From Pirellulales bacterium (GTDB lineage: Bacteria > Planctomycetota > Planctomycetia > Pirellulales > UBA1268), in assembly GCA_044236455.1 (NCBI GenBank), contig JBIIGJ010000001.1, positions 19,888 through 83,887 of the forward strand: a stretch of 64,000 bases of DNA, given 5' to 3'. The notes below the pieces were generated by a model that did not search any database, was not told where the DNA came from, and was given only the letters and a program-made list of their open reading frames with translations. The translations under genes were made by a program, and so were the position numbers. This document shows, in pieces, positions 1-64,000 of this stretch (within the stretch, counting starts at the first letter, position 1; the number at the start of each line of letters is the position of its first letter).

Positions 1-332
1 CGGTCGAGGACCGCTGCGGATTGCCCCATGTCCATGTAGGACAGCTGAGCATTTCTCCGCACCATAATCCGGCGACCGCTCAGCATGCCTGGCCAACGAA
101 TGCCGCTGCGTTTCCGGCCGACCACACCACCTTCGATGAGTGTGGCACGCCCCCGGCGCAGGCCTTCCTCGACCCGGAGACGCGGATGCTGATTCGGACG
201 GCCTATTGGACCGACTACGAGGCCTACGGCCACCACTATGATGCAGCACCGGCGATAACGCGACGGATACCAGGCACGGACCGTGAGACGATGGCTCAGG
301 ACCTCCACAAAACATCGTGGCGGGCAGCCTGA
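1..332 (+). CDS. 3' end of an unidentified protein-coding gene, truncated by the window edge
   Basis: The frame of track ORF 21..332 stays open back to nt 3 and ends at TGA 330-332. Third codon positions are GC-rich. No recognisable motif. Confidence 0.3.
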   Translation, partial: VEDRCGLPHVHVGQLSISPHHNPATAQHAWPTNAAAFPADHTTFDECGTPPAQAFLDPETRMLIRTAYWTDYEAYGHHYDAAPAITRRIPGTDRETMAQDLHKTSWRAA

Positions 333-506
333 TCCTGTCTTGCGAACCGAGGCACCCGCTGGCTAAACCCACAATCGCGTGGCCGTCGAGCGGCAAGACA
401 CCTCAGTGAAAGGGGTTGGGTGTGCCGATATTCAGAAGGGGCGGCGTGACTCCGTGCATCACGGTTTGGCGGGTTTGGCGGTGCATCAGTCGACACACTC
501 AAAGGG

Positions 507-1613
507 TTGCTAGCCATGAGTCGTCTATCCCATTTCATTCGTACGTTCGCTCCTCGTGACCATCGCCAGGTGCCTGCACCGACATCTGGGCGAAAAACGC
601 CGCTCGTTCTCCACATCGGCCCGCACAAGACCGGCACGACGGCGATCCAGGCCTTCTGCGAGAGAAACCGCAAGCCATTGGCCAAGGCTGGGTTCTGGTA
701 TCCAACAGCCGGCATCGTGACCGCACAGCACCTCCAACTGCCGGCATGCTATCTCAGTCATCATCATTGCATCCCCGAACCCTTGCTCGGCGGCTGCCCG
801 GAAGAGATTGTCGCCGACATCGCCGCTGAGGTACCGCGTGGGCTCACGCCCTTGATGAGCAGTGAGGTCTACTGGGAACTCTTGACCCTTCAGCCAGCAG
901 CGTTCGAAGCCGTCGTGGCGTTACTCTGTCGTTCCTATCACGTGCACGTCGTCATGGTCGAACGGCCGGTTCGCGATCGATTGTGGAGTGCCGTCAAGTT
1001 CAATGCACGATTGGGCTACGCTTGCGAACCCATCGTGGATTTCGCTGGCGCGAACGAGGTGGATCGCCGGGCACGCCAAAAGCTGGCGGCAATCGGTTGC
1101 CCGGTGATCCGTGTTCCGTACGATCATGCCGACTGCATCTCACCCTTCCTGAAAGCGCTTTCGTCACCATTGATCTCGCGCCAGACGGTTCGGCCGCGTC
1201 GGCTCGACGCCCTCATTCAGAGATGCCAGACGACTGCCTCAAAATTAAGGAAAAACGGAGCGCCGTCGGAGTCTTGGTTTGTCGCCTTCACGCTGGAGTT
1301 TGCGCGTCGGTTATGGACGACCAGAGGCTCTTCCTCGCGCTGTGAAGAGCGTATCGCTTCATTTCTCAAGGAAGCGATGGCAATCGGCGACGAAACCGAG
1401 TTCGTCCGACGGCTGCCAGACGAAGACGTCGTCCTGCAACGGGTCGTCGAAGCGAAGGGCGATATGACCAGCCTCCTGAAACCGGTGGAGGGAGAGGCTT
1501 GGGAAACGATCTGCAGGCACCCTGCCCTGCAACGTGCAGCGATGCGTACCAACTGCATCGACGAATTGAGAGCAGTGACCGAGCCCGCTCGACAACGCCG
1601 GCGGGCCGCCTGA
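507..1613 (+). CDS. sulfotransferase-like P-loop protein (putative)
   Basis: The N-terminal 'LVLHIGPHKTGTTAIQ' resembles the PAPS phosphosulfate-binding loop of sulfotransferase-family proteins. The gene is adjacent to GT4 and GDP-mannose dehydratase genes. Confidence 0.5.
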   Translation: MLAMSRLSHFIRTFAPRDHRQVPAPTSGRKTPLVLHIGPHKTGTTAIQAFCERNRKPLAKAGFWYPTAGIVTAQHLQLPACYLSHHHCIPEPLLGGCPEEIVADIAAEVPRGLTPLMSSEVYWELLTLQPAAFEAVVALLCRSYHVHVVMVERPVRDRLWSAVKFNARLGYACEPIVDFAGANEVDRRARQKLAAIGCPVIRVPYDHADCISPFLKALSSPLISRQTVRPRRLDALIQRCQTTASKLRKNGAPSESWFVAFTLEFARRLWTTRGSSSRCEERIASFLKEAMAIGDETEFVRRLPDEDVVLQRVVEAKGDMTSLLKPVEGEAWETICRHPALQRAAMRTNCIDELRAVTEPARQRRRAA

Positions 1614-1828
1614 CATTCGCGGGCACGAGGCGTTCTGTTGACAGCAGATGCCTCAGGCGATGGCGGAGCCTCCAGCCTGCGCAGCTTGCCAGTTTTTCAC
1701 GACACGGCCGCGACTCTGCCGCTGGCGTTCAGTTTGCGGGCGCCGAATGCCGATAGATCCTCGTGTCGCGGGTATGTGGTCTGGCTGGTTGCAGTCGGTC
1801 TCCTCCATGGTCTTGGGATCGACTATCC

Positions 1829-2995
1829 ATGTTCGCCAAGCAGCGTTTCTCCCAGCAGACCACCGGGCAGGCCCATGCCGACCGGCCCCGCGTTGTGCTC
1901 GATCTCGAAAAGCTTCGACATGCCAACTGCGGGCTTGGCCGGTTCTGCCGGCATCTGGCCGAGAGCATCCTGTCACTCGGCGATCAGACCTTCGATCCCG
2001 TGTTGTTCCTGCCGCAGGAGACTGTCCGGCATTTCCGAGCCGAGGGCGTCGAGCAGATCGAGGTCAGCCCCTGGCGGAAGGAGACGTTCGCCAGCCTCTA
2101 CCGGCCCTTCCTCGCGCCCTTTCAGCGGCGGCAGCGGTACGACCTCTGGCACGTCACGAACCAGACCAGCAAGTATCTGCCGCTCGATCCCACCGTGCCT
2201 GTCGTGCTCACAATCCACGACCTGAACTTCCTCCACGACGACCTCCACAAGGATCGGCCCACCGCCGTGGCTCGCAAACTGGCCGCCGTGCAGCGGAAAG
2301 TGGATCGGGCAACGGCTATCGTCACCGTCTCGCAGTACGTCGCCGACGATGTCGCCGCCCATCTCCGCTTGGATGGAAAGCCTGTGCACGTCGTGCCGTC
2401 GGGTCTATCTGCACCGCCCGCTGCCTCCGTTACGCCGCCGGTATGGGCACCCCGCGGCCGCTTTCTCCTTTCCATTGGCAACTGCCTGCCCCACAAGAAT
2501 TTTCATGCACTGTTCGGGCTGATCGAATCGCTGCCCGACCTCACGCTCGTGATCGCTGGCAAGCGGGAGACACCCTACGGGCAGCAGCTGGTCCGTGAAG
2601 TCGCCGCCCGGAATCTCGGCGGCCGTGTGATCATGACCGGGCAGGTGTCGGACGGCGACCGGCAGTGGCTCTATGAGCAGTGCGAGGCGTTCGTGTTTCC
2701 ATCGCTGACAGAAGGATTCGGCTTTCCCGTGCTCGAGGCGATGCAGTGCGGTAAGCCAGTGTTCATGTCCCGTCGCACGAGCCTCCCTGAAGTGGGCGGG
2801 TCGCTGGGCTTCTACTGGGATTCCTTCGGGGCCGAGCACATGGCGGCGGTTTTTCGCGCTGGCATGGCGGCCGTGGCGGGAATGCCGGGCTTCGCCACCG
2901 CGGCCCGGGCCCACGCGGCCGAATTTTCCTGGGAAAACGCGGCCCGCGGGTATCTCGGGGTCTACCGCTCCGTGCTGGATCGGGCGGCGGCCTGA
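1829..2995 (+). CDS. glycosyltransferase family 4 (GT-B fold)
   Basis: 'FVFPSLTEGFGFPVLEAMQCGKPVF' is the GT4 EX7E region. Start placed at ATG 1829 (MFAKQ) inside track ORF 1763..2995. Confidence 0.85.
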   Translation: MFAKQRFSQQTTGQAHADRPRVVLDLEKLRHANCGLGRFCRHLAESILSLGDQTFDPVLFLPQETVRHFRAEGVEQIEVSPWRKETFASLYRPFLAPFQRRQRYDLWHVTNQTSKYLPLDPTVPVVLTIHDLNFLHDDLHKDRPTAVARKLAAVQRKVDRATAIVTVSQYVADDVAAHLRLDGKPVHVVPSGLSAPPAASVTPPVWAPRGRFLLSIGNCLPHKNFHALFGLIESLPDLTLVIAGKRETPYGQQLVREVAARNLGGRVIMTGQVSDGDRQWLYEQCEAFVFPSLTEGFGFPVLEAMQCGKPVFMSRRTSLPEVGGSLGFYWDSFGAEHMAAVFRAGMAAVAGMPGFATAARAHAAEFSWENAARGYLGVYRSVLDRAAA

Positions 2996-3047
2996 ACGGC
3001 CTCTCCGTCGGCCAAGCTGATCTTTCGATCACCCCGGGGGACTTGCT

Positions 3048-4079
3048 ATGACCCCCGGCATCATGCCTAGCCCCCTGCGCCTGCAGCCATCCTCCGCACG
3101 AAAAGCCCTCATCTGTGGGATGGGCGGCCAGGATGGCAGCTACCTCGCAGCCCATCTGCTCGAACTCGGCTACACGGTCGTCGGCACCAGCCGCGACGCC
3201 CAGACGAGCCGCTTTGACGGGCTCACACGGCTGGGCATCCGCGATCGCGTGACGGTGGAGTCGATGTCGCTCGTCGACTTTCGCTCCACGATGCAGGTGC
3301 TCGCCCGCACGCAGCCCGACGAGGTCTACAACCTCGCCGGCCAGACCTCCGTGGGCCTCTCGTTCAACCAGCCCGTGGAGACGTTCGAGAGCATCGTCAT
3401 CGGCACGGTGAATCTGCTCGAGGCGATCCGGATGCTCGGCCGGCCGATCCGGCTCTACAACGCCGGCAGCTCCGAGATGTTTGGCAATACCGGCGACCAG
3501 CCGGCCGGCGAGACCACTGTGCTGCGGCCCTGCAGCCCCTATGGCATCGCCAAGGCGACCTCCTTCTGGCAGATCGCCCAGTATCGACAGGCCTACAAAA
3601 TAGAAGCCTGCACCGGCATCCTCTTCAACCACGAAAGCCCGCTGCGGCCGGAGCGGTTCGTGACGCAGAAGATCGTGGCGGGCGCCTGCCGCGTGGCCGC
3701 GGGCGAACAGGATGTGCTCAGCCTCGGCGACCTCTCCATCCGCCGCGACTGGGGCTGGGCGCCGGAGTATGTCGTGGCCATGCACCGCATGCTGCAACTC
3801 GACACGCTCGAAGACTTCGTGATCGCCACCGGCCAGACGACGAGCCTCGAGGACTTCGTCCGCGAGGTGTTCGCCAGCCTCGGCCTCGACTGGCGGAAGC
3901 ACGTCGTCCGCGATCCCGCGCTCACGCGGCCGAGCGAGATCCTCTCGGGACGCGCCGACACGTCGCACGCTACGGCCCGGCTGGGCTGGACCGCCTGCTC
4001 CCACATGAAGGACGTCGCCCGCATGATGGTCGAGGCGCGGCTCGCGTCACAGGCTCCGGCTGTCCGTCGCGCGGCGTGA
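3048..4079 (+). CDS. gmd: GDP-mannose 4,6-dehydratase
   Basis: 'KALICGMGGQDGSYLAAHLLELGY', 'NLAGQTSVGLSF' and 'SPYGIAKA..' match the GMD / extended-SDR signature (GxxGQDGSYL, YxxxK). Confidence 0.9.
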   Translation: MTPGIMPSPLRLQPSSARKALICGMGGQDGSYLAAHLLELGYTVVGTSRDAQTSRFDGLTRLGIRDRVTVESMSLVDFRSTMQVLARTQPDEVYNLAGQTSVGLSFNQPVETFESIVIGTVNLLEAIRMLGRPIRLYNAGSSEMFGNTGDQPAGETTVLRPCSPYGIAKATSFWQIAQYRQAYKIEACTGILFNHESPLRPERFVTQKIVAGACRVAAGEQDVLSLGDLSIRRDWGWAPEYVVAMHRMLQLDTLEDFVIATGQTTSLEDFVREVFASLGLDWRKHVVRDPALTRPSEILSGRADTSHATARLGWTACSHMKDVARMMVEARLASQAPAVRRAA

Positions 4080-5639
4080 GTCGAGCTGCCCGCGGTGCTG
4101 TCGCCAACACTGCAGCGTGATGGCGAGCAACAGCCCGCCGCACACGAGCGGGAAGGCCTGGCCGATCCGGCCGGCGGGCGGGCGGGCCTCCATGAGCGGC
4201 ACGTCGGCCACGAGCACGTCCTGCACGTGCAGCGGCAGCCGCGCCGAGATCGTGCCCAGCGGAGAAACCACGCAGGTCTCGCCTGTCGCCGCGCACCGCA
4301 CCAGACAGCGACGGTTTTCCACGGCCCGCATCTGTGCGAGCAGCCGATGCTGGAGCAGCGTCAGCGTCGCCCTGAACGACGAGCCGTTGATGAGCGAGAT
4401 GAGCACGTTGGCACCATTGTCGACGAGCGACGCAGCCGCTGCGGGCACCATGTCTTCGTAGCAGAGCATCACGCCAAGCCGCGCGGTGTCGCCCAGCGGC
4501 AGCGTGTTGGCATCCGGCCCCACGTCGAGTTCGTCCATCGGGAAGTAGTGCCGAATCTCCGGCATCCAGTCGCAGCCCGGCACATATTCGCCGAACGGCA
4601 TCAGGTGCCGCTTGTGGTAGCGGCCGACGATCCGCTCCGCGCCGTCCACGAGGATCGCGGACTGGTAGATGTCGTTGGGCCGTTCGGGATAGCCCCGGTA
4701 GATCTTGCCGCCGAAGAGGAGCGGACACGCAGGGTCGGCCAGCGGCCGCAGCCCCCGCTGCGGTTCACGCGACTGGGAAAACACCCGCTGCGGATCGGCG
4801 AAGGATGCGAGCGACTCCTCGTAGGATCCACCGCTGCATTCCGGCCAGCAGATCAGGTCGAAGCCGCCGGCATGCTGCGCACACGCCTCCTGGGAGACCC
4901 GCTGCAGTTCTTTCAGGGCACCTTCCTGACTGGGATCGACCTGCACGAGTGCCACGTTGAGTTTCGGGGCCGCGGCGATCCGCGCCGACCAGGCCTGCAT
5001 CGCCCAGCAGCCATAGGCCAGGTTGGCTGCGCAGAGGACGATCGCGGCCAGACCGATGGCCGTCCACGGCCGTCCGCCGGTTCCCGAAAGCCGGCGTCGG
5101 ATTATCTCGGCCACCAGAACGATCACCCCGGCATGGGCATAGAGCACGAAGGTGGAGGCTTCCGGGCCGAGCAGGTCCACCGACTGGATGAGCACGGGCC
5201 AGGCCAACTGGCTGTAGCCCAGCTTCCAAGGGAACACGCTCGTGACGAAGGCCTCCGACACGACCGCGACGAGCGCCGCGGGGAGCCAGGCATTGCGGGC
5301 GTCGGTGACCGTGCGGCTGACAAACCAAAACGGCAGCGAGAGCCGCATGGCGTCCCAAAGCACGATCGGCAGAGTGAAGGCCAGGCCGATCGCGTAGCTC
5401 GTCTCCACCGAATCCGCGAGCACCTCTGGCGACCAGTGAAACGCCGTCGCCAGTGCCGTGGCGGCCGCGGCCAGCGCGAGCGTCTCGCCCCGCCAGCCGC
5501 GCAGGTGCGGCAGCGCGAGCAGGCCCGCCGCCACGCCCAGCCACTCGCAGGGCACGAGATCCTGCCAGAGCCAGGGCAGTGCGATCACGATCGCGATCGC
5601 CGCCGCCACGAGGGCGTGTTGGGGAAGAGAACCGTTCAT
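4047..5639 (-). CDS. lnt: apolipoprotein N-acyltransferase
   Basis: The N-terminus is multi-TM and the C-terminus is a CN-hydrolase domain. The E-K-C triad contexts are 'ICWPECSG', 'YHKRHLMPFGEYVP' and 'VMLCYEDMVP'. Its 3' end overlaps gmd by 33 nt (convergent). Confidence 0.85.
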   Translation of the reverse strand: MNGSLPQHALVAAAIAIVIALPWLWQDLVPCEWLGVAAGLLALPHLRGWRGETLALAAAATALATAFHWSPEVLADSVETSYAIGLAFTLPIVLWDAMRLSLPFWFVSRTVTDARNAWLPAALVAVVSEAFVTSVFPWKLGYSQLAWPVLIQSVDLLGPEASTFVLYAHAGVIVLVAEIIRRRLSGTGGRPWTAIGLAAIVLCAANLAYGCWAMQAWSARIAAAPKLNVALVQVDPSQEGALKELQRVSQEACAQHAGGFDLICWPECSGGSYEESLASFADPQRVFSQSREPQRGLRPLADPACPLLFGGKIYRGYPERPNDIYQSAILVDGAERIVGRYHKRHLMPFGEYVPGCDWMPEIRHYFPMDELDVGPDANTLPLGDTARLGVMLCYEDMVPAAAASLVDNGANVLISLINGSSFRATLTLLQHRLLAQMRAVENRRCLVRCAATGETCVVSPLGTISARLPLHVQDVLVADVPLMEARPPAGRIGQAFPLVCGGLLLAITLQCWRQHRGQLDSRRATDSRSL

Positions 5640-5833
5640 GCCTCGGTTCTAATCCCGATTGGAGGCCCGTACAAACAACCGCGACGCTTCGGACCCCATG
5701 CTCTTGGCCCGCAGAGCAGAAACGAGCAAGCCGGACATCGCGGCGGGGTGCCTCCCCCCGTGATGTCCGGCCTGTGGTCTCGTTTCGGACCTGGGTTCCG
5801 GACGCGCCGGAACAAGGTCTGGCAGAACCTCGA

Positions 5834-6220
5834 CTAGAACAGCACGCCCGGAGGGGCAAAGGTCAGCGTGGTCGTGGTGCCGTCAGCTGCAGCCTGGAGA
5901 TACACGACCTGCCTATTGGCGAAGGTGTAGTTCAGGGTCTGTGGCACATTCTGCGCCGTGTCCGCAGCCCAGGCCTGGCTGGCAACCTTCTTCAACCGAA
6001 ACTGGGCCACGCCGTTCTGGGCAACCTGCTTGGCGCCAGCAGCACCAGTCGCCGATCCATTGGCTGCATTCACGAGTACCGGCCCGGGGCCGATGTTCTT
6101 GATGCGAACACTCTGGGTATTCGCCTTGGAACTGCCGTTGCTCCGACCACCCGCAAACGCGGCGTCGGCAGCACACGCCAAGGCAAGGATTGCCAAGGCA
6201 ATGGAAAAGCTGCGAATCAT
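5834..6220 (-). CDS. small secreted protein, unknown function
   Basis: Signal peptide 'MIRSFSIALAILALACAADAAFA'. It is the last gene of a same-strand trio with the DUF1559 gene. Confidence 0.6.
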   Translation of the reverse strand: MIRSFSIALAILALACAADAAFAGGRSNGSSKANTQSVRIKNIGPGPVLVNAANGSATGAAGAKQVAQNGVAQFRLKKVASQAWAADTAQNVPQTLNYTFANRQVVYLQAAADGTTTTLTFAPPGVLF

Positions 6221-6372
6221 GGAAACCTCTCTTCGAAGGAAAAAACTGGCAAATCACGGCCGTACGAAGTTCGTGCGGCCGACCACGGGTTGCCCCGTAA
6301 TGTTGGTGGCGGGTTTGCCCCGCGTGGGTGGATGGGTGGATGGTCCTGGGGAATGATCGTGGAGGAATGGTT

Positions 6373-7287
6373 CTAGAGGCCGATGGTCTCCGTCTCGCCA
6401 CCGCTCTTGGTGCAGATGGCAATCAGCACGGAGGCATCGGTTCGCTCGCTGATGAAGGTCACGCGGCCGTCACCAAACAGGCCGTAGATACCTCCAAAGT
6501 GCATGCTCCGAAACCCATCCGAATCTGAAATGTTGATCACCCGGGAGTTGAGAGGAAAGCAGTTGAAGCCGCTGGCCCAGCCACTGTCGCCCGCCCTGCG
6601 GGTGTCAGGGGCGCCGGCCTGCTCCCGATCGACCCCCTCGGTCACGATCAGGGTTCGCGACAAGCCGTCCGTGGCCGAGGCTGCCGTGGCAGGCTGGCGA
6701 GGCTGTTGGGCGGGCACCGTCCCGGGGTCGTACCTGGGGGGCATGTAGAGTTCCTCCCCAGTGGCGTACAGCACGCCGGAGGCGAGGTAGCGCAGATCGG
6801 TGCTGTTGACGACCGCGAGGGAATCGCCGTTTCGATTGATCCAGGCCCCGAGGACACCGCCGTAATCCTGTTTGCCGACGAACGTTTTCATGCCGCTCGG
6901 GCAGACGTATGTGGGAATCGTCACGTCGGCGATGGCGGCATTGCCGCCGCTGTCGTCCCACGGCTTCGAGTAGTCGAGACGGTTGGAAACCGTGGACTGC
7001 TCCAGGAACGGCAGGACATAGGAGGACCAAGCATGGTAGCGCTTGCTGGTTTGTTCGTTTCCGGGCGGAAACCGCTTCTTGGCCTGTTCATAGTTGGCCA
7101 GCGCCACACCCATCTGCCGGAGGTTGTTCGCGCACTGCGTCTGGCGGCCAGATTCGCGCATCCGCTGAATGGCCGGGAGCAGAAGTCCGATCAGCGTGCC
7201 GATGATGGCAAGCACCGCCAGCAACTCAATCAGCGTGAAGCCGACGCGGACGGTTGTTTGGCCGCGGATGGTGAAGCGGTGGTGCAT
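6373..7287 (-). CDS. DUF1559 domain protein with prepilin-type N-terminal cleavage/methylation motif
   Basis: 'GFTLIELLAVLAIIGTLIGLLLPAIQRMRESGRQTQCANNLRQMGVALANYE' is the canonical planctomycete DUF1559 / type IV pilin-like N-terminus. Confidence 0.9.
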   Translation of the reverse strand: MHHRFTIRGQTTVRVGFTLIELLAVLAIIGTLIGLLLPAIQRMRESGRQTQCANNLRQMGVALANYEQAKKRFPPGNEQTSKRYHAWSSYVLPFLEQSTVSNRLDYSKPWDDSGGNAAIADVTIPTYVCPSGMKTFVGKQDYGGVLGAWINRNGDSLAVVNSTDLRYLASGVLYATGEELYMPPRYDPGTVPAQQPRQPATAASATDGLSRTLIVTEGVDREQAGAPDTRRAGDSGWASGFNCFPLNSRVINISDSDGFRSMHFGGIYGLFGDGRVTFISERTDASVLIAICTKSGGETETIGL

Positions 7288-7311
7288 AGGGAGGAACTGG
7301 GAATGGAGGAA

Positions 7312-8136
7312 CTACAGGATTTGAAACGTGGTCGAGGCGCCACCGGCGAGCAGGTTGCCGGCGCGGTCCGCGATCCCCGCCGAGGCCAGGGTGAGCGTAT
7401 ACGTCCCTGGTTCCGCAAGCGTGAACTGCTCCTGAAACGTGAAGGTCTTCGCGTCGGATGAGGCGGAGAGCGTGACCTTCCCCAAAAGGGGATAGAGCCG
7501 CACGTCGGCGATCGACCGATTGGAGAAGCTGAGTCCAGACGCCGTTCGGCCCGCAAGTCGCAGGCTGGCCAACGAGACGCCTGAGACCGGCTCCGAGAAT
7601 GTCAGCGTCGCGCGGCCATTGACCGCGTCGTAGCCGATGCTGGCCGTGGGCCGCGAGTCGTCGATCCGGAGAGACAGGCGGGTGGAGGGGCCGCTCGAAA
7701 CGTTCGCGGCGGTGATCGCGTAGGCGGTGATCGCGTACTCCCCGGCGGTGAATGGCCGAGCGGCCGGGGTGGTCAGGCTCCACACCCCGAAGGCATTGGC
7801 CCGGACCGTGCCGAGCGGTTGTGTGCGTAGGGCGTCGGTGTAGACGACCACGGTGGAACGGGCCGGGGCTCTGCCGGTAAACGTAGGCCGCGACAACCTG
7901 GTGACCCCGTCTCCACGGACTCCCGTATCGCTGGCCGCAGTCAGCGCGACCGAAGGGGGCGGCACGTTTGCCGGCAACACCGTCAGCGCGATCCTCGGCT
8001 CCAGCGACTCAAGTCCAATCGACGCCGCAGGCTTCCGCACGCCGCGGGCGATGCCCGTCGTGCCTGCCGATCGCTGCCGCAACGGAGCGTCTGATTTCCG
8101 CGAGGGAAACAGGTGCTGTGCGAGAGAGAAGAACAT
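7312..8136 (-). CDS. secreted protein with Ig-like beta domains, unknown function
   Basis: N-terminal 'GLESLEPRIALTV' motif is followed by 'TAASDTGVRGDGVTRLSRPTFTGRAP', which resembles bacterial Ig-like repeats. Start uncertain. Confidence 0.6.
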   Translation of the reverse strand: MFFSLAQHLFPSRKSDAPLRQRSAGTTGIARGVRKPAASIGLESLEPRIALTVLPANVPPPSVALTAASDTGVRGDGVTRLSRPTFTGRAPARSTVVVYTDALRTQPLGTVRANAFGVWSLTTPAARPFTAGEYAITAYAITAANVSSGPSTRLSLRIDDSRPTASIGYDAVNGRATLTFSEPVSGVSLASLRLAGRTASGLSFSNRSIADVRLYPLLGKVTLSASSDAKTFTFQEQFTLAEPGTYTLTLASAGIADRAGNLLAGGASTTFQIL

Positions 8137-8480
8137 AGGAAACCTTGGGGAAGAACAACGGGATGGTTGGGGGTGGGGCGGCGGCGGCCTCGACGGCCCA
8201 AGCTCCGGGGACCGTATTTTCGTTTGTCAAAAGGTCGAGTCAAGGAAAACAGCAGCAGGGAATCCTGGATTGCCAAACGGCAGGGAAAGAGGCTGTTTTC
8301 CTGCCGGCCGGCGAACCCCGCCCCGGTGGACACCCGCGGCAGCCCCGGCCGGGAGGGGGGCATCGCCACGCTCGACCGGCCTGTGCGGTGGGGATCGTGC
8401 GCGTATGATCGGGCCCGTCATCCGGTTCCGCGGCGGTCGTTTCTCGTAGGCCAGGGCGTGTTCCGCCCTCAAGAAGGATC

Positions 8481-9464
8481 GTGTCCATGAATGTTCTCGT
8501 CACTGGCGGCGCGGGGTTTATCGGGAGCCACATCGTCGATGAGCTGCAGCAGGCCGGTCATCGGGTGGAGGTGCTCGACGATCTCTCCAGCGGCTCCCGC
8601 GACAACCTGCCGGCCGGCGTGCCCCTGCATGTTGCCGACATCGTCGATCCGGAGGCGGTGGCCCGCGTGTTTGCGGCGGCGCGGCCCGAACTGGTCTGTC
8701 ATCAGGCGGCGCAGATGTCGGTCAGTCGGTCGGTCCGCGAACCGCTCTTCGATGCCCAGGTCAACTGCATCGGCTTGATCAATGTCCTGCAAGCCGCTGC
8801 CAGACAAGGCTGTCGCCGTGTTGTGTTTGCGTCCAGCGGGGGCGTGCTCTACGGAGATGTCACGACCCCGGCTCCCGAGTCGACGCCCGCCAACCCGGTC
8901 AGTCCGTACGGGATCACCAAGTGGGTGGGTGAACGGTACCTGAAATTCTTTGCAGAAGAGCACCGCATGGCGACCGTGGCCCTGCGGTATTCCAACGTCT
9001 ACGGACCCCGTCAAAACCCGCACGGCGAGGCGGGCGTGGTCGCCATTTTCTGCCGCAAACTGCTGGCGGGTGAGCCGGCGAGGATCAATGGCGACGGCCG
9101 CTATGTCCGCGACTATGTCTTTGGAGTCGATGTTGCCAGGGCCAACGTACTCGCGCTCACCGCCGACCTACCGCAGGTGGTGCCGGGAACTCTCACGAGC
9201 CTCAATGTCGGCACCGGCATCGGTGCCGACGTCAACGAACTCGAAGTGAAAATCCGGCAGGCAGTTGCCGCAGCCCTGGGGCGGCGGGGCAGGCCGACAA
9301 CGCTGCCCGAGCCCGACCATGGCCCGGCCCGGCCCGGCGACCTGCGGTCGAATCTGGTCGATGCCACGCTCGCCGGACGGGTGCTCGGCTGGCGGCCGGC
9401 AGTGGCGCTCGAGGAAGGATTGGCACTGACGGCGGAATGGTTCGCCGCACACGAAAACGACTAG
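8481..9464 (+). CDS. NAD-dependent epimerase/dehydratase (UDP-glucose 4-epimerase-like)
   Basis: 'VLVTGGAGFIGSHIV' Rossmann motif and 'SPYGITKWVGERY' (YxxxK). Length 327 aa. Confidence 0.85.
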   Translation: MSMNVLVTGGAGFIGSHIVDELQQAGHRVEVLDDLSSGSRDNLPAGVPLHVADIVDPEAVARVFAAARPELVCHQAAQMSVSRSVREPLFDAQVNCIGLINVLQAAARQGCRRVVFASSGGVLYGDVTTPAPESTPANPVSPYGITKWVGERYLKFFAEEHRMATVALRYSNVYGPRQNPHGEAGVVAIFCRKLLAGEPARINGDGRYVRDYVFGVDVARANVLALTADLPQVVPGTLTSLNVGTGIGADVNELEVKIRQAVAAALGRRGRPTTLPEPDHGPARPGDLRSNLVDATLAGRVLGWRPAVALEEGLALTAEWFAAHEND

Positions 9465-10507
9465 TGGGCGGGAGACCAGTCGTTCGTCAGGCCGTCCAGG
9501 GCGCCCGTCGCGATCCGGCGGGTGAGCGACGGCGACTCCAGGTAGGCCGGGAATCGGTGGCTCTTTCCGACGATCGGGGCAGCGTCGATCTGCAGGAATG
9601 CAATGTCCGGAGGCAGCCAGCGGGCCGGCATGCCCTCGTGTCCCAATGCCTCGGTCCGCAGATCGGGATCGATAAATTCGAAGAATTTGAGCGCCGAATC
9701 CCGCGTGTTGTTCAGCAGCGTCAGCCGGTCGATGCACGGGAGCACCTTCCGATATTCGCCGCACGGGGCCAGAGCGTCGTGGCGGACGGCCGATGCCACG
9801 AGCACCAGATGGAGCCGACCGGGGCGATCGATCCATGACTGCAGATCGGAACGTCCCGACCGCTGTGCCACAACGAGATTGTCGAGCGATTCAAGCGTGA
9901 TCAGCCCGCCGTAACTGTAGGCTACGATCGCCACCGACCGCTCAGGCTCGACCTGACCCAAGAGCCATGCGAGGTAATGGCCGTCGGTCATGGCCCGCGC
10001 GTATTTGGCTCGGCTGTCCCGCAACAGCAATCCCTCCTGCGAACTCGGCCATGAAAAGATCACCGTGCGGACCGGAGAGCCGTCCGGACGGCACGCCGCA
10101 CTCCGTCGGGCCAGCAGCAGTCCCTGCGACTTCGCCGAAGCCGGATCGTAGCGGTTGCCGTGGATGAAAATCATGAGCGGCCGCTGCGGGGCACCGAGCA
10201 GGCTCGGCAGATCCGACGGCTGCCAGCGAGCGCACTCCCCGGTGGAAACCAGCCGTTCCACGCCAAACGTGACGTTCGTGGGCACGAAACTGATGTCGGG
10301 CAGCCGTCGCGTACTGACGACCCAGACGTCGTCGGCACCGACCCCGCCATCTCCCGGACAGGGCTCGGCTACCGATTGTTCGCTCGGCGCGTCGGCCCGG
10401 GCCGACCGTGCCAGCGTCGGCGGGCAGGAGCACAATGCCGCGAGCGCCGCCAGAGTGAATAAAGGGTGGGACGCGGTGAAAAAACGCAAGGCAGACACCG
10501 AACGCAT
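9461..10507 (-). CDS. alpha/beta hydrolase, DUF900-like esterase
   Basis: 'IFIHGNRYD' and the nucleophile elbow 'AYSYGG'. Signal peptide from ATG 10507 (MRSVSALRFF..). Its stop overlaps the epimerase stop by 4 nt. Confidence 0.7.
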   Translation of the reverse strand: MRSVSALRFFTASHPLFTLAALAALCSCPPTLARSARADAPSEQSVAEPCPGDGGVGADDVWVVSTRRLPDISFVPTNVTFGVERLVSTGECARWQPSDLPSLLGAPQRPLMIFIHGNRYDPASAKSQGLLLARRSAACRPDGSPVRTVIFSWPSSQEGLLLRDSRAKYARAMTDGHYLAWLLGQVEPERSVAIVAYSYGGLITLESLDNLVVAQRSGRSDLQSWIDRPGRLHLVLVASAVRHDALAPCGEYRKVLPCIDRLTLLNNTRDSALKFFEFIDPDLRTEALGHEGMPARWLPPDIAFLQIDAAPIVGKSHRFPAYLESPSLTRRIATGALDGLTNDWSPAH

Positions 10508-10802
10508 GGAAACCCAGCCTAAGCCGTGATGCGGCAATTGAAGTCATCGACGCTTTGCAAGATTAGCATGCGTTTCACGGCACCAGCGCGGTTGATGGCA
10601 AGGGGTGTGGCACAGTCGGCCGGCAGAGTCGCCGCCGCTGGCACAGTCGGCACGGATGGCTTTGAACAGTGTGGAAATTTTTTTGAGAAATGTGCCCGGC
10701 CGTCCGACACGGCACCGGATCATGAGCTAGGGTTTGAAGGCGTCGTCGCGGACGACGCATCGTGTTCGACCGCGGGTCGTGCCCGACTCGACGGTGGTGG
10801 AG

Positions 10803-11126
10803 ATGCCAACCATGTGCCGTTCCCTGTGCCTTGTGATTGCCCTCGGTAGCCTGGCGGCCGCCCCGGGCTGCAGTAGTTGTTTCGGTAGCTCGAACAGCTG
10901 CCGCCGTCCCTCGTTCATGGAGTTTCGCTCGCCCTGCGCGGGCGGTGCAGCGCCTTGTGCGGCCCCGGCGGCCCAGCCCTGTGCCCCACCCTGCCAGCCC
11001 GCCTGCGGGGCTCCGATGCAGGAGCCGGCCTGTGGCCCGGCGTGTGGCCCGTGTGGTGCAGGTGGGGGCGGCGTGGTGTCACCCTCATCGACGCCGATCG
11101 TGGTCGAGCCGGGAACGTTCAGCTGA
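10803..11126 (+). CDS. small Cys/Pro/Ala-rich lipoprotein, unknown function
   Basis: Lipobox 'LAAAPGC' follows 'M(PTM)CRSLCLVIALGS'. The mature part carries about 12 Cys in PxC / CxxxC spacing (..APCAAPAAQPCAPPCQPACG..ACGPACGPCG). Confidence 0.55.
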   Translation: MPTMCRSLCLVIALGSLAAAPGCSSCFGSSNSCRRPSFMEFRSPCAGGAAPCAAPAAQPCAPPCQPACGAPMQEPACGPACGPCGAGGGGVVSPSSTPIVVEPGTFS

Positions 11127-11441
11127 CCGGCGGCCGGTGCGACCGTCCGCCCTTCCGGTGATGTGCCGTTCTTGCCGGCCAAGCGTCGGGCAAGCAGCAC
11201 GCAGTGTGCCTGCTCCCGATTCGAGCGGCTCGTCACCGGTGGGGCGTTCGTCACGTCAATCCATGGCTTTCCGCCGTGGATGCGTGGGCACCGCTTTCCC
11301 GTCGCCACCGCCCCGGGCCTCCGTGAGGGCGGATCGCCGTTTGACGACACGCCCACGGCGGAAGCCGGCGGATTCGCGCGACCGCACACCCTCCCGCCTG
11401 CCATCTGGCGTGGTCCCGCCTCGAAACGTCCGGGCTTTTCC

Positions 11442-11470
11442 TGAGGCTCCTGGCGGCTCGTATACTCGCG
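11442..11470 (+). promoter_or_regulatory. candidate sigma70-type promoter upstream of ffh
   Basis: TTCCTG (11442-11447), 17-nt spacer, TATACT (11465-11470), 29 nt before the ffh ATG. Pattern match only. Confidence 0.25.
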
Positions 11471-11498
11471 GCTCCCGTTTCCCTCCCACGGAGCCGTC

Positions 11499-12965
11499 AT
11501 GTTTGAGTCGCTGACCGCGTCGCTTTCCTCCGCACTGAACACCCTGCGGGGCCGCGGCAAGCTCACTGAAGCCAACATGCGAGAGGGCCTGTCCGGGGTC
11601 CGCACCGCCCTGCTGGAAGCGGACGTGGCCTACGACGTCGTCGAGACATTTCTATCGCGGGTCGTCGATGATGCGGTGGGGTCGAGGGTGCTCGAATCGC
11701 TCGACCCGGCCCAGCAGCTCGTGGGCATCGTGCATCAGGAACTGGTCAACCTCATGGGGCCGGTGGATCACTCGCTCCACCTGCAGCCGGGCAAGACCAC
11801 CATCCTGATGCTCTGCGGCCTGCAGGGCTCGGGCAAGACGACCTCCTGCGGCAAGCTGGCGAAGCGGATCAAACAGCAGGGCCAGGGCGTGATGCTCGTG
11901 GCGGCCGACCTCCAGCGTCCGGCGGCTATCGAGCAGCTGGCGGTGCTTGGCGGGCAGATCGGCGTGCCGGTGCACGTGCCGGACGGGGTCACCGATCCGG
12001 TCGCCGTCTGCCGTGCCGGCGTGGCCCGCGCCCAGAAGGAGGGGATCTCCGTCGTCATTCTCGACACGGCCGGCCGGCTCTCGATCGACGAGGCGCTCAT
12101 GCAGGAGCTCACGAAGATCGACCGCACCGTGGGGCCGGACCAGGTCTACCTCGTGGTCGACGCGATGACCGGACAAGACGCGGTGAAGAGTGCCAAGGCC
12201 TTCAATGAGGCGCTCGAGCTCGACGGCGTCATCATGACGAAACTCGATGGCGATGCCCGCGGCGGCGCCGCGCTGTCGGTGAAGACCGTGACAGGAGTGC
12301 CGATCAAGTTCATCGGCACCGGCGAACAGATCGAGGCCCTCGAGGATTTTCACGCCGAACGGATGGCGGGGCGGATCCTCGGCATGGGCGACGTCGTCAC
12401 GCTGGTCGAGGAGGCACAGCGGAAGTTCGACCAGGACGAGATGAAGCGGCAGGAGGAACGACTCCGCGCGGGCGAGTTCACGCTCGACGACTTCAAAAAG
12501 GTGCTGCTGCAGACCCGCCGTCTGGGCCCGATGGGCAAGGTGCTCGGCATGATCCCGGGCATGGGCGGCATGCAGGAGATGCTGGCCGGCGCCGATCTCG
12601 ACAAGGACGTCAACCGCCTTTTCGGCATCATCGATGCGATGACGCCGGCCGAGCGGCGCAACCCCTCACGCGTCGTCGACCAGTCGCGCCGCCGCCGGAT
12701 CGCAGCCGGTGCCGGTGTCGAACCGCATGAGGTGGGCGACCTGGTCAAGCAATTCGACGGCATGAGTGCGATGATGAAGGGCATGGCGGGGCTCGGCATG
12801 CGGGACCGTCTCCGCGAGGTGCAGCGGTTGCAGGCGCAGCTGAGCAATCCCGCCGCGCGGCTCGGCCGGCCGAAGGGCGACACGGGCAAGCGGCTCACCG
12901 CCGATGAGCGGCGCAAGCAGAAGAAGCAGCGGGAGAAAGACGCCCGCCGCAAGAAGCGCGGGTGA
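11499..12965 (+). CDS. ffh: signal recognition particle protein
   Basis: SRP54 N/G domain '[15 protein letters not shown]', 'DTAGR' and '[14 protein letters not shown]'. The M domain is Met-rich, and the C-terminal tail is basic. Confidence 0.97.
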
Positions 12966-12975
12966 GTAGCTTCAC

Positions 12976-13006
12976 GCAAAACACGACATCCTGTCGTTTT
13001 TGCTTG
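12976..13006 (+). terminator. candidate intrinsic terminator after ffh (copy 1)
   Basis: Hairpin gcaaaacaCGACAtccTGTCGtttttgc followed by a T-rich tail (TTTTTGCTT). It begins 11 nt after the ffh stop. Confidence 0.5.
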
Positions 13007-13079
13007 GCCGGCCTCCGCCGGCTGGTGCTGCGCATGGCCTCCTTCCACGCTGATCAACGAGGGCGGGCTCTGTCTTCAC

Positions 13080-13107
13080 GCGAAACACGGCATCCTGCCG
13101 TTTTCGC
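13080..13107 (+). terminator. second terminator-like hairpin (copy 2 of the tandem repeat)
   Basis: gcgaaacaCGGCAtccTGCCGttttcgc. Same architecture as 12976-13003, with a TTTT tract. Confidence 0.4.
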
Positions 13108-13163
13108 TTGGCAAACGCAGTTTGCTGGTGCTGCGCATGGCATCCTGCCATGCCGATCGACGA

Positions 13164-13282
13164 GGGCGGGCTCCCCGAACACCGAAGCGAGCATCAGGCG
13201 CCTCGGCGCACTGAGCCCACCATCATCCCTGACGCGGTCGCCGAGCCGCCGAGCGAGCGGAGCGTGTTCGGGGAGCCCGCCC
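13164..13282. repeat. perfect 19-bp inverted repeat with 81-nt spacer in the rpsP upstream region
   Basis: gggcgggctccccgaacac (13164-13182) is the exact reverse complement of gtgttcggggagcccgccc (13264-13282). Confidence 0.9.
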
Positions 13283-13407
13283 GGCACGGCAGCGGCGATT
13301 TCCGTAAAAAAGCCGGAAAAACCGGGCTCTGGAAGGTGGGCTTGGGTTCCGGCGCCGGTCGGGTACGCTAAGGGGCTCGATCAATCCTTTCCGAGGAGAC
13401 TGCGACC

Positions 13408-13881
13408 GTGGCTGTGGCGATTCGAATGAAGCGAATGGGCCGGAAGAACCGTGCCTTTTACAGGATTTGTGCGACTGACCGGCGGAGCCCGCGGGACGGC
13501 CGCGTGATCGAGGTGCTCGGCACCTACGATCCTTCCGTGCCCGATACCGATGCCCGCTGCCTGCTCAACAACGAGCGGGTCAACTACTGGCTCAGCGTTG
13601 GCGCCCAGCCCAGTGACGCGGTGCGGGTGCTCGTCAAGAAATATGGTGCGAATGGCACGCGGCTCAAGGAGATGGAGCAGGCCCGCGCCAAGCTCTCCTT
13701 GCCCAAGGTCGTGCCCGCGGCCGGCGAGCCTGTGTTCGTCCCCGAGCCCAAGGCGGAACCGGCCGCTGCAACTGCGGCCCCGGTGGAAGCCGCTCCGGAG
13801 TCGGTTGCTGCCGCACCCGTGGCCGAATCCTCCGTCCCTGCGGCCGATGCCGGTGGGGAGCCGCAGCCAGAGCAAGCCTGA
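13408..13881 (+). CDS. rpsP: 30S ribosomal protein S16 with long Ala/Pro/Glu-rich C-terminal extension
   Basis: '[40 protein letters not shown]' is the bS16 core. GTG start with GAGGAG 10 nt upstream. About 75 extra C-terminal residues. Confidence 0.95.
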
Positions 13882-13910
13882 TCAAGCCTGCCAATGCCTC
13901 TGCCGATCCC

Positions 13911-14618
13911 ATGCGCATCGACATCCTCACCCTGTTTCCCGAGATGTTTACGGGCTTCCTTGACGGAAGCCTGCTCGGTGAGGCGCGTCGTTCGCGGCTG
14001 ATTGACGTCTGCCTGACGAACATCCGCGACTTCGCTGAGGGCGTGCATCGGCAGGTGGACGACAGGCCCTACGGCGGTGGACCGGGAATGCTGCTCATGC
14101 CCGGTCCGGTCGTGTCGTGCGTCGAGGCCGTGCAGCAGCAGGCCGATGCCCCCGGCCATCTCGTCATGCTGACGCCCGGCGGTCGGCGATTGGATCAGGC
14201 CGGTGTTGAGGAGCTTGCCCGCAAGCAGCGGATCGTGCTCGTGTGCGGCCGCTACGAGGGCTTCGACGACCGTGTCCGCGAAACACTCAAGCCCGATGAG
14301 ATCTCCATCGGCGACTATGTGCTCTCCGGTGGCGAGGTGGCGGCGATGGTGATCGTCGACGCGGTCGCCCGCTTGCTGCCCGGCGTGCTGGGCGATGAAG
14401 AGAGTGCCCGACAGGATTCCTTCTCCGGCGCCGATCGCCTGGTGGAAGGCCCCCAATACACCCGGCCGCGGGAGTTTCGCGGCCTGCGCGTGCCCGACGT
14501 GTTGTTGTCGGGCGACCATGGCCGGATCGCAACGTGGCGGCACGAACAGGCCGTCGATGCGACCCGTCGCCGTGTCCCAGCCAATCTTTCCCGCCATCCT
14601 TCCCCAGAGCGTTCCTAA
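13911..14618 (+). CDS. trmD: tRNA (guanine37-N1)-methyltransferase
   Basis: '[13 protein letters not shown]', '[16 protein letters not shown]' and '[12 protein letters not shown]' are TrmD motifs. Confidence 0.95.
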
Positions 14619-14628
14619 AGGAGCCGTC

Positions 14629-15042
14629 GTGAGCCAGCAAATCCTCGCCAAAGTCGAAGCCTCCAGCCTCAAGTCGGAGGTGCCCCAGTTCGCCATTGGC
14701 GACACCGTCGACGTGCATACCCGCATCCTCGAAGGTGAGAAGGAGCGGGTTCAGATCTTCAACGGCGTCGTCATCGCCAAGAGTGGATCCGGCAGCCGCG
14801 AGACGTTTACCGTCCGGCGAATCGTCGCGGGCGAAGGCGTCGAGCGGAAGTTTCCGATCCACTCACCGAAGATCGCCAAGGTCGAGGTGAAGCGGTCGGG
14901 CGTGTCGCGTCGGGCCAAGCTCTATTATCTCCGCGATCGCGTCGGCAAGTCGGTGCGTCTCCGCGAGAAGCGCGACGACGTCGCCGCCGCCGAGGCGACG
15001 GCGAAGAAGGCGGCCGGCAAAAAGGCGACGGCGAAGGCCTGA
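14629..15042 (+). CDS. rplS: 50S ribosomal protein L19
   Basis: 'FAIGDTVDVHTRILEGEKERVQIFNGVVIAKSGSG..ETFTVRR' is the bL19 core. GTG start at 14629 is preceded by AAAGGAG. The track ORF 14395..15042 is an N-terminal over-extension. Confidence 0.95.
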   Translation: MSQQILAKVEASSLKSEVPQFAIGDTVDVHTRILEGEKERVQIFNGVVIAKSGSGSRETFTVRRIVAGEGVERKFPIHSPKIAKVEVKRSGVSRRAKLYYLRDRVGKSVRLREKRDDVAAAEATAKKAAGKKATAKA

Positions 15043-15061
15043 GTAGCTCATCGGTGCCCGG

Positions 15062-15451
15062 GTGGCAGCCATGACGTCGCGTGATCCAAGGCAGGCGTTG
15101 GGCCGACAGGGCGAGGCAGAGGCGGAAAAATTCCTCCGCGGTCTTGGCTACCGGATCGTGGGCCGCCGCGAGCGGGTGCTCCGTGGAGACATCGATCTGG
15201 TGGCCCTTGACGGTCGCACGGTGGTGTTCGTCGAGGTGCGATCGCGGACCGACACGGCCCACGGACATCCGGCGGAAACCGTCGGCCCGCAGAAGCAGCG
15301 GCGGATTGCCGAACTCGCCACGGCCTACATTCGCCGTCACCGCCTGGAAGATTGCCAGGTGCGGATCGACGTGGTGACCGTGACGTTCGGCACCGCGGGT
15401 TCCCGACCAGTCGTCGAGCATTTTCAAAACGCCTTTGACAGCCCCTGGTGA
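15062..15451 (+). CDS. yraN: YraN-family (UPF0102) endonuclease-like protein
   Basis: 'GEAEAEKFLRGLGYRIVGRRERVLRGDIDLVALDGRTVVFVEVRSR' matches the UPF0102 core. Confidence 0.85.
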   Translation: MAAMTSRDPRQALGRQGEAEAEKFLRGLGYRIVGRRERVLRGDIDLVALDGRTVVFVEVRSRTDTAHGHPAETVGPQKQRRIAELATAYIRRHRLEDCQVRIDVVTVTFGTAGSRPVVEHFQNAFDSPW

Positions 15452-15460
15452 TAGCCGCCC

Positions 15461-15790
15461 ATGCCATGGTTGTATCTGATCATCGCGATCGTGGCCGAAG
15501 TGGTCGGCACGAGTTTTCTCCGCGCCTCGGAGGGCTTCACGAAGCTCGTGCCCAGCGTCATGGTCGTGATCGGCTACGGGTTGGCTTTTTTCTTTCTGTC
15601 GCTGACGCTCAAGGATATTCCTGTGGGGATCGCCTACGCCGTCTGGAGCGGCGCGGGGGTGACACTGATCGCCGCGATCGGCTGGCTCTTTCTCGGCCAG
15701 AAGCTCGACGCCGCGGCGATCCTCGGCATGGCGCTGATCATCGCCGGCGTCGTCGTGCTCAATCTGTTTTCGAAGGCGGGCGGTCACTGA
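15461..15790 (+). CDS. SMR-family small multidrug efflux protein (EmrE/QacE-like)
   Basis: 109 aa with 4 TM segments. '[21 protein letters not shown]' carries the conserved membrane Glu, and 'YAVWSGAG' is present. Confidence 0.9.
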
Positions 15791-15810
15791 GTCCGAAGTC
15801 CGAAGCGGCC

Positions 15811-16044
15811 GGGGCTGCCCATCACCCGTCGCCGGACGTTCGCTTCGGGCATGCGGCTTTCGCGCCGTCGCCGCCGTCCCGGCGTCGGTTCCGGCTTACG
15901 TTCGCCGGGCGAAGCCCGTCTCATGGGAACGCCTTCGCATCACTCGATGCTGACTGCGCTTCGGCATCCTGCCTGCGCCGACCAATCCGCTGAGACGGAT
16001 CGGTGCCCGAGCAACGCCGGCTCTCGGGGCATGGGCAGCCCCTC
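15811..16044. repeat. dispersed intergenic repeat, long copy (three hairpin modules with two insertions)
   Basis: Modules 15811-15853, 15932-15978 and 16009-16044 match the reverse complement of 22700-22836 almost base for base. Confidence 0.85.
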
Positions 16045-16057
16045 GCGGAATCTTGGA

Positions 16058-16825
16058 TCACAGTCCCAGCGGGCGGCCGAGCAGCTTCACGCTGGCGAAT
16101 GCGAGCACGGCCGCCATCAGCAGCCGCAGGGTCCGTGCCGGCAGGCGGAACGCGCCGAAGTGCGAGCCGATCGCGCCGCCGAGCACGGCGGCCGCGATCA
16201 CCGGCAGGCCGGCGGCCGGAAACGGTCGACCGGCGAGCAGGCCGCCGCCGAGGCCTGCGAGCGAATTAACGAGAATAAAGGGCGCCGTCACGGCGGCGAT
16301 GGTCTTCACCGGTGCCGCGCCGAGCGCCAGCAGTGCCGGCGTCAGAAACACGCCGCCACCCACTCCCGTGAGCCCTGACAACAGGCCGATTCCGCCGCCA
16401 AGTGCCCCCATCATCACGGGCGTGAGCCACGGCCTCAGCGGCAAGATCGGCGATAGTTCCTGGTGATCGCGAGGCTGTCTGCGGGCATCGAGCAGCATCC
16501 GTGCCGCCGTCGCCAGCAGCACGCCGCCGAGCACCACCTCGAACGCGGCCGTGGGCAGCGAGATCGCGCCGCCAATAAACGCGCACGGCACGCTCGCCAC
16601 GGCCAGGGGCCAGAAGAGCTGCGGCCTAAAATGGCCCGCACGGAAAAACTGGACGGTCGTGATCGTTGCCACGATCACGTTGAGCGACAGCGCCGTGGGC
16701 CGGACCGTCGCTGGTGGCATACCGAGAAGGGTCATGACCGCGATGTAGCCCGTCGCGCCGGCATGCCCCACGGAGGCATAGAGCAAGGCGACGAGCCCGA
16801 TCGCCAGCGGCAGGATGGCGTGCAT
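16058..16825 (-). CDS. TauE/SafE-family sulfite/anion exporter
   Basis: 255-aa polytopic membrane protein with an internal duplication and Gly-rich helices ('GLLSGLTGVGGGVFLTPALL') typical of TauE/SafE (DUF81). Confidence 0.8.
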   Translation of the reverse strand: MHAILPLAIGLVALLYASVGHAGATGYIAVMTLLGMPPATVRPTALSLNVIVATITTVQFFRAGHFRPQLFWPLAVASVPCAFIGGAISLPTAAFEVVLGGVLLATAARMLLDARRQPRDHQELSPILPLRPWLTPVMMGALGGGIGLLSGLTGVGGGVFLTPALLALGAAPVKTIAAVTAPFILVNSLAGLGGGLLAGRPFPAAGLPVIAAAVLGGAIGSHFGAFRLPARTLRLLMAAVLAFASVKLLGRPLGL

Positions 16826-16837
16826 GTGGCTGTGCGC

Positions 16838-17248
16838 TCAGACGGACGTCACGGCGTGCTTCTTGAGGAGTTCGAAGGGCACGATGTCGAGCGACTTTTC
16901 GTGCGTCGCTTCCAGCACGACCGGCGGCGCCCGGCCTTCCCGCGCCGCCTCCAGCCAGCGCGAGGCACAGAGGCACCACCGATCCCCCTCGACGAGTCCC
17001 GCGAAGCCCCACTCCGGCCGCGGTGTCACCAGATCGTTCCCGGCCGCAACGGTGAAGACCAGGAAGTCTTTCGTCATCACGGCGCAGACCGTGTGTACGC
17101 CGACGTCGTCGGGCCCGGTGCGGCAGCAGCCGTCACGGAAGAAGCCTGTCAGCGGCTCGCTGGAACAGGGGGCCAGCGGCAGCCCCAGCACGTTGCGGTC
17201 GGGTTTCTTGCCGGGGTGGGCATCGGCGGGACGGTCGAACGCGATCAT
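16838..17248 (-). CDS. DUF2237 family protein
   Basis: 'PLTGFFRDGCCRTGPDDVGVHTVCAVMT..FL' and 'GDRWCLCASRW' are DUF2237 hallmarks. Confidence 0.85.
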   Translation of the reverse strand: MIAFDRPADAHPGKKPDRNVLGLPLAPCSSEPLTGFFRDGCCRTGPDDVGVHTVCAVMTKDFLVFTVAAGNDLVTPRPEWGFAGLVEGDRWCLCASRWLEAAREGRAPPVVLEATHEKSLDIVPFELLKKHAVTSV

Positions 17249-17283
17249 GCGGCTGGTTCCGGCGTGGCGGGGATGGAGTCAGG

Positions 17284-17919
17284 ATGACGAAGGTGTCAGC
17301 CGGTATGATGCCCTGTTTCGCTCCGCCCCGCCAACCACGTGCCATGCTCAGCCTGCAATCCACCTCCGATGCCCGCTGGCTCGCCCAGGTCGACGCCCAC
17401 CTCAACGACATCCTCATCGACCACGCCCACTGCGAAAAGAAGGCGGCGGGCGTGGCGATGAACCTGCTGTTTTCCTACGTCGACCATGTGCCGCTGGCCC
17501 GCGCCATGACGGAGATCGTCAACGAGGAGCTGGCACATTTTCAGATGGTGCTCGATCTTTTGGAGCGACGGGGCATTCGCTTTCGCAAGCTCTCGCCCTC
17601 GAGTTACGGCCAGCGGCTCCACGCAGTCGTCCGCAAGGAGGAGCCGGCCAGGGCCATCGACCGGCTGCTTGTGGCGGGTCTCATCGAAGCCCGCAGCTGC
17701 GAGCGGTTTGCGCTCTTGCGCGACCATGTCGCCGACCCGGAGCTGCGCGAATTTTACGGCAGCCTGTTCGAATCCGAGGCCCGGCATCACGCCACGTATG
17801 TCCGTCTGGCCTGTGACGTGGCCCCCGAGGATACGGTGCGCGAACGCCTGCAGTGGCTGGCGGCGGAGGAAGCCGCGATCATTGCCCAGGGTGATCCGGT
17901 CGCCCGCATGCACAGCTGA
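17284..17919 (+). CDS. miaE: tRNA-(ms2io6A37)-hydroxylase (diiron MiaE)
   Basis: 'LIDHAHCEKKAAGVAMNLLF' and 'EELAHFQMV', 'EARSCERF', 'ESEARHH' are ferritin-like diiron ExxH motifs. An alternative start lies at ATG 17344. Confidence 0.85.
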   Translation: MTKVSAGMMPCFAPPRQPRAMLSLQSTSDARWLAQVDAHLNDILIDHAHCEKKAAGVAMNLLFSYVDHVPLARAMTEIVNEELAHFQMVLDLLERRGIRFRKLSPSSYGQRLHAVVRKEEPARAIDRLLVAGLIEARSCERFALLRDHVADPELREFYGSLFESEARHHATYVRLACDVAPEDTVRERLQWLAAEEAAIIAQGDPVARMHS

Positions 17920-19950
17920 ATGGGATCAGCACGCCGCAACGACACGACGAATAATGGCTCCACGGGCTCGCTTGCCATGACAACACCCGCAGCTCCCCAC
18001 ACGCCACGCCCGCAGGCCATCCGCTCGCTGCCGATCAACGAGCTGATCGCCGTGGGGGCGATTGTGGCCCTGGCCGCCTGGGCCTTGATCACCTGGTCGG
18101 GCCGCGGCGGAGAGCCGGTGTCGCTGGGGCCGATCGATCCCGGCCGCTGGTTTCCCGGCCGTGGTCTCACGCTGGCCGATGTGCCGCTGGTGTTGATGCT
18201 CGTGGCGGGGGGCGTGCCGTTGGTCTGGGATCTGCTTGCCAAGCTGTTCGCGGGCACGTTTGGCTCCGATCTGCTGGCCGGCCTGTCGATCATCACGAGC
18301 GTCCTGCTGGGGGAATACCTCGCCGGCGTGCTCGTCGTGCTGATGCTCTCTGGTGGCGAGGCGCTCGAATCACGTGCCATCAGCCGGGCCGGCGACGTGC
18401 TCAATGCCCTGGCCCGGCGCATGCCGACACTGGCCCATCGCAAGACGGCCGCCGGTCTGACCGACATCGTACTGGCGGAGGTTGCCGTGGGTGACCTGAT
18501 CGTCGTGCTGCCACACGAGATCTGTCCGGTGGACGGCACGGTGGTGTCGGGCCGCGGGTCGATGGACGAGAGCTACCTCACCGGCGAGCCCTACCGCATG
18601 GCGAAGGTTCCTGGGTCGGCCGTGCTCTCGGGTGCGATCAACGGCCAGGCCGCGCTCGAGATTCGCACCGACCGCGTGGCCGGAGACAGCCGCTACGCCA
18701 AGATCATGGACGTGCTTCGCTCGAGCGAGCAGCAACGGCCGCAGCTGCGGCGGATGGCCGACATGCTCGGCGCGTTCTACACGCCGCTGGCCGTGGCGAT
18801 CGCCGCCGCCGCCTGGTTTTTCAGCGGCAGCGCCACGCGGTTTCTCGCGGTGCTCGTGGTGGCCACCCCCTGCCCGCTGCTGATCGCGATCCCGGTGGCG
18901 ATCATCGGCGCCGTGTCACTGGCGGCCAAGCGTGGCATCGTGATCCGCGATCCGGCCATCCTGGAACGGCTCGACACCTGTCGCACCGCCATCTTCGACA
19001 AGACGGGCACGCTCACCTACGGCGAGCCCAGCCTCACCGACGTCGTGCTCCTCGGCGCGTTGACCCGGGCCGATGTGCTGTCGCTGGCCGCCAGCCTCGA
19101 AACCTATTCGAAGCATCCACTCTCCGCGGCCGTGGTGCAGGCCGCCGCGGAGGAATCGCTCCGCCTGCTCGAGGTCGAGGCCTTGGCCGAAAAGCCCGGG
19201 CAGGGTCTCGTCGGCCAGGTGAAACATTTGAACGGCGCCGCGCGTGTGCACGACGTGGTGATCACCAGCCGTCAGAAGCTTCCGAACGTCGATGCTGCCG
19301 GAGTCGCGAAGCTGCCGCCGGTGGCTGGCGGTCTCGAATGCGTGGTCGTGGTGGACGGCAAGACCGAGGCCCTGCTCCGCTTCCGCGACTCGCCGCGGGC
19401 CGACGGCCGGCCGTTCGTCAGCCATTTGAAGCCCGCCCACGGACTGTCCCGCGTGATGCTCGTCTCCGGCGACCGCGAGAGCGAGGTGCGGTGGCTCGCC
19501 GACCTGGTCGGCATCACCGAGGTGCATGCCGGCATCCAGCCGGAGGGCAAGCTCAGGATCGTGGAGCAGGCGACGGCCGAGGCGCCGACCCTGTTTGTCG
19601 GCGACGGGATCAACGATGCGCCGGCGCTCGCGGCGGCGACCGTCGGCATCGCCATGGGTGCGGCCAGCGACGTGACCAGCGAGGCGGCCGGCGCCGTGGT
19701 GATGGATACAGCCCTCGAACGCATCGACGAACTGCTGCACATCGGCCGACGGCTGCGGTCGATCGCGCTGCAAAGCGCCGTGGGGGGCATGGCGGCCAGC
19801 GTGATTGGCATGGGCTTTGCCGCGGCGGGGTTCCTCTCGCCCGCGATGGGCGCGCTCCTCCAGGAGGCGATCGACGTGGTGGCGGTGCTCAACGCCCTCC
19901 GCGTCTCGTGGAACCCGGGAGCACTGACCGACTACCGCGACCGCGTCTGA
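17920..19950 (+). CDS. heavy-metal P1B-type ATPase with TPCP transmembrane motif and no N-terminal metal-binding domain
   Basis: 'DKTGTLT', 'TGEP', '[10 protein letters not shown]', '[11 protein letters not shown]' and '[13 protein letters not shown]'. The ATG directly follows the miaE TGA. Confidence 0.9.
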
Positions 19951-20699
19951 CCGCGGACAACGGCCGCGGCCGCCTGCGTGGCGAGCCCGCCACCGGCCCA
20001 GACCGCGGCCCCCGCGAGCGCCCCGGTGATCACGCCGCCCGGTCCGGCCGGCAGACCGGCCAGGGCGCAGGCTGCGGCGGACGTGGCGAGCCCCGCGGCC
20101 TCACCGGCCCGGCGGCTGTCGGCGGCGGGGCGTCCGGCATGATGGGCCGTCCACTCGGCGGCCAGGGCCGCAGCCTCTCCGGCAATGGCCGCGGGCACGA
20201 GCGTGCGCAGGCCCAGCCGCACGGTGGTTCCCAACGCGGTTCGGACGGCGATCCGTTCAGCCGCGCCGACCGTCGCGTTTGCGAGCAGTCTGCGGGCCGA
20301 CACCGCGGCCGCCACCCGGGCCGCCGCGCCGCTGATCCTCGCCAGCACGATGTCGACCTGACGGCTCGTCCGCTCACCGGTCGCACACCAGGTGGCAAAG
20401 TGCTCGCAGTTGTCGACCACCGGGCAGTAGCCCGCTCGGCCGACATGGTCAAGCGCCCTCGCGACGACCTCGTCGGGCGGATAGGCGGCGGCCGGCTCCG
20501 TCGTCGTGAGTACCACGCCGCCGCCGGCAAACTCCGCCAGGCTCGTCCGCACCACGCGGCCACCCGCCAGGGGGCTCTGAAAGTCATCCGGCCGCGCATG
20601 CACGACCGTGCCGTCGCCCACATCGATCCCGTGGTGCATGTACGCCACGGTCGAGCCGGCCAGCCGTCGTTCCACCCGTAGTCGATCGCCAGCTGCCAT
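19932..20699 (-). CDS. LRAT/NlpC-P60 superfamily domain protein with Ala/Gly-rich C-terminal region
   Basis: '[16 protein letters not shown]' (His box) and '[11 protein letters not shown]' (NCEHF catalytic Cys motif). Its 3' end overlaps the ATPase by 19 nt. Confidence 0.7.
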
Positions 20700-20943
20700 C
20701 CGTCGCTCTCCTGCGGCCGCTGCCCGTCACTGCTTCGTCACCGGACGCTCCCCAAGTCTACGCACCCGGCGACGCCACGGTTCGGCGGCCCTTGTCAGCC
20801 CGGCATGCCCAGACGTGAAATGCTCGCAGTGTGAGAATTTGATGCGTTTCCAGCGGCGGCTTGTGCCCGTCCATGGGCCGCCGTAGTGTGCACGGCTTCA
20901 TCCGGTCGATCCTGAAGCGGGCAACCTGCAGAAAGCGGCAGCC

Positions 20944-22488
20944 ATGGAAGTCTTCAACACGCTTGGCACGGGACAACTCTTCCTGCTGCTCGTCGCGTTG
21001 GCGATCGCGTTTGGATTCGAGGTCATCAACGGCTTCCATGACACGGCCAACGCCGTGGCCACGGTCATCTACACCAAATCGATGAAGCCAACGCCCGCCG
21101 TCGTCTGGTCGGGGCTGTGGAACTTCATCGGCGTGCATGCCGGCGGGATCGGCGTGGCCTTCAGCATCGTGCACCTCCTGCCCGTCGACCTTCTGGTCAA
21201 CATCAAGACGGGCCGCGGCCTGGCGATGGTGCTGTCGCTTTTGGGCGCGGCGATCATCTGGAATTTCGCCACCTGGTATCGCGGCCTGCCGGCCTCCAGT
21301 TCCCACTCGCTGATCGGCTCGATCATGGGTGTGGGCATGATGAATGCCCTCATGGAGCATGGCTCGATGGCCCGCGGCATCAACTGGCATAAGGCCACCG
21401 AGGTGGGGATCGCTCTTTTGCTTTCACCGGCCATCGGCTTCGGTCTGGCTGCTTTGCTCCTGCTGATCAGCAAGCAGCTGATCCCGGCCAAGGAGCTCTA
21501 CGAGCCGCCCCGCGGTGACCGGCCACCGCCGTGGTGGATCCGGGCCCTGCTCATTGGCACCTGCACCGGCGTGAGCTTCGCGCACGGCTCCAACGATGGC
21601 CAGAAGGGGATGGGGCTGATCATGCTGGTGCTGATCGGCATCGTGCCGGCCGCCTACGCGCTCAACATGAACTCGTCGACGGCGGACCTGACAGCCACGG
21701 TGGCAGCGGCCCAAAAACTAGAGACCGAACTGTCCGATCCGCAGGTGGCAAACTTGATGGACGCGCTCAAGGACCGGCATCTCGCCGAATCCCGGGTCGA
21801 GCGACTCTCGCGGACCGACACCGTGTCTGCCGCCGAAGTGGTCGAGGCAACGCTCGTGGACGACGTGCTCGATCCCTACCCTGCCAACGATGTCGTGCTC
21901 GCCACGCTCGATCCGCTGCCGCTGGTGAAAAGCGTGCTGACGAGCCTCGAGGGCCGCACGAGCTTCAGCGATTTGCATCCCGACGAACGCTGGCAGCTGC
22001 GGACCAGCCTGGTCGAACTGGGAGCCTCGGTCCGCACGCTCTTGCGGCAGTTTGGTGACAACCTGGCCGAGGACCGCCGCCAGGTACTCAAGAGCCTGGC
22101 TGGGCAACTGGCCAAGCCGGTGGAATACGTGCCGGAGTGGGTGGTGATGGGTGTGGCGCTCTGCCTGGGCATCGGCACGATGTTCGGCTGGGAGCGGATC
22201 GTGAAGACGGTGGGCGAGAAGATCGGCAAGACGCATCTCACCTACGCGCAAGGGGGCGCGGCTGAACTGGTCGCTGCCACCACGATCGCGATGGCAGACC
22301 ATCTCGGCATGCCGGTCAGCACGACGCACGTGCTCTCCAGCGGCGTGGCGGGCACGATGTGGGCGAACAAGTCGGGCATCCAGGCGGAGACGGTCCGCGA
22401 GATCGCGCTGGCCTGGATCCTCACGCTGCCTGTGGCGATGGCCCTCTCAGGCGGCCTCTACTGGCTGGCGACCTGGTTTGTGGGGTAG
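20944..22488 (+). CDS. inorganic phosphate transporter, PiT family
   Basis: 'GFHDTANAVATVIY' and the C-terminal repeat 'PVSTTHVLSSGVAG' are the PiT signature pair. Confidence 0.9.
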   Translation: MEVFNTLGTGQLFLLLVALAIAFGFEVINGFHDTANAVATVIYTKSMKPTPAVVWSGLWNFIGVHAGGIGVAFSIVHLLPVDLLVNIKTGRGLAMVLSLLGAAIIWNFATWYRGLPASSSHSLIGSIMGVGMMNALMEHGSMARGINWHKATEVGIALLLSPAIGFGLAALLLLISKQLIPAKELYEPPRGDRPPPWWIRALLIGTCTGVSFAHGSNDGQKGMGLIMLVLIGIVPAAYALNMNSSTADLTATVAAAQKLETELSDPQVANLMDALKDRHLAESRVERLSRTDTVSAAEVVEATLVDDVLDPYPANDVVLATLDPLPLVKSVLTSLEGRTSFSDLHPDERWQLRTSLVELGASVRTLLRQFGDNLAEDRRQVLKSLAGQLAKPVEYVPEWVVMGVALCLGIGTMFGWERIVKTVGEKIGKTHLTYAQGGAAELVAATTIAMADHLGMPVSTTHVLSSGVAGTMWANKSGIQAETVREIALAWILTLPVAMALSGGLYWLATWFVG

Positions 22489-22699
22489 GTCACGCTGTGT
22501 GGCGCCGCCAGGGTGTCGCTATGCCGTATTGGTTCGCCGGCTGCGGCATGCTCGTCGCCGGCGGATTCTGCTACAGGATGCTCTTGGACGAATCGTGCAT
22601 CGCTCGTGAGTCGCAGAATTCACCGGCTCCTGCGCGTGCCTCCGACCGGCTCCTCAAGCGCAACCCAAGGAATCTATCACAACGAGTCGGGGTCTCCGT

Positions 22700-22836
22700 G
22701 AGGGGCTGCCCATGTCCCGAGAGCCGGCGTTGCTGACAAGCGCAGGCAGGATGCCGGAGCGCAGTCAGCATCGAGTGAGCGAAGGGCAGGATGCCCGAAG
22801 CGAACGTCCGGCGACGGGGCATGGGCAGCCCCGAAC
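22700..22836. repeat. dispersed intergenic repeat, compact copy (inverted relative to 15811-16044)
   Basis: Its reverse complement reads gttcggggctgcccatgccccgtcgccggacgttcgcttcgggcat..ccttcgctcactcgatgctgactgcgctccggcatcctgcctgcgc..gcaacgccggctctcgggacatgggcagcccctc, matching the modules at 15.8-16.0 kb. Confidence 0.85.
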
Positions 22837-22850
22837 CGCGCGAGGCGACA

Positions 22851-24578
22851 TCAGCCTCTGCTGCGTTGGCGGAAATACTTGAGGCCCGGCACGAAGAAAC
22901 AGATGCCGCTCACGACGCCGAAGATGATGTGCGACAGATCGCGGGCCATGCACATCACGAGCGCCGTGGCGAAGAGCACAGCTGCCTGAATGTAGAAGGC
23001 GCCGGAGAGAATCCCCGCCTTCGCGAAGAACACGAGCCCTGCCAGCAGGGCGAGCACGGGCGAGAGGGTGAGCACCGGCAGACCGAGCAGCGCCTCGACC
23101 CAGAAGAGCATCACGCTGGCGATCACGCTGCCGCCCCAGATGTGGGCGATCTGGCGTTCGACCGCGGTCACGGGCCCCGTGCGATGCCGCAGCGCCCAGA
23201 AGATCGGCGCCCAAAGTGCCAGGCCGCCGGCCCAGAGCACGAGATAGGGCCAGCGGGTGGTCACGCCCTGCCAGGCCAGCACATCGGTCGTCACGCAGAG
23301 CGCGAGAATGACGACGGAGTGCCACATCCAGAGGAGCCCCCAGTTCTCCAGGACCACCGCGTGGTGGGTTTCCCGGAACAGGCGGGCCACGATGTCGGCG
23401 AACCCACCGTGCCGGGCGGCCACCGGCTCGCCGGCCAGAAAGGCCCGCAGATCCGCGGCCAGTTCCGTCGCGGAGCTGTAGCGGAGTTCCTGCGGCTTCT
23501 GCAGCGACTTCAGCGCGATCATCTCCAGATCGCGGTCCACCTGTTGGTCGATCGACCGCGGCACGGGCGGATCCGATTCGAGCACCGCCAGGAGCGTGTC
23601 CATGGGGCTCGAGGCCTGGAACGGCGGTCGGCCGGTGAGCATCTGATACAGGATCGCGCCCAGACTCCAGACATCGCTCGTCGGCCCGACGTCGCCGCGG
23701 CTGCCGGCCGCCTGTTCTGGCGACATGTAGCAGGGTGTGCCGAGGATGGCGCCGGTGTGGGTTACCGACTCCTCCGCCTCCAGCCGCTTGGCCAAGCCGA
23801 AGTCGGAGACATGGGGCTCGCCACCGGAGTCGATGAGGATGTTCGAGGGCTTCAAGTCACGATGGAGCACGCCCCGCGCATGGGCCGCCTGCACGGCGTC
23901 GGCCACCTTCGCCAGCAGGGCCGCGGCCTCGCGGGCCGGAAGCGGCCCTTGCCGCAACTGTTTGGCGAGCGTCGTGCCCTCCACAAGCTGCATGCTGTAG
24001 AAGGGGTGTCCATCGCACTCGCCGACCTCGAAGATTGAGACGATTCCGGGATGGTCGAGCTGCGCGGCGGCTTCCGCCTCACTGCGAAATCGTGACAGAT
24101 CAGACGGCGTCGCCAGATCCCGCCGCAGGAGCATCTTGATCGCCACCGTGCGGCCCAGGCTTTTCTGCAGGGCGCGGTAGACCACCCCCATGCCCCCGCG
24201 GCCGATCTCTTCGAGGAGTTCATAATCGCCGAATGCCGCCGGCAGAGGCGTGACACCGGGCAGCATGCCTGTGCCCGCCGTTGGCCACGAAGCGGTTGGC
24301 GACGTTCCACTCCCGATGCTGCGGTCGGCCTCGCGGTCACCGGGAGAAAAGATCGTCGAATGCTCGGCGACCGCGTCAGTCACCATGATCGCGGCGAACA
24401 GTTCGCGGAGCTGGCCGGCCAGGGCCGGGTGCGCGGCTGCGTGATGTTCCAGGAGCGCCTGGGCCGCCGGGCCCCGCAACTCGGAGAGTTCTTCAACTAA
24501 GGTCGCCAGCAGTTCCTCGTCACCGGGCGCCAGCAGCGTATCGATGGCGCGGGTACGGGATGCGGTGATGGGGGTCAT
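22851..24578 (-). CDS. Ser/Thr protein kinase with C-terminal polytopic membrane domain
   Basis: Hanks motifs 'GRGGMGVVYRA', 'VAIKML', 'HRDLKPSNIL', 'DFGLA' and 'GTPCYMSPE', followed by about 6 predicted TM helices. Confidence 0.9.
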   Translation of the reverse strand: MTPITASRTRAIDTLLAPGDEELLATLVEELSELRGPAAQALLEHHAAAHPALAGQLRELFAAIMVTDAVAEHSTIFSPGDREADRSIGSGTSPTASWPTAGTGMLPGVTPLPAAFGDYELLEEIGRGGMGVVYRALQKSLGRTVAIKMLLRRDLATPSDLSRFRSEAEAAAQLDHPGIVSIFEVGECDGHPFYSMQLVEGTTLAKQLRQGPLPAREAAALLAKVADAVQAAHARGVLHRDLKPSNILIDSGGEPHVSDFGLAKRLEAEESVTHTGAILGTPCYMSPEQAAGSRGDVGPTSDVWSLGAILYQMLTGRPPFQASSPMDTLLAVLESDPPVPRSIDQQVDRDLEMIALKSLQKPQELRYSSATELAADLRAFLAGEPVAARHGGFADIVARLFRETHHAVVLENWGLLWMWHSVVILALCVTTDVLAWQGVTTRWPYLVLWAGGLALWAPIFWALRHRTGPVTAVERQIAHIWGGSVIASVMLFWVEALLGLPVLTLSPVLALLAGLVFFAKAGILSGAFYIQAAVLFATALVMCMARDLSHIIFGVVSGICFFVPGLKYFRQRSRG

Positions 24579-24625
24579 GTCGAGGCCTCTCGGTCATGAT
24601 AGGCCGCTGAGGCGAATGGGGAGGT

Positions 24626-25435
24626 TCATGAGCCGCCGGCCTTCCCAGTGACAGTCTGCCCGGCCTGCTCGATCGCCAGCGAATCGAAGCCGCCATCGAG
24701 CAGGACCCGGAGCCGGCGCATCGCCCGCAGATACCGCATTCCCGCCGCGGGCTTGGACAGGCCCAGCACAGCGGCCGCGTCCGCCGTGGAAAGATGTTCG
24801 AAGTGTCGCAGCAGCACGATCTTGCGATCGTCCTCGTCGAGCTGCTCCACCGCCTCGGCAAACCGGCGCTCGAGTTCGTGCCAGGTCGCAGCCGCGGCCG
24901 GGGTGAGTTCACGGTCGGCCAACTGGCCGATCAGGTCGGCCTGCGAATGATCCTGTCCCTCGGCCACCGTCAGCGATACCTCGCGGTCGAGGCTGCGATT
25001 GCCCGCGACGCGGTGCCGGCGGTGGGCGTCGATGAGGCGATCCCGGGCCATGTGTCGCAGCCAGAGCTGGAACGGCATGGTGGGGTTGGCCAGATAGTCC
25101 CCCAGCCGACGGTTGGCTTCGATCATCACGTCCTGCACGATGTCGCTGGCATCGACCCGTCGCTGCACGACCCGGTCCATCCGCTGGTCGATCATCCGCC
25201 GGATCGCCGCCCGATGCCGCTCGAGCAGGCCGTTGACCGCCTCGCCATCCCCTTGCCGCACCCGGTCGAGCAGCACCAGCGTCGGCTGCGGATCGGAGGC
25301 CGCCGGACCACTGGGGGAGCCTGTGGCCGCCGCTGCGGCGGGGCCGGCGACTGCGGCGACGGTATCGGACGTGCGGGTCGTACTGGCCATGCCAATCTCG
25401 TCCAACAAACGGTGAGCGTCTCTTGCATCGTCCAT
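24626..25435 (-). CDS. ECF-type sigma-70 family RNA polymerase sigma factor
   Basis: Region 2 'DASDIVQDVMIEANRRL..FQLWLRHMARDRLIDAHRRH' and region 4 'DRKIVLLRHFEHLSTADAAAVLGLSKPAAGMRYLRAMRRL'. Start set at ATG 25435, so the track ORF to 26251 is over-extended. Confidence 0.85.
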   Translation of the reverse strand: MDDARDAHRLLDEIGMASTTRTSDTVAAVAGPAAAAATGSPSGPAASDPQPTLVLLDRVRQGDGEAVNGLLERHRAAIRRMIDQRMDRVVQRRVDASDIVQDVMIEANRRLGDYLANPTMPFQLWLRHMARDRLIDAHRRHRVAGNRSLDREVSLTVAEGQDHSQADLIGQLADRELTPAAAATWHELERRFAEAVEQLDEDDRKIVLLRHFEHLSTADAAAVLGLSKPAAGMRYLRAMRRLRVLLDGGFDSLAIEQAGQTVTGKAGGS

Positions 25436-25605
25436 CGTACCAAGGTGTCGCCTCGACGTGTCGCGGAGACGGACGATGACGGTTGTTCCAGGCTTTTCGA
25501 GGCTGACCCGGCGGGTGGGAAAAAATCTGCAGCGCGGCAGGCCGCAATTTTTTGACCGCCTTCTGAACGTGATCCATAATCGCGAGCGGTCAACGGAGAG
25601 ACCGC

Positions 25606-27420
25606 ATGCCTGCCGCGTTTGTGTGCGGCCTTGCGAATGGATTGCCGTCAGTGAGCGTCGTTCCCCCCTCGACGTGTGGCCATGCCCGGGTTTTCCCGGT
25701 GCCGTTTCGGGCTTGCCTGCCCCGCCCCCGTCTGACGGCCTGGCTGACGACGCGGCTGGTGGCAATCGGACTGTCGCTCGCCGGCCTTGTCGCGGGCGGC
25801 ACCGGCCTGGCGGCGGAGGCTGCGGTCCCGAAGGCTCCGGAGCTGGTGCGGGCACCCGAGTTGCCTGCGGGGCAGGATGAGCTGGCGTCCCGGTCCACCA
25901 TGCTCGAGCGCGAGCAGCGGTGGGCCGACGTGGTGGCCCTCTGTGAGACGGCAGCCCGCAAAGGGACCCTCTCCCCCGACGTGCACCGGCGGTATGACCT
26001 GGCCAAGATCCATTGCGATCTGGCCCGCCGTCATTGTGAGCATGCGTTCCGCACGCAGCTTTCCAAGCTCGCCGAAACCGACGCCCGCCGGCTCTACGCG
26101 GAGGTGCTCGGACGCATCGGCTCCCACCACGTCGAGGCGCCGCAATTCGCCCGGCTCGTCTCCCGTGGCTGCCTGACGATGGATGTGGCGATCGATGACC
26201 CGACGTTCGTGTCGCGGTATGCCCCCCAGGCCACTCCCGAGCGCCGGGCACTGTACCGGGACCAGGTGGCGCGGATCACCGCCGGCCGGACCATCACCTC
26301 ACCGGTCGAGGCGGAGACTTTGGCTGCCTGGGTGGCGCGGGCCGGCCACGCGACGCTCGGCATTCCTCCGGCCGTGACACTGATGGAGATGACCGCGGCC
26401 GCGGTGGGCGGCCTCGACGAATATTCCGCCTTCCTCACCAACGGCCAACTCGACGATCTCTACGCCCAGATCGAGGGCAATTTCGTGGGGCTCGGCGTGG
26501 AGCTGAAAAGTGCCGATGACGGGCTCCTGGTGGTGCACGTGATTCCCGCGAGTCCGGCTGAGCGGGCTGGGATCCGCGCCGGCGATCATCTGGTGGGCGT
26601 GGGTGGCCGGTCGATCGGCGGCATGAACGTGGACGAGGCAGCCCAGCTGCTGCAGGGCCCCGAGGGCTCGGTCGCCACACTCGCCATCCTCAGGTCGCCG
26701 GCTCCGGCCCGGGCCGTGACGGTCCGTCGGGAGCATGTCGAGGTTCCGAGCATCGAGAACGTGCGGATGCTCGATCCCGCGACCGGTGTCGGCTATCTGA
26801 AGATCTCCTCCTTCCAGAAGACCACCGCCGCCGACCTGGAAGCTGCCCTGCGTCGGCTCGACGCCGCCGGCATGCGGTCGATGGTGATCGATCTGCGGGG
26901 CAATCCGGGCGGCCTGTTGTCGGCGGCGGTCGATGTGTCCGACCTGTTCCTCGAGCGGGGCCTGGTCGTGGCCACCCGCGGCCGCAGCCCCGAGGAGGAT
27001 TTCAACTACTCGGCCAGCCGTCCAGGCACGTGGCGGATGCCTCTGGTAGTGGTCATCGACGGGGAATCTGCCAGCTCGAGCGAGATTTTTGCGGGCGCCA
27101 TGCGTGACCACGGCCGGGCGACGCTTGTCGGCACTCGCAGCTACGGGAAGGGCTCGATTCAGGGCATCTTCCCGCTGGAGGTGGGTGGCGTGGGCATGCG
27201 GCTGACGACCGCGAAGTTCTTCTCGCCGAAGGGGCTGCCCTACAGCCGAGTGGGGGTCGAGCCCGACCTGCAGGTGCAGTCGGTCGCGCGGCCTGCCGCG
27301 GGGGTGTTCGTGGCCCAGGCGAACGACCCGTTCATCGATGCGGCACTGGAGGTGGCCCGGCGCACGGTGGCTGCCCGCCCGGTGGCGAAGCCTGTGAGCC
27401 GGTCGACCGTCGCCCGCTAG
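25606..27420 (+). CDS. S41 family C-terminal processing peptidase with PDZ domain
   Basis: PDZ 'GVELKSADDGLLVVHVIPASPAERAGIRAGDHLVGVGG', and catalytic 'DLRGNPGG' and 'SASSSEIFAGA..GTRSYGKGS'. Start uncertain. Confidence 0.85.
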   Translation: MPAAFVCGLANGLPSVSVVPPSTCGHARVFPVPFRACLPRPRLTAWLTTRLVAIGLSLAGLVAGGTGLAAEAAVPKAPELVRAPELPAGQDELASRSTMLEREQRWADVVALCETAARKGTLSPDVHRRYDLAKIHCDLARRHCEHAFRTQLSKLAETDARRLYAEVLGRIGSHHVEAPQFARLVSRGCLTMDVAIDDPTFVSRYAPQATPERRALYRDQVARITAGRTITSPVEAETLAAWVARAGHATLGIPPAVTLMEMTAAAVGGLDEYSAFLTNGQLDDLYAQIEGNFVGLGVELKSADDGLLVVHVIPASPAERAGIRAGDHLVGVGGRSIGGMNVDEAAQLLQGPEGSVATLAILRSPAPARAVTVRREHVEVPSIENVRMLDPATGVGYLKISSFQKTTAADLEAALRRLDAAGMRSMVIDLRGNPGGLLSAAVDVSDLFLERGLVVATRGRSPEEDFNYSASRPGTWRMPLVVVIDGESASSSEIFAGAMRDHGRATLVGTRSYGKGSIQGIFPLEVGGVGMRLTTAKFFSPKGLPYSRVGVEPDLQVQSVARPAAGVFVAQANDPFIDAALEVARRTVAARPVAKPVSRSTVAR

Positions 27421-27608
27421 CCGCGCCGATTCCTGACGCGGGCGAGGCTACTTGAACTGGCCCGGTCGCGCCGCTAGTCTGCGAAAGATTTCTGAAAATC
27501 TGCGGGCCGTTGAATTCTTCTTCTGGCGGCGGTCCGCTTGTTTTTCAACCACCAACCACCCCTGAACTGCGCGACCGGTGCGCAGTCCCGTAGAAGAAGG
27601 ACTTTGCC

Positions 27609-29780
27609 ATGACCAGTGCCCGTGCCAACGCCATCTCTGCCATCAACAGCTACAAATCGAACGGTCAGGCGTGGAACTTCCGCGAGACGCCGACGAGCGA
27701 GATCTTCGGGGCCAATGTCTTTGGCGACGCTGCGATGAAGGATCGGCTGCCGAAGAGCGTCTACAAGGCGTTGCAGGCCACCATCAAGCAGGGCAAGCCG
27801 CTTGATCCGGGCATCGCCGACGCCGTGGCGCTTGCTATGAAGGACTGGGCGATCGAGAAGGGGGCCACCCACTACGCCCACGTTTTCTATCCGCTCACGG
27901 GCATCACGGCCGAGAAGCATGACAGCTTCCTCTCCCCGACCGGCGACGGCCATGCAATGGCTGAGTTTTCGGGCAAGGAGCTGATTCAGGGCGAGCCCGA
28001 TGCCTCGAGCTTCCCCTCCGGCGGCCTCCGAGCCACCTTCGAAGCCCGCGGCTACACCGCGTGGGATCCGACTAGCCCCGCCTACATCCTCGACAACCCC
28101 AACGGCACCACGCTCTGCATCCCGACCGCTTTCTGTTCGTGGACCGGCGAGGCGCTCGACAAGAAGACGCCGCTCTTGCGGTCCATGCAGGCCGTCGACA
28201 AGCAGGCCCGCCGGGTGCTCGCGGTGCTCGGCCACAAGGATGTCGGCCAGGTGACGGCGTCGGCCGGCCCCGAGCAGGAATACTTCCTCATCGATCGGAA
28301 TTTCTTCTTCGCCCGTCCCGACCTGGTCGTGACCGGCCGGACGCTTTTCGGTGCCAAGCCGCCGAAGGGGCAGGAGTTCGAGGACCAGTATTTCGGGGCG
28401 ATTCCCGAGCGAGTGCTGGCCTGCATGCTGGAAGGGGAGCGTGAGCTCTTCAAGCTCGGCGTGCCGGTGAAGACGCGGCACAACGAGGTGGCGCCGTCGC
28501 AGTACGAGATCGCGCCGCTCTATGAAAACGCCAACATCGCCACCGACCATCAGCAGATGATCATGCAGACGCTGACACGGGTGGCGCAGAAGTATGGCAT
28601 GGCGTGCCTGCTGCACGAGAAGCCCTTCGCGGGCATCAATGGCTCGGGCAAGCACGTCAACTGGTCGATCGGCTGCAAGCTGGGCAACCTGCTCGAGCCG
28701 GGCGAGACGCCGCACGCCAACATGCAGTTCCTCGTGTTCTGCGCGGCGGTGATCCGGGCCGTCCACATGCATGGCGATCTGCTGCGTTCGGTCGTGGCCG
28801 CCAGCGGCAACGATCATCGTCTCGGCGCCAATGAGGCCCCGCCGGCGATCATCTCGATCTTCCTCGGCGAGCAGCTCGCCGACGTCTTCGAGCAGATCGA
28901 GAAGGGGAAGGCCACCAGCAGCAAGTCGAGCGGCACGCTGACCGTGGGCGTCGACACGCTGCCTCCGCTGCCGAAGCATGCCGGCGACCGCAACCGCACC
29001 AGCCCCTTCGCCTTCACGGGCAACAAGTTCGAGTTCCGGGCGGTGGGTGCCAGCCAGTCGATCGCCGGGCCGCTCGTGGCCCTCAACACGATCGTGGCGG
29101 AAAGCCTCGACTACATCGCCAACGAACTGGAGAAGGCGACGGGTGGCGACGCCTCGAAGGTCAACGGCGCGATCGAGAAGCTGTTGCAGAAGATCGTCGC
29201 TGAGCACAAGGCGGTGATCTTCAACGGCAACGGCTACTCGGCGGAGTGGCAGGAGGAGGCGAAGCGTCGCGGGCTCCCCAACTTGAAGGCGACGCCCGAG
29301 GCACTCGACGTGCTGGTGTCGCCGAAGAACATCGCCCTCTTCGAGAAGTACGGCGTGCTCTCGGAGCGGGAGATGCGAAGCCGCTACGAGATCTACATGG
29401 AGCGGTATTGCAAGGACATCAACGCCGAGGCGAATTCGGCCGTGCAGATCGCCAAGACGATGATTCTGCCTGCCGGCTATCGCTACCAGGGCGAACTGGT
29501 CGACACGGCCTCGAAGCTCAAGGCCCTTGGGCAGACGGTGCACATGGGCACGCTCGACAAGCTCACGAAGCTGGTCGGGACCTTCGAGCAGCGGATCGAG
29601 GCCTTGGAGAAGGCGCTGGCCCATAGCGGCCACGATCTGCACGCGGAAGTCAAGCACTTCCACGACGATGTGATCCCGGTCATGGTGTCGCTGCGGGAGA
29701 CGGCGGATCAGATCGAGACGATCCTTCCGGATGATCTGTGGCCGCTGCCGACCTACCGTGAGATGCTGTTTATCAAGTGA
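27609..29780 (+). CDS. glnN: glutamine synthetase type III
   Basis: 723 aa. '[23 protein letters not shown]', '[12 protein letters not shown]', '[13 protein letters not shown]' and '[10 protein letters not shown]' are GSIII-type motifs. Confidence 0.95.
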
Positions 29781-30481
29781 CGCATCAGGAACCGTCTCGG
29801 GCCGACCTACCGCTGGCGATCGCCGCTGAGTGCGAACGGCTTGGTCTGTCCATATCCCCGGATGCCGTGCCGAGGCTCGCCGCGTATGCGGCGAGCCTCT
29901 GGTCGTGGAACGAGCGGCTCAACCTCACGCGGCACACCGACGTGGAGAAATTCGTCTCCCGCGATGTGGCCGATGCGGTGGCGATCGCTCCGCATCTCGC
30001 GGCTGGCGAGCACCTGCTCGATGTCGGCACCGGCGGCGGCGTGCCCGGCGTGCTGCTGGCCATCCTGAGGCCCGATCTGAGGGTCGAACTCTGCGACAGC
30101 GTGGGCAAGCGGGCCCGGGCGGTGCGGGAGATCGTCGCCGACATCGGCCTGACGATCCCGGTGCACGAGGGGGCGGCGCAGCCGCTGGTGGCCGCGGCAG
30201 CAGAGGCTGGCGACAGGGGCGGCAGGCCGGGGAGGTTTGACGTGCTCGTGGTGCGGGCGGTGGCACCGCTCCTGAAACTGCTCGGTTGGTTCGAGCCGCT
30301 CTGCGAGGCCTATGGCCGGATGCTCGTGGTGAAGGGACCGCGGTGGGAGGAGGAGAAGGGCGAGGCCAGGCATCATGGCTTCGTGAAGAAGGTGGCCGTC
30401 CGGCGGATCGCCGCCTGGCCGATCCGCGGCAGCGACAACGAGAGCGTGCTCTTGGAAGTGAAACGCCGCGAGCAGGCGTAG
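29777..30481 (+). CDS. rsmG: 16S rRNA (guanine527-N7)-methyltransferase
   Basis: '[17 protein letters not shown]' and the SAM motif '[17 protein letters not shown]'. The GTG start overlaps the glnN stop (GTGA). Confidence 0.85.
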
Positions 30482-30525
30482 ACGTCTGACGCATCGTCGG
30501 CACGCGTTCGCGTGAAGCCAGCGCC

Positions 30526-31017
30526 CTACAGGTTCATCCCGAGGAAGCCGCCGCTGGCGTCGCTGGCGGCCTGCTCGCGGGCCAGACGTTCCTGGGCGCG
30601 GGCCAGGTCGCCGGCGGCGATGTAGCGGTCAAACTCCGTCTCCATGGCGTGCTTGACCGTGAGCGAGAGCCACTGCACCGCCGGCTGCGTGAGCCACTCG
30701 CAGGTTTCCTTGTCGAGCCGGATCGCGAGATCGCTGCCGACCGTCTTCGTGTCGGCCTCATCGGTGATCACCGTTCCCTCAACCGAGAAACGCACCCACC
30801 CCAGGTCGGGATCGTTTGTAAACTGAAACGTGCAGGAGCCGTTCGTGAGATAGTAGGTGTTGCGGGTGCCGTGCTGGCTGACAGCCCGTTGGACCCGCTC
30901 CAGCCGGCTGCGGTAGGCCGGCGAGGCGTCGGGCGGAATGGCAACCTGCCGCACGCTCCGCAAGGGAGTGCAGTCGAAACTGATCGCCACGATCGGACGG
31001 GATAGTTGATCGCTCAT
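30526..31017 (-). CDS. conserved hypothetical protein
   Basis: 163-aa ORF with coding-like composition and no recognisable motif. Its start codon overlaps the apbE start on the opposite strand (CATG at 31015-31018). Confidence 0.55.
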   Translation of the reverse strand: MSDQLSRPIVAISFDCTPLRSVRQVAIPPDASPAYRSRLERVQRAVSQHGTRNTYYLTNGSCTFQFTNDPDLGWVRFSVEGTVITDEADTKTVGSDLAIRLDKETCEWLTQPAVQWLSLTVKHAMETEFDRYIAAGDLARAQERLAREQAASDASGGFLGMNL

Positions 31018-32101
31018 GATGAGAAGAGTCTATCGCGCATGGGCCGCCACGGCAGCCCTGCTGAGTGTCTTGGCGGCGGGCTGTGGGCCTCCAGCCACGC
31101 CGTCCGCACCGGCCGGCGTGAGCCAGACGCAGCGGGTGAGCCAGACGCAGCGGCTCATGGGAGTGCCGTGGACGATCACGGTTCATGCGGAAACGGCAGC
31201 GGTCGGCGACGCGGCGATTGCCGCTGGGTTTGCCGAGGTGGCACGACTCGAGCGGATTCTCTCCGACTACGATCCCGAGAGCGAACTCTCCCGGCTGTCG
31301 GCACAGGCACCAACGACGGTTCCCGAACCGGTGAGCGACGACCTGTGGCGCGTGCTGACGCGAGCCGTCGAGATTCGTGATGCCACAGGCGGTGCGTTTG
31401 ACCCCACGGTCGGACCGCTGACGAGCCTGTGGCGTCAGGCCCGCCGTTCAGGCCGATTGCCGGTGCCGGACAAGCTGGCCATTGCCCGTGAGTCGGTCGG
31501 GCCGGAGACCCTGCGGCTGGTGCCCGACAACCGCGGGGTGGTGCTTGCGCGGCCCGCCATGCGGCTGGATCTGGGGGGTATTGGCATGGGCTATGCGGTC
31601 GATCGGGTGATCGAAGTGCTGCGGCGTCGCGGTATCGCGGCGGCGATGGTCGATGCCTCCGGCGATATCGCAGTCACGGCGGCCCCACCCGGCACCGCGG
31701 GCTGGAAGATCGCCGTGGCGCCGCTGCGGCCAACGGATGCTGGCGACGGCGACGCCTCGGGCGATCCAGGCGAGCACCTGCTCCTCTCCCATGCTGCGGT
31801 GACGACCTCCGGCGATGCCTTTCAGGCAGTGGAGATCGACGGCCGACGATACAGCCACATCGTCGACCCGCGGACCGGCCTCGGCGTGGCGGGGCCGGCA
31901 GCGGTCACGGTGGTGGCGCCGGATTGCACGACGGCCGACGCGCTGGCCACGGCCGCCAGTGTCCTGGGGCCGGAGCAGGCTGCCGCGGTCATCGCCGGCA
32001 CGCCGGGCTGCGCCGCCAGGTTCATGTCGATGGCCGATGGTCAGCTGCAGTATTCCCGGACTCCCCGCTGGCCTTCCCAGGCTTCCCAGAGTGCCCCCTA
32101 A
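31016..32101 (+). CDS. apbE: FAD:protein FMN transferase (ApbE family lipoprotein)
   Basis: Lipobox 'LAAGC'. ApbE motifs are 'FDPTVGPL', 'LDLGGIGMGYAVD', 'GDIA' and 'TSGD..Q..EIDG.RYSHI.DPRTG'. Confidence 0.85.
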   Translation: MMRRVYRAWAATAALLSVLAAGCGPPATPSAPAGVSQTQRVSQTQRLMGVPWTITVHAETAAVGDAAIAAGFAEVARLERILSDYDPESELSRLSAQAPTTVPEPVSDDLWRVLTRAVEIRDATGGAFDPTVGPLTSLWRQARRSGRLPVPDKLAIARESVGPETLRLVPDNRGVVLARPAMRLDLGGIGMGYAVDRVIEVLRRRGIAAAMVDASGDIAVTAAPPGTAGWKIAVAPLRPTDAGDGDASGDPGEHLLLSHAAVTTSGDAFQAVEIDGRRYSHIVDPRTGLGVAGPAAVTVVAPDCTTADALATAASVLGPEQAAAVIAGTPGCAARFMSMADGQLQYSRTPRWPSQASQSAP

Positions 32102-32348
32102 AGCCCCGAGTCCATCGTCGGGGTAGGTGCGGGTTGCGCAGGATGTGACGGTTCTCCCAAGTTTGCGGGCGAGGCGGCCGATATCTCTGGAGCCGTCGCT
32201 GCGCCTTGGCGTACGTGTTGCGGGCACGGAGTCGGGGGGCACCGTGCCGGGCAGGGCTGCAGCAAGAGCTGTGGCCACACCCCTTGGGCGCAGCGGCGGC
32301 GATTTGAACGACGACCGAGCCAGACACCACCGCCTTGCGGAAGCCCCC

Positions 32349-34493
32349 GTGCCGCGAACTGCCAGACAACTCTGGGTTGCCCTGACGAGCCTCTCGCTCC
32401 TCGCGGGAGGCTGTGCGCCCAAGCAGCCGTTCTACTTCTTTGAGGACGGCGACCTGTCGCACTACGTGGGCGCCGTCCAGAAGCTCGAATATCCCGACAG
32501 CTGCGAGCAGCCGCTCGACGAGTCGGCCGGCACGACTGAGCCGCTCACGCTCTCCAACGCCCGCATCGACCAGATCTGGGAACTGTCCCTGGAGGAAGCG
32601 ATCCGTACGTCGCTGGAAAACGGCAAGGTGCTCCGCAACCTGGGCGGCCGGTTCCAGAGCTTCGGCGGGCCCCGCCCGCAGACCGGCGAACCGGCCGTTT
32701 CGCTTCTCACGGCCCCTTCGGCCACGCCCACGATCTACGACCCGGCGATTGCCGAGACCGATCCTTTCCGCGGTGTGGAAAGCGCGCTGTCGCTGTTCGA
32801 CGCGCAGCTCTCCAGTTCGCTCACATGGGAGCGGCAGAACCGTCCGCAGAACGTAGGTGGCATCATCGGAACGTCGGTGTTCCAGCAGCAGTTCCTCGGC
32901 GACACCGGCAACTGGACGAGCGGCATCCAGAAGCGGACGGCGACTGGTGCCACCGTGGGCTTTGCCAATACGACGCTCTACGACAACAACAACTCGCCGA
33001 TTCGCCAAGATGGAGTGCCCTCGACCTTCACGACGAACTACGACTTCACGCTGAGCCAGCCGCTGCTTCAGGGAGCCGGTGTGACCTACAACCGGATCGC
33101 CGGCCCCGACCCATTTGACAACATCTACGGCCGGCCCCTGTTTCGCGGCGTGTTGCTGGCCCGGATCAACGCCGACATCTCGCTGGCGGAGTTCGAGGCG
33201 GGTGTCCGCAATCTCGTCAGCGACACGGAGCAGTCGTACTGGGAGCTCTATTTCGCCTACCGCAACCTGGAGGCCCGCAAGGCCGGTCGCGATAGCTCGC
33301 TGGAGGCCTGGAGGAAGGTGCACGCCCTCTACGTGGAGCAGTCGCGCGGTGGTGAGGCCGACAAGGAGGCCCAGGCCCGCGAGCAGTATTTCTTCTTCCG
33401 CAGCGAGGTCGAGCAGGCGCTTACCGACGTCTACCGCTGCGAGAATCGAGTGCGATTCATGATGGGTATCAGTGCCAGCGATGGCCGGCTGATCCGCCCC
33501 TCCGACGAGCCGACCACCGCCAGAATTTCCTTCGATTGGCAGCAGTCGCTGGTCGAGACCCTGTCGCGGTCGGCTGAACTCCGCAGGCAGAAGTGGGTCA
33601 TCAAGCAGAAAGAACTGGAGCTGACCGCGGCCAAGAACTTGATCCTGCCCCGGCTCGACCTCGTGGGCCGCTGGCGGTTCCTCGGCATGGGTCAAGAGCT
33701 GATCAACCAGAATTACGCGGCGTACAACGCCAACGGCCGGGATCCTCTCAACGGCACCGATGCCTACTCGACCCTCCTGAGTGGCCAGTTCCAAGAATGG
33801 CAGGCGGGCGGACAGTTCCTCATGCCGCTCGGCTTCCGCCGCGAACTGGCCACGGTCAGGAACCACCAGTTGCAGCTGGCCCGCGAGCGGGCCCGGCTGC
33901 AGGACGAGGAGCTGGAAGCCTCGCACGCGCTGGTCGAGGCGGTGCGGAACATCGACACGAATTTCGCGCTCTCCCAGACGAACTTCAACCGCCGCGTCGC
34001 CGCGGAACGGCAGGTGGAGGCGGTGCAGGCAGCCTATGACGCCGGCACCGTGACGCTCGACCAGCTGCTCGATGCCCAGCGGCGGCGGGCCGAGGCGGAG
34101 AGCTCCTACGCCCGCGCGATCGTCGACTACACCCGCTCCATCTCGCAGCTTCATTTCCGCAAGGGCTCGTTGCTCGAATACAACGGCGTCTTCCTTGCCG
34201 AGGGCCCGTGGCCCGGCAAGGCCTACTTCGATGCCCACCGCCGGGCGCGGCAGCGGGACGCCAGCCTCTACCTCGACTACGGCCATTCCCGTCCCGGCGT
34301 CTTCAGCCGTGGGACGATCACGCAGAACTTCGAGTCGATCGGGGCTGATTCCCCGGTGACGCAGCTCCCGCCACGGGATCCTGCCACGAAGGAAGACTAC
34401 GACGATCAGAACGCCCCGCCGGCCTCGGGCACGACGCCGCGACAGGATGCACGTCCCGGTGTTCCCGAACTGCTGCCGTCACCACGGGGGTGA
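32349..34493 (+). CDS. TolC-family outer membrane efflux protein (oversized, about 715 aa)
   Basis: Two OEP repeats with coiled-coil segments ('LSLEEAIRTSLENG', 'AEFEAGVRNLVSDTEQSYWELYFAYRNLEA', 'AYDAGTVTLDQLLDAQRR'). GTG 32349 gives the lipoprotein signal 'LSLLAGGC'. Confidence 0.8.
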   Translation: MPRTARQLWVALTSLSLLAGGCAPKQPFYFFEDGDLSHYVGAVQKLEYPDSCEQPLDESAGTTEPLTLSNARIDQIWELSLEEAIRTSLENGKVLRNLGGRFQSFGGPRPQTGEPAVSLLTAPSATPTIYDPAIAETDPFRGVESALSLFDAQLSSSLTWERQNRPQNVGGIIGTSVFQQQFLGDTGNWTSGIQKRTATGATVGFANTTLYDNNNSPIRQDGVPSTFTTNYDFTLSQPLLQGAGVTYNRIAGPDPFDNIYGRPLFRGVLLARINADISLAEFEAGVRNLVSDTEQSYWELYFAYRNLEARKAGRDSSLEAWRKVHALYVEQSRGGEADKEAQAREQYFFFRSEVEQALTDVYRCENRVRFMMGISASDGRLIRPSDEPTTARISFDWQQSLVETLSRSAELRRQKWVIKQKELELTAAKNLILPRLDLVGRWRFLGMGQELINQNYAAYNANGRDPLNGTDAYSTLLSGQFQEWQAGGQFLMPLGFRRELATVRNHQLQLARERARLQDEELEASHALVEAVRNIDTNFALSQTNFNRRVAAERQVEAVQAAYDAGTVTLDQLLDAQRRRAEAESSYARAIVDYTRSISQLHFRKGSLLEYNGVFLAEGPWPGKAYFDAHRRARQRDASLYLDYGHSRPGVFSRGTITQNFESIGADSPVTQLPPRDPATKEDYDDQNAPPASGTTPRQDARPGVPELLPSPRG

Positions 34494-34565
34494 GACGACC
34501 GACCCGTATCCACCGGCTCACGCCGGGGGCTTTCATGGGATGTTCATACAAGCCCTGAGCGTGAG

Positions 34566-34583
34566 CGACGGGATTCCCCGTCG
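34566..34583. terminator. hairpin between convergent TolC-like and CPFC-A genes
   Basis: cgacggg-attc-cccgtcg is a perfect 7-bp stem. The T tract is only weak. Confidence 0.3.
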
Positions 34584-34608
34584 TTGATCCAGACTTCCAC
34601 TACGGGTG

Positions 34609-35784
34609 TCAGCGGGCAGGCGGCAGGGCCGCGGCCTCCAGGGCCTGCTGCAACAGGGCGGGATTGTGCGTGCGGATCCGCGCCAGGGCCTGGGACGCCG
34701 CGGGGAGCGGGCAGGCGGTGAGATAGCCGGCCACGGCGCGGCGGATGATCGGATCATCCGCACCAAACGTGTCCCAGAGCCGGGCCACGGCCGCCAGCTC
34801 GTCCCAGGCCTGATAGCGGGCCAGATCAACGGTGGCATCGGCCGCCACGACCGGGCTGGCCAGCAAGGCGGCGGTGGCGCCGATGATCCTTCGGCGCGGG
34901 ATCGTGTCGGCCAGACTTTCCGAGGCGAACCGCAGCGCGGCCAACAGATGCCGCTGATCGAGGGGCCGGGCATTGCGGCCGAACAACCCGCGGTCGTGCA
35001 GGAAATCTAGACCGCGTTCCCCCTCCGCCACGAGCAGACCCGCCAACAGGCCATCGAATCCGGCCCGAAAATCGTCGGCGGGAGCCGCGATGGCCTGCTG
35101 GAGGGCATCGAGACATGTCTGCGAGTCGGCGGGATCTTGTGTGGCGGCGGCGACGCCCAGCAGCAGACCGTAGAGCCCGCGCCGGCGGGCGTCGATCCCC
35201 GGCTCGCTCACCCAGGCCCGCAGCCGGGCGGGGTCGAGCGCATCGGCTGCCGCGCGGACGGTTGCGAACGGCGCCAGGCCAAACTCGGTGAAAGCGTCGG
35301 CGGCGATCGTGGCATTGGGGTGTTCCAGTCGGCCGGCGAACCAACGCAGCCGCTCAGCCGCCGGCCGGTCGATGGCCGGCGCGGCCGCCACGTATCCCAG
35401 CACTATTTCGTCGGCTGCGACCGCCGACCATGTGCGGCGCGTGGTCGCTCCGGCCGCTGCCTCCGTGCCGAAGAGCACGGCCGTACCCGCCACCGGGCCG
35501 ACGACCCGGGCCGGCACGCGGGCTCCAGCAACGGCCGCATCGGCGTTGCCGCGGAGCAGCTGATCGAGGCGAAACTGCTGCGAGCGAAATCCCTGCGCGT
35601 CCGCGGAGTCCCCGCCTTCCGCCTCGCCGACGGCCACGACCGTCGCCTCGTCGCGCCGCTGCGAGAGCGACTGACCGACCGTCCCGCAGAACGGGCAGGC
35701 CTCCGCCGGTGTGGCGGCCCACGGCGTGAGCGCGAGGATGATCAGGCAGCCGGCGTACGCCGCGGCCTCGCGCGGAATGGTCAT
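34609..35784 (-). CDS. secreted protein of unknown family, predicted mature N-terminus CPFC (paralog A)
   Basis: Signal peptide 'MTIPREAAAYAGCLIILALTPWAATPAEA|CPFCG'. Alignable over about 300 aa to 39915-41519, ending '..YLTACPLPAASQALARI'. Its ATG overlaps the AIM24 stop (TGATG). Confidence 0.8.
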   Translation of the reverse strand: MTIPREAAAYAGCLIILALTPWAATPAEACPFCGTVGQSLSQRRDEATVVAVGEAEGGDSADAQGFRSQQFRLDQLLRGNADAAVAGARVPARVVGPVAGTAVLFGTEAAAGATTRRTWSAVAADEIVLGYVAAAPAIDRPAAERLRWFAGRLEHPNATIAADAFTEFGLAPFATVRAAADALDPARLRAWVSEPGIDARRRGLYGLLLGVAAATQDPADSQTCLDALQQAIAAPADDFRAGFDGLLAGLLVAEGERGLDFLHDRGLFGRNARPLDQRHLLAALRFASESLADTIPRRRIIGATAALLASPVVAADATVDLARYQAWDELAAVARLWDTFGADDPIIRRAVAGYLTACPLPAASQALARIRTHNPALLQQALEAAALPPAR

Positions 35785-36467
35785 CACTCGGAATCCCATC
35801 CCCCGGCAGCCATTCTTGCGCGTTCCTTCTGCATCCGGGCCCGCCAGTAGGGAACCGTGCACAAGAGCAGCTTGCCCGTCCCCTCGTAGACGTAGGCGAG
35901 TTTCTGGCCCGACAGCCAGTAGCTGACGAAGGACTTGGCAGGTCGCTTGACCCGCATGGAAATCCCCTGCGTCCGCGCGATCACGAAGGGGCCGTCGGTG
36001 ACCAGGCGGTCGTTTTCGAGTTCCACCTCGTGGACCGGGCCATCGACCGAGAGCACGACCTGTCCGTTGCCCTTGAGAGCCGTCTTGTACCAGAACAGGC
36101 CCTCACCGGCACGGAAGGCGGTGAGCATCCGCTCGCGGTGCACCGAGAGCTTGACCTTGCCGTCGCTCGCCCAGAAGCACCGCGTGTCGAGCACCCAGCG
36201 CTCCCCCGGCGCCACCTTCATCAGGTGGTAGCCGCCGAGGCTGGAATCGAGGTAGACGCTGCCGGTGCCGCTGTAGCGGGGCCGCAGCAGTGACTCGTCT
36301 GAAAAGAGTGATACCCACCAGGCCTTGAGCGTGGGCCAGGGCACGTCCATCGTGATCGCGCCGTGCATATGGTTGAGGGCGCCCCGCTCGGTCCGCACGT
36401 CGTCGCCTTCGAGGGCGACCTTCACCCACCGCATCCCCTCGGAATGTTCGACCTTAAATGTCGCCAT
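35784..36467 (-). CDS. AIM24 family protein (TIGR00266/DUF124)
   Basis: 'MATFKVEHSEGMRWVKVAL..DDVRTERGALNHMHG' and 'GEGLFWYKTALKGNGQVVLS' have the AIM24 beta-rich pattern. Start at ATG 36467 inside track ORF 35784..36944. Confidence 0.8.
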   Translation of the reverse strand: MATFKVEHSEGMRWVKVALEGDDVRTERGALNHMHGAITMDVPWPTLKAWWVSLFSDESLLRPRYSGTGSVYLDSSLGGYHLMKVAPGERWVLDTRCFWASDGKVKLSVHRERMLTAFRAGEGLFWYKTALKGNGQVVLSVDGPVHEVELENDRLVTDGPFVIARTQGISMRVKRPAKSFVSYWLSGQKLAYVYEGTGKLLLCTVPYWRARMQKERARMAAGGWDSE

Positions 36468-37782
36468 CGATGGAGACCTCCGGGCCGCGGGTGATGCCCC
36501 CCTTTGTCCAGTCGCAACTCCACCCCGGGAAGGCGATCTGCGGATAGGGATCGGGTTCGATCGGGGCGTCCGACTGGTGCACGATGTCGAACTGCCGGTC
36601 GGTGCGAATTCGGCCGAGCCTGAAAAAGCGGGTGCAGTGCTGGGTCTTCGGATCCAGCCGCACGGTGCCCCCCGGCCCCTCGAACTCGAGCCCTTCGCGC
36701 ATCGCCGCCCGCACGGCCTGAGTGTCGAGTGAACCGGCCCGTTCCACGGCCTCCCGCCAGAGATGCACCAGCCCCCACTGAGGCTCCAGCGGATCGCCCG
36801 TGACGCGGTCGTGGCCAAACTCGCGGCGGAAATCGGCCACCCAGCGGCGGTTTGTCTCGGTCGGCAGGCTCTGGAAATAACACGATGCCGCCAGATGCCC
36901 GGCGACGTTCTCGGGCAGCAGATTCCGAAGTTCGTCCTCGGCAATGCTCGTCGACACCACCGGCAGCTTCTCGGGATCGACTCTCGCGGCCGCCAACGCG
37001 TTGAACCAGCCGATGTTGCTGTCGCCGTTGATCGTGCTGAGCACGCACTCGGCCCCTGACGCGCGGATCAGGTTGACCACCGGCTCGAAATCCTTGTGCC
37101 CGAGCGGGAGATACATCTCGCCGGCCGGCCGCATGCCTTTCGTGGTCAGGTATTTCTTGGCCACGAAATTCGCCGTCCGTGGAAAGACGTAGTCGGAGCC
37201 CAACAGGAAGATCTTTTTCTTGCCCCCGCCCGCGGGGCTTGCCAGCCAATCGATGACCGGCAGAACCTGCTGGTTGGGCACCATGCCGCCGTACACCACG
37301 TGGGAGGACGACTCGTTGCCCTCGTACTGCACCGGGTAGAAGAGCAGGCGGTCGCGCTCTTCGAAGAGCGGCACGACTGCCTTGCGGCTCGAACTCGTCC
37401 AGCAGCCAAACACGGCCGCAGCGCCCCAGTCCAGCAGTTCGCCGGCCCGTTTCGGGTAGAGGTCGGTCCGCGACTTAGGGTCAGGCCCCCAGACCTCGAT
37501 CTGCCGGCCGAGCAGTCCCCCGGTGGCGTTGATCTGTTCGAACGCAAACAGTTCCACGTCGCGGAGCGACGTTTCGCTGATGGCCATGGTGCCGGTCTGC
37601 GAGTGGAGCAGGCCGACCCGGATCGGCTTCCGGCCGGCCGGTACGCCCGTCGGCATGCAGCCGACGAACACAAAGGGGGCAAGACCGCGTGCGGCGGCCA
37701 GCGTGGCCGCGGCACCGGCGTGCCTGCCGAAATTCCTTCGGGAAATGCGGCGAGTGAGTCCCGTCACCTGTCGTTGCCCCAT
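36454..37782 (-). CDS. periplasmic urea/short-chain-amide binding protein homolog (UrtA/AmiC/FmdD family), Tat signal
   Basis: 'SRRNFGRHAGAAATLAAA' twin-arginine leader. Family motifs are 'GTMAISETSL', 'FGCWTSSSRKAVVPLFE', 'FYPVQYEGNE', 'GSDYVFPRTAN', 'NGDSN' and 'EPDPYP'. Confidence 0.85.
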   Translation of the reverse strand: MGQRQVTGLTRRISRRNFGRHAGAAATLAAARGLAPFVFVGCMPTGVPAGRKPIRVGLLHSQTGTMAISETSLRDVELFAFEQINATGGLLGRQIEVWGPDPKSRTDLYPKRAGELLDWGAAAVFGCWTSSSRKAVVPLFEERDRLLFYPVQYEGNESSSHVVYGGMVPNQQVLPVIDWLASPAGGGKKKIFLLGSDYVFPRTANFVAKKYLTTKGMRPAGEMYLPLGHKDFEPVVNLIRASGAECVLSTINGDSNIGWFNALAAARVDPEKLPVVSTSIAEDELRNLLPENVAGHLAASCYFQSLPTETNRRWVADFRREFGHDRVTGDPLEPQWGLVHLWREAVERAGSLDTQAVRAAMREGLEFEGPGGTVRLDPKTQHCTRFFRLGRIRTDRQFDIVHQSDAPIEPDPYPQIAFPGWSCDWTKGGITRGPEVSIDGDI

Positions 37783-37785
37783 CGC

Positions 37786-38577
37786 CTACTCCTCGACCAT
37801 GTGCTTGTAGAGCGCCTCGAACGGCTCGGGAGTGACGCTCACCTCGCCCCGAAACGGATGGTCCATAGCGGCGATCAGAAAAATCATCGTGCCGAGATAG
37901 GCCGCGAGCAAGCCGCCGAGCAGCAGGTGGGTGATGAACCTCATGTCGAAGAGCCAAACCATGGCGATGTTGATGACCGCTCCCAGGATGACGACGTACC
38001 ACATCACCGGCGGGATCGCCGTGTTGACGGAAAACAGCCGCATGCGACGGTGCTCGAGGAAGGTGTTGAACTGCCGCAGCGCCTCGGCGTGCAGGATTTC
38101 CTGCGCCGGTGTCGCCGGCTGGAAGTCGAGGAGCTTCTCCTGGAAGGCTTGCACGCGGATCGAACCATCGACCGGCACGATCCCCTGCCGCTGCAGCGGC
38201 CAGGCATACTTGATCACATACCGCGTGTAGTCGCGGAGGATCCAGCGGAGATTCTGGCCATAGGGATCGGGGTAGCGGGAGACGTCTTCGTAGAGCGCCG
38301 ACAGCGCCGCGGCCTCGTGGGTGACGTTCGCGCTTGTGTCGGAGGCATTCTGGTAGGCGGTGACCGCGATCAGGCCGAGGAGCAGGCCGTAGAACACGCA
38401 GAAGCACGAGAGCACGTAGCCCACGATGTCGTTGGCACCGCGGGTGTTCTTGACGAACTGCCGCAGGATGGGCCGTAGAAAGATCAGCCCCGCCCAGTAG
38501 AAGCCGACGAACACCGCGATCATCAGGATCGCGAAGGTTTCGGTCGGCAGATCGTAGACCCAGTAAAAGTTCTGCAT
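37786..38577 (-). CDS. DUF4239 domain membrane protein
   Basis: TM helices lie at both ends, with a central 'EAAALSALYEDVSRYP..' region typical of DUF4239. Start at ATG 38577 (MQNFYWVY). Confidence 0.75.
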   Translation of the reverse strand: MQNFYWVYDLPTETFAILMIAVFVGFYWAGLIFLRPILRQFVKNTRGANDIVGYVLSCFCVFYGLLLGLIAVTAYQNASDTSANVTHEAAALSALYEDVSRYPDPYGQNLRWILRDYTRYVIKYAWPLQRQGIVPVDGSIRVQAFQEKLLDFQPATPAQEILHAEALRQFNTFLEHRRMRLFSVNTAIPPVMWYVVILGAVINIAMVWLFDMRFITHLLLGGLLAAYLGTMIFLIAAMDHPFRGEVSVTPEPFEALYKHMVEE

Positions 38578-38658
38578 GGTTCCGTGCCGGGGCGACGCCG
38601 CGGCGGCCGCCGCCAGCGTGGGACCGATGCTACCAACGGGATTTTGCCGCTGCACGTG

Positions 38659-39216
38659 TCACTCGACGGCCTCTCCGTCCAGGGCGTAGATCGCCAGGTG
38701 CCGGCCGTCCGGCCCCCGCAGTTCCTCCACCCGGAAGGTACCGGTCACGGCCACCGGCCGGATCGAAAAAGAGGCTGTTTTTCCGGGGATCATGCGGACC
38801 ACAACGCAGTCGTGGAGCAGGGCGCCGGGCCCGAAACAGCACTCCATGTTGTCGCGGACGAGCACGAACTGGGTCAGGCCGGTCTGCTGGAAGCTCGGCA
38901 GGATGTAGCCGCGGATCCGCACGCGGCTGGTTTCGAGGGCGGTCACTCGCTTCGGCAGCAGGTCACGGGAGAACGGGTCCCCCTTCTTGAGGTCGAGTTT
39001 GATGTCATCAAACGAGATGTCGCGGAGGGCGGCCGGAGACGCCTTCGCGGCCGTGGCTGGTGGCGCCGGCTGGGGCTCGGCGGCAGGCGTGCCGGCAGGC
39101 GACGGCCGTACCTCGGCAGGAGTTCCGCACCCGACCAAGCAGCAGGCCATCACGACGAGGCAGAACCGTTGCTGGCGGTGCGCAGGCAAAACCGCGACGC
39201 TATCTCGCAAAGGCAT
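38659..39216 (-). CDS. DUF3299-like lipoprotein
   Basis: Lipobox 'CCLVGC'. The C-terminal 'VRIRGYILPSFQQTGLTQFVLVRDNMECCFGPG' resembles the DUF3299 'GF.vP....EFLLVP..gaC.H.P' core. Confidence 0.7.
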   Translation of the reverse strand: MPLRDSVAVLPAHRQQRFCLVVMACCLVGCGTPAEVRPSPAGTPAAEPQPAPPATAAKASPAALRDISFDDIKLDLKKGDPFSRDLLPKRVTALETSRVRIRGYILPSFQQTGLTQFVLVRDNMECCFGPGALLHDCVVVRMIPGKTASFSIRPVAVTGTFRVEELRGPDGRHLAIYALDGEAVE

Positions 39217-39901
39217 CCTCGAGGTGGTAGAGCACGCCGCCATCCAGGCCGGGCGCGCCCATGGGGCGGATGACGAACCTGCCAGCGATCTTGATAAGCC
39301 GGGGCGAGAAATCGATTCCGGTGGGATAGCCTGGGTCCTTCAACTGCACGAGCACTCGATCGGTGATCTTGGGATTGCCACCGAAGCAGCAGTCGCCCTG
39401 GTCGCGCACGAGCAGGAATTGCGTGATGCCCCGTTGCTGCTTGCCCGGATACATGTATCCCTTCAGCAACACGTTGCGGCCGTCCATCGCGCGGGCGGTG
39501 TCGGGCACCGTGCCGGCCGGATCGCCAAGCAGTGGCTGGAGCATGCCGTAGTTGAGCCGTTCGTAGCCTGCCGGCAGTTCCGCGATGTAGGCCCGCGAGA
39601 GGGTCACGAGGCCGCCGACGAGCGACAGCGATGAGACCACGATCGCCCCGATCGCCAGCGGACGCCCGGTGAACTCGTCGGCCCGCTGGGAAATCGTGCG
39701 GTAGGCCAGGCCGCCGAGCACCATGCCCAGGATCGGCACGGCGGCCAGCGACCAGTCGAGAAATGCCAGAGGCGACAGGAGAGCCAACACTGCGGCGGCG
39801 ATCGCGGTGCCGGCAACGGCGCGGTAGCGGCCTTCCACGTCCTGACCATCGGTGCGGTCGGGCGGTTCCTGTCCGGCGGTATCGAAGAGACCTGCTGGCA
39901 T
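39200..39901 (-). CDS. membrane-anchored DUF3299-like protein (paralog of 38659-39216)
   Basis: Two N-terminal TM helices, then 'VLLKGYMYPGKQQRGITQFLLVRDQGDCCFGGNP', which aligns with the neighbouring gene. Confidence 0.7.
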   Translation of the reverse strand: MPAGLFDTAGQEPPDRTDGQDVEGRYRAVAGTAIAAAVLALLSPLAFLDWSLAAVPILGMVLGGLAYRTISQRADEFTGRPLAIGAIVVSSLSLVGGLVTLSRAYIAELPAGYERLNYGMLQPLLGDPAGTVPDTARAMDGRNVLLKGYMYPGKQQRGITQFLLVRDQGDCCFGGNPKITDRVLVQLKDPGYPTGIDFSPRLIKIAGRFVIRPMGAPGLDGGVLYHLEDAFAR

Positions 39902-39914
39902 AGTGCGTGTGCTG

Positions 39915-41519
39915 TTAGCGTACGGACGGGCCCGCCGCGCCTGCCCGCAGCCTGCTCCGCGAGAAGAGTGCGATCAGCAGCACGATCACCGCCCAGATGG
40001 CCCACTTCACGACGGTGGAGGAGCGGGCTGCCGGTGTGGGGGAAGCGGCCGCGGGACGGGCCGTCGTCGGCCTCGAGGGGTCGATGCCGGGGGCATCGTC
40101 GGTGGCCTCTTCGTCCGCCAATACCGCCGGAATCCGGGCTGCGATGGCCGCCTCGTCTTCCACGGCTTCCGTTCCACCGCCGGCCGGCGTCGATGCTGCG
40201 TTGGGCGAGGTCGCGGTTCCGGGGCTGGAAGCCGTCGTCCGGGCCATCGTCGGGTCACCCGGATCGCCATCGGATGACCCGCTTGAGTCGCCCCCGGTCG
40301 TCGTGCCGCCGGGCTTGGCCCCAATCGCCCCTGCAAAGGCAGCCAGCGTGGCGGCGCGGCGGACCGCCTCCGGATCGATCTTTTCAAGTCTGGCGATGGC
40401 CTCGGCCGCCTGCGGCAGCGGGCAGGCCCGCAGGTAGTTCACGATCGGTTCACGGACGAAGATGTTGTCGGCCTCGGCCTTCTCGAAGAGTTCCACGAGC
40501 CGGTCGATCGCGGACCAGTCCTGCCAGCGGGCGAGATCCGCGATCACCAGATCGGCCAGCTTTGGCTCCTCCAACAGCAGCCGCAGCGACTTAAGCACGC
40601 GGTCCTTCGGCACGCTCTCCGACTCCTCGCCGAGAAACCGCAGCGCCATGACCGCGGCGTAGGTTTCGGTGAATGGGATATCGCGGCCGCGCCGGTTCAG
40701 GAACAGCTCGTCGACCAGGTCGAGCCCTTCAGGACCGCGCAGCGTCACATAGCAGGCGATCAGGGCATCCAGGCCGCTACGGACTTCCGCCTTCTCCGGT
40801 CCGAGGCCCCGGTTGGCAAGGATGCCGCCGATGCGGTCGGCGTCGGTTTTTGTGCCGCAGGCACCGAGCATGGTGGCATAGAGCCGCCGCCGGTTGGCCT
40901 GTACCTTGGGATTCTCGATCCACTCCAGCAGCTGCGTGGGATCCATCCGGTCGGCGAGGCCGCGGACGTCGGCATAAGGCGCAACGGCGAACTCGTCATA
41001 CGCATCGCGGGCCAGCGTCTCATCGGGGTCTTCCAGGTGCCGTTGGAAGAACGCCAGGCGGTCGGGCCCTTTGTCCGGAAGCGAGGACAGCTTCTTGAGA
41101 TAGTCGACAGCCCGCTCGCTCACCGGGATCGGGCTCGACCAGACGAGCTTCGGCGGCTCGATGCCCATCAGCAGGAAGAGCGTGCCCACCGGCTTCTCCT
41201 CCAGGAGAATCGTCTCGATGGGCGTGCCGTCCGCCCCGGCGTGCCCGGCCTCCGCGATGAGGTCGGCGCCCTTGAGCACCTCGACGACGGCGAACTTCCC
41301 CTTCGGCAACGGACCCTCGGCGCGGGGCGAGAGGGCTCCCGCCGGCGGAGGTTCCACGAGCCGGACGATCGCGGCCACCTGGCTCTGGGCGATCTCCTGC
41401 GCGAAGGTGAGCGACACGGCCGAACAGAACGGACAGGCCGATGCCGGTCGGGGCTGGCCGACGAGCAAGCCCAAGCCGAGCATGAGCAGGATCACACGGT
41501 CGACACACGAGGTTCTCAT
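39915..41519 (-). CDS. secreted/anchored protein of unknown family, predicted mature N-terminus CPFC (paralog B) with low-complexity linker and C-terminal TM helix
   Basis: 'MRTSCVDRVILLMLGLGLLVGQPRPASA|CPFCS', then a conserved body ending '..YLRACPLPQAAEAIARL', a Gly/Ser/Thr/Pro/Asp linker, and 'VVKWAIWAVIVLLIALF'. Start at ATG 41519. Confidence 0.8.
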   Translation of the reverse strand: MRTSCVDRVILLMLGLGLLVGQPRPASACPFCSAVSLTFAQEIAQSQVAAIVRLVEPPPAGALSPRAEGPLPKGKFAVVEVLKGADLIAEAGHAGADGTPIETILLEEKPVGTLFLLMGIEPPKLVWSSPIPVSERAVDYLKKLSSLPDKGPDRLAFFQRHLEDPDETLARDAYDEFAVAPYADVRGLADRMDPTQLLEWIENPKVQANRRRLYATMLGACGTKTDADRIGGILANRGLGPEKAEVRSGLDALIACYVTLRGPEGLDLVDELFLNRRGRDIPFTETYAAVMALRFLGEESESVPKDRVLKSLRLLLEEPKLADLVIADLARWQDWSAIDRLVELFEKAEADNIFVREPIVNYLRACPLPQAAEAIARLEKIDPEAVRRAATLAAFAGAIGAKPGGTTTGGDSSGSSDGDPGDPTMARTTASSPGTATSPNAASTPAGGGTEAVEDEAAIAARIPAVLADEEATDDAPGIDPSRPTTARPAAASPTPAARSSTVVKWAIWAVIVLLIALFSRSRLRAGAAGPSVR

Positions 41520-41642
41520 GGCCCCTAGTCTAGCCGGAAACGTCGCGGCCACGCACCGCCGGGCGGTGAATGGCACCGGCCGCGGGGTGGGAGCCGGGGC
41601 CAGTCCCATCGCTGGCGCTCCGCACGTGTCTGCGCACGAAAG

Positions 41643-41662
41643 CCCCCGGCGTAAGCCGGGGG
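41643..41662 (-). terminator. GC-rich hairpin 22 nt downstream of the ABC permease stop (terminator or attenuator candidate)
   Basis: cccccggc-gtaa-gccggggg is a perfect 8-bp stem. On the minus strand it is followed by CTTTCGTG, a weak U tract. Confidence 0.4.
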
Positions 41663-41683
41663 ACAAGCTCCGCACGCACGGTG

Positions 41684-43009
41684 TCACGACGACAGCCACT
41701 TGGCGACGTCGGTGCGGTAGGCGGCCAGGGCGGGAAGAAGGGCCGCCAGGATGGCCAGCACCACCAGGAACGGCACAAGGAGCAGTTCCGCCCCCGGCGC
41801 CGCCGAGAAGATGCTCGCCGAGACGCCGGCGTTGGTCGTGATCAGCGGGGCGATGGCCCCCACGAGCAGGTGCCCGAGCAACCACCCGGCCAGCCCGCCG
41901 CCGACGGCCAGCAGCACCGCCTCGATGAGCACGACCGCCAACACGTGCGACCTTCTGGCGCCCAGCGCCCGCATGATCGCGACGTCGCGGCTGCGCTCCA
42001 GCGACGAGCCCACCATGCTCACCAGGATGCCGATGGCGGAGACGAGCACCACCAGTGCCGTGATCAACAGCAGCAGCAGTTCCAGCGGCCGCACGAAAAG
42101 GTCGAGCAGTTGACGGATCTCGGCGATCGGCAGGGCGGCCTGTCCGTCACGGCCCTCGTTGATCGCGGTCCGCAGACCCATGGCCGTCAATTCCGGAGGC
42201 AATCCCGGCAAGGAGGCCGTGTCGAGCAACAGCGCAGTCACCTCCCGCTGCGCGAAGGGAAGCGGTGTGGGCGTGTTGCCTCCGTCCGATGGCGGTTCCT
42301 CTTTCCGCTCGTCGCTCTCCGCTCCCTCCACCGGCTTCGCGTGGCCGTCCTGCAGATAAAAGCCTTCCATGTTGACGAACACGCCGCGGTCGACGGGCGT
42401 GTCGGTCCGCGCGAGGATGCCGGTCACCATGAAGGGGTCGTGCACCTTGCCGTCGTCGGCGCCGTGCGTGGGCGCGAACGGATCGCCCACCTTGAGCCCG
42501 AGTGTGGCGGCCACCGTCGCTCCCAGCACGCCGCCGAAAAACTCGTCGTTACGAAAGTTCCGCCCGGCTGCGAACGCAAACGGCCGCCCGTCGCCGACCG
42601 TGAGCCGGTCGAAATAGGCCGTGTTCGTGCCGATCACGCGAAACCCGCGGAAGTAGTCCCCCATGCAGATTGGCACGGCGGTCTTCGTGCTGGCGGCGAA
42701 CGTGCCGTCCACGCCATCGGGCCGCTCGGCCGCGGGCAGAAACTGCTGGTAGAAGTCCCAGGAAATGTTCTCGATCGGCTTGCTGATCAGGTAGACGCTG
42801 TTGAGCACCAGCTGCAGCGGGCTCCCCTTCGCGCCGACGATCATGTTGTAGCCCAGGCCGGAGCCCGACTCAAAAGCCTGCTTCACGATGCCGCCGGTCA
42901 CGAGTGTGGCCACCACCAGCGCGACGCCGAGTGCCAGCGACAAAGCGGTGAGCAGGCTGGTGAGCAGCCGTTGGCGGATGTTCCGCCAGGCGATGCCGAG
43001 GAGGGTCAT
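41684..43009 (-). CDS. ABC transporter permease, FtsX/MacB type
   Basis: 'IAWRNIRQRLLTSLLTALSLALGVALV', a large periplasmic loop, and a C-terminal FtsX domain ('RSRDVAIMRALGARRSHV'). 4 TM helices. Confidence 0.9.
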   Translation of the reverse strand: MTLLGIAWRNIRQRLLTSLLTALSLALGVALVVATLVTGGIVKQAFESGSGLGYNMIVGAKGSPLQLVLNSVYLISKPIENISWDFYQQFLPAAERPDGVDGTFAASTKTAVPICMGDYFRGFRVIGTNTAYFDRLTVGDGRPFAFAAGRNFRNDEFFGGVLGATVAATLGLKVGDPFAPTHGADDGKVHDPFMVTGILARTDTPVDRGVFVNMEGFYLQDGHAKPVEGAESDERKEEPPSDGGNTPTPLPFAQREVTALLLDTASLPGLPPELTAMGLRTAINEGRDGQAALPIAEIRQLLDLFVRPLELLLLLITALVVLVSAIGILVSMVGSSLERSRDVAIMRALGARRSHVLAVVLIEAVLLAVGGGLAGWLLGHLLVGAIAPLITTNAGVSASIFSAAPGAELLLVPFLVVLAILAALLPALAAYRTDVAKWLSS

Positions 43010-43695
43010 GGGTGATGCACCGTGGCTGCGCGGTTGAAGTCTTCGAGCCGCACGCGGCGCGGGAACTGCCCGGCCACGTCCGCGGCGTGCGTCACGATCA
43101 GGAGTGCGACGCCCTGCTCTGCACAGGTGTTTCGCAAGAGGTCGATCACCTGCTGTTGATGGGCGGGATCGATGCTCGCCGTTGGCTCATCGGCGAGCAC
43201 CGCCCGGGGCCTGTTGGCGAGGGCCCGGGCCACGGCCACCCGCTGTTGCTGGCCCACGCTCAGCTCAGCCGGCTTGTGAGCGAGCCTGTGCCCGAGCCCC
43301 ACCGCGTCGAGCAGTCGCACGGCCCGGTCGCGGTCGGGGCGGCCCGATCCGAACGACATGGCCACGAGCACGTTCTCGAGCGCCGTGAAACCGGGCAGCA
43401 GATTGAACTGCTGGAAGACGAGGCCGAGTTTGTCGGCCCGCATGCGGTCGCGGCGGGCCTCGTCGAGCCGGGCGATGTCGATGCCGTCGACGATCACGCG
43501 GCCGGCATCGGGCCGCATGATCCCGGAGATGACGTTGAGCAGCGTCGACTTCCCGGAGCCGCTGCGGCCCTCCAGGGCGCAGTGCTCGGCGTCGGCGAGT
43601 TGGAACGCGGCGATGTCGAGGATCGGCACCTGCTCGCCGCCCGGCATCGTGAACGACTTGCGGACGTCGTGGAGTTCGAGAACGGGTGTAGCCAT
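43006..43695 (-). CDS. ABC transporter ATP-binding protein (MacB/LolD-like)
   Basis: Walker A 'GRSGSGKST', signature 'LSVGQQQR' and Walker B 'VLADEPT'. Its stop overlaps the permease start (ATGA). Confidence 0.9.
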   Translation of the reverse strand: MATPVLELHDVRKSFTMPGGEQVPILDIAAFQLADAEHCALEGRSGSGKSTLLNVISGIMRPDAGRVIVDGIDIARLDEARRDRMRADKLGLVFQQFNLLPGFTALENVLVAMSFGSGRPDRDRAVRLLDAVGLGHRLAHKPAELSVGQQQRVAVARALANRPRAVLADEPTASIDPAHQQQVIDLLRNTCAEQGVALLIVTHAADVAGQFPRRVRLEDFNRAATVHHP

Positions 43696-43757
43696 GGACA
43701 CAATCGTAGCCGTTGGGGGCGGTCGGTGGTCAAAAACCGATGTTTTCGCGGGCGGAT

Positions 43758-43787
43758 TGAGCGGCTGCCGCAGGGCGGTGTATATTC
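43758..43787 (+). promoter_or_regulatory. candidate sigma70-type promoter for gap
   Basis: TTGAGC (43758-43763), 18-nt spacer, TATATT (43782-43787). Pattern match only. Confidence 0.3.
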
Positions 43788-43880
43788 CTCCGCCCCTTGT
43801 GTCGGTCGTCCGCCCGCAGCGTTGTGGGGCGGCAGATTTTCGACGACGTCCCGCCTCAGTCACGCCTCAGGAGATTCGCC

Positions 43881-44897
<1,017 letters not shown>

Positions 44898-44918
44898 ACA
44901 AGGGGCTCTCGCTGACTG

Positions 44919-44947
44919 TGGAAAAAGCCTCCCCCAGACTTTTTCCA
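44919..44947 (+). terminator. inverted repeat downstream of gap (weak terminator candidate)
   Basis: tggaaaaag-(11 nt)-ctttttcca is a perfect 9-bp AT-rich stem, 22 nt after the gap stop. Confidence 0.3.
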
Positions 44948-45105
44948 TCAGGATGAACGAGTCCACTTGAAGCCCGTCGCTTCCGTCGCGGCTGCCTTTT
45001 CGCACGTTTTCGCAGAATGCTGCTGGCCGGCCGGTGATTTCCGGAAGGCTGTGCGAGCGCTTGACAAGCGGCAGCAGACCCCCCAAATGGGTGTATAGTG
45101 GGGGT

Positions 45106-47028
45106 ATGTGTGGAATCGTCGGAGTGGCCTGCGCGGATGCTGGACGGGTTATGCCTGCCGTACGGGGCATGGTCCGTGCGATCGTGCATCGTGGGCCTGA
45201 CGACGAGGGCATCGAAACGCTTGTGCTGCACACAGGAGATAGCGGGGCCCGTCGTGACGCGGCATTTGGGTTCCGCAGGCTTTCCGTGCTCGACCTGACG
45301 GCCGCTGCCCACCAGCCGATGGCTGATCCCGCGACTGGCGACTGCCTGATCTTCAATGGTGAGATCTACAACTTCCGCGACCTGCGGACGCGGCTGGCGT
45401 CTGCTGGCGTGGCATGCCGCAGTTCGGGTGACACGGAGGTGCTACTGAAGTCGCTTTCGCTCTGGGGCGAACGGGCGCTCGAGGACGTCGACGGCATGTT
45501 CGCGTTGGCGTTTTATCAGTCCAGTACCCGACGCATTCTCCTGGCCCGGGACCACCTGGGCATCAAGCCGCTCTATGTGGCGGCCCTGCCGGGGGCCGTG
45601 GTCTTTGGGAGCGAGGTACGGAGCGTCCTCGCTTCTGGGATCGTGTCGGACGAACTCGATCCGGCGGGCATTGCGACCTTCCTGGCCTACGGCGCGCCCC
45701 AGGATCCGCTGACCATCCACCGCCACATCCGTTCGTTTCCCGCGGGGGCGTGCGCGTGGGTCAGCCTCGATCCCACGGGAAATCCGGTCATCGGGCCGGC
45801 CAGGCGGTATTGGCGGTTTCCGGCTGTCGCGGCGGAGGGTGATCGCGACGCGGTCGCATCGCTTCGCGGCCTGCTCGAGGCAGCCGTGCGGTCGCAGTGC
45901 GTGGCCGACGTGCCGGTGGGTGTGTTCCTGTCGAGCGGCATCGATAGCGCCGTGATCGCGGCGCTGGCCAAGCAGCATGCGGCCACGTTTCGGACGTTGA
46001 CCGTGGGATTCGACGGTGTTGCAGCCCGTGATGAAAATGAGTTGGCGGCCGCCACGGCGAGCAGTTTGGGCGTCGAGCACGAGCGGATCATCCTAGGTCT
46101 CGACCGGATTGGCGCGTCGTGGGATCGCTGGATCGCGGCTGCGGATCGGCCCAGCATCGACGGACTCAACACGTTCGTGGTGAGCGGGGCGGCGCGGCAG
46201 TCAGGAGTGACGGTCGCCCTGTCGGGCATCGGCGCCGACGAGATGTTTGGCGGCTATTCGCTGTTCCGGTCGGTCCCGGAGATGTATCGGTGGCTGCGGC
46301 CGGTCGCGGGGGTGCCCGAGGGCGTGCGGCGGACCGTTGCCAGCGTGGCGTTTGCACCCCTGCGACAGGGCCGTCGTGATCGGGCGGTCGAAATCGTGGC
46401 CGGCAGCAGGTCGCTGCTTGATGTCCTGCTCGGCGTGCGGCGGATTTTCACGACGTCAGGTCTTGAGAAGCTCGGCGTTCGCGGCCGTGATCTCGGGTTG
46501 ACGTCGCAGTATCTGCCACCGGCAGCCCGCGACACCTTGGCCGACGGTCATGGGCTCGACGCGTTTCATGTCATCTCGCGCGCGGAGGCCGTGCTCTACT
46601 TGGGCAACACGATCCTCAAAGATGTCGATGCCAACAGCATGGCGCACGGACTGGAGGTGCGGGTGCCCTTCCTGGCCCGCGGGCTGGTGGACTACGCGCA
46701 GTCGCTACCGTCGCGAGTGATCGCCCCGGCTGGCAAGCCGCTCAAGCACCTGCTTCGGGAGGCGGTTCGCGACCTGCTTCCGGAAGAGGTGTTCGCTCGG
46801 CCGAAGAGGGGTTTTTCGCTGCCGATCAGCGAATGGATGGCGGGCTGCCTGCGGGACCGGTGCGAGGCGGCCGTGGCCGAGGCGGCCCGGTGTCCGGTGC
46901 TCGATGCCGCTGGCGTTCGGGGCGTCTGGGATCGCTACATGCGGGCCGAGGTTCGCACGCACGCGGAACGCCCGCTGTCGATCGTGGCGTTGGGCAGCTA
47001 CCTCCAGGGCCTGCGCGGCGGGTGCTAA
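45106..47028 (+). CDS. asnB: asparagine synthase (glutamine-hydrolysing)
   Basis: N-terminal nucleophile 'MCGIVG' and 'FNGEIYN'. The synthetase domain has 'FLSSGIDSA' (the SGGxDS PP-loop variant). Confidence 0.9.
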   Translation: MCGIVGVACADAGRVMPAVRGMVRAIVHRGPDDEGIETLVLHTGDSGARRDAAFGFRRLSVLDLTAAAHQPMADPATGDCLIFNGEIYNFRDLRTRLASAGVACRSSGDTEVLLKSLSLWGERALEDVDGMFALAFYQSSTRRILLARDHLGIKPLYVAALPGAVVFGSEVRSVLASGIVSDELDPAGIATFLAYGAPQDPLTIHRHIRSFPAGACAWVSLDPTGNPVIGPARRYWRFPAVAAEGDRDAVASLRGLLEAAVRSQCVADVPVGVFLSSGIDSAVIAALAKQHAATFRTLTVGFDGVAARDENELAAATASSLGVEHERIILGLDRIGASWDRWIAAADRPSIDGLNTFVVSGAARQSGVTVALSGIGADEMFGGYSLFRSVPEMYRWLRPVAGVPEGVRRTVASVAFAPLRQGRRDRAVEIVAGSRSLLDVLLGVRRIFTTSGLEKLGVRGRDLGLTSQYLPPAARDTLADGHGLDAFHVISRAEAVLYLGNTILKDVDANSMAHGLEVRVPFLARGLVDYAQSLPSRVIAPAGKPLKHLLREAVRDLLPEEVFARPKRGFSLPISEWMAGCLRDRCEAAVAEAARCPVLDAAGVRGVWDRYMRAEVRTHAERPLSIVALGSYLQGLRGGC

Positions 47029-47072
47029 AGGCTTGGCGTCCCGTACTACGCGGTGAGACGGCAGGCGGCTCG

Positions 47073-48161
47073 TTACGGCGCTTCGCTGGCCTGTCGCTGC
47101 GGCTTCGTCGCGACCGTGCAATCGGTTTCAAACGACGCGGCTTCGAAGGTCGTGAGCCGGACCTGCACACGCACGTGATCCCCCTGGGGCGGTGGACCCG
47201 CCCAGCGGAGCACGAAATGCAGGCCGCGGTTCCGCGACGTGCGCCGGAAATGCGTCACCGCCTCCTGAGCGGGGATGTCCCAGCGGGCCACCGTCGCCGC
47301 GTCGGGAGCGGCACTGACGTCGAGGACGGCGATCGACACGTCTCCGGCCGCCGTCACCAGCCGCTCGTCGTCGTCCCGCGGCTCGATGACGATGGCCAGG
47401 CCGTCACTCACCCCGTCGCCATTACCGTCGAAGCACTCGGTTCGAGACGGATTGACGACCAGGTGCGTGATCCGGCCGGCATCAGCCAGGCTCTCCTCGT
47501 GGGAGAGCTGCCGGGCTGTTGGCGCGTCGGCGGCGGTTGCAGGACCGATGGGTCGGGCCTGGGGATCGATGGCTACCTGGGCCGGGGATGTGGCAGACGC
47601 CGGCGCAACCGCCGACGTGCCCGGCACCGCGGCGCCGGGAAATCGTGGTTCGGCCGGGAGCGGCGGCATGCCTTCAAGCGTCGGGGGGGCGACCGTGCCG
47701 GGCGGAGGCAGGGTGGCCGGAGCTGGTGCCGTCGGCCCGCCTGCTGGTGGTCGGCTGCCGGGAATGTCGATGGTCGGTGGCACGAGCAGCGGCTGCGCTG
47801 GCCCGGTGCGCGGGGGTGGCGTCGGCTGACCGCCCGGCGGGGAGAGACCTCGACGCGGCGTGGACGCATCGGCCTCCGTGAAGCCCAACTGGCGCCGCAG
47901 GCTCGTGTTTTCGCCGGCAGTCCGGTCGAGCCGGGCGCACTTTTCCTGCAGTTCGTCCTGGAGCTGGTAGATCTGATCCTCCTGCATTCGCAGCTCGCGC
48001 TCCAGGAGCTGCTGGCTGAGATCAGTCTTGCAGCCGCTCACACAGAGCAGCGTGGCCGTCACGACGAGGCAGTGCGCGAGCCGCGCCGGGGCAATGCCAA
48101 CGTCGGTGTGTCGAATACGCGCCGTCAGGGACGGAGCGGCCAGGTCAATGGATCGTGTCAT
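47073..48161 (-). CDS. lipoprotein with coiled-coil and Pro-rich linker, unknown function
   Basis: Lipobox 'LLCVSGC', heptad-like 'LLERELRMQEDQIYQLQDELQEK', a long Pro-rich tract, and a C-terminal beta-rich domain. Confidence 0.6.
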   Translation of the reverse strand: MTRSIDLAAPSLTARIRHTDVGIAPARLAHCLVVTATLLCVSGCKTDLSQQLLERELRMQEDQIYQLQDELQEKCARLDRTAGENTSLRRQLGFTEADASTPRRGLSPPGGQPTPPPRTGPAQPLLVPPTIDIPGSRPPAGGPTAPAPATLPPPGTVAPPTLEGMPPLPAEPRFPGAAVPGTSAVAPASATSPAQVAIDPQARPIGPATAADAPTARQLSHEESLADAGRITHLVVNPSRTECFDGNGDGVSDGLAIVIEPRDDDERLVTAAGDVSIAVLDVSAAPDAATVARWDIPAQEAVTHFRRTSRNRGLHFVLRWAGPPPQGDHVRVQVRLTTFEAASFETDCTVATKPQRQASEAP

Positions 48162-48281
48162 GACGCGCCTCCTTGCGCCTCACGGCGGCCCCGCGTGGGC
48201 CGCCACCATCCGATCACCGTTGCTTCAGGTGCCCGTTTCATGCGGACGTCGCCCCGGGCGAGGCGTGCGCCGGATCGTCCG

Positions 48282-48884
48282 TCAGCTGGCCGTCTTCTCG
48301 GTCGGCATGCGGTCGATCACCTCATCGATCAGCTTGTATTCGAGCGCCTCATGCGCCGACATGAACCGGTCGCGATCCGTGTCCTGCTCGATCTTCTCCA
48401 GGGGGTGGCCCGTGTGCTTGAGCAGAATGGCATTGAGCTTGTGCTTGACGTTCTTGAATTCCTTCGCATGGATCATGATTTCCTCGGCCGTTCCCTCCAT
48501 GCCCGCCAGGGGCTGGTGGATCATGATCCGGGCATTTGGCAGCGCCCGCCGCTTTCCCTTGGCGCCGGCGGTGAGCAGCACCGCGCCCATCGAGGCACAT
48601 TGCCCTATGCAGTAGGTCGCGACGTCGCAGGTCACGAACTGCATGGTGTCGTAGATGGCGAGGCCGGCCGTGACGCTGCCGCCGGGAGAGTTGATGTAGA
48701 GGTGGATGTCCGACTTGGGATCATCGGACTGCAGGAAAAGCAGCTGGGCAACGATGGCGTTGGCCACCTCGTCGTTGACCTGCGAGCCCAGAAAGACGAT
48801 GCGGTCCTTGAGCAGGCGGCTGTAGATATCCATCGCCCGCTCTTCGCGGCCGCTCTTTTCGATGACGAACGGGATCAGGGGCAT
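48282..48884 (-). CDS. clpP: ATP-dependent Clp protease proteolytic subunit (distal copy)
   Basis: '[12 protein letters not shown]', catalytic 'GQCASMGA' and 'MIHQP'. Confidence 0.95.
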
Positions 48885-48962
48885 GGGCTGCTTCTCGGCG
48901 GTGGCGGGGATGGTGGGTCGTGCGAAACGTTGGAGCCTGGATCACGACGGATGGGATCGAGT

Positions 48963-49607
48963 CTAGTCCTTGCCTTCTTCTTCCGCGGAAACGGGCGGCT
49001 TGGTGAGCACCTCGTCGACCAGGCCGTACTCCTTGGACTCGGTGGCAGTGAGATACCGGTCGCGATCGGTGTCTTTGGCGATGCGCTCGATGGGCTGGCC
49101 CGTGTGATGCGCCAGGATGTCGTTGAGGATCGCCCGGGTCTTGATGATCTCGTCCGCCTGGATTTCGATGTCGCTCACCTGGCCGCCGACCTGGCCGTAG
49201 GGCTGGTGGATCATCACCTTGGCGTGAGGCAGGGCAAACCGCTTCCCCTTCGCACCGCCGGCGAGCAGCACGGCGCCGCCGCTGGCGGCGAGCCCCACGC
49301 AGTAAGTCGCAACGGGGCAGGAGAGAATCTGCATCGTGTCGTAGATGGCCATGGTGGCCGTGACGCTGCCGCCGGGCGAGTTGATGTAGAAGTGGATGTC
49401 CTTGCGACGGTTTTCGCTCTGCAGATAGAGCAGCTTCATCACCAGTTCGTTGGCGTTGCCGTCGTAGATCTCCCCTTGCAGCAAGATGATCCTGTTTTCC
49501 AGCAGGAGGTCGCCCAGCGTCATCTGCCGCTGCCGTTGGTAGTCGCGGGAGGCGCTCGAGGCGGATGAAGCGCTTGCGGAACGTGGAACGAAGGGACGCT
49601 CGTGCAT
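48963..49607 (-). CDS. clpP: ATP-dependent Clp protease proteolytic subunit (proximal copy, Ser-rich N-terminal extension)
   Basis: '[12 protein letters not shown]', 'GLAASGGA' and 'MIHQP'. Start at ATG 49607 inside track ORF 48963..49712. Confidence 0.9.
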
Positions 49608-49712
49608 GTCAGGTCTCGGTGGGACTGTGGAATCGGCGTGGTTTGAAACACGATGCCGGATCGACACGGTGCTGAATGCCACAAGTTCGGATGCAGGAAT
49701 TGTGCCTGCCAC

Positions 49713-51209
49713 TCACGCCCGCCGCGGGCTGCCAGCCTCCGGCTGCGTGGCCGTCGGAATTTCCTCCTCGCCAACCACGACACCGCAGACGGCATGGTCC
49801 ACGGCCTCGGCGTCACGTTTCTGGAATTCGAACGGCGTATCGGTGAATTTCGCGTGCGACGTGATCAGGTCGATCGTCTTGCGTTCGATGATCTGGTTGC
49901 GGAGCACGTCCATGAGACCGCGCTTTTCGAGGTTCGCACGGACGCGCCGCGGCGACTCACCCGACTGGGCTGCGATGGCCCGGATCTCCTCGTCGTAGTC
50001 GCCCGCGGTGTCGGCAATCGACTGGTCCTCGGCGATGCGTTCGAGAATGAAGTGCTCCTTGAGGGCTGAGGCCGTGCTGCCCATGACCGACTGCCGCAGC
50101 TCATTGACGTGACGACGGATGGAGTCGTCGTCGAAACCGCTCCGCCGCAGTTCGAGGATGGCCCGCTCCAGCTCCCGCAGGCTCTGGCGGCGGAGCAGGT
50201 CCGGGGGAAGATCCCAGCTGGCCGAGGCCGTCAGTGCACTCGATACCTGCTGCCGAACCTGCCGCCGACGGTGCCACTCCAGCTGGTTTTCCAGCTGCTT
50301 CCGCACCGCCTCCCGCAGGGCGTCCGCCGACTCGAACGAGCCGAGTTCGTCGAGCAGATCGGGCGTCATTTCCGGCAGTTCGAGCTGCTTGACATCGACG
50401 ACCGTGAGTTCGAGCGTCACCTCTTTCCCGCGGAGCGACTCGACGGCCGCCTCGTCCGACACCTTGAGCGTGGCGGTGACCGGAGTGCCGATGCGGGCCT
50501 TGGACACGAGTGCGTCGAAGCCGGTCAGTTCGGCGTCGGCAAAGGACAGCCGGGGGCGAACGACCAGCTCCAGATCCGTGGCCTCCGACAGCACCTTGTC
50601 GCCGTCGAGAAACCGCAGGTTGGCCACGATCAGGTCGCCAAGCTTCGCGGGACCTGCGTGGGGCACGAACCGGGCCCGCTCGCGGAGCAGGTTGGTGAGA
50701 GACTCCTCCACGTCGGCATCAGAGATCGTGCGGGAGGGCCGCCGGATCGACAGCCCCTTCCATTCGGGCAGGTCGAATTCCGGACGCACCTCGATCTTGA
50801 ACTCGAACGTCATCGGCCCGTCCGCCGGCACCATGACGGCGTTCACATCGAGTTCAGGCTCGCTGATGGGAGAGAGTTTCTGCTGGTCCGATACCTGGGT
50901 CATGGCGTCGGCGAGGAGTTTGCTGCGGATCTGATCGGAAAGCTCCGACTTGAAGCGGCTGCTCACGAGACGTCGCGGGGCACGTCCCGGCCGGAAGCCG
51001 GGCAGCAGAGCGGCGGGCATCATCTCGCCGATCGCCTCGTCGCGGTAACGGTCGATGTCTTCCCGCGGGATCGAGACACGCACCCGTCGCTCACAGGCCG
51101 AGACTTTGTCGATGGCGACGTCGAGTTTCAGGGTCTGAGCCGCCGCGTCGTCGCCGCCGGCAGCAGGGGAAGCCAGAGCGGTCGCGGACTGATCACTGGA
51201 AGAGGACAT
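49713..51209 (-). CDS. tig: trigger factor
   Basis: The N-terminal ribosome-binding region has 'GFRPGRAPRRLV' (GFRxGxxP motif), followed by a PPIase-like middle domain and a helical C-terminal domain. Start at ATG 51209. Confidence 0.9.
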   Translation of the reverse strand: MSSSSDQSATALASPAAGGDDAAAQTLKLDVAIDKVSACERRVRVSIPREDIDRYRDEAIGEMMPAALLPGFRPGRAPRRLVSSRFKSELSDQIRSKLLADAMTQVSDQQKLSPISEPELDVNAVMVPADGPMTFEFKIEVRPEFDLPEWKGLSIRRPSRTISDADVEESLTNLLRERARFVPHAGPAKLGDLIVANLRFLDGDKVLSEATDLELVVRPRLSFADAELTGFDALVSKARIGTPVTATLKVSDEAAVESLRGKEVTLELTVVDVKQLELPEMTPDLLDELGSFESADALREAVRKQLENQLEWHRRRQVRQQVSSALTASASWDLPPDLLRRQSLRELERAILELRRSGFDDDSIRRHVNELRQSVMGSTASALKEHFILERIAEDQSIADTAGDYDEEIRAIAAQSGESPRRVRANLEKRGLMDVLRNQIIERKTIDLITSHAKFTDTPFEFQKRDAEAVDHAVCGVVVGEEEIPTATQPEAGSPRRA

Positions 51210-51419
51210 GACTGTTTCCGACGGGAGCAGGGAAGCTTCAAAATGGGGCGAACGAAAGCCGCTGACAGAAGGTTCGAGATGCAGGCAACTCAAACCCGAT
51301 GCGCGAGCCGGCCGCGAGGGACCGCAGCAGAAACCATCTCGGCCGCCTCCGCGTGGAGTTCGGCTCGATGGGGTGCTGCCGGGCCTGTGGCCAGAAACGA
51401 TAGAATCAGAGAATCAGAG

Positions 51420-51492
51420 AGCGGGTGATGAGATTCGAACTCACGACAACCACGTTGGCAACGTGGTGCTCTACCAACTGAGCTACACCCGC
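51420..51492 (-). tRNA. tRNA-Gly (anticodon GCC), no encoded CCA
   Basis: The minus strand reads GCGGGTG-TA-GCTC-AGTTGGTA-GAGC-A-CCACG-TTGCCAA-CGTGG-TTGTC-GTGAG-TTCGAAT-CTCAT-CACCCGC-T. This folds as a full cloverleaf with anticodon GCC. Confidence 0.95.
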
Positions 51493-51560
51493 GGGGCTGT
51501 TCCTCGACAGCGATGTGACGCCCTGAAAAGGGGCGGACAAGCACTGCCCGGGAACGCGGG

Positions 51561-51588
51561 ATTATAAGGGGCCCGGGGGTGGCCGCAA
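51561..51588 (-). promoter_or_regulatory. candidate promoter for tRNA-Gly/tig/clpP
   Basis: On the minus strand: TTGCGG (51588-51583), 16-nt spacer, TATAAT (51566-51561), about 68 nt upstream of the tRNA 5' end. Confidence 0.35.
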
Positions 51589-51745
51589 GGTCAGCCTCTG
51601 GGAAAACGGGGTTTTCTGCGAAGGCTGGGGGGACAGGTTTGGAAACTGCCGGCGGCTGAGTACGATTGCGTTCCATAAGCTGGAGTCATGCGGTTTTTTA
51701 TTCCCCGCCGTCACTGCACCGCTTTTGCGACCTCCGTTGTACGCC

Positions 51746-52477
51746 ATGGTCGTTCGCTTCCACGTTGTGTCCCCCGTCGCGAAGCAGCGAACGTTTACCG
51801 TTCGACTGCCGATCATGCTGGGCCGCGGTGAAGAGGCAAAGTTTCGCATCCAGCACGATCTCGTCAGCCGCCGGCACTGTGAGTTTTTCGAGCGGCAGGG
51901 GCAGGTGTATGTCCGGGATCTGGGGTCGACCAACGGCACGTTCCTGAATGATGAACAGGTGCCTGCGAGCACGAAAACAGCCGTATCACCGGGAGCGGTC
52001 GTGCGAGTGGGCGGGCTCTCCTTCGCGGTCGATTACCAGCCGTCGTCGGTGCTGGACTCAAGCGCGACTGTCGAGGGCCAGGGGCACCATGGCGGCCCTG
52101 CGACCGGTGAGAGCCGCGTGGGGAGCGGCGTGGGGAGCGGCGACGGCGGCCTGGATGAGTTGCCGGATTTCAAGGTCGAGCATGCGGACGAAGGGGTGCC
52201 CCACGCTGGCGAGGCGGCGGCTGCCGTCGGTGATGCCGAGGAGCCACCTGCGGCCGAGGTGGCAGCGGCCGAGGTGGCATTGCCCGAGGTGGCATTGCCC
52301 GAGATAGAGGCTGCCGCCGCAAACCCCGACCAGCCAGAAGGCTTTGCCTTTCTCGCCGGCGGCGAGGCAGCGGCATCGCAACCCGAAGTGCCGCAGTGGC
52401 CTTCCGCGGACACGGCCGCCGAAGAGGATGTTCCGGACGACGATCAGCTCAATGCGTTTTTCAAGGGCCTCAAGTAA
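51746..52477 (+). CDS. FHA domain-containing protein with acidic repeat-containing C-terminus
   Basis: 'LGRGEEAKFRIQHDLVSRRHCEFFERQGQVYVRDLGSTNGTFLNDEQV' is a canonical FHA core. Start at ATG 51746. Confidence 0.8.
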   Translation: MVVRFHVVSPVAKQRTFTVRLPIMLGRGEEAKFRIQHDLVSRRHCEFFERQGQVYVRDLGSTNGTFLNDEQVPASTKTAVSPGAVVRVGGLSFAVDYQPSSVLDSSATVEGQGHHGGPATGESRVGSGVGSGDGGLDELPDFKVEHADEGVPHAGEAAAAVGDAEEPPAAEVAAAEVALPEVALPEIEAAAANPDQPEGFAFLAGGEAAASQPEVPQWPSADTAAEEDVPDDDQLNAFFKGLK

Positions 52478-52627
52478 CGGCGTGAGCCCAGCAAGGCAGT
52501 CGCAGCGGGGTTTCCCCCCTTTGGCGTTCCCCGCTCGTGGATCACACTGGCAGTGCGGGCACCGCCACGATTCATTCTTCCTTCCATTCAAGCCGGCCAA
52601 CCCCCAGTCCTCGCCCTACAAAACGCC

Positions 52628-53428
52628 ATGTCTTCCCTCTCCCGCCGTGTGACCATCCTTGATCTCGCGGCCGCCAAGCGCGACCACCGTCCCTTCACGA
52701 TGGTCACCGCATATGACTGGCCGACCGGTCAACTGGCCGATGCCGCTGGCGTGGACTGCGTGCTCGTGGGGGACAGCGTGGCGATGGTCGTGGCCGGCCG
52801 TTCATCCACCATTCCCGCCACGCTCGACCAGATGATCTACCACGGCGAGATCGTCTCCCGGGCGGTAGTGCGGGCCCTGGTGGTCGTGGATCTGCCGTTC
52901 CCGCTGCAGCACTTGGGCGTGCGGACGGCGGTCGAATCCTGCGCCAGGATTCTCAAGGAGACCGGCTGTCAGGCCGTGAAGCTCGAGGGCACCGCCGGTC
53001 AGGCGGAGGTGATTGCGGGGATTGCAGAGGCAGGGATTCCAGTCATGGGCCATGTCGGCCTTCGTCCCCAGGCCGTCCACCAGCTCGGCGGCTATCGCAT
53101 GCAGCGGGATATTGACCGGCTGAGGGCCGACGCCGAGGCCGCGGCGGACGCTGGCGCGTGTGCGGTCGTTTTGGAGTGCGTGCCGCAGGAGGTGGCCGCG
53201 ACGATCACGCAGTCGATCGCCGTGCCCACCATCGGCATCGGGGCGGGCCCCCACTGCGACGGCCAGGTGCTGGTGATGCACGACCTGATCGGTCTTTCGT
53301 CCGGTCGGGTGCCCCGGTTTGTGAGAGCCTATGCCGACGTGAAAGCGTCGATCGGCGACGCGGTCGCCCGCTGGCGGCACGACGTCGAAAACCGCACCTT
53401 CCCGGGATCAGCTGAAACGCTCGGCTGA
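52628..53428 (+). CDS. panB: 3-methyl-2-oxobutanoate hydroxymethyltransferase
   Basis: 'MVTAYDW', 'LVGDSVAMV', 'VKLEG' and 'GHVGLRPQ' are PanB motifs. Confidence 0.93.
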   Translation: MSSLSRRVTILDLAAAKRDHRPFTMVTAYDWPTGQLADAAGVDCVLVGDSVAMVVAGRSSTIPATLDQMIYHGEIVSRAVVRALVVVDLPFPLQHLGVRTAVESCARILKETGCQAVKLEGTAGQAEVIAGIAEAGIPVMGHVGLRPQAVHQLGGYRMQRDIDRLRADAEAAADAGACAVVLECVPQEVAATITQSIAVPTIGIGAGPHCDGQVLVMHDLIGLSSGRVPRFVRAYADVKASIGDAVARWRHDVENRTFPGSAETLG

Positions 53429-53472
53429 TGGGTCGCCGCCGGTGTTCGGCATCGTACCCGTAGCCTGCTCTG

Positions 53473-53961
53473 CTACGGCAGCACGACCTCGTCAGAGATG
53501 ACCACCGGCCGGCTGCTGGTCACCGCGGCGGGGGTGGGCAGGCCTGCGCTTGGGCCGGGCGATCCACCCGGGCCGACCGGCAGACTGCCTGGGCCGACAC
53601 GCATGTCCGATGGCATAACGGTGCCGGAGGGCATGCCACCCTCCACGATGCCGCCCTGGCATTGATCGCAATTCCCACCCGGCATGGCTGCCCCGACGGC
53701 ATGCTCGCCGCCTCCGCAGGGAGCCCCCTGGCACGGCGCCGCCTGACCGCAGGGACGCATGGCGGCAGGGGCTGCTGCTGGCATGGCTCCCGGCGGCACG
53801 AATCCTGGTGGCAGATGTCCGAAGAACTTTTCGTACTTCCAGACCTCCATGGCGATGTATCGCTCATTGAGCGACTTGCAGACGGAACATCCGCTCGTCG
53901 TCATCACCATCGCCGCAAGCAGGCATCGTGCCAAGGCACGGCACCATGAATTCGCACGCAT
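53473..53961 (-). CDS. small Cys/Gly/Pro-rich lipoprotein, unknown function
   Basis: Lipobox 'MTTSGC'. The Cys-rich core is 'MRPCGQAAPCQGAPCGGGEH..GGNCDQCQGG', followed by a Pro/Gly-rich tail. Confidence 0.6.
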   Translation of the reverse strand: MRANSWCRALARCLLAAMVMTTSGCSVCKSLNERYIAMEVWKYEKFFGHLPPGFVPPGAMPAAAPAAMRPCGQAAPCQGAPCGGGEHAVGAAMPGGNCDQCQGGIVEGGMPSGTVMPSDMRVGPGSLPVGPGGSPGPSAGLPTPAAVTSSRPVVISDEVVLP

Positions 53962-54248
53962 CGAGGACTCTCCTTGCCGGGGGCATCGGCTCGAGGCGGG
54001 GCATTGCCTCGAAGCCAAGCAAAACTACCCCATGCCAGAGGCGCGGCAAGGAAAACTGGACGGCGTCTGGCCTCGTCTTTCCCTGGTGCCGTGAAGCTGT
54101 ACGGATCGTGCCTATCGCGCGGTGGTCTGCACGCGTTTGGAGTGAAGAGTGAAGACGGTGCGGCAGGATGCCGTGCTCTCGCCGGCGGGCGCAGGCCCGC
54201 CAAGCCGGGGCGGCCTGGGTGGCCGAGCCCGGCGCAAACACAGCCCAA

Positions 54249-54338
54249 TCAGCCCTTGCGATGGCGGATACGGGCCCGCATACGGCGTTTTTTCTGTCCC
54301 AGCTTGCGGCGGCCCTTGCCTGTTTTCTTGACTCCCAT
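54249..54338 (-). CDS. 29-aa highly basic small protein (candidate; ribosome-associated-like composition)
   Basis: MGVKKTGKGRRKLGQKKRRMRARIRHRKG. The ATG is preceded by GGAGGA with a 4-nt spacer (ccGGAGGAaagcATG). The longer track ORF 54249..54491 has no such signal. Confidence 0.5.
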   Translation of the reverse strand: MGVKKTGKGRRKLGQKKRRMRARIRHRKG

Positions 54339-54491
54339 GCTTTCCTCCGGGTGATGATCGATCCAGAATGCTTCGGAAGGTTGTAAGATGGGCGTCCTTG
54401 TGATTGCAAGCACCAACCCGCATCCCGCGAGGCAGCGGTCCGGCTTCTGGCCGTACCGAGCGTGGCTGCCGCCTGCCCGCGGTCTGGCCAC

Positions 54492-55553
54492 ATGATCGTT
54501 TTTTTCCCCACCTACGCGCGACGTCTTCCCGGCGAAAGGCGGTGGCGGGCCACCGTTGCCGGCATGATCTCACGGCCGTTGCCCCCGAAGAGCCACCGCC
54601 GCATCCTGGCTATCGGCGTGCTCAAGCGGTTGCTGGAACTCGACGAGGCACAACTGCAGTCGGAGGTGTTTCAGCGGCGGGCAGACGCCTTCCTGTTTCA
54701 GCGGGTGGCGGGTGAGCGGGTGAGGATCATGCTGGGCGATCGGCAGATCGACGCGGGGCAGTCCGACCGGGTCGGTCATTTCCAGCGATCGATCGAACTG
54801 GATGAGGCGGATATCGATGCCCTCGCCATGCGGACCGGCTCCACCACGACTGGCGGCGACTGCCGGTGGCTCTCCTACGAGGCAGCGATCGCTGCCGACG
54901 ACAATCGCAGCGACGGCCTGCCGGGGCCGGCCGTGTCGGCACCGGGCCGGATCCAGGTGATTGATGACGAGGGAATGTCGGTGATCTCCGACATCGACGA
55001 CACCGTGAAAGTGACCAATGTCGCCAGCCGGCGGGAACTCCTCGCCAACACCCTGTTGCGCGAGTTTTACGCCGTGCCGGGCATGGCGGAGGTCTACCAA
55101 GGCTGGCAGGAGGCGGGGACCGCCTTTCATTACGTGTCGGCGAGTCCGTGGCAACTGGCCAACTGCCTGAGTGGATTCCTCCGCGACGCCGGGCTCCCCT
55201 CGGGCTCGATGCACCTCAAACTGTTCCGACTCAAGGACTCCACGCCGCTGCGTCGGCTGCCTTCCCGCAAGCGATCGAAGCGGCGGACCATCGAAGAGAT
55301 CATGGCGGATTTTCCTCGGCGGAAGTTTCTACTCGTGGGCGATTCGGGAGAACGCGACCCGGAGGTCTACGCCGAAGTTGCCCGCCGGCATCCCGACCGC
55401 GTGGCTGGCGTCGCCATCCGGCAGGTGGAGGGCAAGACGTCGCGGGAGAAGGTTCGGTCGCGGCTCGATCGGCTGGCCCGGCGGGTGCCCGGTGGCCGCT
55501 GGCACGTGTTCACCGAGCCGGCGGAACTGGCCGCAATCGTTCCCATCGGGTAG
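54492..55553 (+). CDS. App1-family phosphatidate phosphatase-like protein (DUF2183)
   Basis: 'SVISDIDDTVKVT' (DxDxT), 'YVSASPWQL' and 'LVGDSGERDPEVY' are App1/DUF2183 motifs. Confidence 0.8.
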   Translation: MIVFFPTYARRLPGERRWRATVAGMISRPLPPKSHRRILAIGVLKRLLELDEAQLQSEVFQRRADAFLFQRVAGERVRIMLGDRQIDAGQSDRVGHFQRSIELDEADIDALAMRTGSTTTGGDCRWLSYEAAIAADDNRSDGLPGPAVSAPGRIQVIDDEGMSVISDIDDTVKVTNVASRRELLANTLLREFYAVPGMAEVYQGWQEAGTAFHYVSASPWQLANCLSGFLRDAGLPSGSMHLKLFRLKDSTPLRRLPSRKRSKRRTIEEIMADFPRRKFLLVGDSGERDPEVYAEVARRHPDRVAGVAIRQVEGKTSREKVRSRLDRLARRVPGGRWHVFTEPAELAAIVPIG

Positions 55554-55703
55554 CCGGCCGTGGAGACAGCCACCCACGGCCTTTTTCCACGCAATGTCGG
55601 CAAAAAGCCTGCGGTTCAGCCTTGGTCGGCGCCGGGCGTTCTGCTAGCGTCCCGGCCCCCTTGCGCCGGAAAAGGTGTGTGGGAACCCCGGGGTGAAACG
55701 CCC

Positions 55704-56549
55704 ATGCAGACCCAAGCCTTGTCAGCCAGAGCCCTGAACAAGAGGCCGCGGATATCCCTGCTCGTGTCGCTGGCGATTGCCTGTGGCGGGGCATGGGCGT
55801 CTGCCGCCGACGACGGTGGATTTCGCGTGGAGAGCGAGGTCTTTGCCAACGGCGGTGAAGAGCCGGTGACGCGGAGCCTGACGCTGTTTCGCGATGGGGT
55901 CGCCTGGGACTTTCTCGAGCCTCCGGCGGTCAAACGCGGTGAGACGGCCGCCGGCGAGATTGTGCTCCACGATCCGGCCCGTGAACGGGTCGTGCTCATC
56001 GATCCGGTGCGAAACCTCAAGACGCAAATCGACGCGATCAGGCTGGAGCGGTTGAGCGTGTCGCTCGCGGCGTGGGCGAGAAAATCGGATGACCGTCTGG
56101 TGCGGTGGGCCGGCGGCCCCGACTTTGGCGAGGGGATGACGGAAGCGGACGATCGGATCGAACTGGTGGGCCCTCGTGTCCGCTACGCGATCGAGTTTGC
56201 CGCACCGCCGACGGAGGAGACGGCGGGCATCTATCGGCGGTTTGCCGACACGGCGATCCTGCTGAAGGCACTCGTGCGTCCCGGTGGTCTGCCGCCGTTT
56301 CCACGGCTGGCCATCAACCGTCGCGTGGCGGCAGCGGGCGGCATTCCCACGGTGGTGTCGCTCGAGATCGACTCCCGCGCAGCCATGGTGACCGGCCGGT
56401 CCGACAGCCTGCGATGCGTGCACAAGTTTCATCCACGATTGCTCGCGGGCGATCTGTCCCGCCTCGAGGAGGCGGAGAGCCGCGTGGCCGTGGCCACTCC
56501 AGTGGAACTCGCCGAGTTTGTGGCGGTGCCGCCGCAGGCCGACGAGTAA
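55704..56549 (+). CDS. secreted hypothetical protein
   Basis: Signal peptide 'ISLLVSLAIACGGAWASA' after ATG 55704. No recognised domain. Confidence 0.55.
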   Translation: MQTQALSARALNKRPRISLLVSLAIACGGAWASAADDGGFRVESEVFANGGEEPVTRSLTLFRDGVAWDFLEPPAVKRGETAAGEIVLHDPARERVVLIDPVRNLKTQIDAIRLERLSVSLAAWARKSDDRLVRWAGGPDFGEGMTEADDRIELVGPRVRYAIEFAAPPTEETAGIYRRFADTAILLKALVRPGGLPPFPRLAINRRVAAAGGIPTVVSLEIDSRAAMVTGRSDSLRCVHKFHPRLLAGDLSRLEEAESRVAVATPVELAEFVAVPPQADE

Positions 56550-56790
56550 GCCGCGCCGGTTCTTGAATCAGCTTTTGCCGGCTGCGGAACCGCTTCACCG
56601 CGACCAGGCCGCACCACAGTCTGGCGCCGCACAATGCGTCCAGTCGGTGCTCTGGAGCGCACGGCCAAGAAAGTCTGCCTGACCGGACGATGTTTCCTCT
56701 GTCGCAAGGTTCGCCAGTTCGTCTCTGCTTCGGCAGTCGCTACGGTCAGTCAGGAGGCCGTGCCGCAGCGGATCGCGGGCAGAACCAAGG

Positions 56791-56820
56791 TTGACATTTG
56801 TATAGCATATCCAGTAGATT
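56791..56820 (+). promoter_or_regulatory. candidate sigma70-type promoter for csrA in a locally AT-rich patch
   Basis: TTGACA (56791-56796), 18-nt spacer, TAGATT (56815-56820), 36 nt before the csrA ATG. Confidence 0.35.
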
Positions 56821-56855
56821 CATTCCCACACATCCATTTGGAACGGAGGCCCTCG

Positions 56856-57077
56856 ATGTTGGTGCTGTCCCGCAAGCAGAACGAACGCATTCGGGTTGGG
56901 GATTCGGTGGTGGTCACGGTCGTCCGAGTCAGCGGCGACAAAGTACGGATCGGGATCGAGGCGCCGCCGCATGTGCGGGTGCTGAGGGAGGAACTGGATG
57001 ACGACGTGGTCGGAGAGGTGACGTTGGAAGCTTCGGCGGAACTGCCGATCCCCCGTTTATTGGGCCTGACGGGCTAG
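56856..57077 (+). CDS. csrA: carbon storage regulator CsrA
   Basis: 'MLVLSRKQNERIRVGDSVVVTVVRVSGDKVRIGIEAPPHVRVLREEL' is the canonical CsrA fold sequence. GGAGG SD at 56845-56849. Confidence 0.92.
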   Translation: MLVLSRKQNERIRVGDSVVVTVVRVSGDKVRIGIEAPPHVRVLREELDDDVVGEVTLEASAELPIPRLLGLTG

Positions 57078-57151
57078 CACTGTTTTCAAAACCGCGGCGC
57101 AACTTTTAAAACCGCGGTCCAGCGGTTCAAATCTGCGGAGCAGGGTGTCCG

Positions 57152-57958
57152 GTGCCTCTGCCCGCAGGGTGTGGAAACGCGGTTCAGCATGTGTGGCCTA
57201 CTGTCGTGAAGCAATCATCGTGGCGGCAACTGCGCAGAACCGTCCTGGGCTGTCTCGGCGGCTTGGTGCTGGTCCTGGTGGTGGTGGCGGTGCTGTTGAA
57301 ATACGAGCCGGGCTTCTATGGGCAACTCTTGATTCCCGTTGGCGATCCTGCCGGCGGGACCACAAGAGATGGCGAGGCCCAGGTACGGGATGTCGAGGCC
57401 CTGGCACGGCGGGCGGTGACGAAGGCCTCGGCGTGGCACGCCGCGATCTCCCGGACCGGAAGCTGGGAAACGGCGGTGACCGCCGACGAACTGAACGCCT
57501 GGCTGGCCGTTGACCTGCCACGCAACCACTCCCGCTGGTTACCGCGAGGCGTCTCCAAGCCACGGCTGCTGTTCCGGCCGAGGCATGTCGTGCTGGGCAC
57601 GCGGGTGGGCTATGGACCGCTGACGGCTGTGGCCTGGCTCGACTTCGAAGTCTCGCTGCGGGACGTCAATCATCTGGCGATCGTGTTGGAACAGGCGAGG
57701 CTGGGGGCGATTCCCCTGCCGCGGGCACCGATCCTGCGGGAGTTGTCTCGCCGGATCAGCAAGCTGGGGATGGTGACCGATCTGCGGAGGCTCGACGGTC
57801 GGATGGTGCTCATGGTCTATATACCGTCGACGCACGATGCCGGAGCCACGAGCTACTGGCTGGAGTCGCTGGCGCTTGGCGACGGTGAATTGCTCATGGC
57901 GGGCGAAACACGCTCGTCCGTTGAGATCCTCAAGCGTCCGGAACCACCTTCGTCGTAA
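57152..57958 (+). CDS. single-pass membrane protein, unknown function
   Basis: TM helix 'VLGCLGGLVLVLVVVAVLL', then a roughly 220-aa extracytoplasmic domain. No recognised motif. Confidence 0.55.
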   Translation: MPLPAGCGNAVQHVWPTVVKQSSWRQLRRTVLGCLGGLVLVLVVVAVLLKYEPGFYGQLLIPVGDPAGGTTRDGEAQVRDVEALARRAVTKASAWHAAISRTGSWETAVTADELNAWLAVDLPRNHSRWLPRGVSKPRLLFRPRHVVLGTRVGYGPLTAVAWLDFEVSLRDVNHLAIVLEQARLGAIPLPRAPILRELSRRISKLGMVTDLRRLDGRMVLMVYIPSTHDAGATSYWLESLALGDGELLMAGETRSSVEILKRPEPPSS

Positions 57959-58049
57959 CAGACCATGGACAACCTGATGCCTCGCCGGCGGTTTTCGTGC
58001 CTCAGCGGTCGATGATCCCACGCCCCGATCACCACGAGGAGAATCCCCT

Positions 58050-59468
58050 ATGGCACCACCGACAACTTCCTCCCGCGCGGGAGCCAGCATCACCTTTCTC
58101 GGCGCGGCGGGCATGGTGTCGGGTTCGCGGCACCTGCTGGAGGTCGGCGGCTCGCGGGTGCTGTTCGATTGCGGCCTGTTTCAAGGGGAGAGGCACCTGC
58201 GGGAGAAGAACTGGGAACGCTTTCCCGTGCCGGCCGACTCGATCGACGCGGTCGTGCTCACGCACGGTCACATCGACCATTCGGGCTGGCTGCCGCGGCT
58301 GTCGCGGGAGGGCTTCAAGGGGCCCATCCTCACCTCCCCGGCCACGGCCGACCTGCTTGGCCTCCTCCTCTACGATTCTGCCAAGTGCCAGGATGAAGAT
58401 GCGGTCTACGCCAACCGCAAGGGCTTTTCGAAGCACCGTCCGGCTCTGCCGCTCTATGATGAACGCGATGTCGATCGGGCGCTGAGGCTGGTCAAGGCGG
58501 TGTCCCGCGACACGTGGTTTGAGCCGGCACCGGGCATCCGGTGTCGCTTTCACGATGCCGGCCACATGCTTGGCAGTTCGTTCGTCGAAGTGGAGGTGGC
58601 CACGGCGGGCGGCCTGCGGAGGCTGGTCTTCTCCGGAGACGTCGGCCGCTATAACGCGCCGCTCTACCACGATCCCGTGCCTGCTCCCGCCTGCGATTTC
58701 CTCGTCTGCGAAAGCACCTACGGCGACCGCGACCATCCTGCCAGCCGACCGCTCGACGAACTGGAGGCGGTGACGAAGGAGTCGTTGGCCCGCGGGGGCA
58801 TGATGCTCGTGGCGTCGTTTGCGATCGGTCGCTGTCAGCAGCTTGTCTATCTGCTCCGCACGCTGATGGCCGCCGGTCGGCTGCCCGAGGTGCCCGTCTG
58901 GATCGATTCGCCGATGGCGGTCGATGCGACGGAGGTATTTCGCCGGTACGTGGCCGAACACGATTTCAGCGAGGCGAGGATGGCCGGCGTGTCTGAAGCA
59001 CTCGCCTCGCCGTTCGTGAGAATGGCGAAGACGGCTGCCGAGTCGAAGGCGATCAACGCCCACGACGGGCCGGGGATCGTGATCGCCTCCAGCGGCATGA
59101 TGAACGGGGGCCGCATCCTCCACCATCTTGCCCAGCGTCTGCCCGACCCCAAGACGACGGTCCTGGTGGCAGGCTTCCAGGCGATCGGCACACGGGGCCG
59201 GTCGCTCATCGACGGGGCCAAATACCTCCGCATCCACGGTCGCGACATTCCGGTCAAGGCAGCCGTGCGGCGGGTGGACGCCCTCTCGGGCCACGCCGAC
59301 CGTCACGAGATCGGCCGCTGGCTCTCCGGCATGCCCGCGCCCCGCAAAACCTTCCTCGTGCATGGCGAACCGCCGGCCGCCCGCGGCATGGCCGATTTCC
59401 TGCGGGAATCTCGTGGCTGGGACGTGGAGATCCCCACTGTGGGAACCATCGCGTCGCTGGATTCCTGA
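58050..59468 (+). CDS. MBL-fold beta-CASP family hydrolase (RNA-metabolising type)
   Basis: 'VVLTHGHIDHSGWLP' (HxHxDH), 'CESTYG' and 'LSGHAD' (beta-CASP motif C region). Confidence 0.85.
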   Translation: MAPPTTSSRAGASITFLGAAGMVSGSRHLLEVGGSRVLFDCGLFQGERHLREKNWERFPVPADSIDAVVLTHGHIDHSGWLPRLSREGFKGPILTSPATADLLGLLLYDSAKCQDEDAVYANRKGFSKHRPALPLYDERDVDRALRLVKAVSRDTWFEPAPGIRCRFHDAGHMLGSSFVEVEVATAGGLRRLVFSGDVGRYNAPLYHDPVPAPACDFLVCESTYGDRDHPASRPLDELEAVTKESLARGGMMLVASFAIGRCQQLVYLLRTLMAAGRLPEVPVWIDSPMAVDATEVFRRYVAEHDFSEARMAGVSEALASPFVRMAKTAAESKAINAHDGPGIVIASSGMMNGGRILHHLAQRLPDPKTTVLVAGFQAIGTRGRSLIDGAKYLRIHGRDIPVKAAVRRVDALSGHADRHEIGRWLSGMPAPRKTFLVHGEPPAARGMADFLRESRGWDVEIPTVGTIASLDS

Positions 59469-59519
59469 ACCGTTTCAACGACAATCGACCACACACCGAC
59501 CGACGGCAGGGAGATCGCC

Positions 59520-60566
59520 ATGGCCAAGACGCCCAAGACACAGACGCCCAAGATGCAATCACCCGCCGCAGGAGCAGTCGCCCCTGGGGCCGTCACGGTT
59601 GGCTCCGTCACCTCACGGCCGAAGGCCTGCAGCATCCTGCCCGACACCACGCTCGGTGACGACGTGGCCCTGGTCGCCGAAAACATGGAGGCGATCCTCT
59701 CCTCTCCCAGCTACAGCCTGGCGCAGGATGACCGCAAGCTGCTCGACAGGTCCGAAATGCGCGGTGTGCGGATGCTGCTCGAACTCGGCAAGCCGGAACT
59801 GGCTTTTCAGGCCGATAGCATCACCTCCACGGTGATCGTGTTCGGCGGGACGCAGATCGTGGAACGGCCCGCGGCGGAGCGGCGGCTGTCGGAGGCCCGC
59901 CGCGCCATGGCGAGGGCGCAGACTGTGGCCGGCGTCCCGGCGTCGGGCTTGGCTTCGGCCGCCGTCCCGGCGTCGGCCATGGAGAGCTTCGCCCGTGAGC
60001 TCAAGCGGGCCGAACAGCTCCTCGGCTACTGCCACTACTACGATGCGGCCCGCGAGTTTGCCCGGCTCGTGTCGATCGACAACCAGTGCGACGACAAGCG
60101 TGACTACGTGATCATCACCGGCGGTGGGCCGGGCATCATGGAAGCCGCCAATCGAGGGGCGTTTGACGTCGGGTGCAAGTCGATCGGCCTCAACATCAAG
60201 CTGCCCAGCGAGCAGCAGCCCAATCCGTTCATCACGCCGGAACTCTGCTTTCAATTCAAGTATTTTGCCCTGCGCAAGTTTCATTTCATCCTGCGGGCCG
60301 CCGCCGTCGTGCTCTTCCCGGGCGGCTTTGGCACGCTCGACGAGATGTTCGAGACGCTCACGCTGCGGCAGACCCACCGCATGCAGCCGGTGCCGATCAT
60401 CCTGTTCGGCCGCGACTACTGGTCGCAGGTGATCAACTTCCAGTTCCTCGCCGACAGTGGCGTGATCTCGGACGAGCATCTCAAGCTCTTCACCTACGCC
60501 GAAACCCCTGAGGAGGCCTGGCAGCAGATCCTCGACTTCCACCAGACGATGAAGACGCAGGACTAG
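59520..60566 (+). CDS. LOG-family (TIGR00730) nucleotide 5'-monophosphate nucleosidase-like protein with N-terminal extension
   Basis: 'GGGPGIMEAANRGA' and 'PGGFGTLDEMFE' are LOG motifs. Confidence 0.85.
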   Translation: MAKTPKTQTPKMQSPAAGAVAPGAVTVGSVTSRPKACSILPDTTLGDDVALVAENMEAILSSPSYSLAQDDRKLLDRSEMRGVRMLLELGKPELAFQADSITSTVIVFGGTQIVERPAAERRLSEARRAMARAQTVAGVPASGLASAAVPASAMESFARELKRAEQLLGYCHYYDAAREFARLVSIDNQCDDKRDYVIITGGGPGIMEAANRGAFDVGCKSIGLNIKLPSEQQPNPFITPELCFQFKYFALRKFHFILRAAAVVLFPGGFGTLDEMFETLTLRQTHRMQPVPIILFGRDYWSQVINFQFLADSGVISDEHLKLFTYAETPEEAWQQILDFHQTMKTQD

Positions 60567-60637
60567 GCGAAGAAGAACCCAACCTGAAGATCAGGGCTGA
60601 CCGGCCGCCGCCCCGCTCCGCTTCCGGGAGACGTACC

Positions 60638-61357
60638 ATGCACGAACCACTTGCCTTCATCCCCGGAGCCGTGGCACAGACGGGCCGCGTGGCGCTGGTC
60701 ACCGGCGGTGAGCGAGGCGTGGGAGCAGCGGTTGTGCGGGCATTGGCCTCGCGCGGCTATGCCGTGGCGATCCACGCCCACGGCGCGCTGCAGGAGGCCC
60801 GCGCTCTGGCGGACCAGCTCGCCGCGGCCGGCGTGCCGAGTCTGGCCGTCACGGCAAACCTCCGCGACGAGGGGCCAGTGCGGGCCATGGTGCAACGCGT
60901 GGCCGACCACTTCGGCCGCATCGATGCGCTCGTCTCCTGCGCCGCGATCCGGCACGGCGGTCCTCTGGAGGAGGTAACAGCCGACGACCTGCGGACCCAC
61001 TTCGACATCAACTGCGTCGGCACGTTCGTGGCGGCGCAGGAGGCGGGGGCGTTTATGGTTCGGCAGCCCGAGGGCGGCGGCATTGTCACGATGGCCGACT
61101 CGGCGCTCGCACGCCCGACAGCTGGCTTGGCCGCCTTCTTCTCGAGCCAGGGGGCGATCCCTGCCATGACGCGGAGCCTGGCTGTCGACTATGCCGCCCG
61201 CAACCCGCGCGTGCGGGTCAACTGTGTGCTGGCCGGCACGCCGGTGCATCGCGAGGGCACTCCCGAGCACGTGGCCCACGCAGTGCTGTTTCTCCTCGAG
61301 AACGATCTCATCACCGGCGTCTGTCTGCCGGTCGACGGCGGCTGCACGACCCTGTGA
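60638..61357 (+). CDS. SDR-family oxidoreductase
   Basis: 'ALVTGGERGVGAAV' (TGxxxGxG) and 239 aa length. The catalytic region is atypical ('FFSSQGAIPAMTRS'). Confidence 0.8.
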   Translation: MHEPLAFIPGAVAQTGRVALVTGGERGVGAAVVRALASRGYAVAIHAHGALQEARALADQLAAAGVPSLAVTANLRDEGPVRAMVQRVADHFGRIDALVSCAAIRHGGPLEEVTADDLRTHFDINCVGTFVAAQEAGAFMVRQPEGGGIVTMADSALARPTAGLAAFFSSQGAIPAMTRSLAVDYAARNPRVRVNCVLAGTPVHREGTPEHVAHAVLFLLENDLITGVCLPVDGGCTTL

Positions 61358-61358
61358 T

Positions 61359-63143
61359 TCACGGCAGGCGGATCGTGAACGTGCTGCCCACGCCCGGCTC
61401 GCTCTCCACCGCCACCGTGCCACCATGGGCCTGCACGATGTGCTTGACGATCGACAGGCCCAGCCCGGTGCCGCCGAGTTTCCGGCTGCGCGCCTTGTCG
61501 ACGCGGTAAAACCGTTCAAAGAGCCGCGGCAGGTGCTCGGCTTCGATGCCGCAGCCCTCGTCGCGGACGGTGATCTGAACCGTCGACTCGTCGGCCGTCG
61601 CCCTCGCATCGACGGAGACCCCGATCCAGACCGTGCGGCCCGGATCGCTGTATTTGATGGCGTTGTCGACCAGGTTGATCAGAGCCTGCTCCAAAAGCGG
61701 CGCATTGACCTCCGCCTCGATGCTCTCGTCGCAGGTGACGTCGAGCCGGATGTTGCGATCTTCGGCCCGAGGCAGGCAGTCGACGGTCACGGCGGAGAGC
61801 AGATTGGCGAACGACACGGTTTCCCGTGGCAGGTTGCCCGTGCCTTCACTCTGCTCGATGCGTGAGAGGGCGAGCAGATCCTCGATGATCGACGCCAGCC
61901 TGTCAGCCTGCCTGGCGATGATGTCAAGAAACCGTCGTGTGTCGGCCGGATCGTCCCCCGCCCCGTCGAGGAGCGTCTCCACGAATCCCTTGATCGACGC
62001 GATTGGGGTCTTCAGTTCGTGCGACACGTTGGCCACGAAGTCGCGTCGGACGTTCTCCAGCCGCTGCATGGCGGTGACGTCGTTCAGAACGATCACCGCG
62101 CCGCCGTCACCCGAGAGATCCCGCAGTGCCGTGCCCCGCAGGCGGATCGTGCGGTCGCGGGCGCCGCGGAGCAGCAGATCGTCTTCGACGGGCTCGCGGC
62201 AGTCGATTGCCCGCAGGGCGAATCGCCGCAGGTCGGGGTTGCGGATCACCTCCTGCAGGGCACGACGAATGGCGCGGTCAGGATCAACGCCGAGCAGCTC
62301 CGCCGCGGCTCGGTTGATGCCCACCACCCGCTGCCGGGCGTCGATGGCCAGCACGCCTTCGATCATGCTGCCGAGCACAGCCTCCTGTTGGGTGCCCTGT
62401 CTGCCGATCGTGAGCCCGCGTTCCACGAGCTGCTCCCGCAGTGATGCAATCGCCTCGGCGAGACGGGCGAGCTCGGCCGATTCCGCCGTCGGAATGGGAA
62501 CGCTTGTATCGCCGGCGGCCAGCCGGGCCGCGGCCAGCGACAGATCGGCCACCGGTCGTGCGAGGCGGCTGGCGACCGCACGGCCCGCGGCCAGGGCCGC
62601 GACCGCCCATGCCAGGAAGCCCAGCAGCAGCCACCGCTGTGAGCGCGCCAGGCCGGCGTCGGAGTCGACCGTGTCCGCCGTGACGCGAATGATGCCCGCG
62701 GGCTGGCCGGCAGGCCCCACCGGCGCGGCCACCACGAGGATGCGCTTGCCGGCGGCGGCATCGTAGCGGCTGGTGCGGGCAATCCGTCCGGCGCGGGCCT
62801 CCTCGATGAGCGCGTCGGCGGCGGGAGACCGCTCCCCGACGACGCCGCCCTGCGCGGAGGTCGCCAGCACGGTTCCATCTGGGGCAAGGAGATCCGCGCG
62901 TGCCCGCGTGCCGCCGACCATCCGCCGGGTGGCGTCGGTAAATGTGGCGGGATCGAGCGTGCTTGATCGATCGGGGTAAATGGCGGCCAGCCCCGTCGCC
63001 ACATCGGCGACCCGCTGCAGCTGAGAGTCGTCGGCCAGTCGGGCCAGTTGCACGCTCGCCAGCCAGAAACAGCCGAGGAAGCTCGCTGCGATTAACGCGC
63101 AGAAGCCCGCAAACACGTGCCAGACGAAACGCGAGCGGGCCAT
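61359..63143 (-). CDS. sensor histidine kinase (PhoR-like: TM, periplasmic domain, HAMP/PAS, HisKA, HATPase_c)
   Basis: H-box 'VSHELKTPIASIKGF', N-box 'LINLVDNAIKY' and G-boxes 'VRDEGCGI', 'GGTGLGLSIV'. Start set at ATG 63143; the track start 63221 would overlap the regulator. Confidence 0.85.
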   Translation of the reverse strand: MARSRFVWHVFAGFCALIAASFLGCFWLASVQLARLADDSQLQRVADVATGLAAIYPDRSSTLDPATFTDATRRMVGGTRARADLLAPDGTVLATSAQGGVVGERSPAADALIEEARAGRIARTSRYDAAAGKRILVVAAPVGPAGQPAGIIRVTADTVDSDAGLARSQRWLLLGFLAWAVAALAAGRAVASRLARPVADLSLAAARLAAGDTSVPIPTAESAELARLAEAIASLREQLVERGLTIGRQGTQQEAVLGSMIEGVLAIDARQRVVGINRAAAELLGVDPDRAIRRALQEVIRNPDLRRFALRAIDCREPVEDDLLLRGARDRTIRLRGTALRDLSGDGGAVIVLNDVTAMQRLENVRRDFVANVSHELKTPIASIKGFVETLLDGAGDDPADTRRFLDIIARQADRLASIIEDLLALSRIEQSEGTGNLPRETVSFANLLSAVTVDCLPRAEDRNIRLDVTCDESIEAEVNAPLLEQALINLVDNAIKYSDPGRTVWIGVSVDARATADESTVQITVRDEGCGIEAEHLPRLFERFYRVDKARSRKLGGTGLGLSIVKHIVQAHGGTVAVESEPGVGSTFTIRLP

Positions 63144-63192
63144 GGGAGAAAGACTGCGACGGACTGCGATGGGTGCTGGAGAGAGACGCTCG

Positions 63193-63882
63193 TCACGCCC
63201 GGAACCGGTATCCCACGCCACGGACGGTTTCGATGTAGGAGCCGAAACGACCGAGTTTCTTGCGCAGGCCGGCGACCTGGACGTCCACCGAGCGCTCCGT
63301 CACAGGATAATCCTCTCCCTTCACCGCGTCGACAATCTGCGTTCGCGTGTAGGCCCAGCCGGGACGCTTGGACAGGAATTGCAGCAGGGCGAACTCAGTG
63401 TAGGTCAGCTCGACCGGCTCGCCGGCCAGCGTCACCTCGTGCCGGCCGGGATGGATCGACAGCTCGTGGACGTCGATCGTCGTCTCCAGTTCGGCCTTTG
63501 CGTCAGCCTCCTTGCGCCGCAGCAGCGCCTTGACGCGGGCCGACAGCACCCGCGGACTGAACGGCTTGGCGATGTAATCGTCGGCGCCGCGGTCCAGGCC
63601 CGCCACCATGTCGCCCTCCTCCCCCTTGGCCGACAGCATGATGACCGGAATGTCGCGGGTCTTGGGATCACTCTTGAGCCGGCGGCAGACCTCGAGGCCG
63701 TCCACCGCGGGCAGCATCCAGTCGAGCACGATCAGGTCGGGTGGCTGTTTCCGCGCGGCTTTGAGCGCTTCCTCGCCGGTGCCCACGCACTGCACGCGGT
63801 AACCGTCCTTGGAGAGCTTGTAACTCACCAATTCCAGCAGATCCTCCTCGTCGTCAACCACGAGGATCTGGTGACCGGCCAT
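63193..63882 (-). CDS. OmpR/PhoB-family response regulator
   Basis: Receiver 'ILVVDDEEDL..DLIVLDWMLP', 'MLSAKG', and the winged-helix C-terminus 'LTYTEFALLQFL..VDVQVAGLRKKL..IETVRGVGYRF'. Confidence 0.92.
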   Translation of the reverse strand: MAGHQILVVDDEEDLLELVSYKLSKDGYRVQCVGTGEEALKAARKQPPDLIVLDWMLPAVDGLEVCRRLKSDPKTRDIPVIMLSAKGEEGDMVAGLDRGADDYIAKPFSPRVLSARVKALLRRKEADAKAELETTIDVHELSIHPGRHEVTLAGEPVELTYTEFALLQFLSKRPGWAYTRTQIVDAVKGEDYPVTERSVDVQVAGLRKKLGRFGSYIETVRGVGYRFRA

Positions 63883-64000
63883 CGGTTCGTCCTCTTTTGT
63901 GTTCGGGGGAAGTCGCTGCACGGCAGCACCGCCCCATGTCGTAGTCGAGAGCCATTAGGGTTTCGTGAGTCGCCTCTTTTGGCTCCATTGTCGGCGTGCT

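Follow-up and report, generated by a model that had tools for sequence, protein, structure and literature searches.

Nine minus-strand genes in a 64,000-nucleotide stretch of Pirellulales DNA, referred to here as the window, form two nested units and not one machine, a Zrg-type core and a three-gene cassette. The core holds an ABC ATPase (gene 1), a permease (gene 2), two DUF3299 proteins (genes 4 and 5) and a pair of proteins named here for their Cys-Pro-Phe-Cys (CPFC) motif (genes 3 and 9), with the cassette (genes 6-8) lying between genes 5 and 9. Our best explanation, held with somewhat better than even confidence, is that the two modules evolved separately, the core moving metal and the binding-protein/bestrophin-like/AIM24 cassette being independent of it.

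A recurrent core and a facultative cassette

The sequence-only reading had described nine genes at 34609-43695 of the window, and the ORFs, their strand and their domains were confirmed, every junction being reproduced exactly on recomputation; its membrane and periplasm assignments agree with a hydropathy scan. The neighbourhood check proposed there found the gene set syntenic in other genomes, with the nine-gene order recurring in ~50 species-level genomes, which is beyond chance. The cluster is flanked by a divergent GAPDH gene on one side and a convergent TolC-like OEP gene on the other.

The core order 1-2-3-4-5 recurs on very diverse Pirellulales-type contigs (GC 46-69%) with different flanks. 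Among distant loci, the ABC pair is co-directional and upstream in 41 of the 48 cases that could be evaluated, genes 4 and 5 lie downstream and adjoin gene 3 in 46 of 52, and gene 9 with its CPFC comes directly after gene 5 in 15; in cassette-free loci gene 5 is followed directly by gene 9. Genes 6-8 were found in none of ~80 distant loci and are missing in scattered branches of the window's own clade. They are a facultative insert that has been lost repeatedly within this clade.

A single integrated nine-gene machine, in which the UrtA-like, bestrophin-like and AIM24 proteins would be working parts of, for example, ligand-sensing or ligand-gated import, would account for the shared direction of all the genes, the overlaps at junctions 7-8 and 8-9 in the window, the order kept in ~50 species-level genomes and the constant position of the cassette. 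We regard this as very unlikely, since all the distant core-bearing loci and scattered members of the same clade are without the cassette, and a similar cassette stands alone in Alphaproteobacteria without ABC, DUF3299 or CPFC genes. Synteny in the clade extends equally to the GAPDH, OEP and ApbE genes on the flanks, and therefore tells as much of shallow divergence as of function. The earlier proposal of one nine-gene system is not upheld. Some functional tie to the core is nevertheless possible, since the cassette is kept in the operon in ~50 species and is tightly coupled to gene 9 in the window.

Within the cassette, gene 6 (37786..38577, minus strand) encodes a bestrophin-like membrane protein with 4 TM segments (PF14023, formerly DUF4239; E 4e-65), gene 7 (36454..37782, minus strand) a UrtA/FmdD-like periplasmic binding protein (Peripla_BP_5, E 1e-129), and gene 8 (35784..36467, minus strand) an AIM24-family protein with no signal peptide (AIM24, E 1e-32). 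Junctions 6-7 and 7-8 are tight, with a median spacing of 1 nt across 47 loci at the former and a 14-nt overlap kept in 57 of 58 loci at the latter, and junction 5-6 is always a gap (39 of 39 related loci). Genes 6 and 8 both find one Haematobacter gene pair as best annotated match, for gene 6 a gene adjoining an AIM24 gene and for gene 8 an AIM24 gene adjoining DUF4239; these are the best matches in the one annotated collection searched, of plasmids, and share 36-37% identity. An unnamed, uncharacterised arrangement, a binding-protein gene and, divergently, a bestrophin-like gene followed by AIM24, was found in Haematobacter, Paracoccus, a Hyphomicrobiaceae MAG and a 709-kb JGI contig, the flanks differing from one locus to the next. 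These loci resemble the window's cassette in having a PF14023 gene and then an AIM24 gene within about 10 nt, and in the orphan binding-protein gene that adjoins them. Their binding protein is of the TAXI/NMT1_3 type and divergently transcribed, whereas that of the window is UrtA-like and sits between the other two genes.

The gene 7 product has a Tat motif (SRRNFGR) for export and a lipobox at which it is probably lipidated. Among solved structures, 8TG1 and cyanobacterial UrtA are nearest to it and AmiC is further off. It differs from the UrtA/FmdD/AmiC family in this combination of Tat signal and lipobox, in scoring under the UrtA equivalog cut-off (TIGR03407, 425 versus 492.75 bits), in its place between bestrophin-like and AIM24 genes, and in the lack of UrtBCDE within the window. 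The sequence-only reading had listed it as a solute-binding protein without cognate permease. As the cassette is a separate module, the partner of gene 7 is probably the adjoining bestrophin-like protein rather than the ABC pump. In our best explanation the cassette would be an independent unit whose Tat-exported binding protein is of the urea/short-amide type, and it would have entered the core in one freshwater lineage, at the point between genes 5 and 9, with repeated losses thereafter.

Kinship of the core with Zrg and PA4063-PA4066

Gene 1 (43006..43695, minus strand) encodes the 229-aa ATPase of a split MacB-type transporter (ABC_tran, E 3e-31) and shows 41% identity to PA4064. Gene 2 (41684..43009, minus strand) encodes a 441-aa MacB-type permease of the PA4065/ZrgC subfamily (FtsX + MacB_PCD), in which a TM scan places the periplasmic domain between TM1 and TM2 of four and which has a variable acidic loop at about residues 216-252. 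The permease aligns over its full length with P. aeruginosa PA4065 (32% identity, E 7e-50) and with a Phaeobacter homologue (35% identity, E 2e-57) that adjoins a Fur-family gene. Genes for ATPase, permease and DUF3299 come in this order in the window, in PA4063-66 and in Phaeobacter alike, and the DUF3299 profile matches the PA4066 structure 4HSP (E 9e-9). These matches bear out a link, put forward in the sequence-only reading, of DUF3299 proteins and MacB-like pumps in Zur-regulated operons. The homology of permease, ATPase and DUF3299 makes the core a variant of ZrgABCDE (Vibrio) and PA4063-PA4066 (P. aeruginosa) without a ZrgA-type protein, so the label of an undescribed system does not wholly fit. 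Both of these operons are Zur/zinc-regulated (PMC11481552, PMC9817125, PMC9820375).

The likeness to the Zrg and PA4063-66 systems extends to the placing of ATPase and 4-TM permease on separate genes, the absence of a MacA-type adaptor, and a metal signature in the form of His-rich sequence in the periplasm. This signature takes a different place here, in the permease loop and in some lineages only: 17-48 His occur in the periplasmic loop of 16 of ~50 distant orthologous permeases, and the loop of the window permease, with a single His, is not His-rich. No His-rich tract was seen in any DUF3299 or CPFC protein examined. The window core further differs in lacking the DUF2796 (ZrgA/PA4063) and DUF2607 (ZrgD) proteins, in having DUF3299 twice, both copies membrane-tethered, and in adding two CPFC/HEAT proteins, from a family that the proteobacterial operons do not have. 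Neither a Zur box nor a Fur-family gene was found here, nor a general Fur/Zur-type operator upstream, a clean palindrome being present in one locus only (L123). The His-rich loops of the orthologous permeases give independent support to metal handling, which had been put forward earlier purely as a hypothesis.

The earlier assertion that MacAB, Lol, Dev and Urt systems do not account for the cluster stands, as the window proteins fall far short of the NCBIfam equivalog cut-offs (including those of the LolC/E and FtsX models) and neither an adaptor nor UrtBCDE is present. With MacAB-TolC the cluster shares the MacB-type fold family and an adjoining TolC-like gene. However, its ATPase and permease are separate proteins, it has no MacA adaptor, and its permease aligns with MacB and LolC structures through the C-terminal FtsX part alone (≤44 bits; 44 bits for MacB).

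The core might instead be an efflux pump for a metallophore or toxic compound, working with the TolC-like neighbour and with DUF3299 and CPFC proteins in place of the adaptor. Such a pump would be analogous to the pyochelin-cobalt export proposed for PA4063-66, where PA4064/65 has been modelled as a MacB exporter and export-type phenotypes have been reported (PMC11481552). The missing adaptor gene and the OEP gene immediately downstream, syntenic in the freshwater clade, are consistent with this. The OEP gene is, however, convergent on the opposite strand and unlinked in distant loci, and no metallophore biosynthetic genes lie nearby in the window. We consider efflux of this kind unlikely; it departs from our best explanation chiefly in direction and substrate form.

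DUF3299 and CPFC proteins

The product of gene 4 (39200..39901, minus strand) carries a DUF3299 domain with a 'CCFG' motif behind an N-terminal DUF4190-type membrane tether, in which the hydropathy scan finds 3 hydrophobic segments. Gene 5 (38659..39216, minus strand) encodes a DUF3299-domain lipoprotein (lipobox LVG-C) with the same motif, and the two domains are 34% identical. The domain of the DUF4190 protein is sub-threshold for the window copy alone and was confirmed by profile; PF11736 is matched by 25 of 25 DUF3299 members. DUF3299 has an invariant Cys, which falls opposite the Cys of GACIH in the alignment with PA4066 (4HSP), a protein reported to show no evident zinc binding (PMC11481552).

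The CPFC proteins belong to a large, unnamed family of 2,353 clusters. Gene 9 (34609..35784, minus strand) encodes CPFC-A, 391 aa without a membrane anchor, with a signal peptide, the mature N-terminal CPFC, an NTR/TIMP-like beta-barrel (~40-123) and a HEAT/ARM solenoid (126-385); its AlphaFold model has a pLDDT of 90.7. CPFC-B (gene 3, 39915..41519, minus strand; 534 aa) is a paralogue (31% identity, E 4e-47) in which signal peptide, mature N-terminal motif, beta domain and HEAT solenoid are followed by a low-complexity linker and a C-terminal TM anchor. B-type members average 500-600 aa and many have a C-terminal TM. The motif was counted in 378 of the 388 family members, Ala occupying positions -3 and -1, and signal peptidase I is predicted from these sequences to cut at AxA directly before Cys-Pro-Phe-Cys, although a lipoprotein-type modification of the first Cys is possible.

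In Foldseek searches the top structural matches of the CPFC-A N-terminal domain are all NTR/TIMP-type OB barrels, at weak scores (E 0.04-0.4, TM about 0.5). In TIMPs a free N-terminal Cys chelates the protease zinc, and the mature CPFC-A chain is likewise predicted to begin with Cys. The CPFC proteins differ in their CxxC motif (CxC in TIMPs), in the fusion to a HEAT solenoid, and in a barrel with no conserved Cys, because of which the disulfides that staple the TIMP N-terminus to the barrel are absent.

An alternative is that the core has no metal substrate and is a mechanotransducing ABC module that governs or transports an envelope protein, like FtsEX or LolCDE, with the CPFC proteins as its cargo or as TIMP-like regulators or inhibitors of a periplasmic zinc metalloprotease or cell-wall hydrolase. 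MacB-type transporters act in the periplasm, which fits such a role, as do the exclusively NTR/TIMP-type top matches, the predicted N-terminal cysteine, the lipoprotein nature of the gene 5 product, the housekeeping neighbours and the failure to find a metalloregulator site. Against it, none of the loci has a linked protease or hydrolase gene, the TIMP-type disulfides are absent, the LolC/E and FtsX equivalogs score far under cut-offs while PA4065 matches at full length, and the His-rich loops of relatives point to metal ions. We assign this alternative a low probability.

Under the preferred two-module explanation, the core would be the Planctomycete (Pirellulales) form of the Zrg/PA4063-PA4066 MacB-like ABC system, built from a cytoplasmic ATPase, the 4-TM permease with its large periplasmic domain, and two DUF3299 proteins tethered to the inner membrane, that of gene 4 through TM helices and that of gene 5 through its lipid. 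The paralogous CPFC pair would stand where the His-rich ZrgA/PA4063 protein would otherwise be. After the presumed processing, the N-terminal cysteine of each would be free, at the head of a TIMP/NTR-like beta-barrel to which the HEAT solenoid is joined. ATP hydrolysis may drive movement of the periplasmic domain, as in other MacB-type transporters, and the substrate, putatively a divalent transition metal (Zn, Co or Ni-like) or a small metal chelate, would be moved between periplasmic carriers and the membrane, as uptake or export. Capture could take place at the permease's acidic loop, which in many relatives is rich in His, with the conserved DUF3299 thiols and the N-terminal CPFC 'hook' as exchangeable ligands.

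Junctions and transcription signals

All junctions are on the minus strand. An ATGA overlap (43006-43009) joins the stop of gene 1 to the start of gene 2 and is kept in most loci. A 164-nt gap (41520..41683) separates genes 2 and 3, and of 88 related loci only one has no gap at this junction. Genes 3 and 4 are 13 nt apart, genes 4 and 5 overlap by 17 nt when the ATG at 39216 is taken, and the 81-nt gap at junction 5-6 shrinks to 3 nt if the GTG at 38655 is used. A 3-nt gap follows at 6-7, the 14-nt overlap at 7-8 and a TGATG overlap at 8-9 (35782-35786). The cluster had been called translationally coupled; this is right for 1-2, 3-4, 4-5, 6-7, 7-8 and 8-9, wrong for 2-3, and at 5-6 depends on use of the alternative GTG.

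A -10-like hexamer, TACGAT (43703-43708, minus strand), was read from the sequence with a 7-nt spacer to the gene 1 ATG (43696..43708 in all) and is a candidate promoter of a leaderless or near-leaderless gene 1 transcript. TANNNT hexamers occur 5-9 nt upstream of the gene 1 start in 20 of 32 related loci, versus 0-1 related loci for genes 2, 4, 7 and 8. Inside the 164-nt gap, TAGACT (41527-41532, minus strand) lies 7 nt before the gene 3 ATG and is kept across loci as TAGAAT, TAGACT, TACACT, TACAAT or TAAAAT. The two conserved -10-like hexamers suggest at least two transcription units, and transcription probably has separate starts at gene 1 and gene 3. In line with this, loci L016, L022, L146 and L160 carry genes 1-2 in the opposite orientation to genes 3-9. 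The 2-3 gap also contains a GC hairpin (41643-41662, CCCCCGGC-TTAC-GCCGGGGG, -18 kcal/mol) that is not conserved among related loci, and no Rfam family was found in this gap. The cluster has housekeeping neighbours (GAPDH here, SmpB in distant loci) and a promoter of constitutive appearance, both of which count against the preferred explanation.

Organization of the cluster and conservation of its gene order

Recomputation of the ORFs confirmed nine minus-strand genes at 34609-43695, with starts as set in the sequence-only reading, and reproduced every junction exactly. From gene 1 onward these are an ATGA overlap (1/2), a 164-nt gap (2/3), a 13-nt gap (3/4), a 17-nt overlap (4/5), an 81-nt gap that shortens to 3 nt if a GTG start is used (5/6), a 3-nt gap (6/7), a 14-nt overlap (7/8), and a TGATG overlap (8/9). 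In this window of ~67% GC, the cluster is bounded by a divergent GAPDH gene (43797-44897, plus strand) and by a convergent gene for a 788-aa TolC-like OEP protein (32127-34493, plus strand), in which the OEP domain is confined to residues 472-676 and follows a long N-terminal extension. An ApbE gene (31016-32101) accompanies the OEP gene and is syntenic throughout the freshwater clade, the group formed by the window's own relatives.

The domain calls proposed earlier agree with Pfam and NCBIfam, which assign ABC_tran to gene 1, FtsX and MacB_PCD to gene 2, a weak HEAT_2 to gene 3, DUF4190 to gene 4, PF14023 (E 4e-65; formerly DUF4239, now ‘Bestrophin-like’) to gene 6, a UrtA-like Peripla_BP_5 to gene 7, and AIM24 to gene 8. 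Nothing in these libraries matched gene 9, and the DUF3299 domain of gene 5, scored by its own sequence alone, fell just under the Pfam cut-off (20.1 vs 22 bits). A hydropathy scan concurred with the proposed membrane and periplasmic topologies. The products of genes 9 and 3, CPFC-A and CPFC-B, which share a Cys-Pro-Phe-Cys motif, are paralogous (31% identity, E 4e-47), as are the DUF3299 domains of genes 4 and 5 (34% identity).

When a CPFC profile was run against one genome per GTDB species, 80 loci were recovered, and every one came from a freshwater Planctomycete MAG labelled Pirellulales or Planctomycetia. By tblastn with the nine proteins, the order 1-9 was complete in most of the loci that were sufficiently long. 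The GAPDH, OEP, and ApbE flanks were as syntenic as the cluster itself in this clade, indicating that the freshwater clade is shallow and that its synteny alone is little evidence on function. Nine of the 80 loci had the order 1-2-3-4-5-9 without genes 6-8, and in three loci genes 1-2 were inverted away from genes 3-9. The cassette-free loci fell on scattered branches inside the clade in a neighbour-joining tree of CPFC-A, from which we conclude that genes 6-8 were gained near the base of the freshwater clade and then lost several times. One MAG, JBEIQP01, carries a full nine-gene locus (L032) plus a second contig with genes 7-8-9 (L038); this double occurrence could reflect a duplication, differences among strains, or faulty binning.

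We then searched the CPFC profile against 1.84 billion representative proteins, giving matches in 2,353 clusters at E <= 1e-3 and 786 at E <= 1e-30. Among the matches listed, the family split evenly between an A type of ~390 aa and a B type of ~500-600 aa, many of the latter with a C-terminal TM helix. Distant B-type members were used to retrieve further contexts, namely 80 metagenome loci and four long contigs, with GC contents of 46-69% and differing flanking genes. Of the 48 distant loci that could be evaluated, 41 had the ABC pair upstream and on the same strand; genes 4 and 5 lay downstream in 46 of 52, and a CPFC-A gene directly followed gene 5 in 15. The core genes recur together in distant loci. 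Among the loci compared, L094, L101, L102, and L124 are missing the upstream ABC pair. In L163 (10031-12490) two CPFC-B-type genes stand in tandem, and neither an ABC pair nor DUF3299 genes were detected nearby.

The proposal of one nine-gene system survives in part. The nine genes and their order stand within the freshwater clade; a single system does not, as genes 6-8 were found in none of the 80 metagenome loci and four long contigs and are patchy in their own clade. The spacing shows the same division, with a tight 6-7 junction (median 1 nt), a 7-8 junction of -14 nt in 57 of 58 loci, and a gap at 5-6 in every case. We conclude with high confidence that the cluster consists of a Zrg-type MacB/DUF3299 system, the core of genes 1-5 and 9, into which an unrelated three-gene cassette has been inserted. 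For annotation, the lesson is that a tightly packed gene string conserved within one clade can be a composite of separate modules.

The core and the Zrg / PA4063-66 transporters

The core resembles the MacB-like systems ZrgABCDE of Vibrio and PA4063-PA4066 of P. aeruginosa. MacB-type ABC transporters normally act outward. As in the Zrg / PA4063-66 type, the ATPase and the 4-TM permease are encoded by separate genes, and in the permease a large periplasmic domain separates TM1 from TM2. The permease aligned end to end with PA4065 (32% identity, E 7e-50) and with a Phaeobacter homologue whose operon adjoins a Fur-family gene (35% identity, E 2e-57), and the ATPase was 41% identical to PA4064. 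Solved MacB, LolC/E/F, and FtsX chains matched the permease in its C-terminal FtsX part only, at <=44 bits.

A DUF3299 gene lies downstream of the permease, in two copies in the window. A DUF3299 profile built from 25 diverse gene 4 and gene 5 domains matched the crystal structure 4HSP (E 9e-9), and PF11736 was matched by 25/25 members. By tblastn, the P. aeruginosa DUF2796-ABC-DUF3299 operon has a DUF3299 gene 100% identical to the aligned 4HSP sequence; 4HSP is therefore PA4066. In the alignment, the single invariant Cys of the DUF3299 domains falls on the Cys of ‘GACIH’ in PA4066. The proposed link between DUF3299 and MacB-like pumps was therefore borne out by the PA4065, Phaeobacter, and 4HSP matches, and the order ATPase, permease, DUF3299 is common to the window, PA4063-66, and zrgABCDE. 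By homology and shared gene order, the Planctomycete core is therefore a variant of the Zrg / PA4063-66 type. It differs from that type in lacking the DUF2796 (ZrgA/PA4063) and DUF2607 proteins, in having DUF3299 duplicated and membrane-tethered, and in having added the CPFC proteins. A His-rich DUF2796 protein was found neither among the nine products nor in the Pfam lists for related loci L081-L083 and L167.

Two side observations concern DUF3299. In a 425-kb P. aeruginosa ‘plasmid’ record (L164, CP109682.1:39117-49422), the DUF2796-ABC-DUF3299 operon adjoins oprG, trxA, and a ribosomal-protein methyltransferase gene, and its DUF3299 gene is 100% identical to the 4HSP chain; CP109682.1 may represent part of the chromosome and not a plasmid. 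Separately, 3 of the 25 DUF3299 domains aligned from genes 4 and 5 gave weak matches to DUF1980_C (best E 0.0016). These two families of unknown function may be distantly related; a literature search returned no papers on DUF1980.

The sequence-only reading had set the cluster apart from MacAB, Lol, Dev, and Urt systems, and the NCBIfam equivalog cut-offs, all missed, agree, as do the missing adaptor and UrtBCDE genes. The LolCE equivalog reached 32.5 bits against a cut-off of 362 and LolD 188 against 308, and the Dev and FtsX models were also far under theirs. The UrtA equivalog TIGR03407 gave gene 7 425.5 bits against 492.75, and no UrtBCDE-type permease or ATPase genes were present among the scanned window ORFs. 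Unlike MacAB-TolC, the window cluster has no MacA-type membrane fusion protein, an HlyD-family match being absent from the cluster and from the other scanned window ORFs. A possible outer-membrane TolC-type partner is the OEP-domain ORF at 32127-34493; it is adjacent, convergent, and syntenic in the clade, and is unlinked in distant loci. A role in anti-phage defence was also considered and rejected, since PADLOC returned just generic P-loop matches for the ATPase.

The direction of transport in this family is disputed. The PA4063-66 and zrgABCDE operons are zinc/Zur-regulated; Vibrio work reads zrgABCDE-type operons as zinc uptake, a 2024 Pseudomonas study reads PA4063-66 as pyochelin-cobalt export, and the DUF3299 partner has a solved structure without a known role (PMC9817125, PMC9820375, PMC11481552, cited jointly).

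Evidence on metal comes from the permease of distant loci. Between the conserved ‘NMEGF..HAKP’ and ‘PLP.EQREVTA’ blocks of the periplasmic domain, just before TM2, lies a hypervariable acidic loop that carries 17-48 His in 16 of ~50 distant loci; these His-rich loops reach 211 residues. His-rich-loop orthologues of gene 2 include L081:8442-9950, in which 32 of 110 loop residues are His, L082:8195-9796, and those of L116, L142, and others. In marine low-GC loci and throughout the freshwater clade, the loop is acidic without being rich in His, and the window's own loop has one His. ZnuA and ZrgA carry His-rich tracts of a similar kind. Outside the permease, no such tracts turned up among 388 CPFC proteins or among the DUF3299 proteins. 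It is the permease itself that bears the His-rich periplasmic loop in many lineages. We consider that the core, with its new accessory family, probably handles a transition metal; our confidence in the metal mechanism is moderate. The ATPase/permease/DUF3299 trio is ancient and extends to Planctomycetes, where it recruited a different and very large accessory family, and the natural variants offer testable handles on which Zrg / PA4063-66 parts bind metal and which are interchangeable.

CPFC proteins and the three-gene cassette

Of 388 family sequences, 378 contain the CPFC motif, with its first Cys at median position 28. Among the 378, Ala occupies position -3 in 245 and position -1 in 326, and position -2 is variable and often charged. 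This is a signal peptidase I pattern and not a lipobox, so the mature protein is expected to begin Cys-Pro-Phe-Cys and should carry a free N-terminal Cys after signal-peptide cleavage. In some members the two CPFC cysteines are the only ones, and just one further Cys is frequent in the family. This possible disulfide or metal partner, C358 (‘ACPLP’), was rejected, as many members are without C358 yet keep CPFC. We read the motif as a putative self-contained N-terminal dithiol, which may act either as a metal hook or as a redox pair; its genomic company favours the metal hook.

No sequence match to CPFC-A was present in the PDB. In the AlphaFold model of CPFC-A (pLDDT 90.7), residues 49-123 form a beta domain and residues 126-385 a HEAT/ARM solenoid; a specific fold match for the full-length model was sought with Foldseek and dropped, since only generic ARM/HEAT repeat proteins were retrieved from the PDB. 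With the N-domain modelled alone (pLDDT 79), the top 10 Foldseek matches were all NTR/TIMP-type (E 0.04-0.09, TM ~0.5), among them the meteorin NTR, agrin NtA, C345C of C3/C4/C5, and PCOLCE NTR domains, with TIMP-1 from rank 24; these scores are modest (E 0.04-0.4). The free N-terminal Cys of TIMPs chelates zinc. Unlike TIMP and NTR domains, the CPFC barrel has no conserved Cys to provide the disulfides that tie the N-terminal cysteines.

In one speculative reading, the free N-terminal Cys-x-x-Cys of the CPFC protein, borne by a TIMP/NTR-like barrel, would serve as a ‘hook’ to be loaded or unloaded mechanically by the Zrg-type MacB via its DUF3299 partners. Such a hook would resemble the Ni-hook at the N-terminus of NiSOD and the N-terminus with which TIMPs chelate Zn. 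If true, this would be the first mechanistic picture of metal handling by a disputed ‘importer or exporter’ family. With thousands of members and no annotation, the CPFC family is a clean target for biochemistry.

Standalone CPFC-A paralogues that are 53-57% identical to gene 9 form a monophyletic group in L020, L025, L040, L051, and L076 (match at ~10001-11150 in long loci). A CPFC-DUF3299 pairing beyond the operon was discarded on their account, as they adjoin an HD-like cytoplasmic ORF and a peptidase S46 gene rather than DUF3299 and lie outside any ABC/DUF3299 cluster.

The relatives of the cassette lie elsewhere. The best full-length match to the bestrophin-like gene 6 in the plasmid collection was from Haematobacter massiliensis (36% identity, 161 bits), and the best match to the AIM24 gene 8 (37% identity, 164 bits, the next scoring 94 bits) was the gene immediately downstream of it. 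A TAXI-type binding-protein gene lies divergently upstream of this pair. The same three-gene layout was found in Paracoccus, a Hyphomicrobiaceae MAG, and a 709-kb JGI contig, and the flanks differ from case to case. In these alphaproteobacterial loci (L169:2908-5497, L173:3118-5485, L175:2880-5491, and L176:2799-5492), a TAXI/NMT1_3 binding-protein gene is divergent from the PF14023 gene, and AIM24 follows within ~10 nt. A PF14023 gene and a PF01987 gene accompanied by an orphan binding-protein gene are seen in window genes 6-8, where the binding-protein gene sits between the two, and in L169 and L173-L176, where PF01987 directly follows PF14023; more distant PF14023 genes were standalone. The alphaproteobacterial TAXI/PF14023/AIM24 layout looks like an undescribed conserved three-gene module. 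The shared layout amid varied flanks argues that the cassette is likewise an independent module in its own right.

The gene 7 product, with a Tat motif and lipobox, is closest to the 8TG1 and UrtA structures, and this orphan binding protein probably has the bestrophin-like protein as its partner. A type III glutamine synthetase gene (27594-29780, plus strand) and an asparagine synthase gene (45034-47028, plus strand) lie within a few kb of the cluster, and their closeness to a urea/amide-type binding protein may be coincidence. A literature search returned no papers on DUF4239 function or on AIM24 with bestrophin. In a second speculative reading, the binding, bestrophin-like, and AIM24 proteins together would form a gated channel or sensor conserved from Alphaproteobacteria to Planctomycetes. 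If true, the AIM24 and PF14023 proteins of bacteria would gain their first functional context. As an independent cross-phylum module, the cassette explains the ‘orphan’ binding protein and gives the bacterial AIM24/bestrophin-like proteins a first genomic context. The joint reading, in which CPFC proteins are a new periplasmic metallochaperone class and the cassette is a new binding-protein-dependent membrane device, is speculative and we rate it as rather unlikely.

Regulation and transcription

A palindromic Gibbs sampler run on 39 upstream regions yielded no shared Fur/Zur operator. In a scan for AT-rich inverted repeats, a clean site appeared in the related locus L123 only, where a perfect 8-1-8 palindrome, TAAATCATTATGATTTA, lies ~64 nt ahead of gene 1. 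It resembles Fur-family (Zur/Fur) boxes and overlaps what is probably the -10 region. Conserved AT-rich blocks were set aside as operators, being better read as -35/-10 promoter elements.

The hexamers TACGAT and TAGACT lie 7 nt before the ATG of genes 1 and 3, respectively. At that position, gene 1 has a TANNNT in 20 of 32 loci, gene 3 has one in nearly every true orthologue, and genes 2, 4, 7, and 8 have one in 0-1 loci. Together with the 2-3 gap, present in all but one of 88 loci, and the inversion of genes 1-2 in some loci, the hexamers suggest that genes 1-2 and the genes from 3 onward are transcribed separately, as near-leaderless transcripts. A terminator after gene 2 was also considered. 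The window has a strong hairpin there, but only 24 of 98 loci have any, and neither hairpin nor position is conserved in relatives; a consensus scan found no excess of terminator-like sites over shuffled sequence, and this candidate was rejected. An Rfam scan of 33000-45500 gave sub-threshold chance matches only. Upstream of gene 1, beside a TTGAC -35-like element, the minus strand carries an inverted repeat, GAAAAC-N3-6-GTTTTT, at 43735-43755. The same repeat site occurs in seven related loci (L001, L004, L014, L016, L021, L022, and L028), with conserved arms and a spacer that is variable in sequence and length.

Follow-up and report, generated by a model that had tools for sequence, protein, structure and literature searches.

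An intriguing question raised by a locus of a Pirellulales bacterium concerns the role of two related exported proteins, here called A and B, whose predicted mature N-terminus reads Cys-Pro-Phe-Cys, and the nature of the machinery that they may serve. Both genes lie in a 64,000-nucleotide stretch of contig JBIIGJ010000001.1 (positions 19,888 to 83,887), to which we refer as the window (Table 1). In a sequence-only reading of this DNA, A and B were taken as paralogous exported proteins, and BLASTP bears this out (E 7e-47, 31% identity over 368 aa), with the three blocks quoted in that reading and both CPFC motifs in register. It had also described B, and not the soluble A, as carrying a linker and a C-terminal membrane anchor; a segment of ~108 aa and a hydrophobic helix at residues 503-520 were indeed found. 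The two forms, tethered and soluble, recur across lineages. The linker motif of B is conserved within its clade only, and a search of B-type proteins for tails rich in His, Cys or Met found none. The start codons of both genes are supported by their homologues, where the segment preceding the Cys has a median of 29 residues, and by the presence in the database of an identical A of 391 aa.

Table 1. Features of the CPFC operon and its surroundings in the window
Feature	Position	Strand	Basis or remark
Promoter-like region of operon, conserved in relatives	43703..43746	-	sequence and comparison
AT-rich inverted repeat AAAAC-N4-GTTTT	43746-43733	-	
TTGACC hexamer	43733-43728	-	
TACGAT hexamer	43708-43703	-	7 nt ahead of ATG
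ABC transporter ATPase, LolD/MacB-like, first gene of operon	43006..43695	-	Pfam ABC_tran E 3e-31; syntenic in relatives
FtsX/MacB-type permease with periplasmic domain	41684..43009	-	Pfam FtsX 9.6e-16, MacB_PCD 7.2e-11
B, tethered CPFC-family member, 534 aa	39915..41519	-	translation, paralogy with A
B signal peptide (predicted)	41436-41519	-	
B CPFC	41424-41435	-	
B beta-barrel domain (predicted)	41118-41435	-	
B HEAT/ARM domain (predicted)	40338-41117	-	
B low-complexity linker	40014-40337	-	~108 aa, Ala/Thr/Gly/Pro/Ser-rich
B C-terminal membrane helix, hydrophobic, residues 503-520	39960-40013	-	
DUF3299a, DUF4190-type membrane anchor and DUF3299-like domain	39200..39901	-	Cys-Cys 39386-39391
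DUF3299b, DUF3299-like	38659..39243	-	lipobox LVGC 39127-39138; ECCFGPGA Cys-Cys 38836-38841
Inserted cassette, outside conserved unit	35787..38655	-	Pfam
Bestrophin-like gene	37786-38655	-	Pfam; inserted cassette
Peripla_BP_5 binding protein	36454-37782	-	Pfam; inserted cassette
AIM24 gene	35785-36470	-	Pfam; inserted cassette
A, soluble CPFC-family member, 391 aa	34609..35784	-	
A signal peptide (predicted)	35698-35784	-	
A CPFC	35686-35697	-	
A C-terminal Cys358	34711-34713	-	
TolC-like outer-membrane efflux protein, convergent with A	32127..34493	+	Pfam OEP 1.5e-15

A planctomycete family and its CPFC motif

The family to which A and B belong comprises 2556 clusters at 50% identity, and all the named members seen are Planctomycetota. 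The sequence-only reading did not recognise it, and neither does any curated model: no Pfam or NCBIfam model covers A or B and no characterised domain matches above threshold, NCBIfam gave low-complexity noise only (e.g. TafF), and a PDB sequence search with the whole of B returned no match. One JGI record calls a member “thiol-disulfide isomerase/thioredoxin”, and in the literature on CPFC at mature N-termini and on planctomycete MacB/HEAT systems we did not find the family described. With the CPFC proteins, a new family joins a type of system that is itself poorly understood. Stand-alone A-type genes also exist, and their neighbours are housekeeping genes, which are uninformative.

In an alignment of 150 representatives of the 50%-identity clusters, plus A and B, the four columns of the motif hold Cys (145/146), Pro (144/146), Phe (144/146) and Cys (145/146), whereas closer homologues keep CPFC in 236 of 240 cases, the others being three truncated proteins and one CPFF. 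Such conservation, as read from these sequences, is far above chance. The residues that precede the Cys fit signal peptidase I, with Ala at position -1 in 109 and at position -3 in 91 of 143 members, the -3/-1 rule satisfied in 117/143, and Arg, Glu or Trp often found at -2. Cleavage-site statistics thus point to the AxA site proposed earlier, and Cys is predicted as the first mature residue, after MRTSCVDRVILLMLGLGLLVGQPRPASA in B and after MTIPREAAAYAGCLIILALTPWAATPAEA in A. That this site is conserved exactly at the Cys argues that a free N-terminus matters. A lipoprotein reading of the N-terminal Cys was rejected from lipobox statistics, the strict pattern [LVI][ASTVI][GAS]C occurring in only 5 of 143 members (a PROSITE-like pattern, in 34/143). 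As for the second conserved cysteine of the sequence-only reading, “ACPLP”, it is present at the C-terminus, but its conservation reaches only 120 of the 146 representatives (about 82%).

Predicted fold of the CPFC proteins

A confident AlphaFold model (pLDDT 93.9) is composed of a flexible N-terminal arm with the CPFC motif, a small beta-barrel (OB-fold) domain and a HEAT/ARM solenoid, in the order signal peptide, coil with CPFC, helix 39-45 and strands 48-56, 73-83, 101-104, 114-120 and 131-133. An all-helical, HEAT/ARM-like body had been expected, which holds for residues 135-393, filled by helices, but not for residues 29-134, which are beta-rich and form a five-stranded barrel domain of NtA/TIMP-like topology. 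The CPFC arm is the least confident part of the model and is probably flexible, as modelled. Besides CPFC, only Trp127 is invariant in the barrel. When the whole model, N-domain included, was used as Foldseek query, the 50 listed matches were HEAT/ARM-type helical solenoids (best E about 1e-3 among the matches listed) except two of agrin NtA and three of aminopeptidase N. The match to Pfam HEAT_2 (19.9 bits) falls under its cut-off of 27.7. The Foldseek matches to agrin NtA (1pxu, 1jb3) span 124-130 columns, with a target-relative TM of 0.51-0.53, probability 1.0 and E 0.026-0.045.

The lack of a thioredoxin fold around CPFC, another claim of the earlier reading, agrees with the model, where no strand stands ahead of the motif. 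No thioredoxin-fold structure occurs among the 50 listed Foldseek matches, and the whole A and B proteins match none of Pfam Thioredoxin, Glutaredoxin, Redoxin and DSBA. Two of 36 isolated N-domains matched Pfam Glutaredoxin (E 0.043 or worse), and the sole PDB profile match of the arm is a 29-residue CPFC-helix stretch of Mpt53 (E 0.074). Membership of the thioredoxin/glutaredoxin group was rejected from the predicted fold together with the profile searches. HMA and CusF gave no Pfam match either in whole proteins or in N-domains, and the model fold is not of the HMA type. Pfam TIMP was matched by two of 36 isolated N-domains (best E 0.019, none passing the threshold), and a comparison of the N-domain with TIMP-1/2/3 by hhalign gave E 0.0083 with a probability of only 4.8%. 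The barrel shows no conserved Cys beyond CPFC, and the TIMP disulfides Cys1-Cys70, Cys3-Cys99 and Cys13-Cys124 are therefore left without counterparts. Homology of the N-domain with the DUF3299 domain, both being OB-like, found no support (hhalign E 0.42).

The operon and its partners

Across three sets of loci, the permease gene lies directly 5′ of B (46/55, 5/5 and 14/14) and DUF3299a directly 3′ of it (64/64, 4/5 and 25/26), and A follows DUF3299b within 5 kb (40/40 genome loci, 1/1, and 20/26 metagenome loci). The same arrangement is also kept in divergent genomes, and the conserved six-gene unit is ABC-FtsX-B-DUF3299a-DUF3299b-A. The sequence-only reading, in which A and B bracket the core of the cluster, has to be corrected on this point, because the genes now found between DUF3299b and A (bestrophin-like, binding protein and AIM24) are a clade-specific insertion. 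This cassette is missing from the gap in L048, L055, L057, L062, L126, L129, L130 and L164, as well as in all divergent operons, and, as most versions of the operon lack its genes, these were rejected as parts of the system. ApbE and a 163-aa ORF were rejected as partners too, since they are syntenic in the clade of the window only and absent from divergent loci (L081-L085 and the divergent six-gene operons). The TolC-like gene adjoins A only in this clade; it is absent in L082-L085, and in L081 a Legionella_OMP gene takes its place. Its product is a possible outer-membrane partner of the system. A MacA-type adaptor or membrane-fusion protein occurs in no version of the operon, whose surroundings are housekeeping genes and not a resistance island. 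Elsewhere, the window encodes Lnt.

The ABC_tran, FtsX and MacB_PCD matches all exceed their Pfam cut-offs. The best NCBIfam match of the ATPase is LolD, under the LolD cut-off, and the permease weakly resembles LolC/E and MacB. DUF3299a matches Pfam DUF4190 (6.6e-6) and DUF3299 (0.011), both under cut-off, and DUF3299b matches DUF3299 with E 7.8e-4 (20.0 bits, for a cut-off of 22) and PA4066 (PDB 4hsp) with E 0.002 over 107 residues (phmmer). Both proteins have an invariant Cys-Cys pair in the motif LVRDxxxCCFG, which is kept by DUF3299a in 75/75 loci and in L081-L085, and by DUF3299b in 69/69 loci (lipobox Cys in 48/49). In the periplasmic domain of the permease, Cys115, His182, His190 and His223 do not vary among the six divergent permeases that were aligned. 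Moreover, 10 of 88 related permeases, from several lineages, carry a periplasmic insert rich in His, Asp and Glu around residues ~227-245, with 100-200 aa and 16-24 His per 60 aa, which, as far as sequence can tell, is a direct hallmark of metal.

Upstream of the operon, conservation is limited to promoter-like hexamers and a short AT-rich inverted repeat. The scan for terminators and promoters gave nothing above chance, and its consensus did not report these hexamers because their spacer is 19 nt. No metal-responsive regulator gene accompanies the operon, and no Zur/Fur box is recognisable there, as judged without a planctomycete Zur motif.

Candidate functions and known systems

The CPFC family probably helps a MacB-type machine to handle metal in the envelope. 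The particular form of this idea that we favour, a serious candidate that stands short of an even chance, is that A and B act as periplasmic thiolate-based metal carriers for such an ABC machine. They would be two forms of one periplasmic family serving a split MacB-type transporter, B being held at the inner membrane through its long flexible linker and C-terminal helix, and A being free in the periplasm. After the predicted cut by signal peptidase I, Cys would be residue 1, so that the mature protein would expose a free amino group and two thiols (Cys1 and Cys4) on a flexible arm of the OB-fold barrel, while the HEAT/ARM solenoid would offer a docking surface. The arm could bind the ion of a transition metal that favours thiols (Zn, Cu(I), Co or Ni), or else a chelated metal, and pass it, through exchange of ligands, to or from the Cys-Cys pairs of DUF3299a and DUF3299b and the periplasmic Cys/His site of the permease, in a mechanical movement powered by ATP hydrolysis whose direction may be import or export. 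A and B would then occupy the place of the His-rich ZrgA/PA4063 in the zinc-regulated Zrg/PA4063-4066 systems.

Several observations are consistent with metal carriage: the fixed membership of A and B in an operon with an ABC machine, the same kind of operon as ZrgBCE/PA4064-4066, the His-rich permease inserts together with the invariant Cys115, His182, His190 and His223, an invariant cysteine motif in every periplasmic partner, and the conserved AxA exactly at the Cys of a probably flexible arm next to a barrel with an invariant Trp127. On the other hand, neither a metal-responsive regulator gene nor a recognisable Zur/Fur box is seen at the operon, which sits among housekeeping genes and not in a resistance island. 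A and B are never His-rich, even beside a His-rich permease, and thiols in the oxidising periplasm require a reductant, which is not encoded here. We know of no MacB-type transporter that moves ions across the inner membrane. In addition, the DUF3299 assignments fall under the Pfam cut-offs, and PA4066 itself shows no evident zinc binding (PMC11481552).

The most direct challenge comes from the motif itself, as CPxC, with Pro at position 2, is commoner in redox enzymes (DsbA, glutaredoxin, Mpt53) than in metal carriers, and in PDB the arm matches nothing but the CPFC helix of Mpt53. The CPFC dithiol could thus exchange disulfides with the DUF3299 Cys-Cys pairs or with an envelope substrate, with the HEAT domain picking the partner. 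Motifs such as CPFC, CPYC and CPHC form the classical active sites in glutaredoxin, DsbA and Mpt53, CPFCNAEAPSLSQ of Mpt53 is similar to the arm consensus CPFCxAVxPTLxQ (E 0.074), and the weak Glutaredoxin matches of two N-domains, the JGI label and the invariant cysteines of all periplasmic partners fit as well. We regard this redox relay as rather unlikely, given a model of helix, five strands and helix with neither a strand ahead of CxxC nor a thioredoxin fold, the absence of such folds from the 50 listed structural matches and of significant Pfam matches, and an operon that encodes no electron donor (DsbD/CcdA) or acceptor; moreover, the MacB-type ATPase and the His-rich inserts are given no role. 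The barrel suggests a different chemistry. TIMPs insert the amino end of their N-terminal Cys at the zinc of metalloproteinases, and FtsEX switches EnvC and its amidases mechanically; likewise, the amino end and thiol of Cys1 might enter the active-site zinc of a periplasmic hydrolase, the ABC machine switching the inhibition. The agrin NtA matches concern a laminin-binding domain described as related to N-TIMP-1, and in the model the N-terminal segment is followed by a helix, five strands and a second helix, as in the N-TIMP domain. In the hhalign comparison with TIMP-1/2/3 (E 0.008, against 0.42 for the DUF3299 control), the helix falls in register, as do FLLxG with YLIAG in strand D, FxIxxVLKG with YEIKxxKMFKG in strand B and ADVVVLAKLV with SDVVIRAKVV in strand A; two of 36 N-domains match Pfam TIMP (E 0.019), and Cys follows the predicted signal peptide as in TIMPs. 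We nevertheless consider such a regulator very unlikely, because hhalign assigns a probability of only 4.8% and the profile matches all stay under threshold, all three disulfide partners are missing from a barrel whose only conserved Cys are those of CPFC, the operon has no conserved gene for a protease or hydrolase, and OB folds arise repeatedly by convergence; the His-rich inserts and Cys-Cys proteins would also stay unexplained.

A Cys1-Cys4 disulfide loop might merely stiffen the N-terminus of a scaffold or adaptor that replaces the missing MacA-type adaptor and bridges the ABC machine to outer-membrane components, which we find highly improbable. No version of the operon has a membrane-fusion protein, HEAT/ARM solenoids are typical scaffolds, and the linker of B (~108 aa) could span the periplasm; however, the near-absolute invariance of CPFC, Pro and Phe included, and of the cleavage site over clusters of 50% identity or less exceeds the usual need of a structural staple, the arm is modelled as flexible and not packed, and the Cys-Cys pairs of the DUF3299 proteins, likewise invariant in both, point to a shared chemistry. 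Slimmer still are the chances that A, perhaps also B, is a cargo whose Cys is acylated or otherwise modified and which, by analogy with Lol or Aat/dispersin, the MacB-type machine and the TolC-like protein would carry to the cell surface or the outer membrane. In favour of this, LolD is the nearest match of the ATPase, the permease is weakly like LolC/E and MacB, a TolC-like gene adjoins A in this clade, the window also encodes Lnt, and an N-terminal 1,2-aminothiol is chemically apt for acyl transfer. A MacB-type system is also reported to export a protein that carries an acyl group on the first residue after signal-peptidase cleavage (PMC7943197). But the lipobox is found in only 5/143 members, even though a canonical LVGC is present in DUF3299b, a product of the same gene set, the operon encodes no acyltransferase, B is anchored in the membrane instead of exported, and marine lineages lack the outer-membrane gene. 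A TolC-type channel is too small for a folded HEAT protein of ~40 kDa.

Coming back to metal carriage, a bolder version, which we hold to be distinctly unlikely, would see in the N-domain either a true bacterial relative of the NTR/TIMP module or that module invented independently a second time, with Cys1 and Cys4 as metal ligands in a MacB-coupled thiolate relay through DUF3299. If true, the family would be either a TIMP-like regulator of a zinc enzyme or a periplasmic metal carrier of a new class; DUF3299 would gain its first function, and transporters of the Zrg/PA4064-4066 type, which have no ordinary way of pumping ions over the inner membrane, a first mechanism for metal handling.

In Vibrio and Pseudomonas, zinc starvation induces MacB-type ABC systems that include a DUF3299 protein. 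Judging by its encoded proteins, the six-gene operon seems to correspond, in planctomycetes, to the zinc-regulated ZrgBCE/PA4064-4066 systems. Like ZrgABCDE of Vibrio and PA4063-PA4066 of Pseudomonas aeruginosa, it combines a separate ATPase, an FtsX/MacB_PCD permease, a DUF3299-like protein and periplasmic accessory proteins, without a MacA-type adaptor and with signs of metal handling (PMC9817125, PMC11481552). Zur controls the Vibrio and Pseudomonas systems, which serve in Zn/Co homeostasis (PMC9817125, PMC11481552), and PDB 4hsp is PA4066 (PMC8561739). Unlike these systems, the planctomycete operon lacks DUF2796 (ZrgA/PA4063), for which neither the operon of the window nor L081-L085 gave a match, and DUF2607 (ZrgD), and has two CPFC/OB/HEAT proteins instead. 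It also contains two DUF3299-like copies, one membrane-anchored and one a lipoprotein, whose matches are under the Pfam cut-offs, with Cys-Cys where PA4066 has Ala-Cys (ACIH), and no recognised Zur box.

Other likenesses are partial. With N-TIMP and agrin NtA the family shares a predicted five-stranded OB barrel with flanking helices in the same order, a Cys predicted to come first after the signal peptide, and weak in-register sequence echoes, but it is bacterial and periplasmic, lacks the three disulfides, has CPFC instead of CxC and a fused HEAT solenoid, and gives no significant profile match. With glutaredoxin, DsbA and Mpt53 it has in common the four-residue CPxC motif and a similar following stretch (CPFCxAxxPxLxQ), but not, as modelled, the thioredoxin fold or the preceding strand, nor a significant family match. 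In working mode only, the proposed carriers resemble MerP, a small periplasmic protein whose CxxC pair hands a soft metal to the vicinal Cys-Cys of its membrane partner MerT, and CusF, a periplasmic OB-fold protein that carries metal to an efflux pump and has an essential Trp. They differ from MerP, Atx1 and CopZ in having neither the HMA (ferredoxin-like) fold nor an MxCxxC context, with the motif at the extreme N-terminus, and from CusF in lacking a Met/His site.

The planctomycete operon is a natural variant of the DUF3299-linked MacB-type systems, where the chemistry is easier to probe owing to the invariant Cys motif in every periplasmic partner and the often long His-rich insert of the permease. 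Since the family has thousands of members and no annotation, one experiment would name all of them. A predicted mature N-terminus Cys-Pro-Phe-Cys on an OB barrel is unusual, and would represent a metal site of a new kind or else, in bacteria, an echo of the way in which TIMPs bind zinc.

A large protein family with a conserved CPFC motif

The two paralogous exported proteins A and B, whose predicted mature N-terminus reads CPFC, are both encoded by reading frames present as the sequence-only reading had them, and BLASTP aligns them over 368 residues (E 7e-47, 31% identity), with the blocks quoted in that reading and both CPFC motifs in register. Each N-terminus passes from a short charged stretch through a hydrophobic core to an AxA site (ASA or AEA), followed at once by CPFC. 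A 391-aa protein identical to A exists in the database, and a 656-aa ORF from a mechanical ORF list was rejected as the B gene, since a median of only 29 residues precede the Cys in homologues.

Database matches number at least 1934 proteins for B and at least 553 for A, all unnamed or ‘hypothetical’, with the named ones coming from Planctomycetia or Pirellulales assemblies. A profile of A and B, searched against 1.84 billion cluster representatives, retrieved 2556 clusters at an E cut-off of 0.001 and 960 at one of 1e-30. When each species was represented by one genome, a scan placed relatives in 370 stretches, and the 80 best of these all lie in Planctomycetota assemblies. Some related loci (L004, L010, L011, L017, L021, L040, L044, L049, L050, L065, L069) carry the label ‘Candidatus Kuenenia’; their B homologues are 73-90% identical to that of the window, near-identical loci are labelled Pirellulales, and the labels seem to have been misassigned automatically. 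The family is without a Pfam or NCBIfam model, the sole Pfam signal being HEAT_2 below cut-off, and our literature search found no paper describing it.

When A and B were aligned with the 150 best representatives, the motif read C in 145/146, P in 144/146, F in 144/146 and C in 145/146 sequences at its four positions, with an Ala immediately N-terminal to it in 115/139. Arg154 and Asp172 are invariant, while Trp127, Glu176, Asp251, Arg294, Asp328, Arg331 and Trp335 are more than 90% conserved. The AxA signal-peptidase site proposed for A and B extends to the family, as 117 of 143 members follow the signal peptidase I rule, and a strict lipobox precedes the Cys in just 5 of 143. That this predicted cleavage site is conserved precisely at the Cys speaks for the importance of a free Cys1. 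The ‘ACPLP’ cysteine, previously described as conserved, proved less so: this C-terminal Cys is present in just 120/146. All lineages seen share two architectures, a short soluble one (A-like) and a long one (B-like) that has a low-complexity tail and, at the C-terminus, a hydrophobic helix with basic residues after it, in agreement with the proposal of a tethered B and a soluble A; this recurrence indicates that the A/B duplication is old.

AlphaFold gave a mediocre model from 14 sequences and a confident one (mean pLDDT 93.9, pTM 0.87) from 142 diverse sequences. The latter starts with the signal-peptide helix and a coil bearing CPFC, which is its least confident part (pLDDT about 60-83), and continues with a helix (39-45), strands (48-56, 73-83, 101-104, 114-120, 131-133) and paired helices without a break at residues 135-393. 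The HEAT/ARM-like, all-helical body suggested earlier thus describes the paired helices and misses the five strands within 48-133. The helical part matches just generic HEAT/ARM proteins in the PDB, and on this model A and B are HEAT/ARM proteins in fold only. The predicted N-terminal part is of a fold other than thioredoxin, as had been anticipated around CPFC, and its elements, an N-terminal segment, a helix, five strands and a further helix, follow one another as in the N-TIMP/NTR OB barrel. Foldseek matches of the whole model include two agrin NtA entries, 1pxu and 1jb3 (124-130 columns aligned, TM 0.51-0.53 relative to the target), the latter described in its title as structurally related to N-TIMP-1. 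Pfam TIMP was touched by 2 of 36 isolated N-domains (E 0.019), and hhalign with TIMP-1/2/3 sequences checked against the PDB set the helix and strands A, B and D in register (E 0.008, probability just 4.8%; the control against DUF3299 gave E 0.42). None of the TIMP disulfide partners occurs in the N-domain in the family alignment. We regard this sequence support as weak but consistent, and call the predicted N-domain NTR/TIMP-like in fold, with no homology claimed. The domain lacks the disulfides and the significant profile match that membership of the NTR/TIMP family would require. As thioredoxin-fold enzymes, lipoproteins or HMA-type carriers, A and B likewise fail on membership.

The operon and its conserved unit

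A and B are members of a run of nine abutting or overlapping minus-strand genes, beyond which a TolC-like gene and ApbE lie on the opposite strand. Synteny was mapped in 80 genome loci, 5 contigs encoding divergent members and 80 metagenome loci. DUF3299a, the first of two DUF3299-like proteins, directly follows B in 64/64 genome, 4/5 divergent-contig and 25/26 metagenome loci; the FtsX permease immediately precedes B in 46/55, 5/5 and 14/14, respectively; and A is found no more than 5 kb downstream of DUF3299b in 40/40, 1/1 and 20/26. The sequence-only reading had A and B bracketing the cluster core, and both are indeed fixed in the operon, but the three genes ahead of A are an insertion, as they are absent in many relatives, where A directly follows DUF3299b. 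In the window this cassette is translationally coupled to its neighbours. The conserved unit is therefore ABC-FtsX-B-DUF3299a-DUF3299b-A, which persists to about 35-48% identity (e.g. L081, L086, L089, L090, L093-L097, L110, L119); marine lineages (L082-L085) keep the first five operon genes without an adjoining A. At some loci family members stand in tandem pairs or triplets, and stand-alone A-type genes have uninformative neighbours. Metagenome loci with three CPFC members in tandem (L156, L158, L161, L165), or with two DUF3299 genes followed by two CPFC members (L128, L134, L139, L145, L147), are lineage-specific expansions and reorderings. A and B probably belong functionally to the ABC machine.

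Upstream of the operon, an AT-rich inverted repeat, AAAAC-N4-GTTTT, adjoins a -35-like TTGACC; its arms are conserved in relatives, its spacer is variable, and a role as operator is possible. Just 7 nt separate the end of the -10-like TACGAT from the ATG, which points to a transcript with almost no leader. The place of the 163-aa ORF and ApbE beside the TolC-like gene is constant across the window's clade, and neither occurs at the loci of more divergent lineages. A P-type ATPase with DKTGT, and TPCP in its membrane part, lies some 20 kb from the operon and may be a P1B-type metal pump; no heavy-metal-associated domain was detected in it. The window also encodes an apolipoprotein N-acyltransferase, which probably enables the organism to triacylate DUF3299b and other lipoproteins.

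Features of the window and of related loci
Feature	Locus	Positions	Strand	Remarks
Operon	window	43695 to 34609	minus	nine genes
ABC ATPase	window		minus	gene 1
FtsX/MacB_PCD permease (FtsX)	window		minus	gene 2
B	window	39915-41519	minus	gene 3; 534 residues
DUF3299a	window		minus	gene 4; DUF4190-anchored
DUF3299b	window		minus	gene 5; lipobox-bearing
Bestrophin-like protein	window		minus	gene 6
Peripla_BP_5 binding protein	window		minus	gene 7; urea/amide-type
AIM24	window		minus	gene 8
A	window	34609-35784	minus	gene 9; 391 residues
Three-gene cassette	window	35787-38655	minus	genes 6 to 8
Inverted repeat	window	43733-43746	minus	AAAAC-N4-GTTTT
Site of His-rich inserts	window	about 42277-42331		FtsX residues ~227-245
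163-aa ORF	window	30526-31017	minus	no family match
ApbE flavin transferase	window	31016-32101	plus	
P-type ATPase	window	17920-19950	plus	E1-E2_ATPase + Hydrolase
Apolipoprotein N-acyltransferase	window	4047-5648	minus	CN_hydrolase + LNT_N
Permease with His-rich insert	L081	8442-9950		
Permease with His-rich insert	L086	3533-5260		
Permease with His-rich insert	L094	2220-3836		
Permease with His-rich insert	L096	2825-4636		
Permease with His-rich insert	L110	2670-4250		
Permease with His-rich insert	L119	3021-4745		
Permease with His-rich insert	L090	3486-4940		
Permease with His-rich insert	L095	2626-4551		

Partner proteins and possible mechanisms

The partners of A and B carry conserved cysteines and histidines of their own. 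Both DUF3299 proteins have an invariant LVRDxxxCCFG (75/75 and 69/69 loci, and all divergent ones), and Cys115, His182, His190 and His223 are invariant in the periplasmic domain of the six divergent permeases aligned. Among 88 related loci, 10, spread over several lineages, have in this domain an insert of 100-200 residues, largely His/Asp/Glu with 16-24 His per 60 residues, always at one site, where the permease of the window has just a short acidic loop. Inserts of this kind are a classic sign that a protein binds divalent metals. At these loci neither A nor B is His-rich.

We tentatively favour, at rather less than even confidence, a reading of A and B as metal carriers whose arm binds and exchanges metal. 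The mature N-terminus is predicted to expose the invariant Cys-Pro-Phe-Cys on a flexible arm, where the Cys1 amino group and the Cys1 and Cys4 thiols, perhaps with Phe3 and Trp127, would hold a thiol-loving metal ion or metal chelate and trade it with the DUF3299 Cys-Cys and the permease's Cys/His site. The HEAT solenoid would dock onto a partner, and ATP hydrolysis would move the periplasmic parts mechanically, like in other MacB-type systems. That a tethered and a free form occur together in each of the two families suggests a route through the periplasm, from B and DUF3299a at the inner membrane to A and the lipoprotein DUF3299b beyond, which in the window's clade may extend to the adjoining TolC-like protein.

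The fold, the ATPase and the His-rich inserts are at odds with a redox relay via CPFC, which seems unlikely even if the motif and weak resemblances to Mpt53 and glutaredoxin suit it. More doubtful is a TIMP-like regulator, mechanically controlled, of a zinc hydrolase: the fold and Cys1 would suit it, yet no conserved hydrolase is found nearby. We give less credence again to CPFC as a purely structural disulfide in an adaptor replacing MacA, and least of all to A and B as cargo or acylated proteins, where a LolD-like ATPase and the TolC-like neighbour are outweighed by the lipobox statistics, the protein size and the anchor of B.

Likeness to Zrg-type systems

In ZrgBCE of Vibrio and PA4064-4066 of Pseudomonas, too, a DUF3299 protein is combined with an ATPase encoded separately from an FtsX permease that bears a MacB-type periplasmic domain. 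Both systems are Zur-repressed and induced by zinc starvation (PMC9817125), and the Pseudomonas transporter has been modelled as a MacB-type exporter with a proposed role in cobalt-pyochelin export (PMC11481552). PA4066 has an OB-like fold (PDB 4hsp), and its function is not known (PMC8561739); DUF3299b of the window matches 4hsp at E 0.002, and the second Cys of LVRDxxxCCFG aligns with the single Cys of PA4066. The His-rich ZrgA/PA4063 is absent from the planctomycete operon, which has A and B in its place. We rate the CPFC family as new and large, and the operon as a variant of a poorly understood type of system, namely the Zrg/PA4063-4066 kind, in which, of the defining parts, ZrgA is replaced and DUF3299 is weakly matched.
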